Source: a bacterium (lineage in GTDB: Bacteria; Zhuqueibacterota; Zhuqueibacteria; Thermofontimicrobiales; Thermofontimicrobiaceae). From it: DNA of 34,102 bases. The stretch spans positions 1 to 34,102 of the forward strand of contig DSAU01000017.1 of assembly GCA_011046315.1 (NCBI GenBank), in the 5' to 3' direction. The translations under genes were made by a program, and so were the position numbers. Position 1 is the stretch's first letter; every line of letters starts with the position of its first letter. Shown piece by piece: positions 1 through 34,102 of the stretch. The notes under the pieces are model-generated. The model did no database searches, was not told where the DNA came from, and saw only the letters and a list, made by a program, of their open reading frames with translations.

Positions 1-633
1 CCAGCGATTTTGATCCCAATAATCCAATTCGTCTTTCCATTGAAAAGTGAAATTATGGTCGGTACCGGTGTTGCCTGTGCCCGGAGTGTAGGAAGCATAG
101 CTAATCCAGTCGTAATAGGCGAACAAAGGCAGGACTCGCTCATCGAAATGTCCCACCCAGGGTTCCCAATTGGAAATCCAGAGATTCATCATAATTTTTT
201 GACTGTATCGAAATTCGGCGATGTGTTGCTGTGTCTGGCGATAAACTTCGTTTCCATCAATAAACCAGGCAATATAGTCGGGCGTCCATTCAAAGGCGTA
301 ATTATGAAAATCGTCATGGGTATTAAAATGGACATATTGGTGACTATTGCGCCATTTCTGTCCCGGAGCAATTGAGGTGACCAGAACATCGTGATCGTAT
401 CTGCCCAGGATTTCAAAATCAATTTCATTCCATTCATTGGTCGAGGTGATTTCATGATAGGTGAAAAAGGAGGAGATAATCCCATCGCCTTTGGGAGGTT
501 TGTATCTGGCTTCAAAACGACCGTAGATGTACGACTCTTTGGTGCGATATTCGGCGCCCTTGTAATCTTTGGCAAAACTGTTTCCCTGATAAAAGAATAA
601 CATAACCAAAAAAATGATGAGTTGTTTTTTCAT
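1..633 (-). CDS. GH16 endo-beta-1,3-1,4-glucanase (lichenase), Fibrobacter-type permuted topology; C-terminus lies beyond the left window edge
   Basis: Absent from the supplied ORF track because there is no stop codon inside the window. Hand translation of the minus strand from ATG 633..631 gives 211 sense codons down to nt 1: MKKQLIIFLVMLFFYQGNSFA/KDYKGAEYRTKESYIYGRFEARYKPPKGDGIISSFFTYHEITSTNEWNEIDFEILGRYDH...HNYAFEWTPDYIAWFIDGNEVYR...MMNLWISNWEPWVGHFDERVLPLFAYYDWISYASYTPG...QNRW. It has a signal peptide, an ExDxE catalytic motif (EIDFE) near the N-terminus and an EWTPxxIxWxxDG block. From memory these match the Fibrobacter succinogenes 1,3-1,4-beta-glucanase. Confidence 0.85.
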   Translation of the reverse strand, partial: MKKQLIIFLVMLFFYQGNSFAKDYKGAEYRTKESYIYGRFEARYKPPKGDGIISSFFTYHEITSTNEWNEIDFEILGRYDHDVLVTSIAPGQKWRNSHQYVHFNTHDDFHNYAFEWTPDYIAWFIDGNEVYRQTQQHIAEFRYSQKIMMNLWISNWEPWVGHFDERVLPLFAYYDWISYASYTPGTGNTGTDHNFTFQWKDELDYWDQNRW

Positions 634-691
634 CGAAAATCTCGTTGCAGTTTTTTGATGATAGTATAGTTTGGCAATTTATCTCGTAGTT

Positions 692-730
692 ATGACTTTA
701 GTCATTCTTCTAAAATGCGACTGAAGTCGC
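692..730. repeat. twin tetraloop hairpins ATGAC-TTTA-GTCAT and GCGAC-TGAA-GTCGC
   Basis: Two 5-bp stems with 4-nt loops lie 11 nt apart in the spacer between the SurA-like gene and the GH16 gene. The region also has TTGGCAA (671..677) and TTGCCAA (795..801) as an inverted pair, and TAGTTATGAC as a direct repeat (687..696 and 805..814). Confidence 0.4.
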
Positions 731-851
731 TACTACCAGCCTATATCTTGTGGTAATGAAAAGATGAATTGCCAGATATTGTGATATTTAAAATTTGCCA
801 ATGATAGTTATGACCGTATACAGGGTTTCAACAAGTTGTCCAGGTATATGT

Positions 852-2369
852 TTAATTGACCATTTTCCTGCCATAGTCCAATAAATGGTCTGTTGTGAGT
901 AACGGAAAACTGGGAACGATAATCTGAAAGGGTACATTTTTTTGCAGCACAAACATATCAACACGGGTCAGTGGTATTTTTTCAAATTTGTCGGTATCTA
1001 TTTCGATCATTTCGGAATATTTAAGCTGCAAACTATCGACATAGCTGTTTAGGTATCGGTAAATAACATCCAGATTTTCTTTGTCTTCCACCCCAAGCTC
1101 GTCCAGATAGCGATTCTTTTGGTACAAGCCCAGGAGATAATCTTTCCACATGTTGGTGTTTCTTTTTACCGCCGGGGCTTCATGGTAGTTCTTTTTATAG
1201 GCTTCGTTGGTGATATATCTATCGCGAATCATATCGACGATTGCCAGTTTGAATTGTTCGGGAAACTCCTGCTGGCTCATGTTCCGTTTTCTGAACACCA
1301 ACGGGTGAAGCCGCAGTTCGGTTAAAAAATTACTGACTGTCCAAACCTGACCATCGATTTTCAACAAGGGATGTTCCATAATATCATCGATGTGTGTTCC
1401 GAGTGTGTCCGCTACAAACTGGTCTTTCCAGAATTTTTGGCTGAATGCATCTTTTTTATCATCCGCTGATTTTAAATAAAAGGGGGCAAAAATATCAGCC
1501 AATTTGAAAAATGTGTCCCGTGCAAACTCTACTTTTTTTCCTTTCATAATTTTGGCGATATAATCCGCATAAATTTCGTTTGCGTGTTTCGTCTTTAAAA
1601 ATTCCGAGACGTCATTCCAGCGTTTTCGAATGTCCGTATCGCTGATTGCCATTCGATCGGTCCAGCCGGCAACCTCCATCAGCAGATAATTCCCATCCTC
1701 GGTTTTTAAAGGCCCGATGATCTGTCCTTTTTCCAGTGGCATTGAAAAAAAAGCATCGTGAATTACGGTTTCGTTTTGATCTTCCCATTTGACTTCTCGC
1801 TGCGGAATTTCCTCCAAACCAAAATAATAGCGATAAACATCTTCAAACGTATTTTTATTATCAATCAATTCTCGTTTAAGATGATTGATTTTACTGCTAT
1901 CGCTAAGGTTGCAAAAATTAATTTTATATTTTCGACCAGCGATTTTGTAAATTTTTTTAATTTCATTGGTATCTAATTTTACCTTTTTATAGGCGATTTC
2001 GTTATATAACCATTGGCGCATGGCTTGCTCCTGATGGCCTTGAAGGTATTCTTGAAACTGTTGGTTTTGAGTGAGCTCATTCGCTTCGCCTGCCTCCAAA
2101 GCGAGCAATTTTTCAGCAATCAGCGAATTTAGAATAATTTTTTTATGAATGTAATTGTCGAACTTGCAATAATCGGGTCGGATGGTATATTCGGCCCGGC
2201 GAATGAATTCACCGACAGAAATGTCTTTAGCGCCGATTTTTGCCAGAATCACTTCGCCAGTTTTCTCTGGAGCCTTTTTAACGCAGGTACAAATAAGCAA
2301 ATTAATGGATAACAGTGAAAATAAAACAAGGAGGACTATATATTTCTTATGGTTACTATTTTTATTCAT
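852..2369 (-). CDS. hypothetical exported protein, SurA/PpiD-like chaperone candidate with an apparently degenerate parvulin-like domain
   Basis: 505-aa ORF with an N-terminal hydrophobic signal/anchor (YIVLLVLFSLLSINLLICTC). It has a SurA-N-like segment (VILAKIGAKDISVGEFIRRAEY..LNSLIAEKLLALEA) and a parvulin-like tail (VIHDAFFSMPLEKGQIIGPLKTEDGNYLLMEVAGW). No GGDLG-type rotamase motif was seen. Its ATG (2369..2367) overlaps the GH9 stop codon (ATGA). Confidence that it is coding is high; the function is weak. Confidence 0.45.
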   Translation of the reverse strand: MNKNSNHKKYIVLLVLFSLLSINLLICTCVKKAPEKTGEVILAKIGAKDISVGEFIRRAEYTIRPDYCKFDNYIHKKIILNSLIAEKLLALEAGEANELTQNQQFQEYLQGHQEQAMRQWLYNEIAYKKVKLDTNEIKKIYKIAGRKYKINFCNLSDSSKINHLKRELIDNKNTFEDVYRYYFGLEEIPQREVKWEDQNETVIHDAFFSMPLEKGQIIGPLKTEDGNYLLMEVAGWTDRMAISDTDIRKRWNDVSEFLKTKHANEIYADYIAKIMKGKKVEFARDTFFKLADIFAPFYLKSADDKKDAFSQKFWKDQFVADTLGTHIDDIMEHPLLKIDGQVWTVSNFLTELRLHPLVFRKRNMSQQEFPEQFKLAIVDMIRDRYITNEAYKKNYHEAPAVKRNTNMWKDYLLGLYQKNRYLDELGVEDKENLDVIYRYLNSYVDSLQLKYSEMIEIDTDKFEKIPLTRVDMFVLQKNVPFQIIVPSFPLLTTDHLLDYGRKMVN

Positions 2370-4399
2370 TTCGAGTTGCTCCGGTTGAGATAAATGAGTT
2401 TCTTTGTTTCTGATTGTTGTGCGCTTTCGATTTGATAGAAATACAAGCCTGAGGCGATCGCTTTACCCAACTGATCCCTGCCGTCCCATTCAAAACGGTT
2501 GGTCGATTCTTGTGAAGCTGATAGCGTCTCCCGAATCACGATTCGTCCCAATAGATCATAAATTTTTAGCTGGATGTTTTGGGGAATATCTGAATGAAAA
2601 GCTATGGTTGTGGTTTGAGCAAATGGATTGGGATAATTTTGAAAGAGCTGGATTTTTCTGGGAACCGCAGCGTCACCGGTTTGAACATTTGTTGAACCGG
2701 AAATATTTGCAAAATATCCTGAAACGAACACCAGTGGCGCATTCCAGTTGATAGCGATTTCATTGGAAGCATAACTATCGACATGATCGATGTAACATAA
2801 CGCCGGTGGGGTGGATGAATTAAAATGAGTCTTTAAAATTGGATCCTGCAGATATTGATTGGGTCCGCCTGCCAACAAACCCGGGACCGGCTCGGCAATG
2901 TTATCGGCAGCAGATGGACGATGATGCGGATTTCTGACGGATTTATCACCGATTCCGGTGATAAAGGAGAGACGATGCGCATTCACGCCTAAAAGATAAT
3001 GCAGTTGATCCAAAGCAGTGTTGTAAAAATCCGGATTTTTCGACTTTTCATAAGCGATAATCAAAAGGATCGCTTTATTTAAGGCGTATGAATTGCTACC
3101 CCAGAAATATTCGCCAGGTTCTAATAGTACATGAAATCCGCTTTGGTTTCTTTTGTTGACCAGAGTCTGGCAATAGTTGATTAGTGAGCCTTGTATTTGG
3201 GAGTGAACGGTCGGATTTATTGCTGAATGATTTCCAGTGAGATAAGTCAACAATGCCAGGGCTTTGACATTCTGCCAACCCATTGGGGAGTTAATAAGCC
3301 CTGAAGCGCGATAGTTGTCTTTGAAGTAATTATGATATTTATCATTTCCAGTAGTGACAAACAATTCAGCGGCAGCCCAGAGCCGCTCATCAAAATCCTG
3401 ACCATCACCGTATTCACCGGTGTTAGTTCCGGACGGATTTTGAAAGCCGCCTGATGGGATAATATTGGGATGAGCTTCCAGATACTGCCAGGCTTTTTCA
3501 GCCGCAGCCAGACACAGCTGCGAAAGCAGAGGATCGAATGATTGATAGATACGGGACGCTCTTGCCAGCATTGCCGCAAAATCGGCGGTAGCAGTCGAAG
3601 AAATTTGGTAGATATAGCGAACAGCCGTATCTCGCTGTGGCAAGATAAATCCGGCAAATTGTTCACGGGTCAATTTGTGATACACGCCGCCATTTTGATC
3701 CTGCATTTTCAGCAGCCATTCCAGTTCAAAACGAACTTCATCCAGAAGATCGGGCATACCATTTCCGCTCTCGGGGATGTTCAGATTATCTTGATTAAAA
3801 CGCTCTGGAAAAAGCTCATACGCCATCAACAAAGTGCCAACGGTTACACCGGCGTTAACAACATATTTGCCATAATCGCCGGCATCGTGCCAGCCCGCCA
3901 GGGCTTCATGAAAACCTGTCAAGCCGGTTGTTGAATGAAATATCCCATCAGTGGTGTGGCATTTGGTATGTGAATAAACGCCAGCATATTCTGTCGTCAG
4001 ATCCACGCCACAGCGTTGAAAATAAAAACCTTTTAAAGATTTATGATAGACATCCAGGTAAACCGAATCTGAAATCAAAAATTCAAACGATTTTCCCACG
4101 CCAGGAACATCAATAATATAATGCCCGCTTGTTGTTAAATCGCTAAAATCTCCCTTGTTAATCGTCAATCCCGTGGCAGGATCATTGGTTTGCCACCGGT
4201 TTAATTTTTCTCTGAAAACGATTTGATTTGATGAAGATTCGATAACTTTGAAACTGTCTGCAGGTTGTGCAACCAACACAAATTTTGCAGCATTGGGTAA
4301 ATATCCCTTTTGATCGATGAAGATTCTATCATCACTATTGATTTGACTGGATTGAAGTATGAAGAAGATGATGTAAAGCCAGAAAATATTGGTTCTCAT
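2366..4399 (-). CDS. GH9 endoglucanase with N-terminal Ig-like (CelD_N) domain and T9SS C-terminal sorting domain
   Basis: GH9 signatures: LAGWHDAGDYGKYVVNAG, RNPHHRPS, DSYASNEIAINWNAPLVF. The Ig-like N-domain reads IFIDQKGYLPNAAKF...DFSDLTTSGHYIIDVPGVGKSFEFLI. The C-terminal tail is LFQNYPNPFAQTTTIAF...LYFYQIES. I moved the start from the track's TTG (4453) to ATG 4399, giving the signal peptide MRTNIFWLYIIFFILQSSQINS. Confidence 0.9.
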   Translation of the reverse strand: MRTNIFWLYIIFFILQSSQINSDDRIFIDQKGYLPNAAKFVLVAQPADSFKVIESSSNQIVFREKLNRWQTNDPATGLTINKGDFSDLTTSGHYIIDVPGVGKSFEFLISDSVYLDVYHKSLKGFYFQRCGVDLTTEYAGVYSHTKCHTTDGIFHSTTGLTGFHEALAGWHDAGDYGKYVVNAGVTVGTLLMAYELFPERFNQDNLNIPESGNGMPDLLDEVRFELEWLLKMQDQNGGVYHKLTREQFAGFILPQRDTAVRYIYQISSTATADFAAMLARASRIYQSFDPLLSQLCLAAAEKAWQYLEAHPNIIPSGGFQNPSGTNTGEYGDGQDFDERLWAAAELFVTTGNDKYHNYFKDNYRASGLINSPMGWQNVKALALLTYLTGNHSAINPTVHSQIQGSLINYCQTLVNKRNQSGFHVLLEPGEYFWGSNSYALNKAILLIIAYEKSKNPDFYNTALDQLHYLLGVNAHRLSFITGIGDKSVRNPHHRPSAADNIAEPVPGLLAGGPNQYLQDPILKTHFNSSTPPALCYIDHVDSYASNEIAINWNAPLVFVSGYFANISGSTNVQTGDAAVPRKIQLFQNYPNPFAQTTTIAFHSDIPQNIQLKIYDLLGRIVIRETLSASQESTNRFEWDGRDQLGKAIASGLYFYQIESAQQSETKKLIYLNRSNSK

Positions 4400-4430
4400 T
4401 TTATTTATTACCTTTGCCCAATGTATTAAA

Positions 4431-4465
4431 GAACCCAACGGACAAAAAAACAATCAGTTGGGTTC
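4431..4465 (-). terminator. hairpin GAACCCAAC-N17-GTTGGGTTC between the PorV-like gene and GH9 (weak terminator/processing candidate)
   Basis: It has a 9-bp perfect stem and an A/T-rich 17-nt loop. On the minus strand only TTT follows it. It lies 32 nt upstream of the GH9 ATG. Confidence 0.3.
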
Positions 4466-4621
4466 TCAAATCCGCTGGTTGTTTTCGGTACTGACGGATA
4501 ATTGAAACCGATGCCATCGCTTTGTTTGAAACAATAAAAGCCAGTGTTAACTTAATTTGAGAAAATAAACATTTGGCAAAACAATCTGGATATCCAAGCG
4601 ATGGTATCGGAAATCCAAAAA

Positions 4622-5683
4622 TTAAAATAAAACCCCCACGGTATAACAATGCGATTTTCCCAGAATACCAATGCCGCGATACGCATAATCAATTTTAAGC
4701 CCGATATTGTTCATCATGCGAAGCACAATTCCGCCGCCAAAAGAAAATCCGTATTCCGATTTTTCCATAAACAGGGCTTTATATCCGGTCCGAAGGTAAA
4801 AGTCTCCAGTAGTCGGCAGATTGATTTTATATTGAGCTCCCACGTTGACCGATTCCATATTATTATTGGGATGCAGCGCATCTGCCGCGAGCGTCAGTCG
4901 ATGTTGTCCCATGATGAGTGGATTGATTGATACCCCGATTCGAAAAATCAAAGGCAACTCCCATGATTGCAAGCTGAACTTGCCGGCAACATCTCTAAAG
5001 TTACCCTGCTCATACGGTAAAATATCGATAGGCTGCAGCAAATCGATTCCATCATAAGTCATTTTTGTGCCGTAATTTGAGATGCTCATGCCGATGTTCA
5101 TGCCGTCCTCTCGTTTGCCGGTAAAGGAGAAGAAGTGGGTGTTCACAATTACTCCCAGATCCACGGCAAACGCGCTGGCGCTGCTGTGCCAAATTTTTGA
5201 TGAAATGTATTTGGTTGAAGCACCGAACGCAAACCAGTTCGCGAGCCGTCTGGCATAGGAAAGACTGACTGCAAAATCATTGGCGCTGAACATCTCTCCG
5301 GTTCCGTCCTGCATTGCCAAATTGGTCACTTCCATGTCATCGCCATAATCCACGAATATTAAACCTATGGAAAACGTTCCCAGCCTGGGAAAAACCAGCC
5401 CAACACTTGCAAATCCCGTGCTAATATCAGCAATCCAGGGTTGGTAAATGAACTGGGCTTCATGTTGTTCCATATACGACAAACCTGCCGGATTCCAATA
5501 AATGGAGGACAAATCACTTGCCACGCTGACATAGGCATCGCCCATGGCGTTTCCGGCGCTGCCAAAGCCGATTTCTAAAAAATTTGCAGCAGTTGTTCCC
5601 ACCCGATAAGGTTTTTGGGAGAAAGCAGAATTCAATGTACCCAGCACCAAAATGATTAATAGGAGAACTTTATATTTTTTCAT
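4622..5683 (-). CDS. PorV/PorQ-family (FadL-like) outer-membrane beta-barrel protein
   Basis: Signal peptide MKKYKVLLLIILVLGTLNSAFS. The N-terminal motif GTTAANFLEIGFGSAGNAMGDAYVSVASDLSSIYWNPAGLS is typical of the PorV/PorQ family. Amphipathic strands alternate throughout and the protein ends in an aromatic residue (..YTVGVLF). Confidence 0.75.
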   Translation of the reverse strand: MKKYKVLLLIILVLGTLNSAFSQKPYRVGTTAANFLEIGFGSAGNAMGDAYVSVASDLSSIYWNPAGLSYMEQHEAQFIYQPWIADISTGFASVGLVFPRLGTFSIGLIFVDYGDDMEVTNLAMQDGTGEMFSANDFAVSLSYARRLANWFAFGASTKYISSKIWHSSASAFAVDLGVIVNTHFFSFTGKREDGMNIGMSISNYGTKMTYDGIDLLQPIDILPYEQGNFRDVAGKFSLQSWELPLIFRIGVSINPLIMGQHRLTLAADALHPNNNMESVNVGAQYKINLPTTGDFYLRTGYKALFMEKSEYGFSFGGGIVLRMMNNIGLKIDYAYRGIGILGKSHCYTVGVLF

Positions 5684-5771
5684 GATCTGTACCCTTCATG
5701 AATGATAATGAATTTTTCAACCAAGAGTGAATTCCATTTATGCCCTTGCGATATATAAACGCATTGCGCTT

Positions 5772-8700
5772 TTATTTGATAACGGCAAATTTTCCGATTT
5801 TTTCAGCTCCTGTTTTTTTCGACTTAACATGATAGACATACATACCAGCGGCAATTTCCAGCCCTTCCTTGGAAGTCAAATCCCAATGGACAATTCCCTG
5901 ATCAGTCGGATTGGTTACTTCAATTTCATCGACCAGAACACCACTGACGGTGAAAATTTTAATCATACACTCGGCTGGAATATGGGTAAACATGAGCCGG
6001 CGACGCTGATTCAAAAGAAAGTTGGCAACAGCGGGTTCCATAGCGTTGGTGCCGACATACGGATTGGGAACGACTTTGATATCCTTCATCGTATCTTTTA
6101 ATTCAACAACGTCAAGCTGCTCCGAGGCTTCGATTCTAAATGTCAGCGAATCAGTGATCCAGAAAGGTCGCTTGAAAGTCACCCGATAAACATCGCCCGG
6201 CTTTGGCAGTTGGGTGCTGTCACTGGCTGAATTAAAATCAATAATAAAGGCAGTTCCTGCCCATTTATCATCTTTGGTAACTGGCCCAACCAGAATTCTG
6301 TCCTCTAAAATATCAAAGGTACCATTCCTTTTCTTATCATGGACTACCATATCCAACCGTTCATAAGAACCAGTGGAGTCTGTAAAAAGCTTATTTACGA
6401 CATAGAAACTAAATGGGATATTAATCAAAATATCGGTACGGTTTATTCGAACATCATTCTCATCACGCATTGTTTTGCTGGTCACCCTGCCCACATAAGC
6501 GGAATCATCCTCTGTGAATACAATGTCATATTCCCAGGGGAAAAACCGCGTTTCCTTTTTCGTTGGGGTAATATCTATGGGAGCATTGCCAACAACCCAA
6601 CCCGAATTGACCGGATCAAAAGAGGCGATCTCAACCGGGAAATCCATCATTAGGCGGATACCATCAAAAATGTCGGTATTGACGGTTTCATCGGTTTTAA
6701 AATAATGATAATTTTTCCAGTCAACAAACTCGGTTGTATCTTTATATCGCAAATTGTTGTAGGCATAATGTGACGGGGATTCTTCATAGACTAAAATATT
6801 ATTTAGATCAACATCATAGATTTGAACTCCATTGTTTGAGTAAACGATCCCGTGATCATAATTCGCGAGCGCATAGACAGTGTCGATAGAAAATTTAACT
6901 TTATAAGTATGGCCGGATTTTAGACTTTTCGCCGCCAGGATCTCGGGCGTTACTGAACCCACTCCGAATGTTTTCTCCTGGCTCTGGTCGATAGATGGAG
7001 GTATATATCCGGCAGCTTGTTGGTAAGGTGTTACGATTTGAACATTCTTGCTGCGTGCGCGAACTTCCTCCGATTCATCCAATTCGATGATGATATTATT
7101 CTCCGAAGGAGCAATGCCAGGCCCAATATCGGGCGCGCCATAGTCATAGGCAACGAGCGCGTAATAGTAGGTGCGACCATTTTGTACGTTATTATCAATA
7201 AAATAATGGGTAATTCCTGTGTCATAACCCAAATTATAACCGACGCCATTGATCAATCCAAAATTGGTGAAGCCAAATTTCCCGTTTTTCAGATCGCATT
7301 GAAAAATCGGTTTCTTCATAAACGGTGTACCGAAACCATCGGTGATGACTTCGGCATCCATCAGTTTTTTATCGGTGGCGCGGAAAAGTTTATATCCTTC
7401 AAAGTCATTGATATTGCCAAGGAAAGGATCCCTGGTTCTGGTATCGGCAACATCATCCCAGGTTAGGATCACCTTGCCGTCGGCTGGTGTTGCTGTTAAT
7501 GTCGGCATTTGTGGCGCCTGGGCAAAACGATAGTCTTTTTCGTAAATGACCTGCACGATGCGTTTCACCTCGAATAATGCCGGTGCAGAGTGTTCCGGTG
7601 AATTGAGTCCCTCGAGCGGATCATAGCTGTGAAGTTCAGCCATCGAGATTCGTTCGGTTCTACCCTGGTACAACGGGAACGGCCCGGAGGCAAAGGTCAT
7701 GACAAGATTCGAGATCCATTCGATTGACTCCATCAGTGTGTGCTGACCAATCAATTCCCACATTGACTTGTCGTTTCTGAACCATCGGTAATAGGGAGGG
7801 CGATGCGGCTGAATCGGGAACAGTTGAAACGACGTCAGCCCCACCATATCCGATTCGTCGACATCTGTCTCGGCAAAATTGGGTTCAGCCCGTCCCTCTT
7901 TTCGATCTGGTTTATGATTGCACTCCCCCTCATCAGGGCCGGGATAATTTAATTCTGTGGGTCCGATACCATCGAGCCCCACGTCATCTCCGGCGAATTC
8001 GTGGACCTGATAAATTCCATCGCCGTTAAGGTCCTCGCCGTCCTGCCAATCCTGATCTTCGTCGGCATCCCAGTGTTCTTTCAAGTCTTCTTCGTTCAGT
8101 CGATAAAAGTCGAGAAACTTTTGCAAGTCCGCAATACCGTCATAAGGACCAACTTTCATGACAGCATCGTTATCTCTTCTTTCATCGATAAGACCGTCTC
8201 CGTCATTGTCGATACCATCATAGCCAAGTCCGGGGCTTTCTAAGTAGGCAAATCCCATGGTTCCTGTAGGGAATCCACCCTGTCCGATTCCATCGATATC
8301 CCATGAGTAAGCCATATCGATACTGGTATCAAAGTATCCCAATTCATCATCATCGCCGGCGCCCGCAATGGCATCGCCGATGGCGTTATCCACCCAATAG
8401 CCAAAGGCGACATCTTTTAAATCATAGTCAGAGATGTTGGCAATGGTATATTCCCAAAACAGCGCATCTCTTGCCTGGGGATTATTCCATTGAAATCCGC
8501 GTTGTTCCACACGCACGCCAATGCCACCCCAGGGCAGACCGTTTTGAATCGTCGCCGGACGGATTTCGCCGATCTTTCTGCCCGGGCGCGGATAATATTT
8601 TACTCTATCTTCCGGGCCCAGGTATTCCTGATCATGGGCATCATTCGCCACAAAAAAGGTTTCCAGATCCGCGTACATGACGCCTTTGCCAAAGCGACCG

Positions 8701-9263
8701 TTCCATTCCGTGTTGCCGTCTTTATCAACAAAATCCGGGGCATCAGGCCAGCCGCCGATAGGCCAGGAAAAGGGATCGTTACTCATGGCTGGAGTTTCGC
8801 TGAGCTCATTAAAATAGCCAAATACCGGGTAAAACCCCCATTCCACAGTCCCTGTCGGGTCTCGATCCATTTCTTCCCGGTAGCTGGTCTGCAGATAATA
8901 GAGCGTATCCAATAGCCCCTGCGCACTCAGCAACTCAATTTCGTACGGATCCGTAACCGGAATGGTATCATTTTTTATATAAACCAGCGCCCCCACAAGC
9001 AATGCCACACCATCCAGCATTTTAACGCCGTCATAAGTATTTGGCCATTTGGACACATCCACCCGAGGCCAATCAGAGAGCTCGGTCGTGTTTTTAAAAT
9101 AGAGGAACACCCGATTACCTGTCATGTATCCCTCTCGAATGGCGGCGATATCGCCCGCGGGATCATCAGGTCCCTCGTATTTCTTCCCCTGTGCCTGTAG
9201 GCTCGACAGGATAATGAATTGAAGAACAACAATCGTAATGAAAAAAGTGAACATTTTTTTCAT
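5772..9263 (-). CDS. 1163-aa secreted protein of unknown function with acidic Ca-binding-type loops, an FN3-like module and a variant T9SS-type C-terminal domain
   Basis: Signal peptide MKKMFTFFITIVVLQFIILSSLQAQG, with GAGG SD upstream. It has an acidic segment with DxDxDG loops (GIDNDGDGLIDERRDND; EDLNGDGIYQ; DADEDQDWQDGED). The FN3-like stretch reads LTATPADGKVILTWDD...FEGYKLFRA...GRTYYYALVAYD. The C-terminal 101 aa read KVVPNPYVG-[TNAMEPAVANFLLNQRRR]-LMFTHIP..IKIFTVSGVLV...GMYVYHVKS..KFAVIK. I found no HExxH, and no His-then-Cys arrangement as in C25/PorU. Confidence 0.6.
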   Translation of the reverse strand: MKKMFTFFITIVVLQFIILSSLQAQGKKYEGPDDPAGDIAAIREGYMTGNRVFLYFKNTTELSDWPRVDVSKWPNTYDGVKMLDGVALLVGALVYIKNDTIPVTDPYEIELLSAQGLLDTLYYLQTSYREEMDRDPTGTVEWGFYPVFGYFNELSETPAMSNDPFSWPIGGWPDAPDFVDKDGNTEWNGRFGKGVMYADLETFFVANDAHDQEYLGPEDRVKYYPRPGRKIGEIRPATIQNGLPWGGIGVRVEQRGFQWNNPQARDALFWEYTIANISDYDLKDVAFGYWVDNAIGDAIAGAGDDDELGYFDTSIDMAYSWDIDGIGQGGFPTGTMGFAYLESPGLGYDGIDNDGDGLIDERRDNDAVMKVGPYDGIADLQKFLDFYRLNEEDLKEHWDADEDQDWQDGEDLNGDGIYQVHEFAGDDVGLDGIGPTELNYPGPDEGECNHKPDRKEGRAEPNFAETDVDESDMVGLTSFQLFPIQPHRPPYYRWFRNDKSMWELIGQHTLMESIEWISNLVMTFASGPFPLYQGRTERISMAELHSYDPLEGLNSPEHSAPALFEVKRIVQVIYEKDYRFAQAPQMPTLTATPADGKVILTWDDVADTRTRDPFLGNINDFEGYKLFRATDKKLMDAEVITDGFGTPFMKKPIFQCDLKNGKFGFTNFGLINGVGYNLGYDTGITHYFIDNNVQNGRTYYYALVAYDYGAPDIGPGIAPSENNIIIELDESEEVRARSKNVQIVTPYQQAAGYIPPSIDQSQEKTFGVGSVTPEILAAKSLKSGHTYKVKFSIDTVYALANYDHGIVYSNNGVQIYDVDLNNILVYEESPSHYAYNNLRYKDTTEFVDWKNYHYFKTDETVNTDIFDGIRLMMDFPVEIASFDPVNSGWVVGNAPIDITPTKKETRFFPWEYDIVFTEDDSAYVGRVTSKTMRDENDVRINRTDILINIPFSFYVVNKLFTDSTGSYERLDMVVHDKKRNGTFDILEDRILVGPVTKDDKWAGTAFIIDFNSASDSTQLPKPGDVYRVTFKRPFWITDSLTFRIEASEQLDVVELKDTMKDIKVVPNPYVGTNAMEPAVANFLLNQRRRLMFTHIPAECMIKIFTVSGVLVDEIEVTNPTDQGIVHWDLTSKEGLEIAAGMYVYHVKSKKTGAEKIGKFAVIK

Positions 9264-9376
9264 ATTAAAACCTCGTCTAAAATAAGCGATTTTTTTTCAG
9301 CCTTTACGGCTCTGGTAAACAGCTATGTAATTTTCCTCTTGGTTGTAAGTTAAAAGGATATTTTGCATGTCGTCAA

Positions 9377-12115
9377 TTAAAAAACAATTCCCAATCCCAA
9401 TTTGACCATTCTTGGCGCTGAATACATCGACGGATTCTGGATTCGATCAATGTACTGATTAAAATTGCTGCGATGGCTGGCTAAATCCGTCGGTCGCATT
9501 ATGGCAGTATAAGCCCGGCCTGTCTGAGCATTGACCCATTCTTCATTCAGTCGATCGAGCAAATTATAAACTGTTAGTGTCAATCGCAATTTTAAATCTT
9601 TCAAAACCGTGAAATTATAATAACTGTTCATATCCACGTTATAGCGAGCGGGTCGCCAGGCATTATTGGGATAGAGGTTAACCCGTGCCAGGATACTTTC
9701 ACTGACCGGCTGCCAGGTGTATGGCGATCCCGAATTGTAATATCCTGTTAGAGTGGTTCCGTATTTGGCGGTATTATAACCAACAGTGACATTCAATGTA
9801 TGTCTCTGGTCCCAGCTCATTGGAATCAGGCGGTTAATGGGATCTAGGTTATTGCCAGCCCGATCAAAAGTCTGGGTGGGATTGTCGGCGTTGCCCCGGG
9901 TATATTGGAGCGTGTAATTGAGAAAGGCAGTGTAATTCTTGTACGCAAAGTCATATTTTAGCTCAAGGCCCTTTACATTGCCATAGTCTTTGTTGCTGTA
10001 AAGTCCATATTTTATCTGGTTAAAGGTGCTCACCACTTTGGCGCTGAGCAGATCGTAGATGTCGCGGTAAAAGACGACCACCTCGATGCCCATTCCTTTC
10101 ATGATTTCCTGCCACAGTCCGATTTCATACTGAACTGTCTTTTGCGCTTTTATTTGTGGATCACCCATGGTTGTTTCATAGCTGGTTGGCGCCACCTGTT
10201 TGGAATGATTCTGGTACATGGCGTACATTGGCGGCATCTGAAAAAAGTGTCCATAGCTGAAATGAAGCAATGCAGTCTTTCTCAATTGATAGGCAAGACC
10301 GAGACGAGGACTGATCTGGTATTTTGGATCCGCCCACATTTTTTTTGACATCTGTTCAGGATTATCGGGAAAACTCAATTGGTTAGCTGGATTTCGACGT
10401 TGTGATGGATAGTAAGTTTTGGGGTGAAAATAATCATATCGAACCCCAAAATTGATGACCATTTCATCGAACTCCATTTTATCTTGTAGATAACCAGAGT
10501 ATTCGATAGGCTTGACATTATAGATATCAGAATAGACTGAAAAATCAGGATAGATCACTGGCTCATAATTTGGAAAAACGAGCTTCATACGCTCAAAATC
10601 AAAATACGACTCTCCCTCGGCCTCGGTGCCTGAGTATTTATTCCTGATCTCTGACCATGCTCGTTTCAGATTGTGATAGGTGTATTCGAATCCTGCTTTG
10701 AGCGAATGATTTTTATTTATCTGCCAGGTGAGATCAAACTTAACATTTCGGTCAATCATGGTATGTTTGCTGTTGACTTTTTCCTGTCCCCCGGTATAAA
10801 ATGCTGGGCCTTCGATATTATGATAAGCATCATGAATATAGCGGGGATCAAGTGGATTTTCGTAAACATACCAGCCGTTGTAATTATCAAGATAAGATAG
10901 TTTTAGCTCATAAAACAACCTGGGCGATAACATGTGGTTAAAGCCAACCATATAAATATCGGTCTGACGATGAGATGCTGGCTTACCATCAGGATTGTAT
11001 TTGTATGCGTGCTCATAGTCATTCCAAATATCTTTGTTATGGTTGTAAAAAAGGGACATTCTAAAATTCGCCTTCGGTTTGAAGGTTAGTTTGCCCATGA
11101 AAGAGACATTTTCATCCCTGTCCAGGGATACATAAGCATTATCGCCATTATGCTCGGAATACCATTGCGTGGAATCATCGTGTAAAAAATAACTATAGTC
11201 ATCAACTTTGAAACGGCGGATTCCATTGAGATGGTTCTTATTATCCTGGTAGCGAAAATTGGTGAAAAAAGTGATGAGATCACCCCATACCGGGCCACTA
11301 AGCTGAAATTTGTAGTCCTGGTTGCGATTCAATTCGCTATCCTTTAACCCGATAAAAATATCTTTATGAGGTGTAAAATAATTGGCTGAATTGACTGAAA
11401 TGGAACCGCTAAACCTTTTCCCCCCATCTTTGGTTACCGCATTGACAATGCCACTCATAGCATTACCATACTCTGCATTGAATGTTCCGGTGATGACTTC
11501 CAGATCCTGAATCGATTCGGGCTCCAAATCAACAGTTCGTCCCTGGCCACCAAACGCTTCGGTAACTTCAATGCCATCGATCAGATAGGCGACTTCGGTG
11601 TTCCTGCCACCACGAAAATGGCCGTTTACAATTCCAGCTTGCAGATTTACAACGGCTGAAACGCTTTCCACCGGTAACATATTGATCTGATCGGAAGATA
11701 CGTTTCGTATCGAGGAAGTTTGATCTTTTTTAATGGTAATTTTCTCTGCTTCGACAACAACTTCCTGTCCTTCCAGCACGGTGGGTTTTAATTTTACGTC
11801 AATATAACTGGTACGATTAACAGAGACATGCAAGTTTTCCATTCGGAGCGCTTCATAGCCAATCATGGTGATTTGAAGCACATATTGACCGGGCGGAATA
11901 TTGATGATGAAAAAATCACCTTCCATACCTGATGCAGCGCCTAAGGTGGTACCTTCGATGACTACATTCGCTCCTGGCAGCGGATCTTTCGTTTCTGCAT
12001 CCGTTATTTTTCCGGCAATTTTGCCAGTCGTTTGCGCATAGACGAAAAGGGGGGTGAATAATAACGATAAAACGAACGGGAAAAACACGATAATTCTAAA
12101 TCTGGTTGTGTTCAT
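9377..12115 (-). CDS. TonB-dependent receptor with N-terminal carboxypeptidase-regulatory-like domain (not obviously SusC-type; no SusD partner)
   Basis: Signal peptide MNTTRFRIIVFFPFVLSLLFTPLFVYA. The CarboxypepD_reg-like domain reads GKIAGKITDAETKDPLPGANVVIEGT..GDFFIINIPPGQYVLQI. A TonB-box-like QEVVVEAEK is followed by a plug (SSIRNVSSDQINMLPVESVSAVVNLQAGIV..AYLIDGIEV). A long barrel ends in ..VKLGLGIVF. I moved the start from TTG 12163 to ATG 12115, which is preceded by AGAGGG 9 nt upstream. Confidence 0.85.
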   Translation of the reverse strand: MNTTRFRIIVFFPFVLSLLFTPLFVYAQTTGKIAGKITDAETKDPLPGANVVIEGTTLGAASGMEGDFFIINIPPGQYVLQITMIGYEALRMENLHVSVNRTSYIDVKLKPTVLEGQEVVVEAEKITIKKDQTSSIRNVSSDQINMLPVESVSAVVNLQAGIVNGHFRGGRNTEVAYLIDGIEVTEAFGGQGRTVDLEPESIQDLEVITGTFNAEYGNAMSGIVNAVTKDGGKRFSGSISVNSANYFTPHKDIFIGLKDSELNRNQDYKFQLSGPVWGDLITFFTNFRYQDNKNHLNGIRRFKVDDYSYFLHDDSTQWYSEHNGDNAYVSLDRDENVSFMGKLTFKPKANFRMSLFYNHNKDIWNDYEHAYKYNPDGKPASHRQTDIYMVGFNHMLSPRLFYELKLSYLDNYNGWYVYENPLDPRYIHDAYHNIEGPAFYTGGQEKVNSKHTMIDRNVKFDLTWQINKNHSLKAGFEYTYHNLKRAWSEIRNKYSGTEAEGESYFDFERMKLVFPNYEPVIYPDFSVYSDIYNVKPIEYSGYLQDKMEFDEMVINFGVRYDYFHPKTYYPSQRRNPANQLSFPDNPEQMSKKMWADPKYQISPRLGLAYQLRKTALLHFSYGHFFQMPPMYAMYQNHSKQVAPTSYETTMGDPQIKAQKTVQYEIGLWQEIMKGMGIEVVVFYRDIYDLLSAKVVSTFNQIKYGLYSNKDYGNVKGLELKYDFAYKNYTAFLNYTLQYTRGNADNPTQTFDRAGNNLDPINRLIPMSWDQRHTLNVTVGYNTAKYGTTLTGYYNSGSPYTWQPVSESILARVNLYPNNAWRPARYNVDMNSYYNFTVLKDLKLRLTLTVYNLLDRLNEEWVNAQTGRAYTAIMRPTDLASHRSNFNQYIDRIQNPSMYSAPRMVKLGLGIVF

Positions 12116-12156
12116 AATTATAATCCCTCTGGACATAATTTTGAAAATAGAACTGC

Positions 12157-12179
12157 AGGACAAGTTAATAACTTGTCCT
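12157..12179. promoter_or_regulatory. 23-bp perfect palindrome AGGACAAGTTA-A-TAACTTGTCCT, 42 nt upstream of the TonB-dependent receptor ATG
   Basis: It has 11-bp perfect arms around a single central base. The plus strand has a T7 run 8 nt after it, and the minus strand is T-rich after it (gcagttctatttt). It could be an operator or a bidirectional terminator-like hairpin. Confidence 0.4.
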
Positions 12180-12202
12180 ACAGTCCGTTTTTTTGATGCA
12201 GG

Positions 12203-12228
12203 AGTGCGGTGCTGTTATACACCGCACT
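12203..12228. other. GC-rich hairpin AGTGCGGTG-N8-CACCGCACT
   Basis: It has a 9-bp perfect stem (6 G:C pairs) and an 8-nt loop, with no U-tract on the sense (minus) strand. Confidence 0.4.
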
Positions 12229-12251
12229 ATGCTTGCAATCCATAAACAGCG

Positions 12252-12410
12252 TGTCCATGAACCTTAAATTTTTTTAGTTTAATGTCTTTGCGAACCGTAA
12301 TTTCCCGAAGCATTCTTCAACATAAGTCACTATAATTAAAGAGATTGCTTCTCCTGCTAAAGCGGGATCGCAATGACATGTATTTTTTATTTTTTATGAG
12401 TTCATGGACA
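12252..12410. mobile_element. 159-bp MITE-like unit with 11-bp perfect terminal inverted repeats (TGTCCATGAAC / GTTCATGGACA) carrying a GTCATTGCGA...GAAGCAATCTC repeat
   Basis: The TIRs are at 12252..12262 and 12400..12410, extendable to about 14/16 matches. The internal repeat is at 12341..12377 (reverse orientation). The unit is non-coding and lies in the 323-bp spacer between the CBM gene and the receptor gene. Confidence 0.4.
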
Positions 12411-12438
12411 GCCTGTAAAGGGATTGTACTCCACTAAA

Positions 12439-14940
12439 TTATTTCATAAAAATCGCCTTCATCGTTCTGGTAAAATCACCAGCTTGGATACGGTAGAAAT
12501 AGATTCCTGATGAGAGTTCTTTAGCATCAAAATGAATCGTATGGCTGCCTTCTTGCTGAAATTCATTGACCAAAGTTTTCATCCGTTGTCCCAGCATATT
12601 GAACAGCTCTATTTTTACCATTCCTGCTTTGGCCAACGTATATTGGATCGTGGTCGACGGATTAAACGGATTGGGATAATTCTGGAAAAGCTCATAAGAA
12701 CCCACCGTCGTAAATTTTTTGCTTTTTTCAACTGAGGTTACATGGGTTGTATCACCAATCCAGGTATAAGCCCATTCAGCAGGATTCTGCCATTGATGAT
12801 CGGTGCTGATTTGTGAGAAACCGAGGTTCCCTTCCCATCCAGCGCCATCATTATCATGTAAATATAGATCTAATGGTATCCGCATACCACGCTCGCGATA
12901 AAATCTAATATCAGTGCCGGCTACCAGAGAATCCAGCGGAATTTTAGCTTCAATTAAATAATCGGAACCGCCCAACGGTTCGAAATGATAATTCTCATGC
13001 TCTGGCGTATAAAGAACACCACCACCAGCGACATCATGCTGGATTCTATCCTCAACAAAGTAAATGATGTGGTCTGGTTCCGATCCCCTTTTTATAGCTG
13101 TATGCTTGGGTCCCCGCTGATCATAAAAACCGATAAAAATCTGGAAAGCATCTTGATCCCACCAATTTCCTTCGCCATAGTGGTAGACATCATCAACGAC
13201 ATCAGCGGCAACATACAGATAATCCTCGTCAATAGCCAGGTAAACGGTGGCTTTAAGGTCGAGACTGTCATTTACAACCCCAACCGGCACATGATCGGTT
13301 TCAGGTTTGAGCACAAAAGGTCTGATACCGCTGGCTTCCCATTCACTCAAGTCACCGTCCACTGCAAAATTTGCTGGTGCATTTAAGGCGATGGTGGGTA
13401 TTCCTTTTGCCGCGTTGGAAACCGCGCCCGATGTTCCTATTGGTCCAACATTTCCTGCCGCATCTTTACAGTTGACGGCATAGTAATATTCCACGTTCTG
13501 ATCTTTCAACGGATAATAGATAAAGTGGGCAACAGCTTGCTCTCCTTCCATGATACCCGTTGCTACGGTTTCTATGTCGGGTGAATCAAGTGTAGTAATA
13601 GGCTTTTCACTGGCATAGATATTATAGACTTCTCCTGCTTCGCCGGGCACATCTTCCCAGATCACCAGGTTATAATATTGACCGGCCACTCCCTGAACAT
13701 TAGTCGGCGCAAGCGGCGCTACAACATCAATCTCCGGATCACCTGTCCACCAATCTGTTATGTAGACAACTTTTCCGGCAACACCAGATCCTTCTGCCAT
13801 CATTCCAATAACGACAACGTTGGCGGGATTAAAGTCCGAGGTGCCATCCTGGTACGGCAATTCACTCAATTTAAAAACATAATCATGCCATTGGTTATCA
13901 GTCGTTGGCGTAAAAGCCTGACCAACTTTAGCAGTACCGTCTTCAAGCTGTACCCTTAAAACTCCAACGCCCTCTTCAGCCTTTAACTTGAATTTGAGTG
14001 TATCAGTTTCCCATTCAAATTCCATATTGTACGGCGGATCAATGGTAAATCCCATCCCGGTCCAACCGTTCCCCCATTCGTCTCCCTGAACCCATTTTAA
14101 GGCATTGGTTCCTTCAATTACACCAGCGCCTTCTTCAACTTCGATGGTCGATTGTCCCCATGCCCATGAGCTGAAGTTGTTGGGGAGCGCTCTTCCGTTG
14201 AAGAAGATGAAATCACGATGCTTTCTACCGACCAGGGTCAAATTGTCGATAATGACGGTTCCGGTAGCATGATCGCCTTGTCCGCCACCGCTGATTGAAA
14301 ATTCAAAAGAAAAACCTTTGATCTTATCGGGATCGAGTTTGACATTACCGCTAATTCCTGCCCAACCCGTCAAGTTGAAAGCCTCGCCGTTCCATGCATT
14401 GGGGTCTTCTATTAATGGTAGTTGAACTTTGTTCCAGCCCGGCTCAGCATCTAAAATATAGTGAAATGAATAGTAATACTCTGATTGAAGGACACTGTAA
14501 GTTTTAGCGCCATCGGGTGAGTCGCTCACATCATGGAGATTGAATCGCAAATGGACTCTGCCAGCGAGCGATTGCGGAACCGAATTATAATACCAAAACG
14601 CAACCGAATCATAAGCTGACCAGTCATAAACTGCGTTTGAATCGGGATGCCAGTGCTCCAGCTTGGTGTATCCGCCCCAGCCTTCAATGTTGTGAGCGCT
14701 ATATTCCAGTTTCATCGCGCCAGTTCCTTCATAAACCGGATCAGTGATATAATCAATTAAAATCCAACCCTTGGCAGAATCAGCATTGTCACTGGTCTGG
14801 TAATGTTGGCCGCCATGATTAGTAAAATAGGACCAATAGTTGGTATCTGCCGGGGCAGAATCAAAATTGTTAATCATCTGTCCCAAAGCGATCGATGTGA
14901 TCGCCACTAAAAAAACGAATGATAGAAACAATCTTTTCAT
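12439..14940 (-). CDS. non-catalytic secreted carbohydrate-binding protein (two CBM11/CIA30-like modules, FN3-like, CBM9-like) with canonical T9SS C-terminal domain
   Basis: Signal peptide MKRLFLSFVFLVAITSIALG, with AAGGAG SD upstream. The N-terminal beta-sandwich-type modules begin NNFDSAPADTNYW..GWGGYTKLEH. The FN3-like stretch reads APTNVQGVAGQYYNLVIWEDVPGE..YYYAVNCKD. The CBM9-like block reads VDGDLSEWEASGIRPFVL...LYVAADVVDD..WWDQDAFQIFIG...DLYLHDNDG. The tail is LFQNYPNPFNPSTTIQYTL..GIYFYRIQAG. No glycosidase catalytic motif was recognised. Confidence 0.65.
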   Translation of the reverse strand: MKRLFLSFVFLVAITSIALGQMINNFDSAPADTNYWSYFTNHGGQHYQTSDNADSAKGWILIDYITDPVYEGTGAMKLEYSAHNIEGWGGYTKLEHWHPDSNAVYDWSAYDSVAFWYYNSVPQSLAGRVHLRFNLHDVSDSPDGAKTYSVLQSEYYYSFHYILDAEPGWNKVQLPLIEDPNAWNGEAFNLTGWAGISGNVKLDPDKIKGFSFEFSISGGGQGDHATGTVIIDNLTLVGRKHRDFIFFNGRALPNNFSSWAWGQSTIEVEEGAGVIEGTNALKWVQGDEWGNGWTGMGFTIDPPYNMEFEWETDTLKFKLKAEEGVGVLRVQLEDGTAKVGQAFTPTTDNQWHDYVFKLSELPYQDGTSDFNPANVVVIGMMAEGSGVAGKVVYITDWWTGDPEIDVVAPLAPTNVQGVAGQYYNLVIWEDVPGEAGEVYNIYASEKPITTLDSPDIETVATGIMEGEQAVAHFIYYPLKDQNVEYYYAVNCKDAAGNVGPIGTSGAVSNAAKGIPTIALNAPANFAVDGDLSEWEASGIRPFVLKPETDHVPVGVVNDSLDLKATVYLAIDEDYLYVAADVVDDVYHYGEGNWWDQDAFQIFIGFYDQRGPKHTAIKRGSEPDHIIYFVEDRIQHDVAGGGVLYTPEHENYHFEPLGGSDYLIEAKIPLDSLVAGTDIRFYRERGMRIPLDLYLHDNDGAGWEGNLGFSQISTDHQWQNPAEWAYTWIGDTTHVTSVEKSKKFTTVGSYELFQNYPNPFNPSTTIQYTLAKAGMVKIELFNMLGQRMKTLVNEFQQEGSHTIHFDAKELSSGIYFYRIQAGDFTRTMKAIFMK

Positions 14941-15092
14941 TACTCGCTCCTTTGATTTAAATTTGGTTAAATAAGTTTGGATAATTAGTACTGCTTCGTC
15001 AGATCTAGCATCGAAATCTCCTTCAAATCACCCCATCTGCTGATTTCTGATAGAAAAAGGAACTTAGTTTTAGTCCCCATTTTTAAAAGAGG

Positions 15093-15182
15093 TCAGGGGG
15101 CGTTGGTTAGCTTGAAAAAAATCGATCTTGTCAACCTGACTCCGCAGCATTTAATAAGTATGTTGAATTTCTTTGGTACCAT
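15093..15182 (-). CDS. 29-codon small ORF with consensus SD; first part of a 65-codon frame (14985..15182) interrupted by one in-frame TGA
   Basis: Minus strand reads AAGGAGGTGAA-ATG(15182) GTA CCA AAG.. = MVPKKFNILIKCCGVRLTRSIFFKLTNAP-TGA(15095..15093). The same frame continues PLLKMGTKTKFLFLSEISRWGDLKEIS and then reaches a second SD+ATG (AAGGAGATTTCG-ATG at 15011), giving MLDLTKQY-TAA (14985). No homolog was recognised. Confidence 0.3.
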   Translation of the reverse strand: MVPKKFNILIKCCGVRLTRSIFFKLTNAP

Positions 15183-15204
15183 TTCACCTCCTTTCAAAGT
15201 TAAT

Positions 15205-16833
15205 TTAAAAGAACCGTGTATATAGAAAGATAATGGTAGCTACCAATAAAATTGACAAACCGATGTTAATTTTGGTCCAGGTTGGGTTTCGACTCTCGAT
15301 CATTTCTGTGAATTCAGTTTTTACCTCATGCGCAGTGGCAAAGGTCAACCCGGTAACTCTTTTCTTTTCAGGAGAACTGGTCATCAGGCTGACTAAAATG
15401 AGTATGCTGGCTGAAACAATAAACAGGAAGATGGCAAAATGGAGAAAATTTGCCTCTGCGACAAATTGAAGGAACGAGCCTTCAATTTTGCCTGCTTTAT
15501 AGAGCAATTCAACAACCAGGCGAAATGCCCCAATGATCGCTCCTGTAATCAAAGACCAGATCGCTCCTTTGCCGTTGACTCGTTTCCAAAGAATTCCTAA
15601 GATGAACACCGCTGCAATCGGTGGGCTGATATACGCCTGAACGCTTTGTAAATAAATATAAATTTGTGAGCTGATATATTTGATGAAAGGAACCCACATA
15701 ATACCCAGAATCACAAGCACCGTGGTTGCCAATCTTCCCACCAACACCAATTCTTTTTCTGAGCTATTGGGACGAAATTCACGATAAAAATCCATGGTAA
15801 ATAAAGTAGAGCTGCTATTAAAACAACTGGCGAGTGACGAGATCAATGCCGCCAACAGGCTGGCGATTACGATACCTTTGATGCCTGCGGGAAGCAACTG
15901 ACTGGCGACCAATGATGGATATGCTTTATCGCCAATATCAGGATCATTAAAATAAGCATAAGCGATAACGCCGGGCAGCACCAGGATGAAAACCGGAAGA
16001 ATCTTCAAAAAGCCGGCGAGAATGGTACCAGTCCTTGCATGATTGATATTCTTCCCACCAAGCACTCGCTGGACGATATATTGATCAGTACACCAATACC
16101 ATACGCCCAGAATCGGCGCTCCAAAGATAATACCTGTCCAGGGAAAGTCCGGATCAGATAACGGCTTGAACATGCTGAAAAAATCTACCGGTACTTTTTC
16201 CTGCAATCCGGAAAATCCGCCAACTTCCTGCAAACCGAGAATTGTGAGCGTCGTTGCTCCCAGAATCAAAACAGAAGATTGTAGCACATCGACATGAACG
16301 ATTGCCTTAAGTCCGCCGGCAATGGTATATATTCCAGCTACAATGACCATCACGATGGCTGAGGTGGCAATATCCCAGCCTAAAATTTCATGCAATAACA
16401 GCCCGCCAGCAAACAATGTGACTGATATTTTGGTGATTACGTAAGCGACAATCGAAACGCTGGTAAGGTACATACGGCTGGATTTATTGTAGCGGCGTTC
16501 CAGAAATTCTGGCATTGTAAAGACGCCCGATTTCAAATAAAAAGGTACAAAGACCCAGCCCAGGATCAACAAAATAAAACAGGCGATCCATTCAAAATGC
16601 CCGACTGCCAACCCCCGACTTGCGCCTGAACCAGCCAGACCGATAAAGTGTTCGCTGGAAATATTTGAAGCAAACAAAGAAGCGCCAATCGCTATCCAGC
16701 CGACACGCCTGCCCGCAAGAAAATATTCGGTGCTGCTTTTCTCTTTTCTGGAGAAATAAAATCCAACTGCAAATAAAAGTGAAAAATAGATCAGAATAAA
16801 AGTGATATCCAACGGGGCCAAATTTTGAAACAT
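15205..16833 (-). CDS. sodium:solute symporter family (SGLT-like Na+/sugar cotransporter)
   Basis: 542 aa with about 13-14 hydrophobic helices. The N-terminal SSS signature reads EYFLAGRRVGWIAIGASLFASNISSEHFIGLAGSGASRGLAVGHFEW. SD GAGGGAGG lies upstream of ATG 16833. Confidence 0.9.
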   Translation of the reverse strand: MFQNLAPLDITFILIYFSLLFAVGFYFSRKEKSSTEYFLAGRRVGWIAIGASLFASNISSEHFIGLAGSGASRGLAVGHFEWIACFILLILGWVFVPFYLKSGVFTMPEFLERRYNKSSRMYLTSVSIVAYVITKISVTLFAGGLLLHEILGWDIATSAIVMVIVAGIYTIAGGLKAIVHVDVLQSSVLILGATTLTILGLQEVGGFSGLQEKVPVDFFSMFKPLSDPDFPWTGIIFGAPILGVWYWCTDQYIVQRVLGGKNINHARTGTILAGFLKILPVFILVLPGVIAYAYFNDPDIGDKAYPSLVASQLLPAGIKGIVIASLLAALISSLASCFNSSSTLFTMDFYREFRPNSSEKELVLVGRLATTVLVILGIMWVPFIKYISSQIYIYLQSVQAYISPPIAAVFILGILWKRVNGKGAIWSLITGAIIGAFRLVVELLYKAGKIEGSFLQFVAEANFLHFAIFLFIVSASILILVSLMTSSPEKKRVTGLTFATAHEVKTEFTEMIESRNPTWTKINIGLSILLVATIIFLYTRFF

Positions 16834-16866
16834 ATCCCTCCCTCAAAATTTTAATGTTTTTAAAAT

Positions 16867-16882
16867 GGCAATTATTATACCA
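16867..16882 (-). promoter_or_regulatory. promoter upstream of the symporter gene that reads both as sigma-54 -24/-12 (TGGTAT-N5-TTGCC) and as extended -10 (TGgTATAAT)
   Basis: Minus strand reads cgTGGTATAATAATTGCCattttaaaaacattaaaattttGAGGGAGGgatATG. GG and GC have the canonical 10-nt separation, and the GC lies about 35 nt upstream of ATG 16833. Confidence 0.5.
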
Positions 16883-16956
16883 CGTTATTTAGAACTTTTC
16901 ACCTATTATTTTTTTTAGACTTATGTTTATTTGAAATCGCAATTGGAGCAATTCAC

Positions 16957-16972
16957 TTATTATTTTAATAAT
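16957..16972. repeat. 16-mer TTATTATTTTAATAAT (copy 1), shared with the GH5 upstream region
   Basis: It is identical to 23857..23872 and contains the inverted repeat ATTATT-TT-AATAAT. It lies 74 nt upstream of the TGG of the promoter at 16882. Confidence 0.6.
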
Positions 16973-17084
16973 TGGCTATTATCAAAAAGATAACGCAAAA
17001 GTTTATTAGCGATAATCATCACAAGCCAATTGCTAATCGCCCGGTATCCAAATGACTTAATCACCCGGCTACCCAATTACTGAA

Positions 17085-19346
17085 CTATTTAAAACTAAAG
17101 GTAAATTTCTCTTTCAAACCGCCGATCATCACTTCAAATTCGCCGGGCTCCACCACGGGTTTATTATCTCTTCCAATAAATGAGAGGTCTTTTTGATTCA
17201 AAACAAAACTAATCGTTTTTAATTCACCTGGTTTCAAAGCTACTTTTTCAAATCGCTTCAATCTTTTTACAGAAGGGGTCACTGAGGCATAAAGATCACT
17301 CAAATAGAGTTGAACCACCTCTTTTCCTGCCCGGTCACCAGAATTTTTCACCTGAACTGAAATCGTCAACAACTCATCTTGGTGTATCTCTTTTTTATCG
17401 ATCTTTAAATTGCTGTAATCAAAGCTGGTATAGCTCAACCCAAATCCAAACGGAAATTGAGGATTATATCGACAATCGAGATTATAATTTTCACTGTATT
17501 TATGATCGTAGAGAGTGAGATCATTTGGATAGCGGGGATAGGTAATCGGCAGTTTTCCGCTGGGATTGCAGTCTCCAAATAGCACATTGGCAACGGCAGG
17601 TCCACCTTCCATACCCGGGAGAAATGCCATCAAAATTCCATCAGCTTTATCTACGATTTCTCTGATAATTCGGGGCCGTCCTTCGACCAGCACCAGCACT
17701 ACTGGCGTTTTTGTGGTTGCGATAGCCGAGACTAAATTCAATTGCACGGCAGGCAGCGTTAAATCGAGGATGTTTCCTGGCGTTTCACAATAGGTTTTCT
17801 CTCCAATACAGACGATCGCCACATCCGCATTTTTTGCCGCTTCGACCGCTGCTGGAATGTCGATTTCTTCATCAACTGATGTTCCTGGCTCATAGATTAC
17901 ATTAGATTCACCGATTTTCTTTTGAATCGCCTGCAAAATCGTAAACTTATTTTTGGGGTATAAATCTTCACGATCTCCCTGCCAGGTAATGGTCCAGCCG
18001 CCATTTAAATAAGATAACAAATTTGCCGTGGGACCTGTGACCAAAACTTTTTTGTTTTTTGCCAACGGCAATGTCTGGTTATTGTTTTTCAACAATGTGA
18101 TCGATTCCTGTGCCGCTTGCAGGTTGACTTGCTGGAATTCTTGGCAAGCGAATCGATTGTTCAATGATTTATCAGGATATGGGTTTTCAAACAAACCCAA
18201 TTTAAATTTTACTTTTAAAATTCTGCCAACTGCTTCATTAATTCGGGATTCGGGAACTTTGCCGTCTTTGACTAATTCCAATAATAACTCATAAAAACTG
18301 TAATCCAACGGCACCATGCTCATATCAATCCCTGCCATCACCGCCATCTTTACCGCATCTTTTTGAGAAGCAGCTACTCTCTCGCGCTCGTGCAAATTTT
18401 TAATATCGGACCAGTCCGAGACGGTAAATCCCTTAAAACCAAGCTCATTCCGCAATAACTCTGTCAGATAAAAATAACTGGAATGAACCGGAACACCATT
18501 GATTTCTGAAGAATTAACCATTAATGTATGAGCGCCAGATTCGATGGCAGCCTGGAAGGGGGGCAGAAAATATTCTCGCAGCATTCGCTCGGGAATCCAG
18601 GCGGGCGTCCGATCTTTGCCTGTTAATGGGAAACTATAGCCAAGATAATGTTTCATACAAACCGCTACTTTGTCGTTCGCACCGATATTGTTTTCATCGC
18701 CTTCCTGACCCTTCACATAAGCGGCGCCCAGGGTTGCGGCAAGATAGGGATCTTCGCCAAAGGTCTCCCAAAGTCGAGACCAGAGCGGTTGCCGTCCAAC
18801 ATCAAGCACGGGATTGAAATTCCATAGGATACCGCTGGCGCGGACCTCATAAGCTGTAATCTCACCATTTTTTTTCATCAGTTCAGTATTCCAGGTCGCT
18901 GCCATCCCAATATTTTGGGGGAAAAGTGTCGCATCTTTGGTATAACTTGCTCCATGAATAGCATCGATGCCATAGATGATCGGTATTTTCAATCGTGTCT
19001 CTTTGGTCGCAACGTCCTGAATAGTAGTGATAATCTTCTGCCAATGATCCAATGGATGAGCTGATGTTCCCACATTTAATATCGAGCCAACATTATATTT
19101 CACAACTGCCTGGCGCAATTTCTGCATATCCAACTCGACTCGATCTTCAGGCTTAGCACCATCAATAGTTAAGATCTCAATCGAAATCTGGGTCATCTGA
19201 CCGATCTTTTCTTCAATAGTCATACTGGATAGCAAGTCATCAATTTTTCTATCCAGCTTTTTAGTTTCTGATCTGGCTGGATTTGAAATTAAAAATAAAA
19301 AGCTCATTAAATAAGTCATCAAAATTGGCCACAGTTTTCGCTTCAT
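17085..19346 (-). CDS. GH3 beta-glucosidase (BglX-like), periplasmic (signal peptide, no T9SS tail)
   Basis: Motifs seen: MTIEEKIGQMTQ, GIDAIHG, KHYLGYS, and GFKGFTVSDW (the nucleophile Asp context). A C-terminal FN3-like domain follows (VQVKNSGDRAGKEVVQLYL). AAGGAG SD upstream. Confidence 0.9.
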   Translation of the reverse strand: MKRKLWPILMTYLMSFLFLISNPARSETKKLDRKIDDLLSSMTIEEKIGQMTQISIEILTIDGAKPEDRVELDMQKLRQAVVKYNVGSILNVGTSAHPLDHWQKIITTIQDVATKETRLKIPIIYGIDAIHGASYTKDATLFPQNIGMAATWNTELMKKNGEITAYEVRASGILWNFNPVLDVGRQPLWSRLWETFGEDPYLAATLGAAYVKGQEGDENNIGANDKVAVCMKHYLGYSFPLTGKDRTPAWIPERMLREYFLPPFQAAIESGAHTLMVNSSEINGVPVHSSYFYLTELLRNELGFKGFTVSDWSDIKNLHERERVAASQKDAVKMAVMAGIDMSMVPLDYSFYELLLELVKDGKVPESRINEAVGRILKVKFKLGLFENPYPDKSLNNRFACQEFQQVNLQAAQESITLLKNNNQTLPLAKNKKVLVTGPTANLLSYLNGGWTITWQGDREDLYPKNKFTILQAIQKKIGESNVIYEPGTSVDEEIDIPAAVEAAKNADVAIVCIGEKTYCETPGNILDLTLPAVQLNLVSAIATTKTPVVLVLVEGRPRIIREIVDKADGILMAFLPGMEGGPAVANVLFGDCNPSGKLPITYPRYPNDLTLYDHKYSENYNLDCRYNPQFPFGFGLSYTSFDYSNLKIDKKEIHQDELLTISVQVKNSGDRAGKEVVQLYLSDLYASVTPSVKRLKRFEKVALKPGELKTISFVLNQKDLSFIGRDNKPVVEPGEFEVMIGGLKEKFTFSFK

Positions 19347-19392
19347 GATTCGCTCCTTAAATTATTCTCGGTACTGTAAAAGACGCCCAGTT

Positions 19393-19433
19393 AAATGCCT
19401 TTATGCATTTCAGTGAATCGCATCAAGGCGATT
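19393..19433. other. two tandem 6-bp/6-nt-loop hairpins between the two GH3 genes
   Basis: AAATGC-CTTTAT-GCATTT (19393..19410) and AATCGC-ATCAAG-GCGATT (19416..19433). Neither is followed by a U-tract. Confidence 0.3.
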
Positions 19434-19446
19434 TACTGGCAGATAT

Positions 19447-21639
19447 TCAATTATCTGTCAGTTCAAAACTTCCCTCAAGTCCTTGCACCGAACTCGGTCC
19501 AACCCATATTTTGAAAACACCGGGCTCAACAACATACTCCAGGTTTTGGTTGTAAAATCCCAGCTCGTTGGTATTAAGTTGAAATTCCACTTTTTTCTTT
19601 TCATTCGGCTCCAAGCTGATGCGCCGGAACCGTTTTAACTCTTTGACGGGGCGCGTCGTACTTGCCACAACATCCTGAACGTAAAGCTGGACAATTTCAT
19701 CTCCAATGCGATCGCCAATGTTTTGAACTTCAACTCCGGCAAATATTTTGGTCATGTCATCAGTTTTTTCGACGGTAACTTTCAAATTGCTGAATTTAAA
19801 CTTTGTATAGCTGAGACCGTAGCCGAATGGAAACAGGGGAGTTACAGGAACATCCAGATACTTTGAGGTAAATTTATCAGAGCCGGAAGGCCTGCCGGTA
19901 TTTTTATGATTGTAAAAAATCGGCACCTGTCCCACAGTTCGGGGAAAAGTTACCGGCAATTTTCCGCCAGGATTATAGTCGCCAAAAATTACATCGGCAA
20001 TGGCATTGCCAGATTGAACGCCCAACTGCCAGGTCTCCAGAATGGCCGGGATTTTTTCAGCGATCCAGGGGATGGTGAGCGGACGACCATTCATCAACAC
20101 CACAACTGTCGGCGTGCCCGTTTCGTAAACCGCTTTGACCAATTTTTTCTGATAGCCTGCCAGATCAAGTGATGAGCGGCTGGCAGCTTCACCGCTCATG
20201 TCCGCACTCTCACCAACTACCAAAATCGCTGCCTCGACATTTTGGGCAATTTCAACAGCTTTTAGAATTTCCTTTTCTGACCCTCCCTGAACTTCACAAC
20301 CTTTGGTATATCGGATTTTTTCGGTGGGAATTTTTGATTGAATGCCTTCCAGCACGGTTACAACATCGATATCTTTGCCTTCACAATGCCAGCAGCCAAG
20401 CTGATCATGTCGATTGTCAGCTAACGGTCCGATCACAGCTAACGATTTGATGTTTTTATTAAGCGGCAAAAGCTGATTATCATTTTTTAAAAGGACTATT
20501 GATTTCTGAGCGCTCTCCCGCGCCAGTGCTAAATTTTCTTTGCTCAAAACGGTCGTTTTTTCAAATTCCGGATTGATGAACGGGTGCTCAAACAGCCCAA
20601 GCTGGAACTTGATCCGCAATATCCGACGCACGGCTTCATCAATGGTTTTTTCACTTATTATTCCCTGTTTCTCCAGATCTGCCAGATTGTTGGCATAGAC
20701 AAAACCCATCATGTCCATATCCACCCCTGCCAGCAATGCTTTTATTCCTGCCTCGGCGGGTGTGGCGGCAATACCATGATTGAGCAGTTCGCCGATAGAA
20801 TTCCAATCACTGACCACAAACCCTTGGAATCCCCATTCGTTTCGAAGAATCTGTGTCAGGGTAAAGAGATTGGCAGAAGTGGGAACGCCGTTCAATTCAT
20901 TAAAAGCGCTCATAATCGTACCAGCGCCGGCATCAACAGCCACTTTAAAAGGGGGAAGATAAATTTCTCGAAGCGTATTAATGGAAATATCAACGGCATG
21001 GTAGTCTCTCCCGGCCTGGGCGCCGCCATAGGCAACATAATGCTTCGGGCAGGCAACAATAGTGAAGGGATCGTTTAAGCTTTTCCCCTGAAATCCTCTC
21101 ACTTTTGCAGCGGCCAAAACAGATCCCAGGTAAGGGTCTTCGCCATGACCTTCGGCGATCCTGCCCCAACGAGGGTCGCGGGCAATATCGACCATTGGCG
21201 CAAACGTCCAATGGATGCCGCTGGCTGCTGCTTCCCTCGCCGCCATCGCTGATGTTCTTTCCACCAAATCTGGATCCCAACTCGATGCCTCTCCCAGCGG
21301 AATCGGAAAAATGGTTCGATACCCATGAATCACATCAAGACCAAAGATCAATGGTATTTTTAATCGAGATTCCTCGACAGCAATCCGCTGTATTTCATTG
21401 GTTGCTGTTGCACCCTTCACATTCAAAAATGAACCGATTTTACCCTGCTGAATCTGTTGTTTTAAATTTTCATTGTAACCACTAACCTGATGCAGTTGAC
21501 CGATTTTTTCGTCAAGTGTCATCTGCTGAACGAGTGATTCAATGCGATTTTCAATATCGGGGTTGATGAGTGAATTTTGAGCAGTTAAGGTTAATGTGCA
21601 GATGAGAAATAATGGTAAGGTGAATTTTAAAAATTTCAT
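19447..21639 (-). CDS. GH3 beta-glucosidase (BglX-like), second divergent paralog, periplasmic
   Basis: Motifs seen: MTLDEKIGQLHQ, GLDVIHG, KHYVAYGG, GFQGFVVSDWNSI. The C-terminal FN3-like domain reads VEVQNIGDRIGDEIVQLYV. It has a signal peptide and sits only 44 bp after the GH5 gene. Confidence 0.9.
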   Translation of the reverse strand: MKFLKFTLPLFLICTLTLTAQNSLINPDIENRIESLVQQMTLDEKIGQLHQVSGYNENLKQQIQQGKIGSFLNVKGATATNEIQRIAVEESRLKIPLIFGLDVIHGYRTIFPIPLGEASSWDPDLVERTSAMAAREAAASGIHWTFAPMVDIARDPRWGRIAEGHGEDPYLGSVLAAAKVRGFQGKSLNDPFTIVACPKHYVAYGGAQAGRDYHAVDISINTLREIYLPPFKVAVDAGAGTIMSAFNELNGVPTSANLFTLTQILRNEWGFQGFVVSDWNSIGELLNHGIAATPAEAGIKALLAGVDMDMMGFVYANNLADLEKQGIISEKTIDEAVRRILRIKFQLGLFEHPFINPEFEKTTVLSKENLALARESAQKSIVLLKNDNQLLPLNKNIKSLAVIGPLADNRHDQLGCWHCEGKDIDVVTVLEGIQSKIPTEKIRYTKGCEVQGGSEKEILKAVEIAQNVEAAILVVGESADMSGEAASRSSLDLAGYQKKLVKAVYETGTPTVVVLMNGRPLTIPWIAEKIPAILETWQLGVQSGNAIADVIFGDYNPGGKLPVTFPRTVGQVPIFYNHKNTGRPSGSDKFTSKYLDVPVTPLFPFGYGLSYTKFKFSNLKVTVEKTDDMTKIFAGVEVQNIGDRIGDEIVQLYVQDVVASTTRPVKELKRFRRISLEPNEKKKVEFQLNTNELGFYNQNLEYVVEPGVFKIWVGPSSVQGLEGSFELTDN

Positions 21640-21683
21640 CGCATGTCTCCAATATGTTTTATCAAATCAAACCGGCTTATAAT

Positions 21684-23699
21684 TTACTTCTGTAAAATCA
21701 TCGTCTTTGTCAACTGCGCACCATTGACACTGAACTGGTACAGATAAAATCCTGATCCAACATTCTGATCGTAGCGATTGGTGCCATCCCAGGGAATAGT
21801 ATTAAAGCCAGTTTCGAGCAAACCATCAAAAATATTTTTTACAAGTGCGCCATTGAGATTAAAAATTTTTAAATTCACTTGCTGTGGTGTTAATAAAAAG
21901 ACCGGTATCTGTGTGGTCTGATTGAACGGATTGGGATAATTCTGTGCCAGGAAAACTGTGTCCGTCACCTGGTCAAAGTGATAACCTTCCCTGACCGGCG
22001 CTGATTTCAGATGAAACTGCAACAAATTGATATTAAATCCCCCATGGACAAATACCAGCTTTAACGCATGCATGCCTGCTGGAATGCATATATTTTCAAC
22101 AGTCGAAATGGTCTGCCAGCTCTTCCAGCCGCCTGTATTGGGAACAGGAATTGTACTGGTCAATTGTTGATTGTTGAGATACAATTGTAATTTTCCGCTA
22201 CTTCCAATCGATGCCACTCGAAAATCAATGCTATATTCGCCCGAATCCTCCACTATCACAGTAAACAGCAGCCATTCCCCGGTTTCAATATAGCCGACAT
22301 TGTAAGGCGCGCCTTTTGCATCATTGCTGATTTCAATATCAACGCCATCATTGCGATATTTGCCTCCCCGGTTCCACACATCGCCGCTGCCCAGACCATG
22401 TGTATTTTGATAATCGGTGTCGGAATAAGAAACACCCACATTTCCGAAATCGTAATCCACACAATGAATCGTGCCAGGTAGTCGATGGGATTTGTAGGGT
22501 GTGGGTCTGACCCCAAAATCGGAACGTAACAGCGCTTCCAACACATCGGGACGAAAATCACATTTTTCAAGCCGCAAGTTATCCGCCATCAGCAACAGTG
22601 CGGCTGTGGCGTATTCCGTTGTCGGTTTTGATGCCTGTCCGTTCCAATAATCCAGTACGCGTTGGTAATGCGCTATAATGGGTGCGGAGTAGGGACTGGT
22701 TGTGGTCTCGATCTTCTTGTGGGTCCACCAGTTCCAGCCGATATTATTTCTCTCCATCAACTGTACGCATTCATAAAACCAGGTGTTCGAATTTTCACCT
22801 GATTCTCCCAGCCATAGCGGACAGTTTGTCTGACTCCGGATCGTCAAATATTTCTGAATGGAGGACTGGCTATTTTCATTCCAATATTTGTGAAAACTGT
22901 AAACCATATTCACATCGAACGGCGGCGTCAGCAGATTAAAATCGGTAGCGTACCAGTTGCCTTCTATAAAAACAATGTGATTGTTATCGACCTCACGGAT
23001 CGCCTGGGTAATCCGCATGTACAGCGCGCGCAGATCACGATTGGAATAGCCGGGCGGCAATACAGGTTCATTCAGCAGGTCGTAACCTCCGATCCACTCT
23101 TCGGTGGCGTAGCGCTCGGCAATCTTGTGCCATATTTCAACGGTGCGATCCTGGTTTACAGGATTGGTCCAGAGACGCGCTTCTATGCCGTCGGCGTCGC
23201 TGATGTTGTCTTTATTCTGCCCACCTGGCGCGCAATGCATATCAAGGATCAGATAGAGCTTATTTTTCTCGCACCATTCTAACAGCCGATCAATGATCTG
23301 AAATCCCTCTTCCAGATAGACCCCAGGCTGATCCTCTGGTGTCAGCATCCGATAGTTGAATGGCAGCCGAATGGAATTGACACCCCATGAAGCGATCTCC
23401 TGAATATCTTCCTCCGTCACATAATTTTTGATATATTGCTGGTAAAATTGATCCGCATTCTCCTGTCCGATTAGATCAACGATCATGTTTCGAATGGAAC
23501 TCGGCGACCCAAAACCTGGAATGCGGAGCTGATAACCTTCCTGTACCAGCCAGCCGCCCAGTCCAAATCCTCGCAGCAAAATTTTTTCTCCATTGGAGTC
23601 AACGATTTCACGTCCCTGAGTTTTCAAATAAGCTCGTCCGCTCTGTGGGAATAAAATGAGTGTGGTCAAGATTATGAATAAGTATCTTAAAATTTGCAT
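21684..23699 (-). CDS. GH5 endoglucanase with CBM6-like module and T9SS C-terminal domain
   Basis: GH5 motifs: GVNSIRLPFNY, DMHCAPGGQN, GYDLLNEP (acid/base), LWLGESGE (nucleophile). The CBM6-like block reads IHCVDYDFGNVGVSYSDTDYQN..GYIETGEWLLFTV..YSIDFRVAS. The tail is LAQNYPNPFNQTTQIPVFL..GFYLYQFS. The track start is GTG 23723. I prefer ATG 23699, which gives MQILRYLFIILTTLILFPQSGRA. Confidence 0.88.
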   Translation of the reverse strand: MQILRYLFIILTTLILFPQSGRAYLKTQGREIVDSNGEKILLRGFGLGGWLVQEGYQLRIPGFGSPSSIRNMIVDLIGQENADQFYQQYIKNYVTEEDIQEIASWGVNSIRLPFNYRMLTPEDQPGVYLEEGFQIIDRLLEWCEKNKLYLILDMHCAPGGQNKDNISDADGIEARLWTNPVNQDRTVEIWHKIAERYATEEWIGGYDLLNEPVLPPGYSNRDLRALYMRITQAIREVDNNHIVFIEGNWYATDFNLLTPPFDVNMVYSFHKYWNENSQSSIQKYLTIRSQTNCPLWLGESGENSNTWFYECVQLMERNNIGWNWWTHKKIETTTSPYSAPIIAHYQRVLDYWNGQASKPTTEYATAALLLMADNLRLEKCDFRPDVLEALLRSDFGVRPTPYKSHRLPGTIHCVDYDFGNVGVSYSDTDYQNTHGLGSGDVWNRGGKYRNDGVDIEISNDAKGAPYNVGYIETGEWLLFTVIVEDSGEYSIDFRVASIGSSGKLQLYLNNQQLTSTIPVPNTGGWKSWQTISTVENICIPAGMHALKLVFVHGGFNINLLQFHLKSAPVREGYHFDQVTDTVFLAQNYPNPFNQTTQIPVFLLTPQQVNLKIFNLNGALVKNIFDGLLETGFNTIPWDGTNRYDQNVGSGFYLYQFSVNGAQLTKTMILQK

Positions 23700-23743
23700 T
23701 GTTTGTTTTCCATTGTTTATCACTTATCAATTCTGAAATATCT

Positions 23744-23758
23744 ACAAGAATTAAGCCA
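23744..23758 (-). promoter_or_regulatory. weak sigma-54-like element TGGCTT-N5-TTGT upstream of the GH5 gene (-12 GC replaced by GT)
   Basis: Minus strand reads atcTGGCTTAATTCTTGTagat, about 45 nt upstream of ATG 23699. The -24 half is good, but the -12 half lacks the near-invariant GC. Confidence 0.2.
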
Positions 23759-23856
23759 GATTCAAACGACAAATATAACAATAAAAATTTTAAAGGATTA
23801 TATAGTGCTGGGTGTTTTTAAAGATGTGATTAAATTATCATTGTGATAATAATATG

Positions 23857-23872
23857 TTATTATTTTAATAAT
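23857..23872. repeat. 16-mer TTATTATTTTAATAAT (copy 2)
   Basis: It is identical to 16957..16972 and lies 98 nt upstream of the TGG of the sigma-54-like element at 23758. Confidence 0.6.
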
Positions 23873-23922
23873 AGAGGAATTGAAAAATTAAAATCTCATC
23901 AATCAAACCAATCGAAGAAATT

Positions 23923-23940
23923 TGCAGATTCGAATATGCA
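23923..23940. promoter_or_regulatory. 18-bp near-palindrome TGCAGATTCGAATATGCA (16/18 symmetric), UAS-like
   Basis: TGCA-N10-TGCA with a perfect ATTCGAAT core. It lies just downstream of the regulator gene stop and about 165-180 bp upstream of the element at 23744..23758. Confidence 0.3.
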
Positions 23941-23956
23941 CTACTTGAAACTATAT

Positions 23957-25414
23957 CTATTTCAATCCCAGTTCTTTGCACATTCGATGATAATTCGGCG
24001 GCGCCAGCCCCAGCTTCCGGGCCGCTTCCGCATCGGATGAGGTATGATCCCGCACAAAGCTAAAATATTCCCGTCTTACTTTTTTCTCGATTTCACGCCA
24101 GGGTTCGATGCGTTGTGAATCCCACAGATCTAATCGGTTCTGGCTTTGATATGGATTAAGTCCCGTTTTTAGCCCCAAAGCCTTCTGGACATCGTTTTCA
24201 TCGAGGGTTTTTTTGCCGATAAAAAGCAGCCGTTGGATTACATTTTGAAGCTCCCGAACATTTCCATGCCAGGAGTAATTCACCAATGTAACCAATGCTT
24301 TATCATTCAAAGTCGGAGCTGCCCGATTCATGTCTTTGCTGAATAAATCCATGAAATATTCGATCAATAACGGGATATCTTCTTTTCTTTTTGACAATGG
24401 CTCGATATATAGCGAAACGACATTTATACGATAGTAGAGGTCTTCTCGGAATCGCTTTTCACGAACTTCCTGTTCGAGATTTTTATTGGTAGCAGCAATG
24501 ATCCTCACATCAACTTTTAATTTTTGAGTTCTGCCAATTTTGTCGATTTCTCCCTCCTGAAGAACGCGCAGCAAAGTGGATTGGGCATTAAGCGGTAATT
24601 CAGTAATTTCATCTAAAAAAATTGTGCCATGATTGGCAACTTCAAACAAGCCCAGCTTTTTCGATTCGGCGCCTGTAAAAGAACCCTTTTCAAAACCAAA
24701 TAATTCACTTTCAATCAAACTATCGGGCAAACTACCGCAATTGATAGGGACAAAATTTTCCAATTTTCGTCTTCCTGTATAATGAATATTTACAGCCACC
24801 AGCTCCTTGCCGGTACCCGAAGAACCAGCAATCAAAGTGTTGGCGTCGGTAGCTGCACACTGTCGAATCTGTTCCTGTAATTTTTGAATGGAAGGTGAGA
24901 CTCCAATGATCTGATGTTTCGATAAAATATCGTTGATATTATTTAATAACTTTTTGTTAGATCGCAACCTTTCTTCTTCCAGCTTTTTCTTTTCGAACGC
25001 ATTAAAAATGCTTAAAATAAAATCGGTAGGCTGGTAGATATAATCTTCGATATCACCCGGGTATTTAGTGCAATACCAGGTTGCGCCCGCTTCCAACAGG
25101 CTGTTGGCAAATTCATAATCGGTCATGTTAATGGTCATCTTGGTGACAACGATGATCTGCAGCGTGGGATTTATTGTTTTTATTTTGCGAATCAGGTTTT
25201 CGCCCATGATTCCGCCTGTGATCTGATAGTCCATAATAACGACATCAAAGGATTTGCTGCTTTGCTTCAACAAATTTAAGGCTATTTGACCATTGGAGAC
25301 AACCTCCTTAATTTGAATCCGATCCGAAAAGGGTTGAACGGTCTTTCGAATTCGCTGAACATCGAATTCTTCGTCCTCAATTAGCAAAACGTTTATTTTC
25401 TGGTTTGATAGCAT
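23957..25414 (-). CDS. sigma-54-dependent response regulator (NtrC family: REC + AAA+ sigma-54 activator + Fis-type HTH)
   Basis: REC domain: INVLLIEDEEFD..FDVVIMDYQITGG..IVVTK. Walker A is GSSGTGKE and Walker B is TIFLDEI. The sigma-54 contact loop is ESELFGFEKGSFTGA, a GAFTGA variant. The C-terminal HTH reads AARKLGLAPPNYHRMCKELGL. Confidence 0.9.
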   Translation of the reverse strand: MLSNQKINVLLIEDEEFDVQRIRKTVQPFSDRIQIKEVVSNGQIALNLLKQSSKSFDVVIMDYQITGGIMGENLIRKIKTINPTLQIIVVTKMTINMTDYEFANSLLEAGATWYCTKYPGDIEDYIYQPTDFILSIFNAFEKKKLEEERLRSNKKLLNNINDILSKHQIIGVSPSIQKLQEQIRQCAATDANTLIAGSSGTGKELVAVNIHYTGRRKLENFVPINCGSLPDSLIESELFGFEKGSFTGAESKKLGLFEVANHGTIFLDEITELPLNAQSTLLRVLQEGEIDKIGRTQKLKVDVRIIAATNKNLEQEVREKRFREDLYYRINVVSLYIEPLSKRKEDIPLLIEYFMDLFSKDMNRAAPTLNDKALVTLVNYSWHGNVRELQNVIQRLLFIGKKTLDENDVQKALGLKTGLNPYQSQNRLDLWDSQRIEPWREIEKKVRREYFSFVRDHTSSDAEAARKLGLAPPNYHRMCKELGLK

Positions 25415-25560
25415 AATACACCTATTTTATTGCCTTTAAAATAACGTGCTTCTGAATAATATGAAAACTGTAAATTTCAAATGAACCAATAGAAAATAAT
25501 AAATTTTTAAAACCAAAAATTTTAAATTCTTACTCCGATTAGTTAGCTTTAGAGTTTGGA

Positions 25561-27048
25561 TTAGTTATGTGGGATGGTAATTTTAAAACAACATCCCCTG
25601 TCCGGTAAATTCTCCACATCCATCTGCCAGCCGCAGCGTTGAGTGGCGATTTCGTAAGCGATATAGCATCCATATCCCGATCGCTGATTTTCATTTTTCG
25701 TGGAAATGTTTTCCAGAAATATCCGTTTGATACCCTGTTCATTTCTTTCCAATAAAGCAGGCAGAATTCCGGTTCCATTATCTGAAATAGAAATTACTGA
25801 AAGGGAGAATTCGCGATGATAGTGGCTTTTAATTTTTATGATGATATTGCTATCGCCTGCATGTTCGATACTGTTTTGAACAAGCGGGTCGATAATCTCC
25901 CATACTACAAATTCATTGACATTGACAATGGGCAAATTTTCATCCAAATCCAAATCAAAAGAGTACTGTTCCGATGTTGTAGAGGTTCTTAGAAAAATGT
26001 TATTAACAACAAAGCGAATTAACTCATTCAAATTTGTTTTAAACAGTGGATTTCTAATAGCGTGAATTGGTGGTTCAAACCATTTCATATCATAAATCAC
26101 ACGAGAGATGAAGTTGGCGTATTTATTCACACGATATTTAATCTCATCAATATTGTCTAACGAAAGCATGCCCAAATCTTCTTTTATAAATCCCATGACC
26201 TTTTCTGCTTTATGATGGGTGTGATAAATTCGTTTGGCAAACAAGACCTCTTTCTGAAGATTGATATGCTCTTTTAATTTTTTTTCTTGCTCCTCAAATA
26301 GCAATTTTTGCGCTTCATTTCGCTCACGAACGGTATAGGATGAGATATAAAACATCGCCAATAAGCCAAAGAAAATGAGCGCGGTAAAAATAAGGCTGGT
26401 TGCATTATAACCCGACATAATACTGCTGGTTACAAATCCAAACGCCGGTGTGATCTTCAGGTATACTGCTCCTGCATACTCACCTTTGGGTACAAACGGT
26501 ACAAAGACATGAAAGGTCTGCCCGCCTTCCAAAATGCTATAAATCTGTTCCGAAGTAATGATTTGTTTTTCTAACTGGTTGTACATGGCAATCGCGGTGC
26601 GATGAGACTGATTCGAAAACGGCAGGTCGTGTTGGTTTTCAAAAGTATGGGCGAAAAGCACCTGCCCGTTATCAATGGCGACAATTTCATCCCCATTATG
26701 GACGAGAATGCACACCTCCTGAACATGGTGCTGTAATAATTGCTGGCTGAGAATAATGTTAAAAGCCTGAATGATCTTACGGGCATCGCCATATTCCAGG
26801 TGGCGGCTTTTCAGGGTCGTTTCCAGAACCATTTCCAGAGAAGTGGCAGTTAAGTTCGCTAATCGTTCAGCAAAATCTCGCTGGTACCACTTTTGTGTCT
26901 CTATTAAAAACTTTTGCAACGATATTTTGTAGACGAATGAAACCAATACCTGAAAAAATATTAGTACGGCTAACAGGATGAGCAAATGTTTTAACTCAAA
27001 ATGGTAACGTTTTAGATTTTTAATAAATCGATTTTTTGGAGTGTTCAT
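25561..27048 (-). CDS. sensor histidine kinase, two TM helices flanking a ~175-aa extracytoplasmic domain, atypical H-box
   Basis: TM1 is about aa 21-40 and TM2 about aa 217-237. A coiled coil (EEQEKKLKEHINLQKEV) precedes the candidate H-box AKRIYHTHHKAEKVMGFIKEDL. The N-box is PLVQNSIEHA, G1 is SDNGTGI and G2 is SGYGCYIAYEI. Confidence 0.8.
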   Translation of the reverse strand: MNTPKNRFIKNLKRYHFELKHLLILLAVLIFFQVLVSFVYKISLQKFLIETQKWYQRDFAERLANLTATSLEMVLETTLKSRHLEYGDARKIIQAFNIILSQQLLQHHVQEVCILVHNGDEIVAIDNGQVLFAHTFENQHDLPFSNQSHRTAIAMYNQLEKQIITSEQIYSILEGGQTFHVFVPFVPKGEYAGAVYLKITPAFGFVTSSIMSGYNATSLIFTALIFFGLLAMFYISSYTVRERNEAQKLLFEEQEKKLKEHINLQKEVLFAKRIYHTHHKAEKVMGFIKEDLGMLSLDNIDEIKYRVNKYANFISRVIYDMKWFEPPIHAIRNPLFKTNLNELIRFVVNNIFLRTSTTSEQYSFDLDLDENLPIVNVNEFVVWEIIDPLVQNSIEHAGDSNIIIKIKSHYHREFSLSVISISDNGTGILPALLERNEQGIKRIFLENISTKNENQRSGYGCYIAYEIATQRCGWQMDVENLPDRGCCFKITIPHN

Positions 27049-27134
27049 TTTGCCAGACCCTTATTGGTACTAAATTAAGCCGTTCGTATTGAAAGAAGTT
27101 TTTCTTTGACAACTTTAATTACAAAATTGTTGCA

Positions 27135-27163
27135 AACATATTTTTCTTGCAGAACTTGTGCAA
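27135..27163 (-). promoter_or_regulatory. candidate sigma-70 promoter for the kinase/regulator genes (TTGCAC-17 nt-TATGTT)
   Basis: Minus strand reads tTTGCACaagttctgcaagaaaaaTATGTTtgc, about 90 nt upstream of ATG 27048. This is a motif match only. Confidence 0.25.
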
Positions 27164-27202
27164 ATAAAATTATTTGATTATACAGATGTTTCAGCTACCC
27201 CC

Positions 27203-27285
27203 GTCATTGCGAGGCATTTTTTAGCCGAAGCAATCTTTTTTAAAGTCAGGAGATTTCCACGCTCCCTGCGGTCGCTCGCAGTGAC
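27203..27285. repeat. two inverted copies of the GTCAYTGCGAG...AATCTC palindromic repeat family
   Basis: Copy A is at 27203..27236: GTCATTGCGAGGCATTTTTTAGCCGAAGCAATCT. Copy B is at 27250..27285, which in reverse complement reads GTCACTGCGAGCGACCGCAGGGAGCGTGGAAATCTC. The pair is flanked by 8-bp direct repeats TTATACAG (27178..27185 and 27294..27301). Confidence 0.6.
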
Positions 27286-27359
27286 GATGTGGTTTATACA
27301 GCAAAAGTGAATAGCTGAGTTGTTTGCATAATCAGTGAAAATTGTGAGCACTATAAATT

Positions 27360-28679
27360 CTATTCGATGAGCACCTGTTTCGATTGGATCAAGCTGGAGG
27401 CCTGCTCTAATGCATTTGAGACCGATTGCTGTTTTTTTATGGCTAAATGCAATTGATATGAGAGGATATCCGAAATTTTTGTATAATCCACCATATAAGG
27501 GCGATGGATACCCCTCTCCATTAAACCACGATAAAATTTGAGATCTGGTTCTTGATCTAAAAATAATGTGTCCTGATAAATCGAATTAATTATTGGTAAA
27601 TAGCCGCCCTGTTGAAACATCATTTTTTGATTTTCGGACAATTGGGTGAATTTAATGAATTTCATGGCCTCATCCTTTTTGCTCGAATGTTTCGAAATCA
27701 TCAAATTCCAACCGCCGAAAACGAATGCTGGTTGTCCCCCTTTAAAATGAGGAAGCGGGGCCATTTTTAAAAACTGGAACTTGCTGGTATCTTCCATTTC
27801 TGTTCGATAGTGGCGCAGAAATCCGGGCCAACCTCTCAAAAAAATACCATCATATTTTAGCGCATGAAGATAACACTGAAACTCATCGTATTTTGTGACG
27901 ATTTCTGGTGTCATCTGGTATTTATGGATCAGATCAACCAATAATTGCAATGATTTTTTACCAGCGGTTGTATTTAATCGCTGCGATTGGCTGTCAAATA
28001 AACTCTGGTTTTGACTGGCTATTCCCTCAACAAAACTGCAAATCAAGCCCTCATAATTGTCGGCGGCAAAAAGATAAAACGGATTGTTCTGGTGAGAAAA
28101 TCTTCGGCTTAAGTTGATGAATTCTTGCCAGGTAATGGATGCTTTCAATTTTTGCTCAATTTCCGCGCCATCGGGCAATGAACTAATAATGTCCTGGCGA
28201 TAATACATCACTCCGATATCAGTATAAAATGGAATTGCCATCAACCGATTTTCATAATAGCAGGATTGTAATGGATATTTCAAGAGTTTATCCCGATCTT
28301 GCTGGGAGAAATAATCATCGAGTGGATGTGACCATCTGGTGAAACGAGGTACCCAAATGATATCAACCGAAAAAACATCAATTCGACTGCTGTTGCTGCG
28401 AAGCGTTCGAGCCAACAGTTCTTTTCGCTCGTTGGTGCTGAATTTGGCGAAAGGAAGATTGATTGGTACAACTTCTATCTTGCCCCGATACTCATTATTA
28501 AAACGATCGATAAGTTGCTGGTGAGCAACTGAAATATTATCAGCAAAATAAACCTTTGTTAAATGATTTTCATTTTGATTATAACCGCCGTTCGGCGTAA
28601 TCATATACGTAACCAGAGCGACAAACGTAAGAATCACCGCCCCGATTAACAGATTTGAACCTTTGAATAGCTCTTTCAT
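27360..28679 (-). CDS. extracellular solute-binding protein (ABC family-1 sugar-binding type), membrane-anchored, with no cognate permease/ATPase in the window
   Basis: 439 aa with an N-terminal TM anchor (LLIGAVILTFVALVTYMI). The SBP-like layout includes KVYFADNISVAHQQLIDRFNNEY..KIEVVPIN, RIDVFSVDIIWVPRF, AIPFYTDIGVMYYRQD and GGWNLMISKHS. It is followed directly by the kinase and regulator genes. Confidence 0.7.
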   Translation of the reverse strand: MKELFKGSNLLIGAVILTFVALVTYMITPNGGYNQNENHLTKVYFADNISVAHQQLIDRFNNEYRGKIEVVPINLPFAKFSTNERKELLARTLRSNSSRIDVFSVDIIWVPRFTRWSHPLDDYFSQQDRDKLLKYPLQSCYYENRLMAIPFYTDIGVMYYRQDIISSLPDGAEIEQKLKASITWQEFINLSRRFSHQNNPFYLFAADNYEGLICSFVEGIASQNQSLFDSQSQRLNTTAGKKSLQLLVDLIHKYQMTPEIVTKYDEFQCYLHALKYDGIFLRGWPGFLRHYRTEMEDTSKFQFLKMAPLPHFKGGQPAFVFGGWNLMISKHSSKKDEAMKFIKFTQLSENQKMMFQQGGYLPIINSIYQDTLFLDQEPDLKFYRGLMERGIHRPYMVDYTKISDILSYQLHLAIKKQQSVSNALEQASSLIQSKQVLIE

Positions 28680-28712
28680 ATTTTTAATCTAATCCTGATA
28701 AGTCATCAGCCG

Positions 28713-28735
28713 ATACTCGTGAGCCTGCCGAGTAT
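28713..28735 (-). other. hairpin ATACTCG-N9-CGAGTAT between the Fe-S oxidoreductase gene and the SBP gene
   Basis: It has a 7-bp stem and 9-nt loop in the 85-bp spacer, with no U-tract. It may mark the boundary between the Etf module and the sensory module. Confidence 0.3.
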
Positions 28736-28764
28736 TCGCACGATTAATTCCCATCGATAAAAGG

Positions 28765-30765
28765 TTAACTGGATAGATTTTTTTCGACCAACTCGATAAT
28801 ATCCAAAGCGTCAATGCTATCAATCGCGTCTTTATCCTTCAACCCATCCGTGATCATAGTCAAACAATAGGGACAGGCCGAGGCAACAGTTTTCACCTGG
28901 CAGGAGATGATTTCCTCGGTTCGCAGATGGTTTATACGCTGTCCCAAATTTTCTTCAAGCCACATTCTGCCGCCGCCGGCGCCACAGCAAAAGCTTTGCT
29001 CTCTATTTCGTTTTAATTCGATCAGGCCGTTGCCAGAAATTGCTTTAAGCACCTGCCGTGGTTGTTCATAAATGTTGGAATACCTGCCGAGATAACAGGA
29101 ATCATGGAAGGTTATTTTTGGGGAATTGTTCGGTTTAATTTTCAGCTTTCCGGTCTGGATCAACTCCGCCAACAACTGGGTACTATGAACAACCTCAAAA
29201 TTTCCCTTAAATTGGGGATATTCATATTTTAAAGTATTAAAACAGTGAGGACAGAAGGTGATTATTTTTTTAACGCCGAGTTCATTGAACATTTCCACGT
29301 TCATTTCCATCAAGGTTTGCGCCAGATATTCGTTTCCCAACCGTCGGGCGGTTTCACCGCAGCATTTTTCTTCAGCTCCCAAAATGGCAACGTCCAATCC
29401 AACGCTGTTCAGTAATCGCGTAAAAGATTGAGAGACCTTTTTTATCCGGTCATCAAACGAACCAGCGCAACCGACAAACCAGAGGTATTCAGCTTGCTGC
29501 CCCTGATCCAATCGCTTAATGTTCAGCCCCTCTGACCAATCCGCTCGTGAAGAAAAACCAATGCCCCATGGATTGAAATTATTTTCCATTCCTTTAAAAG
29601 TCTGATTTAATTCATTCGGAAAATCGCCATCCATCAAAACCCGGTCGCGGCGTAATTCGACAATTTTGTCGATCTGTTCAATAAAAACCGGACAGGCTTC
29701 AACACAGGCAGCACAGGTGGTGCAGGCCCAGATTTCATCCGCCTGGACTGCACTGCCAACCAGCGGTGCTTCGCCTTCAAGTGATTCGCCCTTGATCAAC
29801 TGCGAAGACTTTTTATTTAAATTATCCAACAGATCCAAAATCACTTTTTTCGGGGACAATGGTTTATCGCTGTTAAAAGCCGGACACTGGTCCTGACAAC
29901 GTCCACAACTGGTGCAGGCGTCCAGATCAAGCAACTGTTTCCAGCTAAAGTCATTGATCTTTCCTGCGCCAAAGGTTTCAGCATGTTCAATATCGATGGC
30001 TGACAATTCTCCCATCGGTTTCTGAGAGCGCAAATAGATATTGGTAGCCGATGTAAAAATATGGCGCAATCGCGATGAATAAGGGATGTATGCTATAAAT
30101 CCCAGCGCAGTCAACATGTGGATCCACCACAGCCATTGATACCATCCGAGCGTTCCAGTCGGGAAAAAATCCGACAGCGCCATTCCAACCGGAGACCAAA
30201 TTTCCCAGCTGGGTTTGGGAATAGTCGCAGCGATCCGTGCTCCCTCCACCATAAAACCAGTCACTAAAATGAATAAAATCCAGATAAGCGCCAAACTCTG
30301 GTCTGCGCTCTGATTCAATCCTTGCGGTCGCTGCACAAACCGCCGGAACATGGCGATTAAAATGCCAATGACAGCTAAAACGCCGGCGATATCCAATATC
30401 AGCGAAAATATTTTGTAAAAATCGCCGACTAAAAAAGAACTCTGGCCCAACAACAGATGCCAGATATCATAATCAAAACTGACAGTGACAGTGCCGAGAA
30501 ACAAAATTGCAAAGCCGATAAAAATCAGCGCATGCATTATTCCGGGATATTTCTCTTTGAGAATCCGCGCGTGGCCAAATGCAAAGATCAACAGCAATTT
30601 CAATCGCTGTCCGAAACTCCCCGTTATCTGTTGCGACTTGCCTAACTTCCAAATCCTGATCCGGCGATAAAAGCCATAAACGAACAATCCAACAGCAACG
30701 ATCGCTAATGGATACAGCAAAAAATGATAGGAAATATTCCAAAAAACTTCTCTTGAAGCTTGCAT
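28765..30765 (-). CDS. membrane-bound Fe-S oxidoreductase (NarI-like heme-b membrane domain + 2x[4Fe-4S] + two CCG domains; HdrD/GlpC/DUF224-type), candidate Etf:menaquinone oxidoreductase
   Basis: About 5-6 N-terminal TM helices carry conserved His (GHARIL, IMHALIF, WWIHMLTA). The ferredoxin motifs are CTSCGRCQDQCP and CTTCAACVEACP. The cysteine-rich CCG-type motifs are FVGCAGSFD..EKCCGE and FHDSCYLGR..FCCGAGGG. It lies immediately downstream of etfBA. Confidence 0.75.
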   Translation of the reverse strand: MQASREVFWNISYHFLLYPLAIVAVGLFVYGFYRRIRIWKLGKSQQITGSFGQRLKLLLIFAFGHARILKEKYPGIMHALIFIGFAILFLGTVTVSFDYDIWHLLLGQSSFLVGDFYKIFSLILDIAGVLAVIGILIAMFRRFVQRPQGLNQSADQSLALIWILFILVTGFMVEGARIAATIPKPSWEIWSPVGMALSDFFPTGTLGWYQWLWWIHMLTALGFIAYIPYSSRLRHIFTSATNIYLRSQKPMGELSAIDIEHAETFGAGKINDFSWKQLLDLDACTSCGRCQDQCPAFNSDKPLSPKKVILDLLDNLNKKSSQLIKGESLEGEAPLVGSAVQADEIWACTTCAACVEACPVFIEQIDKIVELRRDRVLMDGDFPNELNQTFKGMENNFNPWGIGFSSRADWSEGLNIKRLDQGQQAEYLWFVGCAGSFDDRIKKVSQSFTRLLNSVGLDVAILGAEEKCCGETARRLGNEYLAQTLMEMNVEMFNELGVKKIITFCPHCFNTLKYEYPQFKGNFEVVHSTQLLAELIQTGKLKIKPNNSPKITFHDSCYLGRYSNIYEQPRQVLKAISGNGLIELKRNREQSFCCGAGGGRMWLEENLGQRINHLRTEEIISCQVKTVASACPYCLTMITDGLKDKDAIDSIDALDIIELVEKNLSS

Positions 30766-30916
30766 CGGAATCCCCTTTCAGAAAAACAATAGTGCATTCA
30801 CATTATTTATTAAGGCGAATGACCAATAAAATCAATCCGTTGTTGAACAAACAACCTCAGCCATTCAGCGCAAAACGTGACCGGTCATTCTTGTAACCGA
30901 AATAACTTGTTAAAAA

Positions 30917-31900
30917 TTATTCAACCACTTTTTTCAGTTCATCAGTGAGTTTGGGAACGACCTCGAACAAATCGCCAACAATCCCATAATCAGCGCGCTG
31001 AAAAATTGGAGCATCCGGGTCCTTATTAATGGCGACAATACATTTTGAAGAAGACATTCCGGCAAGGTGTTGAATCGCGCCGGAGATGCCACAGGCAATA
31101 TAAATATCCGGCGCCACCGTCTTACCGGTTTGCCCCACCTGGTCGGCATGTTGCCGCCACCCGGAATCCACCGCCGATCGGGACGCGCCGACTGCTCCCT
31201 TCAAAACAGCCGCTAATTTTTCGAGAATTTTAAACTGGTCCGGTCCTTTCATGCCCCGTCCGCCGGCTACGATCACATTCGCCTCGGAAATATCAATCTT
31301 TTCGCCCGCGCCGGAGATCAATTCCTTAACCACGGCTTTCAAATCTGTTTGGCTGATATCAACTTTAAGCGGTTCAACCGTGGCCTTTCTGGATGTATCA
31401 GGTTGGGCAGCAGGAAAAATATTGGGGCGCAGCGATGCAATACCAAGCGTGGAGTTGAATTGGACATCAGCCAGTATTTTGTTGGCGTACATGGTGCGCT
31501 TTGCCAGCACTCGACCATTGTCAACTGCTAATGCAATACAATCCGCCGCCAATCCGCAATCAAGACGAGCCGCCAGTCGCGGTGCCAGATCTTTTCCCAT
31601 TGATGAAGCGGGAATTAAAACTATCTCCGGATCAACTTGTTGAATGGCTTTTAAAATTGTCTTGGTATAACCTTCAGCTGAATAATTGATAAAAATATCG
31701 CTATCCGCAACCAGCGCCCGATCGGCGCCGTAATGTCCGGCGGTCTCGGCAAGCGCTTCAACTCCGGATCCCACAATGATGGCAACCACCGGGCTTCCAA
31801 GTGAATCGGCAATACGTCGTCCCTCGCTGAGAGCTTCAAAACTCACCTTGCGAAACAAACCATCGCGTTGTTCGGTCACAACAAATACGGGTTTTGACAT
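30917..31900 (-). CDS. etfA: electron transfer flavoprotein alpha subunit
   Basis: 327 aa. Motifs seen: VVAGGRGM, VGASRSAVDSGW, GQTGKTVAPDIYIACGISGAIQHLAGM. GGAGG SD upstream. Confidence 0.92.
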   Translation of the reverse strand: MSKPVFVVTEQRDGLFRKVSFEALSEGRRIADSLGSPVVAIIVGSGVEALAETAGHYGADRALVADSDIFINYSAEGYTKTILKAIQQVDPEIVLIPASSMGKDLAPRLAARLDCGLAADCIALAVDNGRVLAKRTMYANKILADVQFNSTLGIASLRPNIFPAAQPDTSRKATVEPLKVDISQTDLKAVVKELISGAGEKIDISEANVIVAGGRGMKGPDQFKILEKLAAVLKGAVGASRSAVDSGWRQHADQVGQTGKTVAPDIYIACGISGAIQHLAGMSSSKCIVAINKDPDAPIFQRADYGIVGDLFEVVPKLTDELKKVVE

Positions 31901-31959
31901 AAAATCCTCCAGAAATTTATCTTCAGAAAGAGTGTGATCACACCTTCAGTTCATTGGTT

Positions 31960-32715
31960 TTATATTACTTTTGCCTCTTCTTTGAGCAATTTTACCAATT
32001 CAGGCACAGCCTCTGCGCCTTCTCCTACTATTTTACCACCCTTCCGGGTAGGTGGGTATTCAACTGAAACAACATCGATCTTTGGCTCAATGTATTGCAA
32101 TTGTCTTTCATCAATCGGCTTGCGCTTCGCCATCATGATGCCTCGCAATGCGGGATAGCGCGGTTCATTCAATCCTTTTTCCGCTGTCAATACCGCTGGT
32201 AGCGATGTCTCAATGACCATGGTCCCACCTTCGATCTCTCTTTTTGCGGTGGCTTTGCCATTTTCCAACTTCAGATCCGCAATAAAAGTAACACATGGCA
32301 GCTCGAGCAATTCAGCCACCATCGGACCGACTTGTAAATTATCATCATCAACCGCTTGTTTACCGCATAAAATCAAATCAAACTCCAGCTCTTTAATCAC
32401 TGATACCAGAGCCTTGGCAACCGCCAGCGAATCGAGATAAGCATCATCATCAGTTTTCACCAAAATTGCTTCGTCAGCGCCCATGGCAACGGCGGTTCGA
32501 AGGGCTGAGACCGAACGCTCCGGTCCCACGCTGATGACGGTCACGATGGTATCGCCTTGCTTTTCTTTGATCTGAATCGCTTCTTCAACTGCGTACTCGT
32601 CATAGGGATTTAAAATCCAGTTGATGTCAGTGGCGTCGATCGACTTTTTATCGGAACCGATCTTGATTCGAGTCTCCGTATCCGGAACTTGTTTGACGCA
32701 AACCAAAATTTTCAT
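31960..32715 (-). CDS. etfB: electron transfer flavoprotein beta subunit
   Basis: 251 aa with the MKILVCVKQVPDTETRIKI start typical of EtfB, plus LILCGKQAVDDDNLQVGPMVAELL. AAGGAG SD upstream. Confidence 0.92.
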   Translation of the reverse strand: MKILVCVKQVPDTETRIKIGSDKKSIDATDINWILNPYDEYAVEEAIQIKEKQGDTIVTVISVGPERSVSALRTAVAMGADEAILVKTDDDAYLDSLAVAKALVSVIKELEFDLILCGKQAVDDDNLQVGPMVAELLELPCVTFIADLKLENGKATAKREIEGGTMVIETSLPAVLTAEKGLNEPRYPALRGIMMAKRKPIDERQLQYIEPKIDVVSVEYPPTRKGGKIVGEGAEAVPELVKLLKEEAKVI

Positions 32716-33002
32716 AAAATTCTCCTTGTCAATAAATTTATAAAACGTTTATTTTCAGCCTGTGATGGTAATTGCGATACAAACTTGATAATGGCTGCCA
32801 GTTGTTTCGAATTATTTGAATTTCAATAACTTCTCCAAATCCACCAAAGAAATCGAACCCCGATTTGAACTGAGTTAATTCAATATGCAATGGAAAAGCA
32901 ATGACAAAATCGGCAGCGCCGTTTATTAATTTTTTTATATCCCTGTAAAATTAAAAATGCGGTCAGGCGAAACACCTATTCCGCTGAACTGGCGATGGAT
33001 TA

Positions 33003-33030
33003 AATATAAAAGATTAATTAACAATGTCAA
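33003..33030 (-). promoter_or_regulatory. second copy of the same promoter architecture (TTGACATTG-N13-TATATTTA), facing etfB
   Basis: Minus strand reads gTTGACATTGttaattaatctttTATATTTAatcc. The -35 is at 33030..33025 and the -10 at 33008..33003, with the same 16-nt spacer as the TetR promoter. It lies about 290 nt upstream of the etfB ATG. Confidence 0.45.
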
Positions 33031-33044
33031 CTTTTTTTTTATAA

Positions 33045-33065
33045 AAAATGAATGGGATTCATTTT
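33045..33065. promoter_or_regulatory. 21-bp palindrome AAAATGAAT-GGG-ATTCATTTT containing ATGAAT/ATTCAT half-sites
   Basis: It has 9-bp perfect arms with a 3-nt centre. The half-sites resemble those of the 18-bp operator at 33894 but with different spacing. It lies about 15 bp upstream of the -35 at 33025..33030. Confidence 0.35.
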
Positions 33066-33228
33066 AAGGAGTCAATACCGGAAGAAAATATTGCGATAGA
33101 AATTAGCTTGGAACAAAAAAATTTCTTCACATCAAAAAATCGACGCTGAAGTATGGTCTGGGTAACATATTGAGATAACATGGATGTTCAGCTTTCTTTA
33201 ATGTGGGGATTCTTATAATCATTCGTCC

Positions 33229-33846
33229 TCAACCGGCTGAAACCAGATTCTTATCCGGGTTCAGTACTCCGTCAATAAAAATATCCCCGATAATTTTTCC
33301 GGAAAGCTGCAAGCTGTATTTTTTATTTTTTGATAGCACCCAGTAACTGGAGATCTCATCGAGAGCGCCAAAAAGGATGCGTTTGGCGACTCCCGGGACG
33401 ATATCCTGGCGAACTTTCCCCTCTTTCTGTCCCTGGATAATGATCGTTGAAATGATGTTCAAATAATCGCTGAATTTAGTGCCGGAATAGCCTTTCATAA
33501 ACTTATGACTCTGGCGTAATTCAATTTGCATCACCTCAGCCAACTGACGATTTTCACCAATTAAATTCAGATGTTTTTCGATAAACTTGCGCAGCTTATT
33601 CTCAAATCCGGACTCCTGTGCAATTTCATCACGAACGTTTTTAATAATTTTATTCATTTCATCTTCAAACAACGAGATCAGGATATCGTCCTTATTTTTA
33701 AAGTACAAATAAATGGTTCCATCTGCCACTTTTGCCAATTTCGCGATCTGAGATATCTTGGAATTATAAAAACCGTTTTGTGCAAAAACCTGGGTTGCCG
33801 CTTTGATAATTCTTTCCCGTTTATCGTTATGTTCTTTGTTCTGCAT
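33229..33846 (-). CDS. TetR-family transcriptional repressor, FadR/YsiA-like (fatty-acid degradation regulator)
   Basis: The N-terminal TetR HTH reads RERIIKAATQVFAQNGFYNSKISQIAKLAKVADGTIYLYFKNKDDIL. The gene lies upstream of etfBA, as in the Bacillus fadR-etf arrangement. A perfect palindromic operator sits in its own promoter. Confidence 0.85.
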   Translation of the reverse strand: MQNKEHNDKRERIIKAATQVFAQNGFYNSKISQIAKLAKVADGTIYLYFKNKDDILISLFEDEMNKIIKNVRDEIAQESGFENKLRKFIEKHLNLIGENRQLAEVMQIELRQSHKFMKGYSGTKFSDYLNIISTIIIQGQKEGKVRQDIVPGVAKRILFGALDEISSYWVLSKNKKYSLQLSGKIIGDIFIDGVLNPDKNLVSAG

Positions 33847-33893
33847 TTTCTAAAACCTGTCTTTCAATGGATAAAATTAGAACAAATATTGTA

Positions 33894-33911
33894 GTGAATG
33901 AGTACTCATTC
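33894..33911. promoter_or_regulatory. perfect 18-bp palindromic operator TGAATGAGTACTCATTCA (FadR/YsiA-box-like)
   Basis: TGAATGAGT/ACTCATTCA is exactly self-complementary. It starts 2 nt downstream of the predicted -10 of the TetR gene promoter. It matches my recollection of the Bacillus FadR box (TGAATGA-N4-TCATTCA). Confidence 0.7.
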
Positions 33912-33913
33912 AT

Positions 33914-33941
33914 AAATATAGAATTTTTTTGCTCAATGTCA
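33914..33941 (-). promoter_or_regulatory. sigma-70-type promoter of the TetR/FadR-like gene (TTGACA-16 nt-TATATT)
   Basis: Minus strand reads acTTGACATTGagcaaaaaaattcTATATTTAtgaatgag... The -35 is at 33941..33936 and the -10 at 33919..33914. The ATG is about 70 nt downstream. Confidence 0.6.
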
Positions 33942-34001
33942 AGTACTTTTTCTGTTTGAAATTCCTTAACTTATCCGAACTATATTTTTTTAAAATATTG
34001 C

Positions 34002-34030
34002 TTGACATTTTTGTAAATTTGAGTTATTAT
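34002..34030 (+). promoter_or_regulatory. candidate divergent plus-strand sigma-70 promoter (TTGACA-17 nt-TATTAT) pointing out of the right edge
   Basis: Plus strand reads cTTGACAtttttgtaaatttgagtTATTATtaatg. This is the only plus-strand signal I consider credible. Its target gene would lie beyond nt 34102. Confidence 0.35.
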
Positions 34031-34102
34031 TAATGTATTGTAATATAGTCAATATCTATTTTATTTATCAATCTCAAATTAGCACAAATTTGTTCATTGT
34101 AG

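What the first reader, a model, noticed from the sequence alone, without database searches (positions are those of the whole stretch)
4622..12115. TonB-dependent receptor + 1163-aa variant-CTD protein + PorV/PorQ-family barrel: possible SusD-independent, T9SS-anchored glycan capture module
Three consecutive co-directional genes sit in the middle of a glucanase cluster: the receptor (9377-12115), a 113-bp gap, the giant protein (5772-9263), an 88-bp gap, and the barrel (4622-5683). No SusD/RagB-like gene occurs anywhere in the window.

Established knowledge: Bacteroidetes PULs pair a SusC receptor with a lipoprotein SusD. In the Porphyromonas T9SS attachment complex, the PorV and PorQ barrels hold the CTD-bearing proteins PorU and PorZ at the cell surface.

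Seen in sequence: the giant protein has a signal peptide, Ca-binding-type acidic loops, an FN3-like module and a T9SS-like tail. I found no catalytic motif (no HExxH, and only 3 Cys with no C25-like His-then-Cys order, so it is unlikely to be PorU).

Inference: the adjacent barrel is a dedicated anchor that tethers the giant protein next to the receptor, replacing lipid-anchored SusD/E/F-type partners. I know of no characterised example of such a trio.
Basis: partly seen in the sequence, partly recalled or inferred. Interest (0 to 1): 0.75.

Follow-up and report, generated by a model that had tools for sequence, protein, structure and literature searches.

The report
Receptor, giant surface protein, anchor barrel
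In a beta-glucan-degrading gene cluster, an outer-membrane import receptor is always encoded next to an uncharacterised 1,160-residue secreted protein and its own PorV-like barrel, and this trio recurs across many bacterial phyla that lack the classic SusC/SusD sugar-capture pair, so it may be their alternative version of it.

Summary
Three co-directional genes sit at the stated coordinates. They encode a TonB-dependent receptor, a 1163-aa protein with no Pfam hit, and a PorV/PorQ-family barrel. They lie inside a GH9/GH5/GH3/symporter beta-glucan cluster with no SusD gene.

- **The tail.** The giant's tail is a variant T9SS type-A CTD (hhalign 97%, E 1e-10) with a conserved 13-residue insertion.
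- **The fold.** A confident AF2 model is all-beta. It has a beta-supersandwich N-domain with an acidic DxDxDG-type loop insert, an FN3-like domain, a fast-evolving beta region and the CTD. No catalytic domain was found.
- **The family.** It is large (3248 clusters at 50% identity) and named only "hypothetical".
- **Synteny.** Receptor, giant and barrel are adjacent in 58 of 64 evaluable loci. These come from KSB1, Calditrichia, Marinimicrobia, Ignavibacteria, Rhodothermales, Kryptoniota and others.
- **Paralogs.** One genome can hold several trios, each beside different CAZymes. The three proteins co-diverge (r 0.84-0.94).
- **The barrel.** It is not housekeeping PorV or PorQ.
- **Extra partners.** A CBM9-like CTD protein upstream and a SurA-like protein downstream are frequent.

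Physical tethering and glycan binding remain inferred. Ten literature searches found no description of the trio. I rate it a new variant of known kinds (PUL-like receptor system plus cognate-barrel T9SS anchoring).

The parts
12439..14940 (-). 833-aa protein with a CBM9-like domain and a canonical T9SS type-A CTD. It is a frequent fourth member, immediately upstream of the receptor.
   Evidence: CBM9_1 at 46.5 bits and Por_Secre_tail at 40.9 bits; TIGR04183 at 45.4 bits. Orthologs sit in the same position in L001, L002 and L004. Of 76 nearest neighbours of trios, 26 have CBM9_1 and 42 have Por_Secre_tail.
12150..12186 (-). 17-pair hairpin followed by TATTTTC, between the CBM9-CTD gene and the receptor. 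It is terminator-like or attenuator-like.
   Evidence: the sequence is shown.
9377..12115 (-). TonB-dependent receptor, 912 aa from ATG 12115. It has a signal peptide, a CarboxypepD_reg-like N-terminal domain, a TonB-box-like EVVVEAE, a plug, a 22-strand-type barrel and a C-terminal Phe.
   Evidence: PF13715 at 69.1, PF07715 at 36.2 and PF00593 at 105.7 bits. SusC/RagA TIGR04056 scores only 84.9 against a 368.25 cut-off.
5772..9263 (-). Giant protein of 1163 aa with a Sec signal peptide and no lipobox. It is all-beta and belongs to an uncharacterised family.
   Evidence: No Pfam family and no PDB sequence hit. The family has 3248 clusters at 50% identity with E <= 1e-3. The AF2 model has pLDDT 87.9 and pTM 0.79.
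7509..9188 (-). N-terminal domain of the giant (residues 26-585). It is a beta-supersandwich-like fold.
   Evidence: AF2 pLDDT 91.3 and pTM 0.91. The best Foldseek PDB matches are the N-terminal supersandwich domains of dextran dextrinase 9ju0 (E 1e-5, TMq 0.31), GH116, GH94 and GH149.
7836..8231 (-). Acidic loop-rich insertion (residues 345-476) with DxDxDG-type motifs. It is a putative Ca2+-binding region and one of the parts best conserved between paralogs.
   Evidence: 49% D/E/N/G, with motifs at 352 and 411. Many invariant D/E/G columns. 43% identity is retained in the paralog clade.
7029..7508 (-). FN3-like beta-sandwich domain (residues 586-745).
   Evidence: Strand pattern of the AF2 model. 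High conservation. NCBI names orthologs 'fibronectin type III domain-containing protein'.
6114..7016 (-). Fast-evolving beta-sandwich region (residues 750-1050). It is a candidate specificity module.
   Evidence: It has the lowest information content. Identity is 52% in orthologs against about 76% elsewhere, and 15% in paralogs. In longer relatives this part carries Reg_prop beta-propeller repeats.
5775..6077 (-). Variant T9SS type-A C-terminal domain (residues 1063-1163) with a family-specific 13-residue insertion after the PNPY motif.
   Evidence: Alignment with the window's three canonical CTDs. hhalign of family tails against canonical CTDs gives probability 97% and E 1e-10. It is strongly conserved across paralogs. 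pLDDT dips to 60-69 in the insertion.
4622..5683 (-). PorV/PorQ-family outer-membrane barrel of 353 aa with a signal peptide and a C-terminal Phe. It is trio-specific and is not housekeeping PorV or PorQ.
   Evidence: NF033709 at 217.8 bits (cut-off 90), PorQ at 96.1 (cut-off 220), PorV at 95.6 (cut-off 250). The closest solved structure is F. johnsoniae PorV 6h3i_F at E 1.8e-12.
2366..4453 (-). GH9 endoglucanase with a CelD_N Ig-like domain and a T9SS CTD.
852..2369 (-). 505-aa SurA_N/PpiD-like helical protein, possibly a lipoprotein. It overlaps the GH9 gene by 4 nt. It is a frequent fifth member of the beta-glucan-type loci.
   Evidence: SurA_N_3 at 22.7 bits, below the cut-off. Orthologs lie downstream of the barrel in L001, L002, L004, L012, L014, L019 and L024. 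Rotamase domains are present in counterparts.
15205..23723 (-). The rest of the glucan-use cluster: an SSF sodium:solute symporter (15205-16833), two GH3 beta-glucosidases (17085-19346 and 19447-21639), and a GH5 + CBM6/35 + CTD endoglucanase (21684-23723).
23957..28679 (-). Putative regulators: a sigma-54-dependent response regulator, a histidine kinase and an SBP_bac_1 solute-binding protein.

Best explanation
The window carries a beta-glucan utilisation cluster of a non-Bacteroidia member of the FCB group. The closest relatives are labelled KSB1.

**Proposed pathway.**
1. T9SS-secreted GH9 and GH5 endoglucanases cut the polymer outside the cell.
2. Oligosaccharides cross the outer membrane through the TonB-dependent receptor.
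3. Periplasmic GH3 enzymes trim them.
4. The SSF symporter takes up the sugar.

**Proposed role of the giant and the barrel.**
- The receptor has no lipoprotein SusD partner. Instead it is encoded with a 1163-aa non-catalytic, all-beta surface protein.
- That protein is exported by Sec and then by the T9SS through a variant type-A CTD.
- The CTD is most likely kept and held by the cognate PorV-family barrel encoded immediately downstream. PorQ holds PorZ and PorV holds PorU in the same way.
- The barrel would thereby place the giant beside or over the receptor.
- The conserved parts (acidic Ca-type loops, FN3-like domain, CTD) would serve assembly.
- The supersandwich body and the fast-evolving C-proximal region would capture the glycan and pass it to the receptor.
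- The upstream CBM9-like CTD protein would be an additional surface glycan binder.

**Shown here.**
- Gene content and family assignments.
- The CTD-like nature of the tail.
- The fold, and the absence of a recognisable catalytic domain.
- Synteny, multiple paralogous trios, co-divergence, and association with CAZyme genes.

**Inferred.**
- T9SS export and retention of the CTD.
- Binding of the giant to the barrel.
- Contact of the giant with the receptor.
- Glycan binding.
For: - **Cluster content**.
- **Tail.** It is a variant type-A CTD. Its only family-model hits are the retained CTDs of PorU and PorZ, and PorZ and PorU are the top Foldseek entries.
- **Barrel.** It is a PorV/PorQ-family member but not PorV or PorQ.
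- **Synteny.** The receptor is immediately upstream in 64/69 cases, the barrel immediately downstream in 72/78, and both in 58/64. Median gaps are 14 and 13 nt. This holds across Calditrichia, Marinimicrobia, KSB1, Ignavibacteria, Rhodothermales, Kryptoniota, Krumholzibacteriia and Eisenbacteria.
- **Paralogous trios in one contig or MAG, next to different CAZymes.** Examples are GH125/ROK/MFS, GH94/GHL10/GH38 and GH16/GH3/GH5.
- **Neighbour scans.** They are rich in CTD proteins, CBM9, GH3, GH16, GH9 and sugar transporters, with no SusD among the families listed.
- **Co-divergence.** The three proteins co-diverge (r 0.84-0.94). Orthologs are about equally conserved, at 61%, 65% and 62% identity.
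- **Fold.** It is all-beta with no catalytic domain. The supersandwich fold is otherwise known from accessory domains of glycoside hydrolases and phosphorylases.
- **Variable region.** It is swapped for Reg_prop propellers in longer relatives, and conservation is region-specific.
- **Published principle.** Cognate PorV-like barrels retain uncleaved CTD proteins (PMC10202324). A FadL/PorV-like barrel, BamG, holds a surface protein beside BamA (PMC12578637).
Against: - No interaction was predicted or measured.
- No ligand-binding site was identified.
- Foldseek TM-scores for the N-domain are only about 0.3, so the supersandwich assignment is partial.
- The giant fails the curated Por_Secre_tail and TIGR04183 thresholds. 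Only profile-profile comparison shows the CTD.
- Many invariant acidic and aromatic residues could equally mark an active site.
- T9SS core genes of this organism are not in the window.
- A few loci break the pattern: three tandem giants with one barrel in L015, and a reordered L039.
Confidence: 0.5

Rival explanations
1. The giant is a surface enzyme of a new family, for example a Ca2+-dependent glycan lyase or hydrolase, or an oligosaccharide-processing enzyme. It is tethered by the barrel next to the receptor. On this reading the trio is a 'cut-and-import' unit rather than a 'bind-and-import' unit.
For: - There are many invariant D, E, W, Y and R residues across paralogs.
- There is an acidic Ca-type loop region.
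- The supersandwich fold occurs in CAZymes of GH94, GH116, GH149 and PL26.
- Conservation is very high: 65% identity between phyla.
Against: - In the matched CAZymes the supersandwich is the accessory domain, not the catalytic (alpha/alpha)6 domain. The giant has no such domain and is all-beta.
- It hits no CAZyme, Pfam, NCBIfam or PDB sequence model.
- The invariant residues are shared by trios that sit next to unrelated CAZyme sets. That fits a common structural role better than one catalytic specificity.
Confidence: 0.17
2. The barrel is a dedicated T9SS shuttle or export adaptor for the giant, a private PorV, and not a permanent anchor. After export the CTD is removed. The giant is then released or attached to lipopolysaccharide like ordinary type-A cargo, and it need not touch the receptor.
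For: - PorV itself is a shuttle (Glew 2017, cited in PMC12578637).
- The tail is of type A.
- The canonical CTD proteins of the cluster have no private barrel.
Against: - The CTD is among the most conserved parts of the family, with an invariant insertion. That is unusual for a domain that is discarded.
- The only family-model similarity is to the two CTDs known to be retained.
- This reading does not explain the strict adjacency to a receptor, with gaps of about 14 nt, or the three-way co-divergence.
Confidence: 0.15
3. The giant plus the barrel is a locus-specific T9SS attachment or sorting sub-complex, PorZ/PorU-like in role. It docks or processes the cluster's CTD-bearing enzymes (GH9, GH5, CBM9 protein) and holds them around the receptor.
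For: - The top Foldseek entries are PorZ and PorU.
- CTD proteins are strongly enriched next to trios: 42 of 76 nearest neighbours.
- Some long relatives carry Reg_prop propeller repeats. By my recollection PorZ is also built from beta-propellers; this was not checked here.
Against: - TM-scores are <= 0.08, so only Ig/CTD-level resemblance is seen.
- There is no C25-like domain. The protein has only 3 Cys, and none is among the invariant columns.
- PorU and PorZ model scores are 19.8 and 20 against cut-offs of 420 and 260.
Confidence: 0.08
4. The trio is a general outer-membrane uptake or envelope module unrelated to glycans, and its place among glucanase genes is incidental.
For: - Some loci have few recognisable CAZymes close by, such as L009.
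- The family is very large.
Against: - CAZyme, CBM and sugar-transporter genes dominate the neighbourhoods in all phyla sampled.
- Orthologous trios keep the same beta-glucan gene set across phyla.
Confidence: 0.05

Closest known systems
SusC/SusD (RagA/RagB) pairs of Bacteroidota polysaccharide utilisation loci, and the 'utilisome' complexes built around them
   Same: - A TonB-dependent receptor with a CarboxypepD_reg-like N-terminal domain is encoded directly beside a surface partner, inside CAZyme clusters.
- There are multiple paralogous sets per genome, each with a different enzyme set.
- Additional surface glycan binders are encoded alongside (here the CBM9-CTD protein).
   Different: - The partner is not a roughly 550-aa helical TPR lipoprotein. 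It is a roughly 1100-aa all-beta protein without a lipobox and with a T9SS CTD.
- A third gene, a PorV-family barrel, is always present.
- The receptor fails the SusC/RagA model (84.9 against 368.25 bits).
- The lineages are KSB1, Calditrichia, Marinimicrobia, Ignavibacteria, Rhodothermales and others.
PorQ-PorZ and PorV-PorU pairs of the Porphyromonas T9SS attachment complex
   Same: - A PorV/PorQ-family barrel is paired with a large T9SS protein whose CTD resembles the retained PorU and PorZ CTDs.
- The published idea is that a cognate barrel protects the CTD from cleavage and anchors the protein (PMC10202324).
   Different: - The giant has no C25 peptidase domain and no PorZ-type architecture.
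- The barrel fails the PorV and PorQ equivalog models.
- The pair is multi-copy, is encoded with a TonB-dependent receptor, and sits in nutrient-use clusters rather than forming part of the secretion machinery.
Type-B CTD proteins with cognate PorP/SprF barrels (for example SprB-SprF)
   Same: - The genes for a secreted surface protein and its private PorV-like barrel are adjacent.
- The barrel is proposed to anchor the protein at the surface.
   Different: - The CTD here is a variant of type A, not type B. CHU_C scores only 14.8 bits on the tail.
- The barrel is of the PorV/PorQ family, not PorP/SprF.
- A receptor is part of the unit.
BamG-BamH in the Bacteroidota BAM complex
   Same: A 14-strand FadL/PorV-like barrel sits against a large barrel (BamA) and holds an extracellular protein by its loops (PMC12578637). 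This is a structural precedent for 'small barrel tethers a surface protein next to a big barrel'.
   Different: - The machine is different (OMP assembly).
- The trio barrels score far below the BamG model (about 30 against 250 bits).
- BamH is not a CTD protein of this family.

Membership tests
TonB-dependent receptor (Pfam PF00593/PF07715) | Plug domain plus TonB-dependent barrel above the gathering scores | tested here: met
   Plug scores 36.2 against 23.9. The barrel scores 105.7 against 27.
SusC/RagA subfamily (TIGR04056) | Score at or above the curated cut-off of 368.25 | tested here: not met
   It scores 84.9 bits, and only residues 48-501 match.
SusC/RagA subfamily (TIGR04056) | CarboxypepD_reg-like N-terminal extension before the plug | tested here: met
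   PF13715 at 69.1 bits on residues 49-137 (numbering of the 928-aa ORF read from TTG 12163).
Canonical PUL (SusC/SusD-defined, as in PULDB) | An adjacent SusD/RagB-family gene | tested here: not met
   There is no SusD/RagB hit in any main ORF of the window. None appears in the gene tables of L001-L009 or among the top families of 168 neighbouring genes.
PorV/PorQ family (NF033709) | Score at or above 90 bits over the full model | tested here: met
   It scores 217.8 bits on model positions 1-324 of 326. Ten barrels from distant trios score 177-248 bits.
PorV proper (NF033710) or PorQ proper (NF033711) | Equivalog cut-offs of 250 and 220 bits | tested here: not met
   It scores 95.6 and 96.1 bits. 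All 10 other trio barrels are also below these cut-offs.
T9SS type-A CTD (PF18962 / TIGR04183) | Curated model score on the C-terminal 70-100 residues | tested here: not met
   Neither model hits the giant, even at E <= 10 on the isolated tail.
T9SS type-A CTD (PF18962 / TIGR04183) | Homology of the tail to canonical CTDs, including the PNPF-like, G..V and G.Y.Y motifs | tested here: met
   hhalign gives probability 97% and E 1e-10 over 68 columns, with a 13-residue insertion. The motifs are visible.
T9SS cargo | Actual secretion by a T9SS, and the presence of T9SS core genes in the genome | not testable with these tools
   Only the 34-kb contig is available. Three other proteins in the window carry canonical CTDs, which implies a T9SS.
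PorU sortase (NF033707) / peptidase C25 | C25-like catalytic domain and a model score of at least 420 | tested here: not met
   It scores 19.8 bits, on tail residues 1040-1159 only. There are 3 Cys and none is invariant.
PorZ (NF052228) | Model score of at least 260 | tested here: not met
   It scores 20 bits, on the tail only. The Foldseek hit to 5m11 has TM 0.08.
Glycoside hydrolase/phosphorylase families with an N-terminal supersandwich (GH94, GH116, GH149, GH15-like) | Catalytic (alpha/alpha)6 domain | tested here: not met
   The model is almost entirely beta. Matches cover only the accessory N-domain, with TMq about 0.3.

The most novel reading that the evidence does not exclude
The receptor, the giant and the PorV-family barrel form a three-protein outer-membrane glycan import complex. 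It is the SusD-independent counterpart of SusCD in the non-Bacteroidia FCB lineages: KSB1, Calditrichota, Marinimicrobia, Ignavibacteria, Rhodothermales, Kryptoniota, Eisenbacteria and others. The partner protein is delivered by the T9SS and held by a private barrel through a retained variant CTD, instead of being lipid-anchored. On this reading it is a second, ancient and widespread architecture for polysaccharide utilisation loci. It could be used to predict glycan use in uncultured phyla, as SusC/D pairs are used in Bacteroidota.
Probability: 0.45. Interest if true: 0.85.

Novelty: new variant of a known kind. Interest (0 to 1): 0.72.

Why it matters
**Why it matters.** Prediction of polysaccharide utilisation loci relies on SusC/SusD pairs, which are essentially a Bacteroidota feature. 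Abundant sediment, marine and subsurface lineages degrade glycans but lack that marker. Examples are KSB1, Calditrichota, Marinimicrobia and Ignavibacteria.

**What the trio would add if it is their functional equivalent.**
- A simple genomic signature for glycan-uptake loci in those phyla.
- A function for a family of more than 3000 'hypothetical' protein clusters.
- A new use of the T9SS 'cognate barrel' anchoring principle, outside the secretion machinery itself.
- A testable case of how a TonB-dependent importer recruits a surface partner without lipoprotein surface export.

**Testability.** Cultured carriers exist, so it can be tested directly. One is Caldithrix abyssi, with ortholog Calab_3088. 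Related loci were also found in MAGs assigned to Ignavibacterium album.

Tried and rejected
- **Giant against sequence libraries.** Pfam at E <= 10 gave only a noise hit (Lamprin). NCBIfam gave only tail hits. The PDB sequence search gave nothing.
- **Whole-protein Foldseek.** Only multi-Ig/FN3 and CTD-level matches appeared, with TM <= 0.16. I therefore modelled and searched the N-domain separately.
- **Sigma-54 promoter consensus.** There were 22 matches against 16.9 expected, and none sat convincingly upstream of the operon. I did not pursue it.
- **Sigma-70-like site.** The site at 12145-12117 ends 2 nt before the ATG, so I did not count it as evidence.
- **Look-up of the Caldithrix abyssi ortholog.** The exact-sequence look-up for P0094 found no record.
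- **The Caldithrix genome paper** (PMC5317091) does not mention the module.
- **Third homolog search.** It started from a Rhodothermales member and did not list a named Rhodothermus marinus protein among the best 120. The resemblance to Rmar_1070-1072 (PMC6987092) therefore remains an unverified lead.
- **Housekeeping PorV or PorQ** was considered and rejected.
- **PorU-like sortase** was considered and rejected.
- **Not attempted.** Residue-level coevolution between the giant and the barrel was not tried, because only 61 complete trios were available.

Full report

Yes. The window is one complete 34,102-bp MAG contig. The giant's exact match is NCBI ENN22_00575, named 'bacterium'. Almost all genes lie on the minus strand.

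The three ORFs are at 4622-5683, 5772-9263 and 9377-12163. The receptor's most plausible start is ATG 12115. It gives MNTTRF... with a signal peptide and 912 aa, matching orthologs of 894-914 aa. The intergenic gaps are 113 and 88 nt, as stated.

Family searches give these results:
- **Receptor:** CarbopepD_reg_2 + Plug + TonB-dependent barrel. It scores far below the SusC/RagA cut-off (84.9 against 368.25 bits).
- **Barrel:** a PorV/PorQ-family protein (NF033709, 217.8 bits, cut-off 90). It scores below the PorV (95.6/250) and PorQ (96.1/220) equivalog cut-offs.
- **Giant:** no Pfam family at all. Its only hits are weak ones on its last ~70-120 residues to the C-terminal ends of the PorU and PorZ models (E about 1e-4).

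The surroundings are:
- a CBM9-like + CTD protein,
- GH9 + CTD,
- GH5 + CBM6/35 + CTD,
- two GH3 enzymes,
- an SSF symporter,
- a sigma-54 response regulator, a histidine kinase and a solute-binding protein.

No SusD/RagB hit occurs in the window.

**2. What is the giant protein?**

*The tail.* It aligns with the three canonical CTDs of the window at the PNP(F/Y), G..V and G.Y.Y..K motifs, but it has an extra segment. I compared 148 family tails with 62 canonical CTDs by profile-profile alignment. The result was 97% probability and E 1e-10, with a 13-residue family-specific insertion. The tail is therefore a variant type-A T9SS CTD that escapes the curated models.

*The fold.* I built an alignment of two clades (64-86% and 32-40% identity). 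It gave a confident AF2 model with pLDDT 87.9 and pTM 0.79. The protein is essentially all-beta.
- Modelled alone, the N-terminal 560 residues reach pLDDT 91.3 and pTM 0.91.
- They resemble the N-terminal beta-supersandwich accessory domains of dextran dextrinase, GH116, GH94 and GH149 enzymes. The best hit has E 1e-5 and TMq about 0.3.
- The (alpha/alpha)6 catalytic domain of those enzymes is absent.
- The whole-protein search put PorZ and PorU first, but with TM <= 0.08. That reflects only Ig/CTD-level similarity.

*Conservation.* It is uneven along the protein.
- Between paralog clades, the acidic loop insert (345-476), the FN3-like domain (586-745) and the CTD keep 42-43% identity.
- The supersandwich body keeps 27%.
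- Residues 750-1050 keep 15%. This region is also the least conserved among orthologs (52% against about 76%).
- In longer relatives, Reg_prop beta-propeller repeats occupy the C-proximal region.

This pattern suggests constant assembly parts plus exchangeable recognition parts.

**3. How general is the arrangement?**

The family is large. It has 3248 clusters at 50% identity with E <= 1e-3, and 411 with E <= 1e-30. Every source name is 'hypothetical' or a generic domain label.

*Close orthologs.* They have 64-86% identity and come from KSB1, Calditrichota and Marinimicrobia. They sit in the same five-gene core: CBM9-CTD protein, receptor, giant, barrel, and a roughly 505-aa SurA/rotamase-like protein. 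GH16, GH3 and GH5 genes lie around them.

*Distant paralogs.* They have 33-40% identity and keep the order receptor, giant, barrel, but beside other gene sets:
- MFS/ROK/GH125 (two tandem trios on one contig),
- GH94/GHL10/GH38,
- a CBM9-like CTD protein with a rotamase.

*Genome scan.* A scan of one genome per species returned 80 loci. They come from Calditrichia, Marinimicrobia, KSB1, Ignavibacteria/Melioribacteraceae, Rhodothermales/Balneola, Kryptoniota, Krumholzibacteriia, Eisenbacteria and unclassified 'Bacteroidota' MAGs. My own ORF calling and phmmer labelling gave these counts:

| Arrangement | Count |
|---|---|
| Receptor immediately upstream of the giant | 64 of 69 |
| Barrel immediately downstream of the giant | 72 of 78 |
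| Both | 58 of 64 |

Median gaps are 14 and 13 nt. The exceptions are frameshifted genes, an inserted CTD gene, or tandem giants.

*Neighbouring genes.*
- Of the 76 nearest neighbours, 42 carry Por_Secre_tail and 26 carry CBM9_1.
- Of 92 downstream neighbours, many are GH3, GH16, GH9, glucoamylase-like, sugar-binding proteins or rotamases.

*Co-divergence.* Across 61 complete trios the three proteins co-diverge, with distance-matrix r between 0.84 and 0.94. Orthologs are about equally conserved, at 61%, 65% and 62% identity. One Calditrichaceae MAG holds two trios that are only 32-36% identical to each other in all three proteins. One of them is 59-67% identical to the window's trio. Ten barrels from distant trios all pass only the broad PorV/PorQ family model. 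The barrel is therefore a private, co-evolving partner and not the housekeeping PorV.

**4. How it most likely works.**

*Shown:* the cluster has the logic of a 'selfish' glycan-uptake system.
1. T9SS-secreted endoglucanases act outside the cell.
2. An outer-membrane TonB-dependent importer takes up the products.
3. Periplasmic GH3 enzymes trim them.
4. An inner-membrane symporter imports the sugar.

*Inferred:*
- The giant is exported by Sec and the T9SS.
- Its strongly conserved variant CTD is not discarded. It stays bound to the cognate barrel.
- This places a large non-catalytic beta protein at the receptor, where it captures glycan and hands it over.

*Published precedents:*
- PorU and PorZ keep their CTDs and stay on PorV and PorQ (PMC10202324).
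- Type-B CTD proteins are encoded next to and anchored by PorP/SprF barrels (PMC10202324).
- The FadL-like BamG holds the surface protein BamH against BamA (PMC12578637).

I put about 0.5 on the full chain. The PUL-like role of the cluster is near certain. Barrel-giant pairing is likely. Glycan binding and receptor contact are plausible but untested.

*Rivals:*
- a new surface enzyme (0.17),
- a private export shuttle with CTD cleavage (0.15),
- a locus-specific attachment complex for the neighbouring CTD enzymes (0.08),
- a module unrelated to glycans (0.05).

**5. Comparison with what is known, and novelty.**

Functionally the nearest system is SusC/SusD. By membership it is not one:
- the receptor fails the SusC model,
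- no SusD is present,
- the partner is an unrelated fold with a different anchoring mode,
- a third gene is obligatory.

The barrel-CTD pairing follows the PorQ-PorZ and SprF-SprB principle, but here it lies outside the secretion machinery and is multi-copy.

Ten full-text searches found no description of this trio. A paper on Rhodothermus marinus tabulates, without comment, a xylan locus that looks like the same layout: Xyn10A-CTD, a TonB-dependent receptor (Rmar_1070), a hypothetical protein with a CTD (Rmar_1071) and another hypothetical protein (Rmar_1072) (PMC6987092). I could not verify this by sequence.

I rate the finding a new variant of known kinds. It is of clear interest to people working on PULs, the T9SS and glycan cycling in uncultured phyla. 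Subscription-only literature was not searchable, so an existing description cannot be excluded.

**6. Verdict.**

Every testable refutation criterion was passed, and the physical mechanism is untested.
- Interest is 0.72.

Noticed in passing
window 12150-12186 (minus strand), with a second stem around 12207-12235: A 17-pair hairpin followed by a T-rich run lies in the 323-nt gap between the CBM9-CTD gene and the receptor. A second, shorter inverted repeat (GTGCGGTG...CACCGCAC) lies just upstream. They could be a terminator or attenuator separating two transcription units.
   Followed up: partly
window 852-2369 (minus strand): A 505-aa helical protein gives a sub-threshold SurA_N_3 hit and has a possible lipoprotein signal (LLICTC). 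It overlaps the GH9 gene by 4 nt. Counterparts, some with rotamase domains, follow the barrel in many beta-glucan-type loci. It may be a periplasmic chaperone dedicated to the module.
   Followed up: partly
window 23957-28679 (minus strand): A sigma-54-dependent response regulator, a histidine kinase (only HATPase_c recognised) and an SBP_bac_1 solute-binding protein lie upstream of the glucanase genes. This may be an oligosaccharide-sensing circuit. No convincing sigma-54 promoter consensus was found in the window.
   Followed up: partly
L015:3-10772 and L039:622-9678: These are atypical layouts. In a KSB1 MAG (L015), three giants lie in tandem, followed by a single PorV-like barrel, and no receptor was detected in the stretch fetched. 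In L039 the order is giant, giant, receptor, barrel.
   Followed up: no
P0179, P0189, P0194, P0236 (family members of 1476-1592 aa): Longer relatives of the giant carry Reg_prop (two-component regulator propeller) repeats in the C-proximal region. This suggests modular exchange of a recognition domain.
   Followed up: partly
Rhodothermus marinus Rmar_1069-1073 (PMC6987092, Table 1): The published xylan locus lists Xyn10A-CTD, a TonB-dependent receptor, a hypothetical protein with a Por CTD and further hypotheticals, next to a separate SusC/SusD pair. It may be the same trio in a cultured organism. This was not verified by sequence.
   Followed up: partly
window 7001-9000: GC content rises to 0.488 here, against about 0.42 around it. 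The stretch covers the N-terminal half of the giant gene, including its Asp/Gly-rich acidic loop region. Codon content may be the cause rather than foreign origin; this was not tested.
   Followed up: no
window 28765-33846 (minus strand): An unrelated block holds a CCG/4Fe-4S oxidoreductase, the ETF alpha and beta subunits, and a TetR-family regulator (YsiA-like). It looks like a fatty-acid or acyl-CoA oxidation electron-transfer set.
   Followed up: no
Barrels of L006, L007, L009, L027, L032, L055, L072, L081, L084: The NCBIfam model NF033709 ('PorV/PorQ family protein', 326 positions) matches the trio barrels nearly or fully end to end (at least positions 1-324 or 4-326). The PorV and PorQ equivalog models mostly match only about the first 160-220 residues. 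Trio-type barrels may make up much of what that broad model describes.
   Followed up: no

Follow-up and report, generated by a model that had tools for sequence, protein, structure and literature searches.

Uncultured bacteria of the FCB group play a major role in the polysaccharide turnover of sediments, hot springs and digesters, and the regulation of their glycan use is essentially unknown. The stretch of DNA analysed here (34,102 nt of contig DSAU01000017.1; hereafter, the window) raises the question of what purpose is served by a sugar-binding protein gene that has no transporter genes beside it and is followed by genes for a histidine kinase and a sigma-54 activator, next to a beta-glucan locus. 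We estimate a probability of roughly 0.7 that this triad works as a two-component system assisted by a binding protein, with sigma-54 transcription of the neighbouring beta-glucan locus as its output. Most likely, it turns on two adjacent operons, one for beta-glucan digestion and one for glucose uptake. The evidence is computational throughout. It covers what the genes encode and how the proteins fold, how widely the triad is kept, the lack of a transporter to go with it, the rpoN gene of the genome, and a conserved, phased promoter–palindrome architecture.

Gene content and conservation of the triad

The genes and their parts are as follows.

27360..28679, minus strand: sensor binding protein (SBP), CUT1/SBP_bac_1 fold, 439 aa, without partner ABC transporter (Pfam, AlphaFold model, Foldseek)
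28599..28658, minus strand: N-terminal hydrophobic helix of the SBP, residues 8–27 (helix in the model)
27049..27359, minus strand: SBP–kinase spacer, unusually long (311 nt), with an inserted short dispersed repeat (core 27203–27238)
25561..27048, minus strand: sensor histidine kinase, 495 aa, two TM helices, divergent DHp, canonical ATP-binding domain (HATPase_c, model)
26401..26928, minus strand: periplasmic sensor domain of the kinase, residues ~41–216 (~176 aa), PDC/PAS-like by secondary-structure order in the model
26212..26223, minus strand: H276-T-H-H279, candidate phospho-acceptor histidines in DHp helix 1 (conservation, model)
23957..25414, minus strand: NtrC-family response regulator and sigma-54 enhancer-binding protein (the activator), 485 aa (Response_reg, Sigma54_activat, AAA_lid_14)

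A previous sequence-only reading had proposed an SBP, a kinase with a sensor of about 175 aa and an NtrC-type regulator. All three ORFs were found on the minus strand at exactly the coordinates it gave, and Pfam and the structural models agree with these identities. It had also proposed a survey of the co-occurrence of the three genes; we found their order and spacing to be kept across some 80 loci from several FCB phyla.

An SBP of this family is encoded in at least 549 species genomes, and 80 fetched loci from several FCB phyla served as the conservation sample. The kinase gene came next after the SBP gene on the same strand in 70 of the 80, and the activator gene was also present on that strand in 62. 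Most of the loci without a kinase or activator gene end too early to judge. Departures from the pattern numbered two: locus L034 kept SBP and activator with no kinase, and locus L018 kept SBP and kinase, with its activator not adjacent and on another contig. Of 167 genomes of the phylum, 56 had the kinase, each as a single copy. The gap between SBP and kinase genes in relatives had a median of about 12 nt, and 13 of the 70 gene pairs overlapped. The 36-nt repeat core in the 311-nt spacer of the present genome has six other copies in that genome, and the spacer may uncouple the expression of SBP and kinase here. As in three-component systems, a dedicated SBP gene is thus co-located and co-oriented with kinase and regulator genes, and, judged by gene order, the triad is a conserved module rather than a chance neighbourhood.

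Neither Pfam scans nor tblastn with the genome's own 11 permeases detected an ABC permease or ATPase gene in the window, in agreement with the sequence-only reading. The cognate permeases and ATPase expected alongside an ABC family 1 protein were missing both here and at 79 of the 80 related loci, a permease lying near the triad in just one (tblastn). The other ABC permease genes of the genome mostly lie on contigs that bear their own binding-protein gene.

Predicted sensor components

The SBP matched the Pfam families SBP_bac_1 (PF01547; E = 1.9e-15, 58.1 bits, cut-off 26) and SBP_bac_8 (PF13416; E = 4.2e-11, 43.6 bits, cut-off 27). Its AlphaFold model (pLDDT 87.5) has the two-lobe periplasmic binding-protein fold and was matched by Foldseek to Thermotoga maritima MalE3 (6dtq; TM 0.78/0.87, E = 6e-34) and Thermococcus litoralis TMBP (1eu8; TM 0.78/0.84). 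Together with the Thermus alpha-glycoside-binding protein (6j9w), these proteins share the sub-class of the SBP (profile E-values 8e-69 to 1e-41, TM 0.77–0.87) and have conserved pocket residues in common with it. They serve ABC importers and are 20–29% identical to the SBP, whereas the SBP family combines a TM anchor and a kinase neighbour with the lack of a transporter.

Four residues are invariant in the SBP family (R85, D154, W324 and R393). In the alignment they correspond to Thermus residues R49, D118, W287 and R356, which a comparison of the wild-type and mutant PDB sequences of that protein identified as the mutated positions. Because of this invariance, the ligand is likely to be a glucosyl sugar. 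Among solved structures, the nearest relatives have trehalose, maltose, sucrose or glucose as ligands instead of beta-linked sugars, and it is solely the neighbouring genes that point to a beta-gluco-oligosaccharide. The highly conserved FSTNERK motif of the SBP was considered as a kinase-docking surface; this was not kept as the main interpretation, since in solved relatives a ligand-binding arginine occupies the position of R85.

The SBP contains no Cys and no lipobox. Most of 79 homologues have 18–26 uncharged residues at the N-terminus, and a lipobox-like motif occurs in one. The N-terminal helix is probably an uncleaved membrane anchor.

For the kinase, HATPase_c was the only Pfam family matched: the DHp had no HisKA, HisKA_2, HisKA_3 or His_kinase match even at E ≤ 10, and the sensor domain matched no Pfam family at that threshold. 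A PDB profile search matched the CA domain only, leaving DHp and sensor domain unclassified. The model runs from TM1 through an alpha/beta periplasmic domain to TM2, which continues into the DHp helix, and on to the catalytic domain (helices 204–293 and 300–322, hairpin 294–299, CA domain 340–493). It has both the DHp hairpin and the Bergerat-fold ATP-binding domain of class-I kinases, and its DHp-CA part superposes on WalK (4u7o_B, TM 0.81), with ZraS and HK853 also matched by Foldseek. N392, G425 and G458-Y-G-C are invariant, and D423 and G427 are at least 90% conserved. Eight residues around the candidate histidines (R273, I274, Y275, H276, H279, K280, A281 and E282) are invariant in 31–71 homologues, and in the model this region lies within the continuous helix 204–293, ahead of the hairpin. 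H279 or H276 is the putative phosphorylated histidine. The sensor domain is modelled as a long helix followed by beta strands at 109–125 and 170–199 with helices between them; its best-conserved part is helix 52–76.

Sigma-54 output and predicted targets

The activator matched Sigma54_activat (PF00158, E = 4e-68) and the receiver family (PF00072, E = 3.7e-11). In the receiver, E13, D14, D62, T91 and K116 are retained across 62 homologues, and the Walker A motif is conserved in the family as well. The loop beginning at G244, G-SFTGA, is one substitution away from the GAFTGA consensus and is also kept across the family. The last 30 residues, where a putative DNA-binding helix-turn-helix would lie, are conserved, and no Pfam HTH family reaches significance there. 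The genome carries an intact rpoN (RpoN 483 aa, with RpoN box) and encodes at least 28 sigma-54 activators.

Predicted targets and control elements in the window are listed below.

17085..23723, minus strand: predicted target operon 1, GH5-CBM6-T9SS endoglucanase and two signal-peptide GH3 beta-glucosidases (Pfam, N-termini)
15205..16833, minus strand: predicted target 2, sodium/glucose symporter of the SGLT type and the locus's importer at the inner membrane (Pfam SSF, 6e-95)
23835..23871, no strand: predicted UAS of the GH5 promoter, palindromes TTATTAAAATAATAA (23857–23871) and TTATCACAATGATAA (23835–23849), centres 22 bp apart
23744..23758, minus strand: predicted -24/-12 promoter P(GH5), TGGCTT-N5-TTGT, with the proximal palindrome centre 84 bp upstream
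16957..17018, no strand: predicted UAS of the symporter promoter, TTATTAAAATAATAA (16957–16971), TTATCTTTTTGATAA (16979–16993) and TGATTATCGCTAATAA (17003–17018)
16868..16882, minus strand: predicted -24/-12 promoter P(SSF), TGGTAT-N5-TTGC, with the proximal palindrome centre 82 bp upstream and the ATG 35 nt downstream

The GH5 enzyme is similar to CelC and to exo-beta-1,3-glucanases. The gaps within GH5-GH3-GH3 measure 44 and 100 nt and hold no further promoter motif. In phmmer, the symporter matched human SGLT1 (9e-130) and vSGLT (3e-86). Enzymes of beta-glucan breakdown (GH5, GH3, GH16, GH9, GH30 and GH116) adjoin the triad here and in related loci, and no alpha-glucan enzyme was seen among the neighbouring genes of these loci. 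By its gene content, the locus takes up sugar through a glucose symporter rather than an ABC importer. Pfam found no HTCS, SusR or ECF pair in the window.

The control region 3' of the activator gene carries two 15-bp palindromes of the form TTATCA-N3/4-TRATAA, with centres 22–23 bp apart. At least two such palindromes were present in 30 of 57 related spacers after the activator gene, compared with three of 73 upstream regions, none of 70 kinase-gene interiors and none of 1140 shuffles. A strict -24/-12 pattern (8 N spacing) was found within 300 nt past the activator gene on the coding strand in 23 of the 57 loci; the corresponding controls gave 2/57 on the opposite strand, 0.3% of shuffles and 1/73 upstream of the SBP gene. 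In related loci, the promoter lies 58–82 bp past the palindromes, the distance increasing in steps of some 10 bp, with palindrome-to-TGG values clustered at 58, 68–70 and 78–82 bp. The whole 4.1-Mb genome contains 678 matches to the -24/-12 pattern, of which only two have at least two upstream palindromes. Both are in this locus, one before GH5-GH3-GH3 and the other before the symporter gene. No such palindrome/promoter site was detected at the genes for the CBM9 protein, the TonB receptor, the 1163-aa protein, GH9 or GH16.

P(GH5) lies about 45 nt before an in-frame ATG at 23699. Its -12 element is TTGT instead of the canonical TTGC, and TTGT(A) recurs at this place in related loci; its function in the promoter is putative. 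The activator would be the protein that binds the palindromes. An enriched 8–9-mer upstream of the promoters, ATGTGCAAAGA, was rejected as a site; it encodes the conserved C-terminus of the activator (MCKE) instead. Consensus scans for sigma-70 promoters and terminators did no better than shuffles. Separately, a terminator-like hairpin was observed at 15078–15058.

These results bear on several expectations of the sequence-only reading. The T9SS/TonB glycan locus it described downstream is borne out by Pfam, and the rpoN gene it wanted confirmed is present, with its RpoN box. Both spacers at which it proposed to test binding of the regulator (here 23724–23956 and 16834–17084) contain a -24/-12 element after tandem palindromes. 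Its core claim, a three-component sensor acting on sigma-54 promoters in the locus, is supported by triad conservation, rpoN and the promoter/palindrome architecture.

Interpretation and known systems

In the mechanism we propose, T9SS-secreted GH5, GH9 and GH16 glucanases would cleave beta-glucan extracellularly, and the oligosaccharides would enter through the TonB-dependent receptor. The two periplasmic GH3 enzymes would convert them to glucose for uptake by the SGLT-type symporter. The SBP, tethered to the inner membrane by its N-terminal helix, would bind a small periplasmic sugar with glucosyl units. This would most probably be an intermediate of di- or oligosaccharide size, and possibly glucose itself. 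The SBP would then alter kinase activity via the periplasmic domain of the kinase, presumably through direct contact and with a positive sign of regulation. The kinase would autophosphorylate at H279 or H276 and pass the phosphoryl group to D62 of the activator. The activator would then assemble on the TTATCA-N3/4-TRATAA palindromes, two or three of which lie some 80 bp ahead of each of the two -24/-12 promoters, and remodel sigma-54 RNA polymerase, switching on GH5-GH3-GH3 and the symporter. Several observations weigh against this mechanism: the sugars bound by the nearest solved relatives, the TTGT form of the -12 element before GH5, the lack of a recognisable H-box family in the kinase, the repeat-bearing SBP–kinase spacer, the deviating loci L034 and L018, and the failure to detect such control sites at the remaining genes of the locus.

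The SBP could instead be a working transport component of an ABC importer encoded elsewhere, its adjacency to the kinase having no signalling meaning. Membership of ABC family 1, an intact sugar pocket and several ABC permease pairs in the genome are compatible with this reading, but we regard it as very improbable: a kinase gene directly follows the SBP gene, often overlapping it, at about 70 loci in several phyla, with permease genes nearby in one of 80. Most of the genome's permease genes share a contig with a binding-protein gene of their own, none has a palindrome-plus-promoter site, and the locus takes in glucose by an SGLT-type symporter. Doubt of another kind concerns the signal. If it were not a beta-glucan fragment but trehalose, maltose or another alpha-glucoside, or else free glucose, the system would report general sugar availability. 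The sugars bound by the closest solved relatives, the retention of all four residues mutated in the Thermus protein and the glucose symporter among the targets speak for this; the neighbours, however, are beta-glucan enzymes with no alpha-glucan enzyme seen among them, and residues of linkage specificity are unreadable from an alignment at 20–29% identity. We consider such a signal unlikely.

A similarly low probability attaches to the PDC-like domain of the kinase being the primary sensor, with the SBP merely modulating it, either by raising its sensitivity or by keeping the kinase inactive as long as no ligand is present. This would be a variant of the main explanation and not an exclusive alternative. 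In Vibrio, CBP and ChiS have been described as working in the latter way. The modelled alpha/beta periplasmic domain is of a type that binds small ligands in other kinases, and L034 lacks a kinase and L018 an adjacent activator; from such incomplete sets it follows that the parts of the triad are separable. CuaD raises the sensitivity of the kinase CuaS, and the CuaDSR kinase–regulator pair alone still perceives cellobiose (PMC10384115). Against a primary role of the kinase domain, its conservation peaks on the long-helix surface and not in an obvious pocket, and the SBP is conserved as strongly as the kinase, with an invariant sugar pocket.

Beyond the single locus, we give about even odds to a wider reading in which the triad is the standard regulator of beta-glucan loci in FCB phyla without Bacteroidia-type regulators (Zhuqueibacterota/KSB1, Calditrichota, Ignavibacteriota, Marinisomatota and Cloacimonadota), an ABC-type SBP, permanently recruited as a tethered periplasmic receptor, docks on a kinase of a hitherto unclassified DHp type, and the regulon can be read from a conserved, helically phased palindrome–sigma-54 code. 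If true, one compact and widespread module would explain the switching of beta-glucan degradation in many FCB bacteria, a carbohydrate example would join the small set of binding-protein-to-sigma-54 pathways, and histidine kinases would gain a new DHp sequence class. Since DNA sites, regulon and residues to mutate are all predicted, the reading is testable with recombinant proteins and no culturing.

The switch type itself is known already from AioXSR, LuxPQ-LuxO and CuaDSR. The sequence-only reading had taken coupling of an SBP to a sigma-54 activator to be undescribed, which is too broad, as AioX-AioS-AioR does so (PMC5908839); what stands is that no description of the present carbohydrate-sensing SBP–kinase–activator family was found in the literature, including phylum-level KSB1/Zhuqueibacterota papers.

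Regulators of polysaccharide utilisation loci in Bacteroidota include hybrid two-component systems, SusR, and ECF sigma/anti-sigma pairs. As proposed for the triad, they sense oligosaccharide intermediates in the periplasm and are encoded next to a glycan locus with a TonB receptor, but they belong to wholly other protein families with another output, whereas the triad would spread its sensor over three proteins and act through sigma-54. In Vibrio, LuxP-LuxQ signals through LuxU to LuxO, an NtrC-type sigma-54 activator, so that there, too, a periplasmic binding protein on a membrane kinase controls such an activator. That system is a phosphorelay with a hybrid kinase; its ligand is autoinducer-2, its genes do not form one triad and its targets are small RNAs.

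In CuaD-CuaS-CuaR, as in the triad, a dedicated sugar-binding protein gene lies beside class-I kinase and regulator genes; to our knowledge, CuaR is not a sigma-54 activator. In this three-component system for cellobiose, found in Ruminiclostridium cellulolyticum, the operon under control is cuaABC-cbpA, the ABC operon for cellobiose; CuaD is not the binding protein used in transport, but detects a product of cellulose breakdown and binds to the kinase (PMC10384115). CuaD is a lipoprotein in a Gram-positive cell, whereas the present SBP is probably anchored by a TM helix, and the triad differs further in its predicted sigma-54 output and in import by a TonB receptor and an SGLT symporter.

The arsenite-sensing three-component systems AioX-AioS-AioR and ArxXSR, described in Rhizobium NT-26 and Agrobacterium (PMC5908839, PMC6011840), likewise join the genes for a periplasmic binding protein and a membrane histidine kinase to that for a sigma-54 activator of the AAA+ class. 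The AioXSR regulator binds a conserved site upstream of the RpoN promoter of neighbouring catabolic genes (PMC5908839). AioX appears to be an analogue and not a detectable homologue of the SBP, since no AioX-named chain was among the 60 PDB matches listed for the SBP family profile. The ligand of AioX is an arsenic oxyanion and the AioXSR target an oxidase in Proteobacteria, whereas the triad of the FCB phyla has glycoside hydrolases and a symporter as its predicted targets.

The triad and its conservation

The ORF survey placed every sizeable ORF of the window on the minus strand, and the three genes of the triad were confirmed at the positions assigned to them by the sequence-only reading (domains are Pfam matches):

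28679-27360, minus strand: binding protein, 439 aa, SBP_bac_1/SBP_bac_8
27048-25561, minus strand: kinase, 495 aa, HATPase_c only
25414-23957, minus strand: activator, 485 aa, Response_reg, Sigma54_activat and AAA_lid

Upstream of the triad are genes for a TetR regulator, etfBA and a membrane Fe-S oxidoreductase. The downstream order is a GH5-CBM6 enzyme with a T9SS tail, two GH3 enzymes, a sodium:solute symporter, a CBM9 protein with a T9SS tail, a TonB-dependent receptor, a 1163-aa protein, a PorV-like barrel, a GH9 enzyme with a T9SS tail, a 505-aa protein and a GH16 enzyme. The window opens inside this minus-strand GH16 gene (1-633), which is cut off by the contig end, and the beta-glucan locus therefore extends past the window. 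The reported lack of ABC genes in the window was upheld: Pfam scans of the large ORFs detected neither a permease nor an ATPase, and tblastn gave zero matches when the eleven BPD_transp_1 permeases of this genome were the queries. A permease search found no match on contig C38 of the same genome, which carries an SBP_bac_1 gene at 9089-9940.

The binding-protein family comprised 1470 cluster representatives (E ≤ 1e-3) and the kinase family at least 1768 (E ≤ 1e-20), the latter named only 'ATP-binding protein', 'histidine kinase' or 'hypothetical' in their sources. Scanning a single genome for each species yielded at least 549 loci, labelled KSB1 (the former name of Zhuqueibacterota), Zhuqueibacterota, Calditrichia, Ignavibacteriota/Melioribacteraceae, Neomarinimicrobiota and Cloacimonadota. 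Locus analysis was restricted to 80 fetched loci. The co-occurrence anticipated for the three genes was evident in these: the binding protein was followed by the kinase in 70 and by the activator in 62, in every case on the same strand, and in most loci lacking either gene the sequence ends too early. The median gap between the binding-protein and kinase genes was about 12 nt, with 13 overlapping pairs. Related loci carry, 3' of the triad, a varying choice of GH5, symporter, CBM9 protein, TonB receptor, GH3 and GH16 genes, and a permease was in reach at just one of the 80 (L074). Within the window's phylum, the kinase was detected in 56 of 167 genomes, nearly always as a single copy. Two exceptions indicate that the module can split or drop a part. 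At locus L034 the kinase is missing, and the binding protein is directly followed by the activator, before two GH16-CBM6-T9SS genes. At locus L018, from the GTDB family of the window's genome, the binding protein and kinase lie between araA and a peptidase gene with no glycan genes at the locus, and a different contig carries the activator orthologue (68% identical) at its edge. The triad is a real, conserved module.

The gap between the binding-protein and kinase genes is 311 nt in the window, against the median of about 12 nt among relatives, because a short dispersed repeat sits there. This GC-rich repeat of about 36 nt (GTCA.TGCGA...GCAATCTC type) occupies 27203-27238, with a partner copy at 27250-27285, recurs six times on other contigs of the genome, and appears to be a small dispersed (REP/MITE-like) element. 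A like repeat unit lies between the CBM9 gene and the TonB-receptor gene (12164-12438).

Properties of the three proteins

The AlphaFold model of the binding protein was confident (pLDDT 87.5) and matched maltose-bound MalE3 of T. maritima and the trehalose/maltose-binding protein of T. litoralis with TM-scores of 0.78-0.87; both were also matched by sequence with the family profile (8e-69 and 1e-60, respectively). The sugar pocket was mapped by comparing the sequences of PDB entries of the Thermus alpha-glycoside-binding protein, wild type versus the R49A and R356A mutants. Thermus residues R49, D118, W287 and R356 align with R85, D154, W324 and R393 of the binding protein, all four of which are invariant across the family, so the FSTNERK motif belongs to the sugar pocket. 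Judged from these residues, the protein has most likely retained the binding of a glucosyl sugar. In the model, a helix spans residues 8-27. As the protein contains no cysteine, it is not a lipoprotein. The N-terminal uncharged stretch of its homologues is mostly 18-26 residues long, which is more in keeping with a signal anchor than with a cleaved signal peptide.

In the kinase model (pLDDT 80), TM1 leads into a long periplasmic helix followed by an alpha/beta domain whose strands lie at 109-125 and 170-199. TM2 continues unbroken into DHp helix 1 (204-293), which is followed by a hairpin, helix 2 (300-322) and the catalytic domain (340-493). Foldseek matched the DHp-CA part to WalK (TM-score 0.81 on 4u7o_B), ZraS and HK853, and none of the Pfam H-box families matched the kinase at E ≤ 10. 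The motifs R273-I-Y-H276 and H279-K-A-E were invariant among 31-71 homologues, as were N392, G425 and G458-Y-G-C. We read the protein as a probable active kinase with a divergent DHp domain, in which the candidate phospho-acceptor would be H279 or H276. In a few genomes (G134/G168 and G169), the kinase and/or the activator also occurs in a diverged second version (47-55% identical), a hint of a paralogous sensor of other specificity.

The activator retains the receiver residues E13, D14, D62, T91 and K116, Walker A and B motifs, the GSFTGA loop and a putative helix-turn-helix in its conserved C-terminal 30 residues, where no Pfam HTH family was significant. Its expected partner gene rpoN is present and intact in the genome, with an RpoN box. 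At least 28 full-length sigma-54 activators were found in this 4.1-Mb genome, an unusually heavy reliance on sigma-54 regulation.

Predicted sigma-54 promoters and a proposed glucan route

Spacers within 300 nt after the activator gene were searched for the -24/-12 pattern TGG[CT]A[CT]-N5-[TG]TG[CT]. It was present on the coding strand in 23 of 57 loci. The opposite strand gave a match in 2 of the 57, as did 0.3% of the shuffles and 1 of 73 regions upstream of the binding-protein gene. Aligning the sequence upstream of these promoters revealed tandem palindromes, TTATCA-N3/4-TRATAA. Two or more occurred in 30 of the 57 spacers. Among the controls, 3 of 73 upstream regions had as many, and none of 70 segments within the kinase gene or of 1140 shuffles did. 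Palindrome centres are 22-23 bp apart, that is, two helical turns, and distances from the proximal centre to the TGG cluster at 58, 68-70 and 78-82 bp, a 10-bp periodicity as would be expected were the activator required to face the polymerase.

A looser promoter pattern had only three matches on the minus strand of the window. One is within a coding region; the remaining two lie in the two spacers that the sequence-only reading had named, before the GH5 gene and before the symporter gene:

23871-23857 and 23849-23835: palindromes before P(GH5), putative activator sites
23758-23744, minus strand: P(GH5), TGGCTT-N5-TTGT, predicted promoter (pattern match)
17018-17003, 16993-16979 and 16971-16957: palindromes before P(SSF), putative activator sites
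16882-16868, minus strand: P(SSF), TGGTAT-N5-TTGC, predicted promoter (pattern match)

Among 678 promoter-pattern matches in the whole 4.1-Mb assembly, these two were the only ones with at least two palindromes 30-230 bp upstream. The window scan found no palindrome-plus-promoter site before the CBM9, TonB-receptor, GH9 or GH16 genes, and the predicted direct regulon is therefore GH5-GH3-GH3 plus the symporter.

The TTGT at the -12 position of P(GH5) had been suspected of being defective. In the spacers after the activator gene, TTGTA or TTGA forms the -12 element of many KSB1/Calditrichia-labelled loci, P(GH5) of the window included, and the variant therefore resembles a lineage trait more than decay. 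Ignavibacteria-type loci have (G/A)TGCA as the -12 element, and the differences suggest lineage-specific sigma-54 promoter preferences. At 16874-16902, P(SSF) shares bases with an extended -10-like sequence, TGgTATAAT, which is accompanied by a weak -35 (GTGAAA). A sigma-70-type promoter is a possible second reading of P(SSF); the sigma-70 consensus scan overall was not above shuffles. A terminator-like hairpin with a T-run lies between the symporter and CBM9 genes (15058-15078), suggesting that transcription of the symporter may stop at this point and that the CBM9 and TonB-receptor genes have a promoter of their own.

The symporter is closely related to SGLT1 (9e-130) and vSGLT (3e-86), both GH3 enzymes have a signal peptide and no T9SS tail, and the GH5 enzyme resembles CelC-type endoglucanases and exo-beta-1,3-glucanases. 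These features fit a stepwise route in which glucan would be cleaved outside the cell, oligosaccharides would be brought in by the TonB receptor and hydrolyzed to glucose in the periplasm, and glucose would be carried in by the symporter. Such a route has no need of an ABC importer, and a binding protein tethered to the membrane in the periplasm would be in a good position to detect its intermediates. Sequence analysis, protein models and comparisons among genomes are the whole basis of this reading.

Comparison with known sensor systems

The logic of the triad has precedents in LuxPQ-LuxO, AioX-AioS-AioR and CuaD-CuaS-CuaR. LuxPQ signals to the sigma-54 activator LuxO. In AioX-AioS-AioR, a kinase links a periplasmic binding protein to an RpoN-dependent activator, for which an upstream site is defined (PMC5908839), and CuaD-CuaS-CuaR pairs a dedicated cellobiose-sensing binding protein with a two-component system (PMC10384115). 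The sequence-only reading had seen no description of such a sensor coupled to a sigma-54 activator directly upstream of a T9SS/TonB glycan locus. A binding protein coupled to sigma-54 is already known from AioXSR, and in view of the three precedents the claim narrows to the carbohydrate family of the FCB phyla; a carbohydrate-sensing, sigma-54-coupled triad family of these phyla was not found described in our literature search. What may be new is this family in FCB phyla, the general logic of the switch being already known from the earlier systems.
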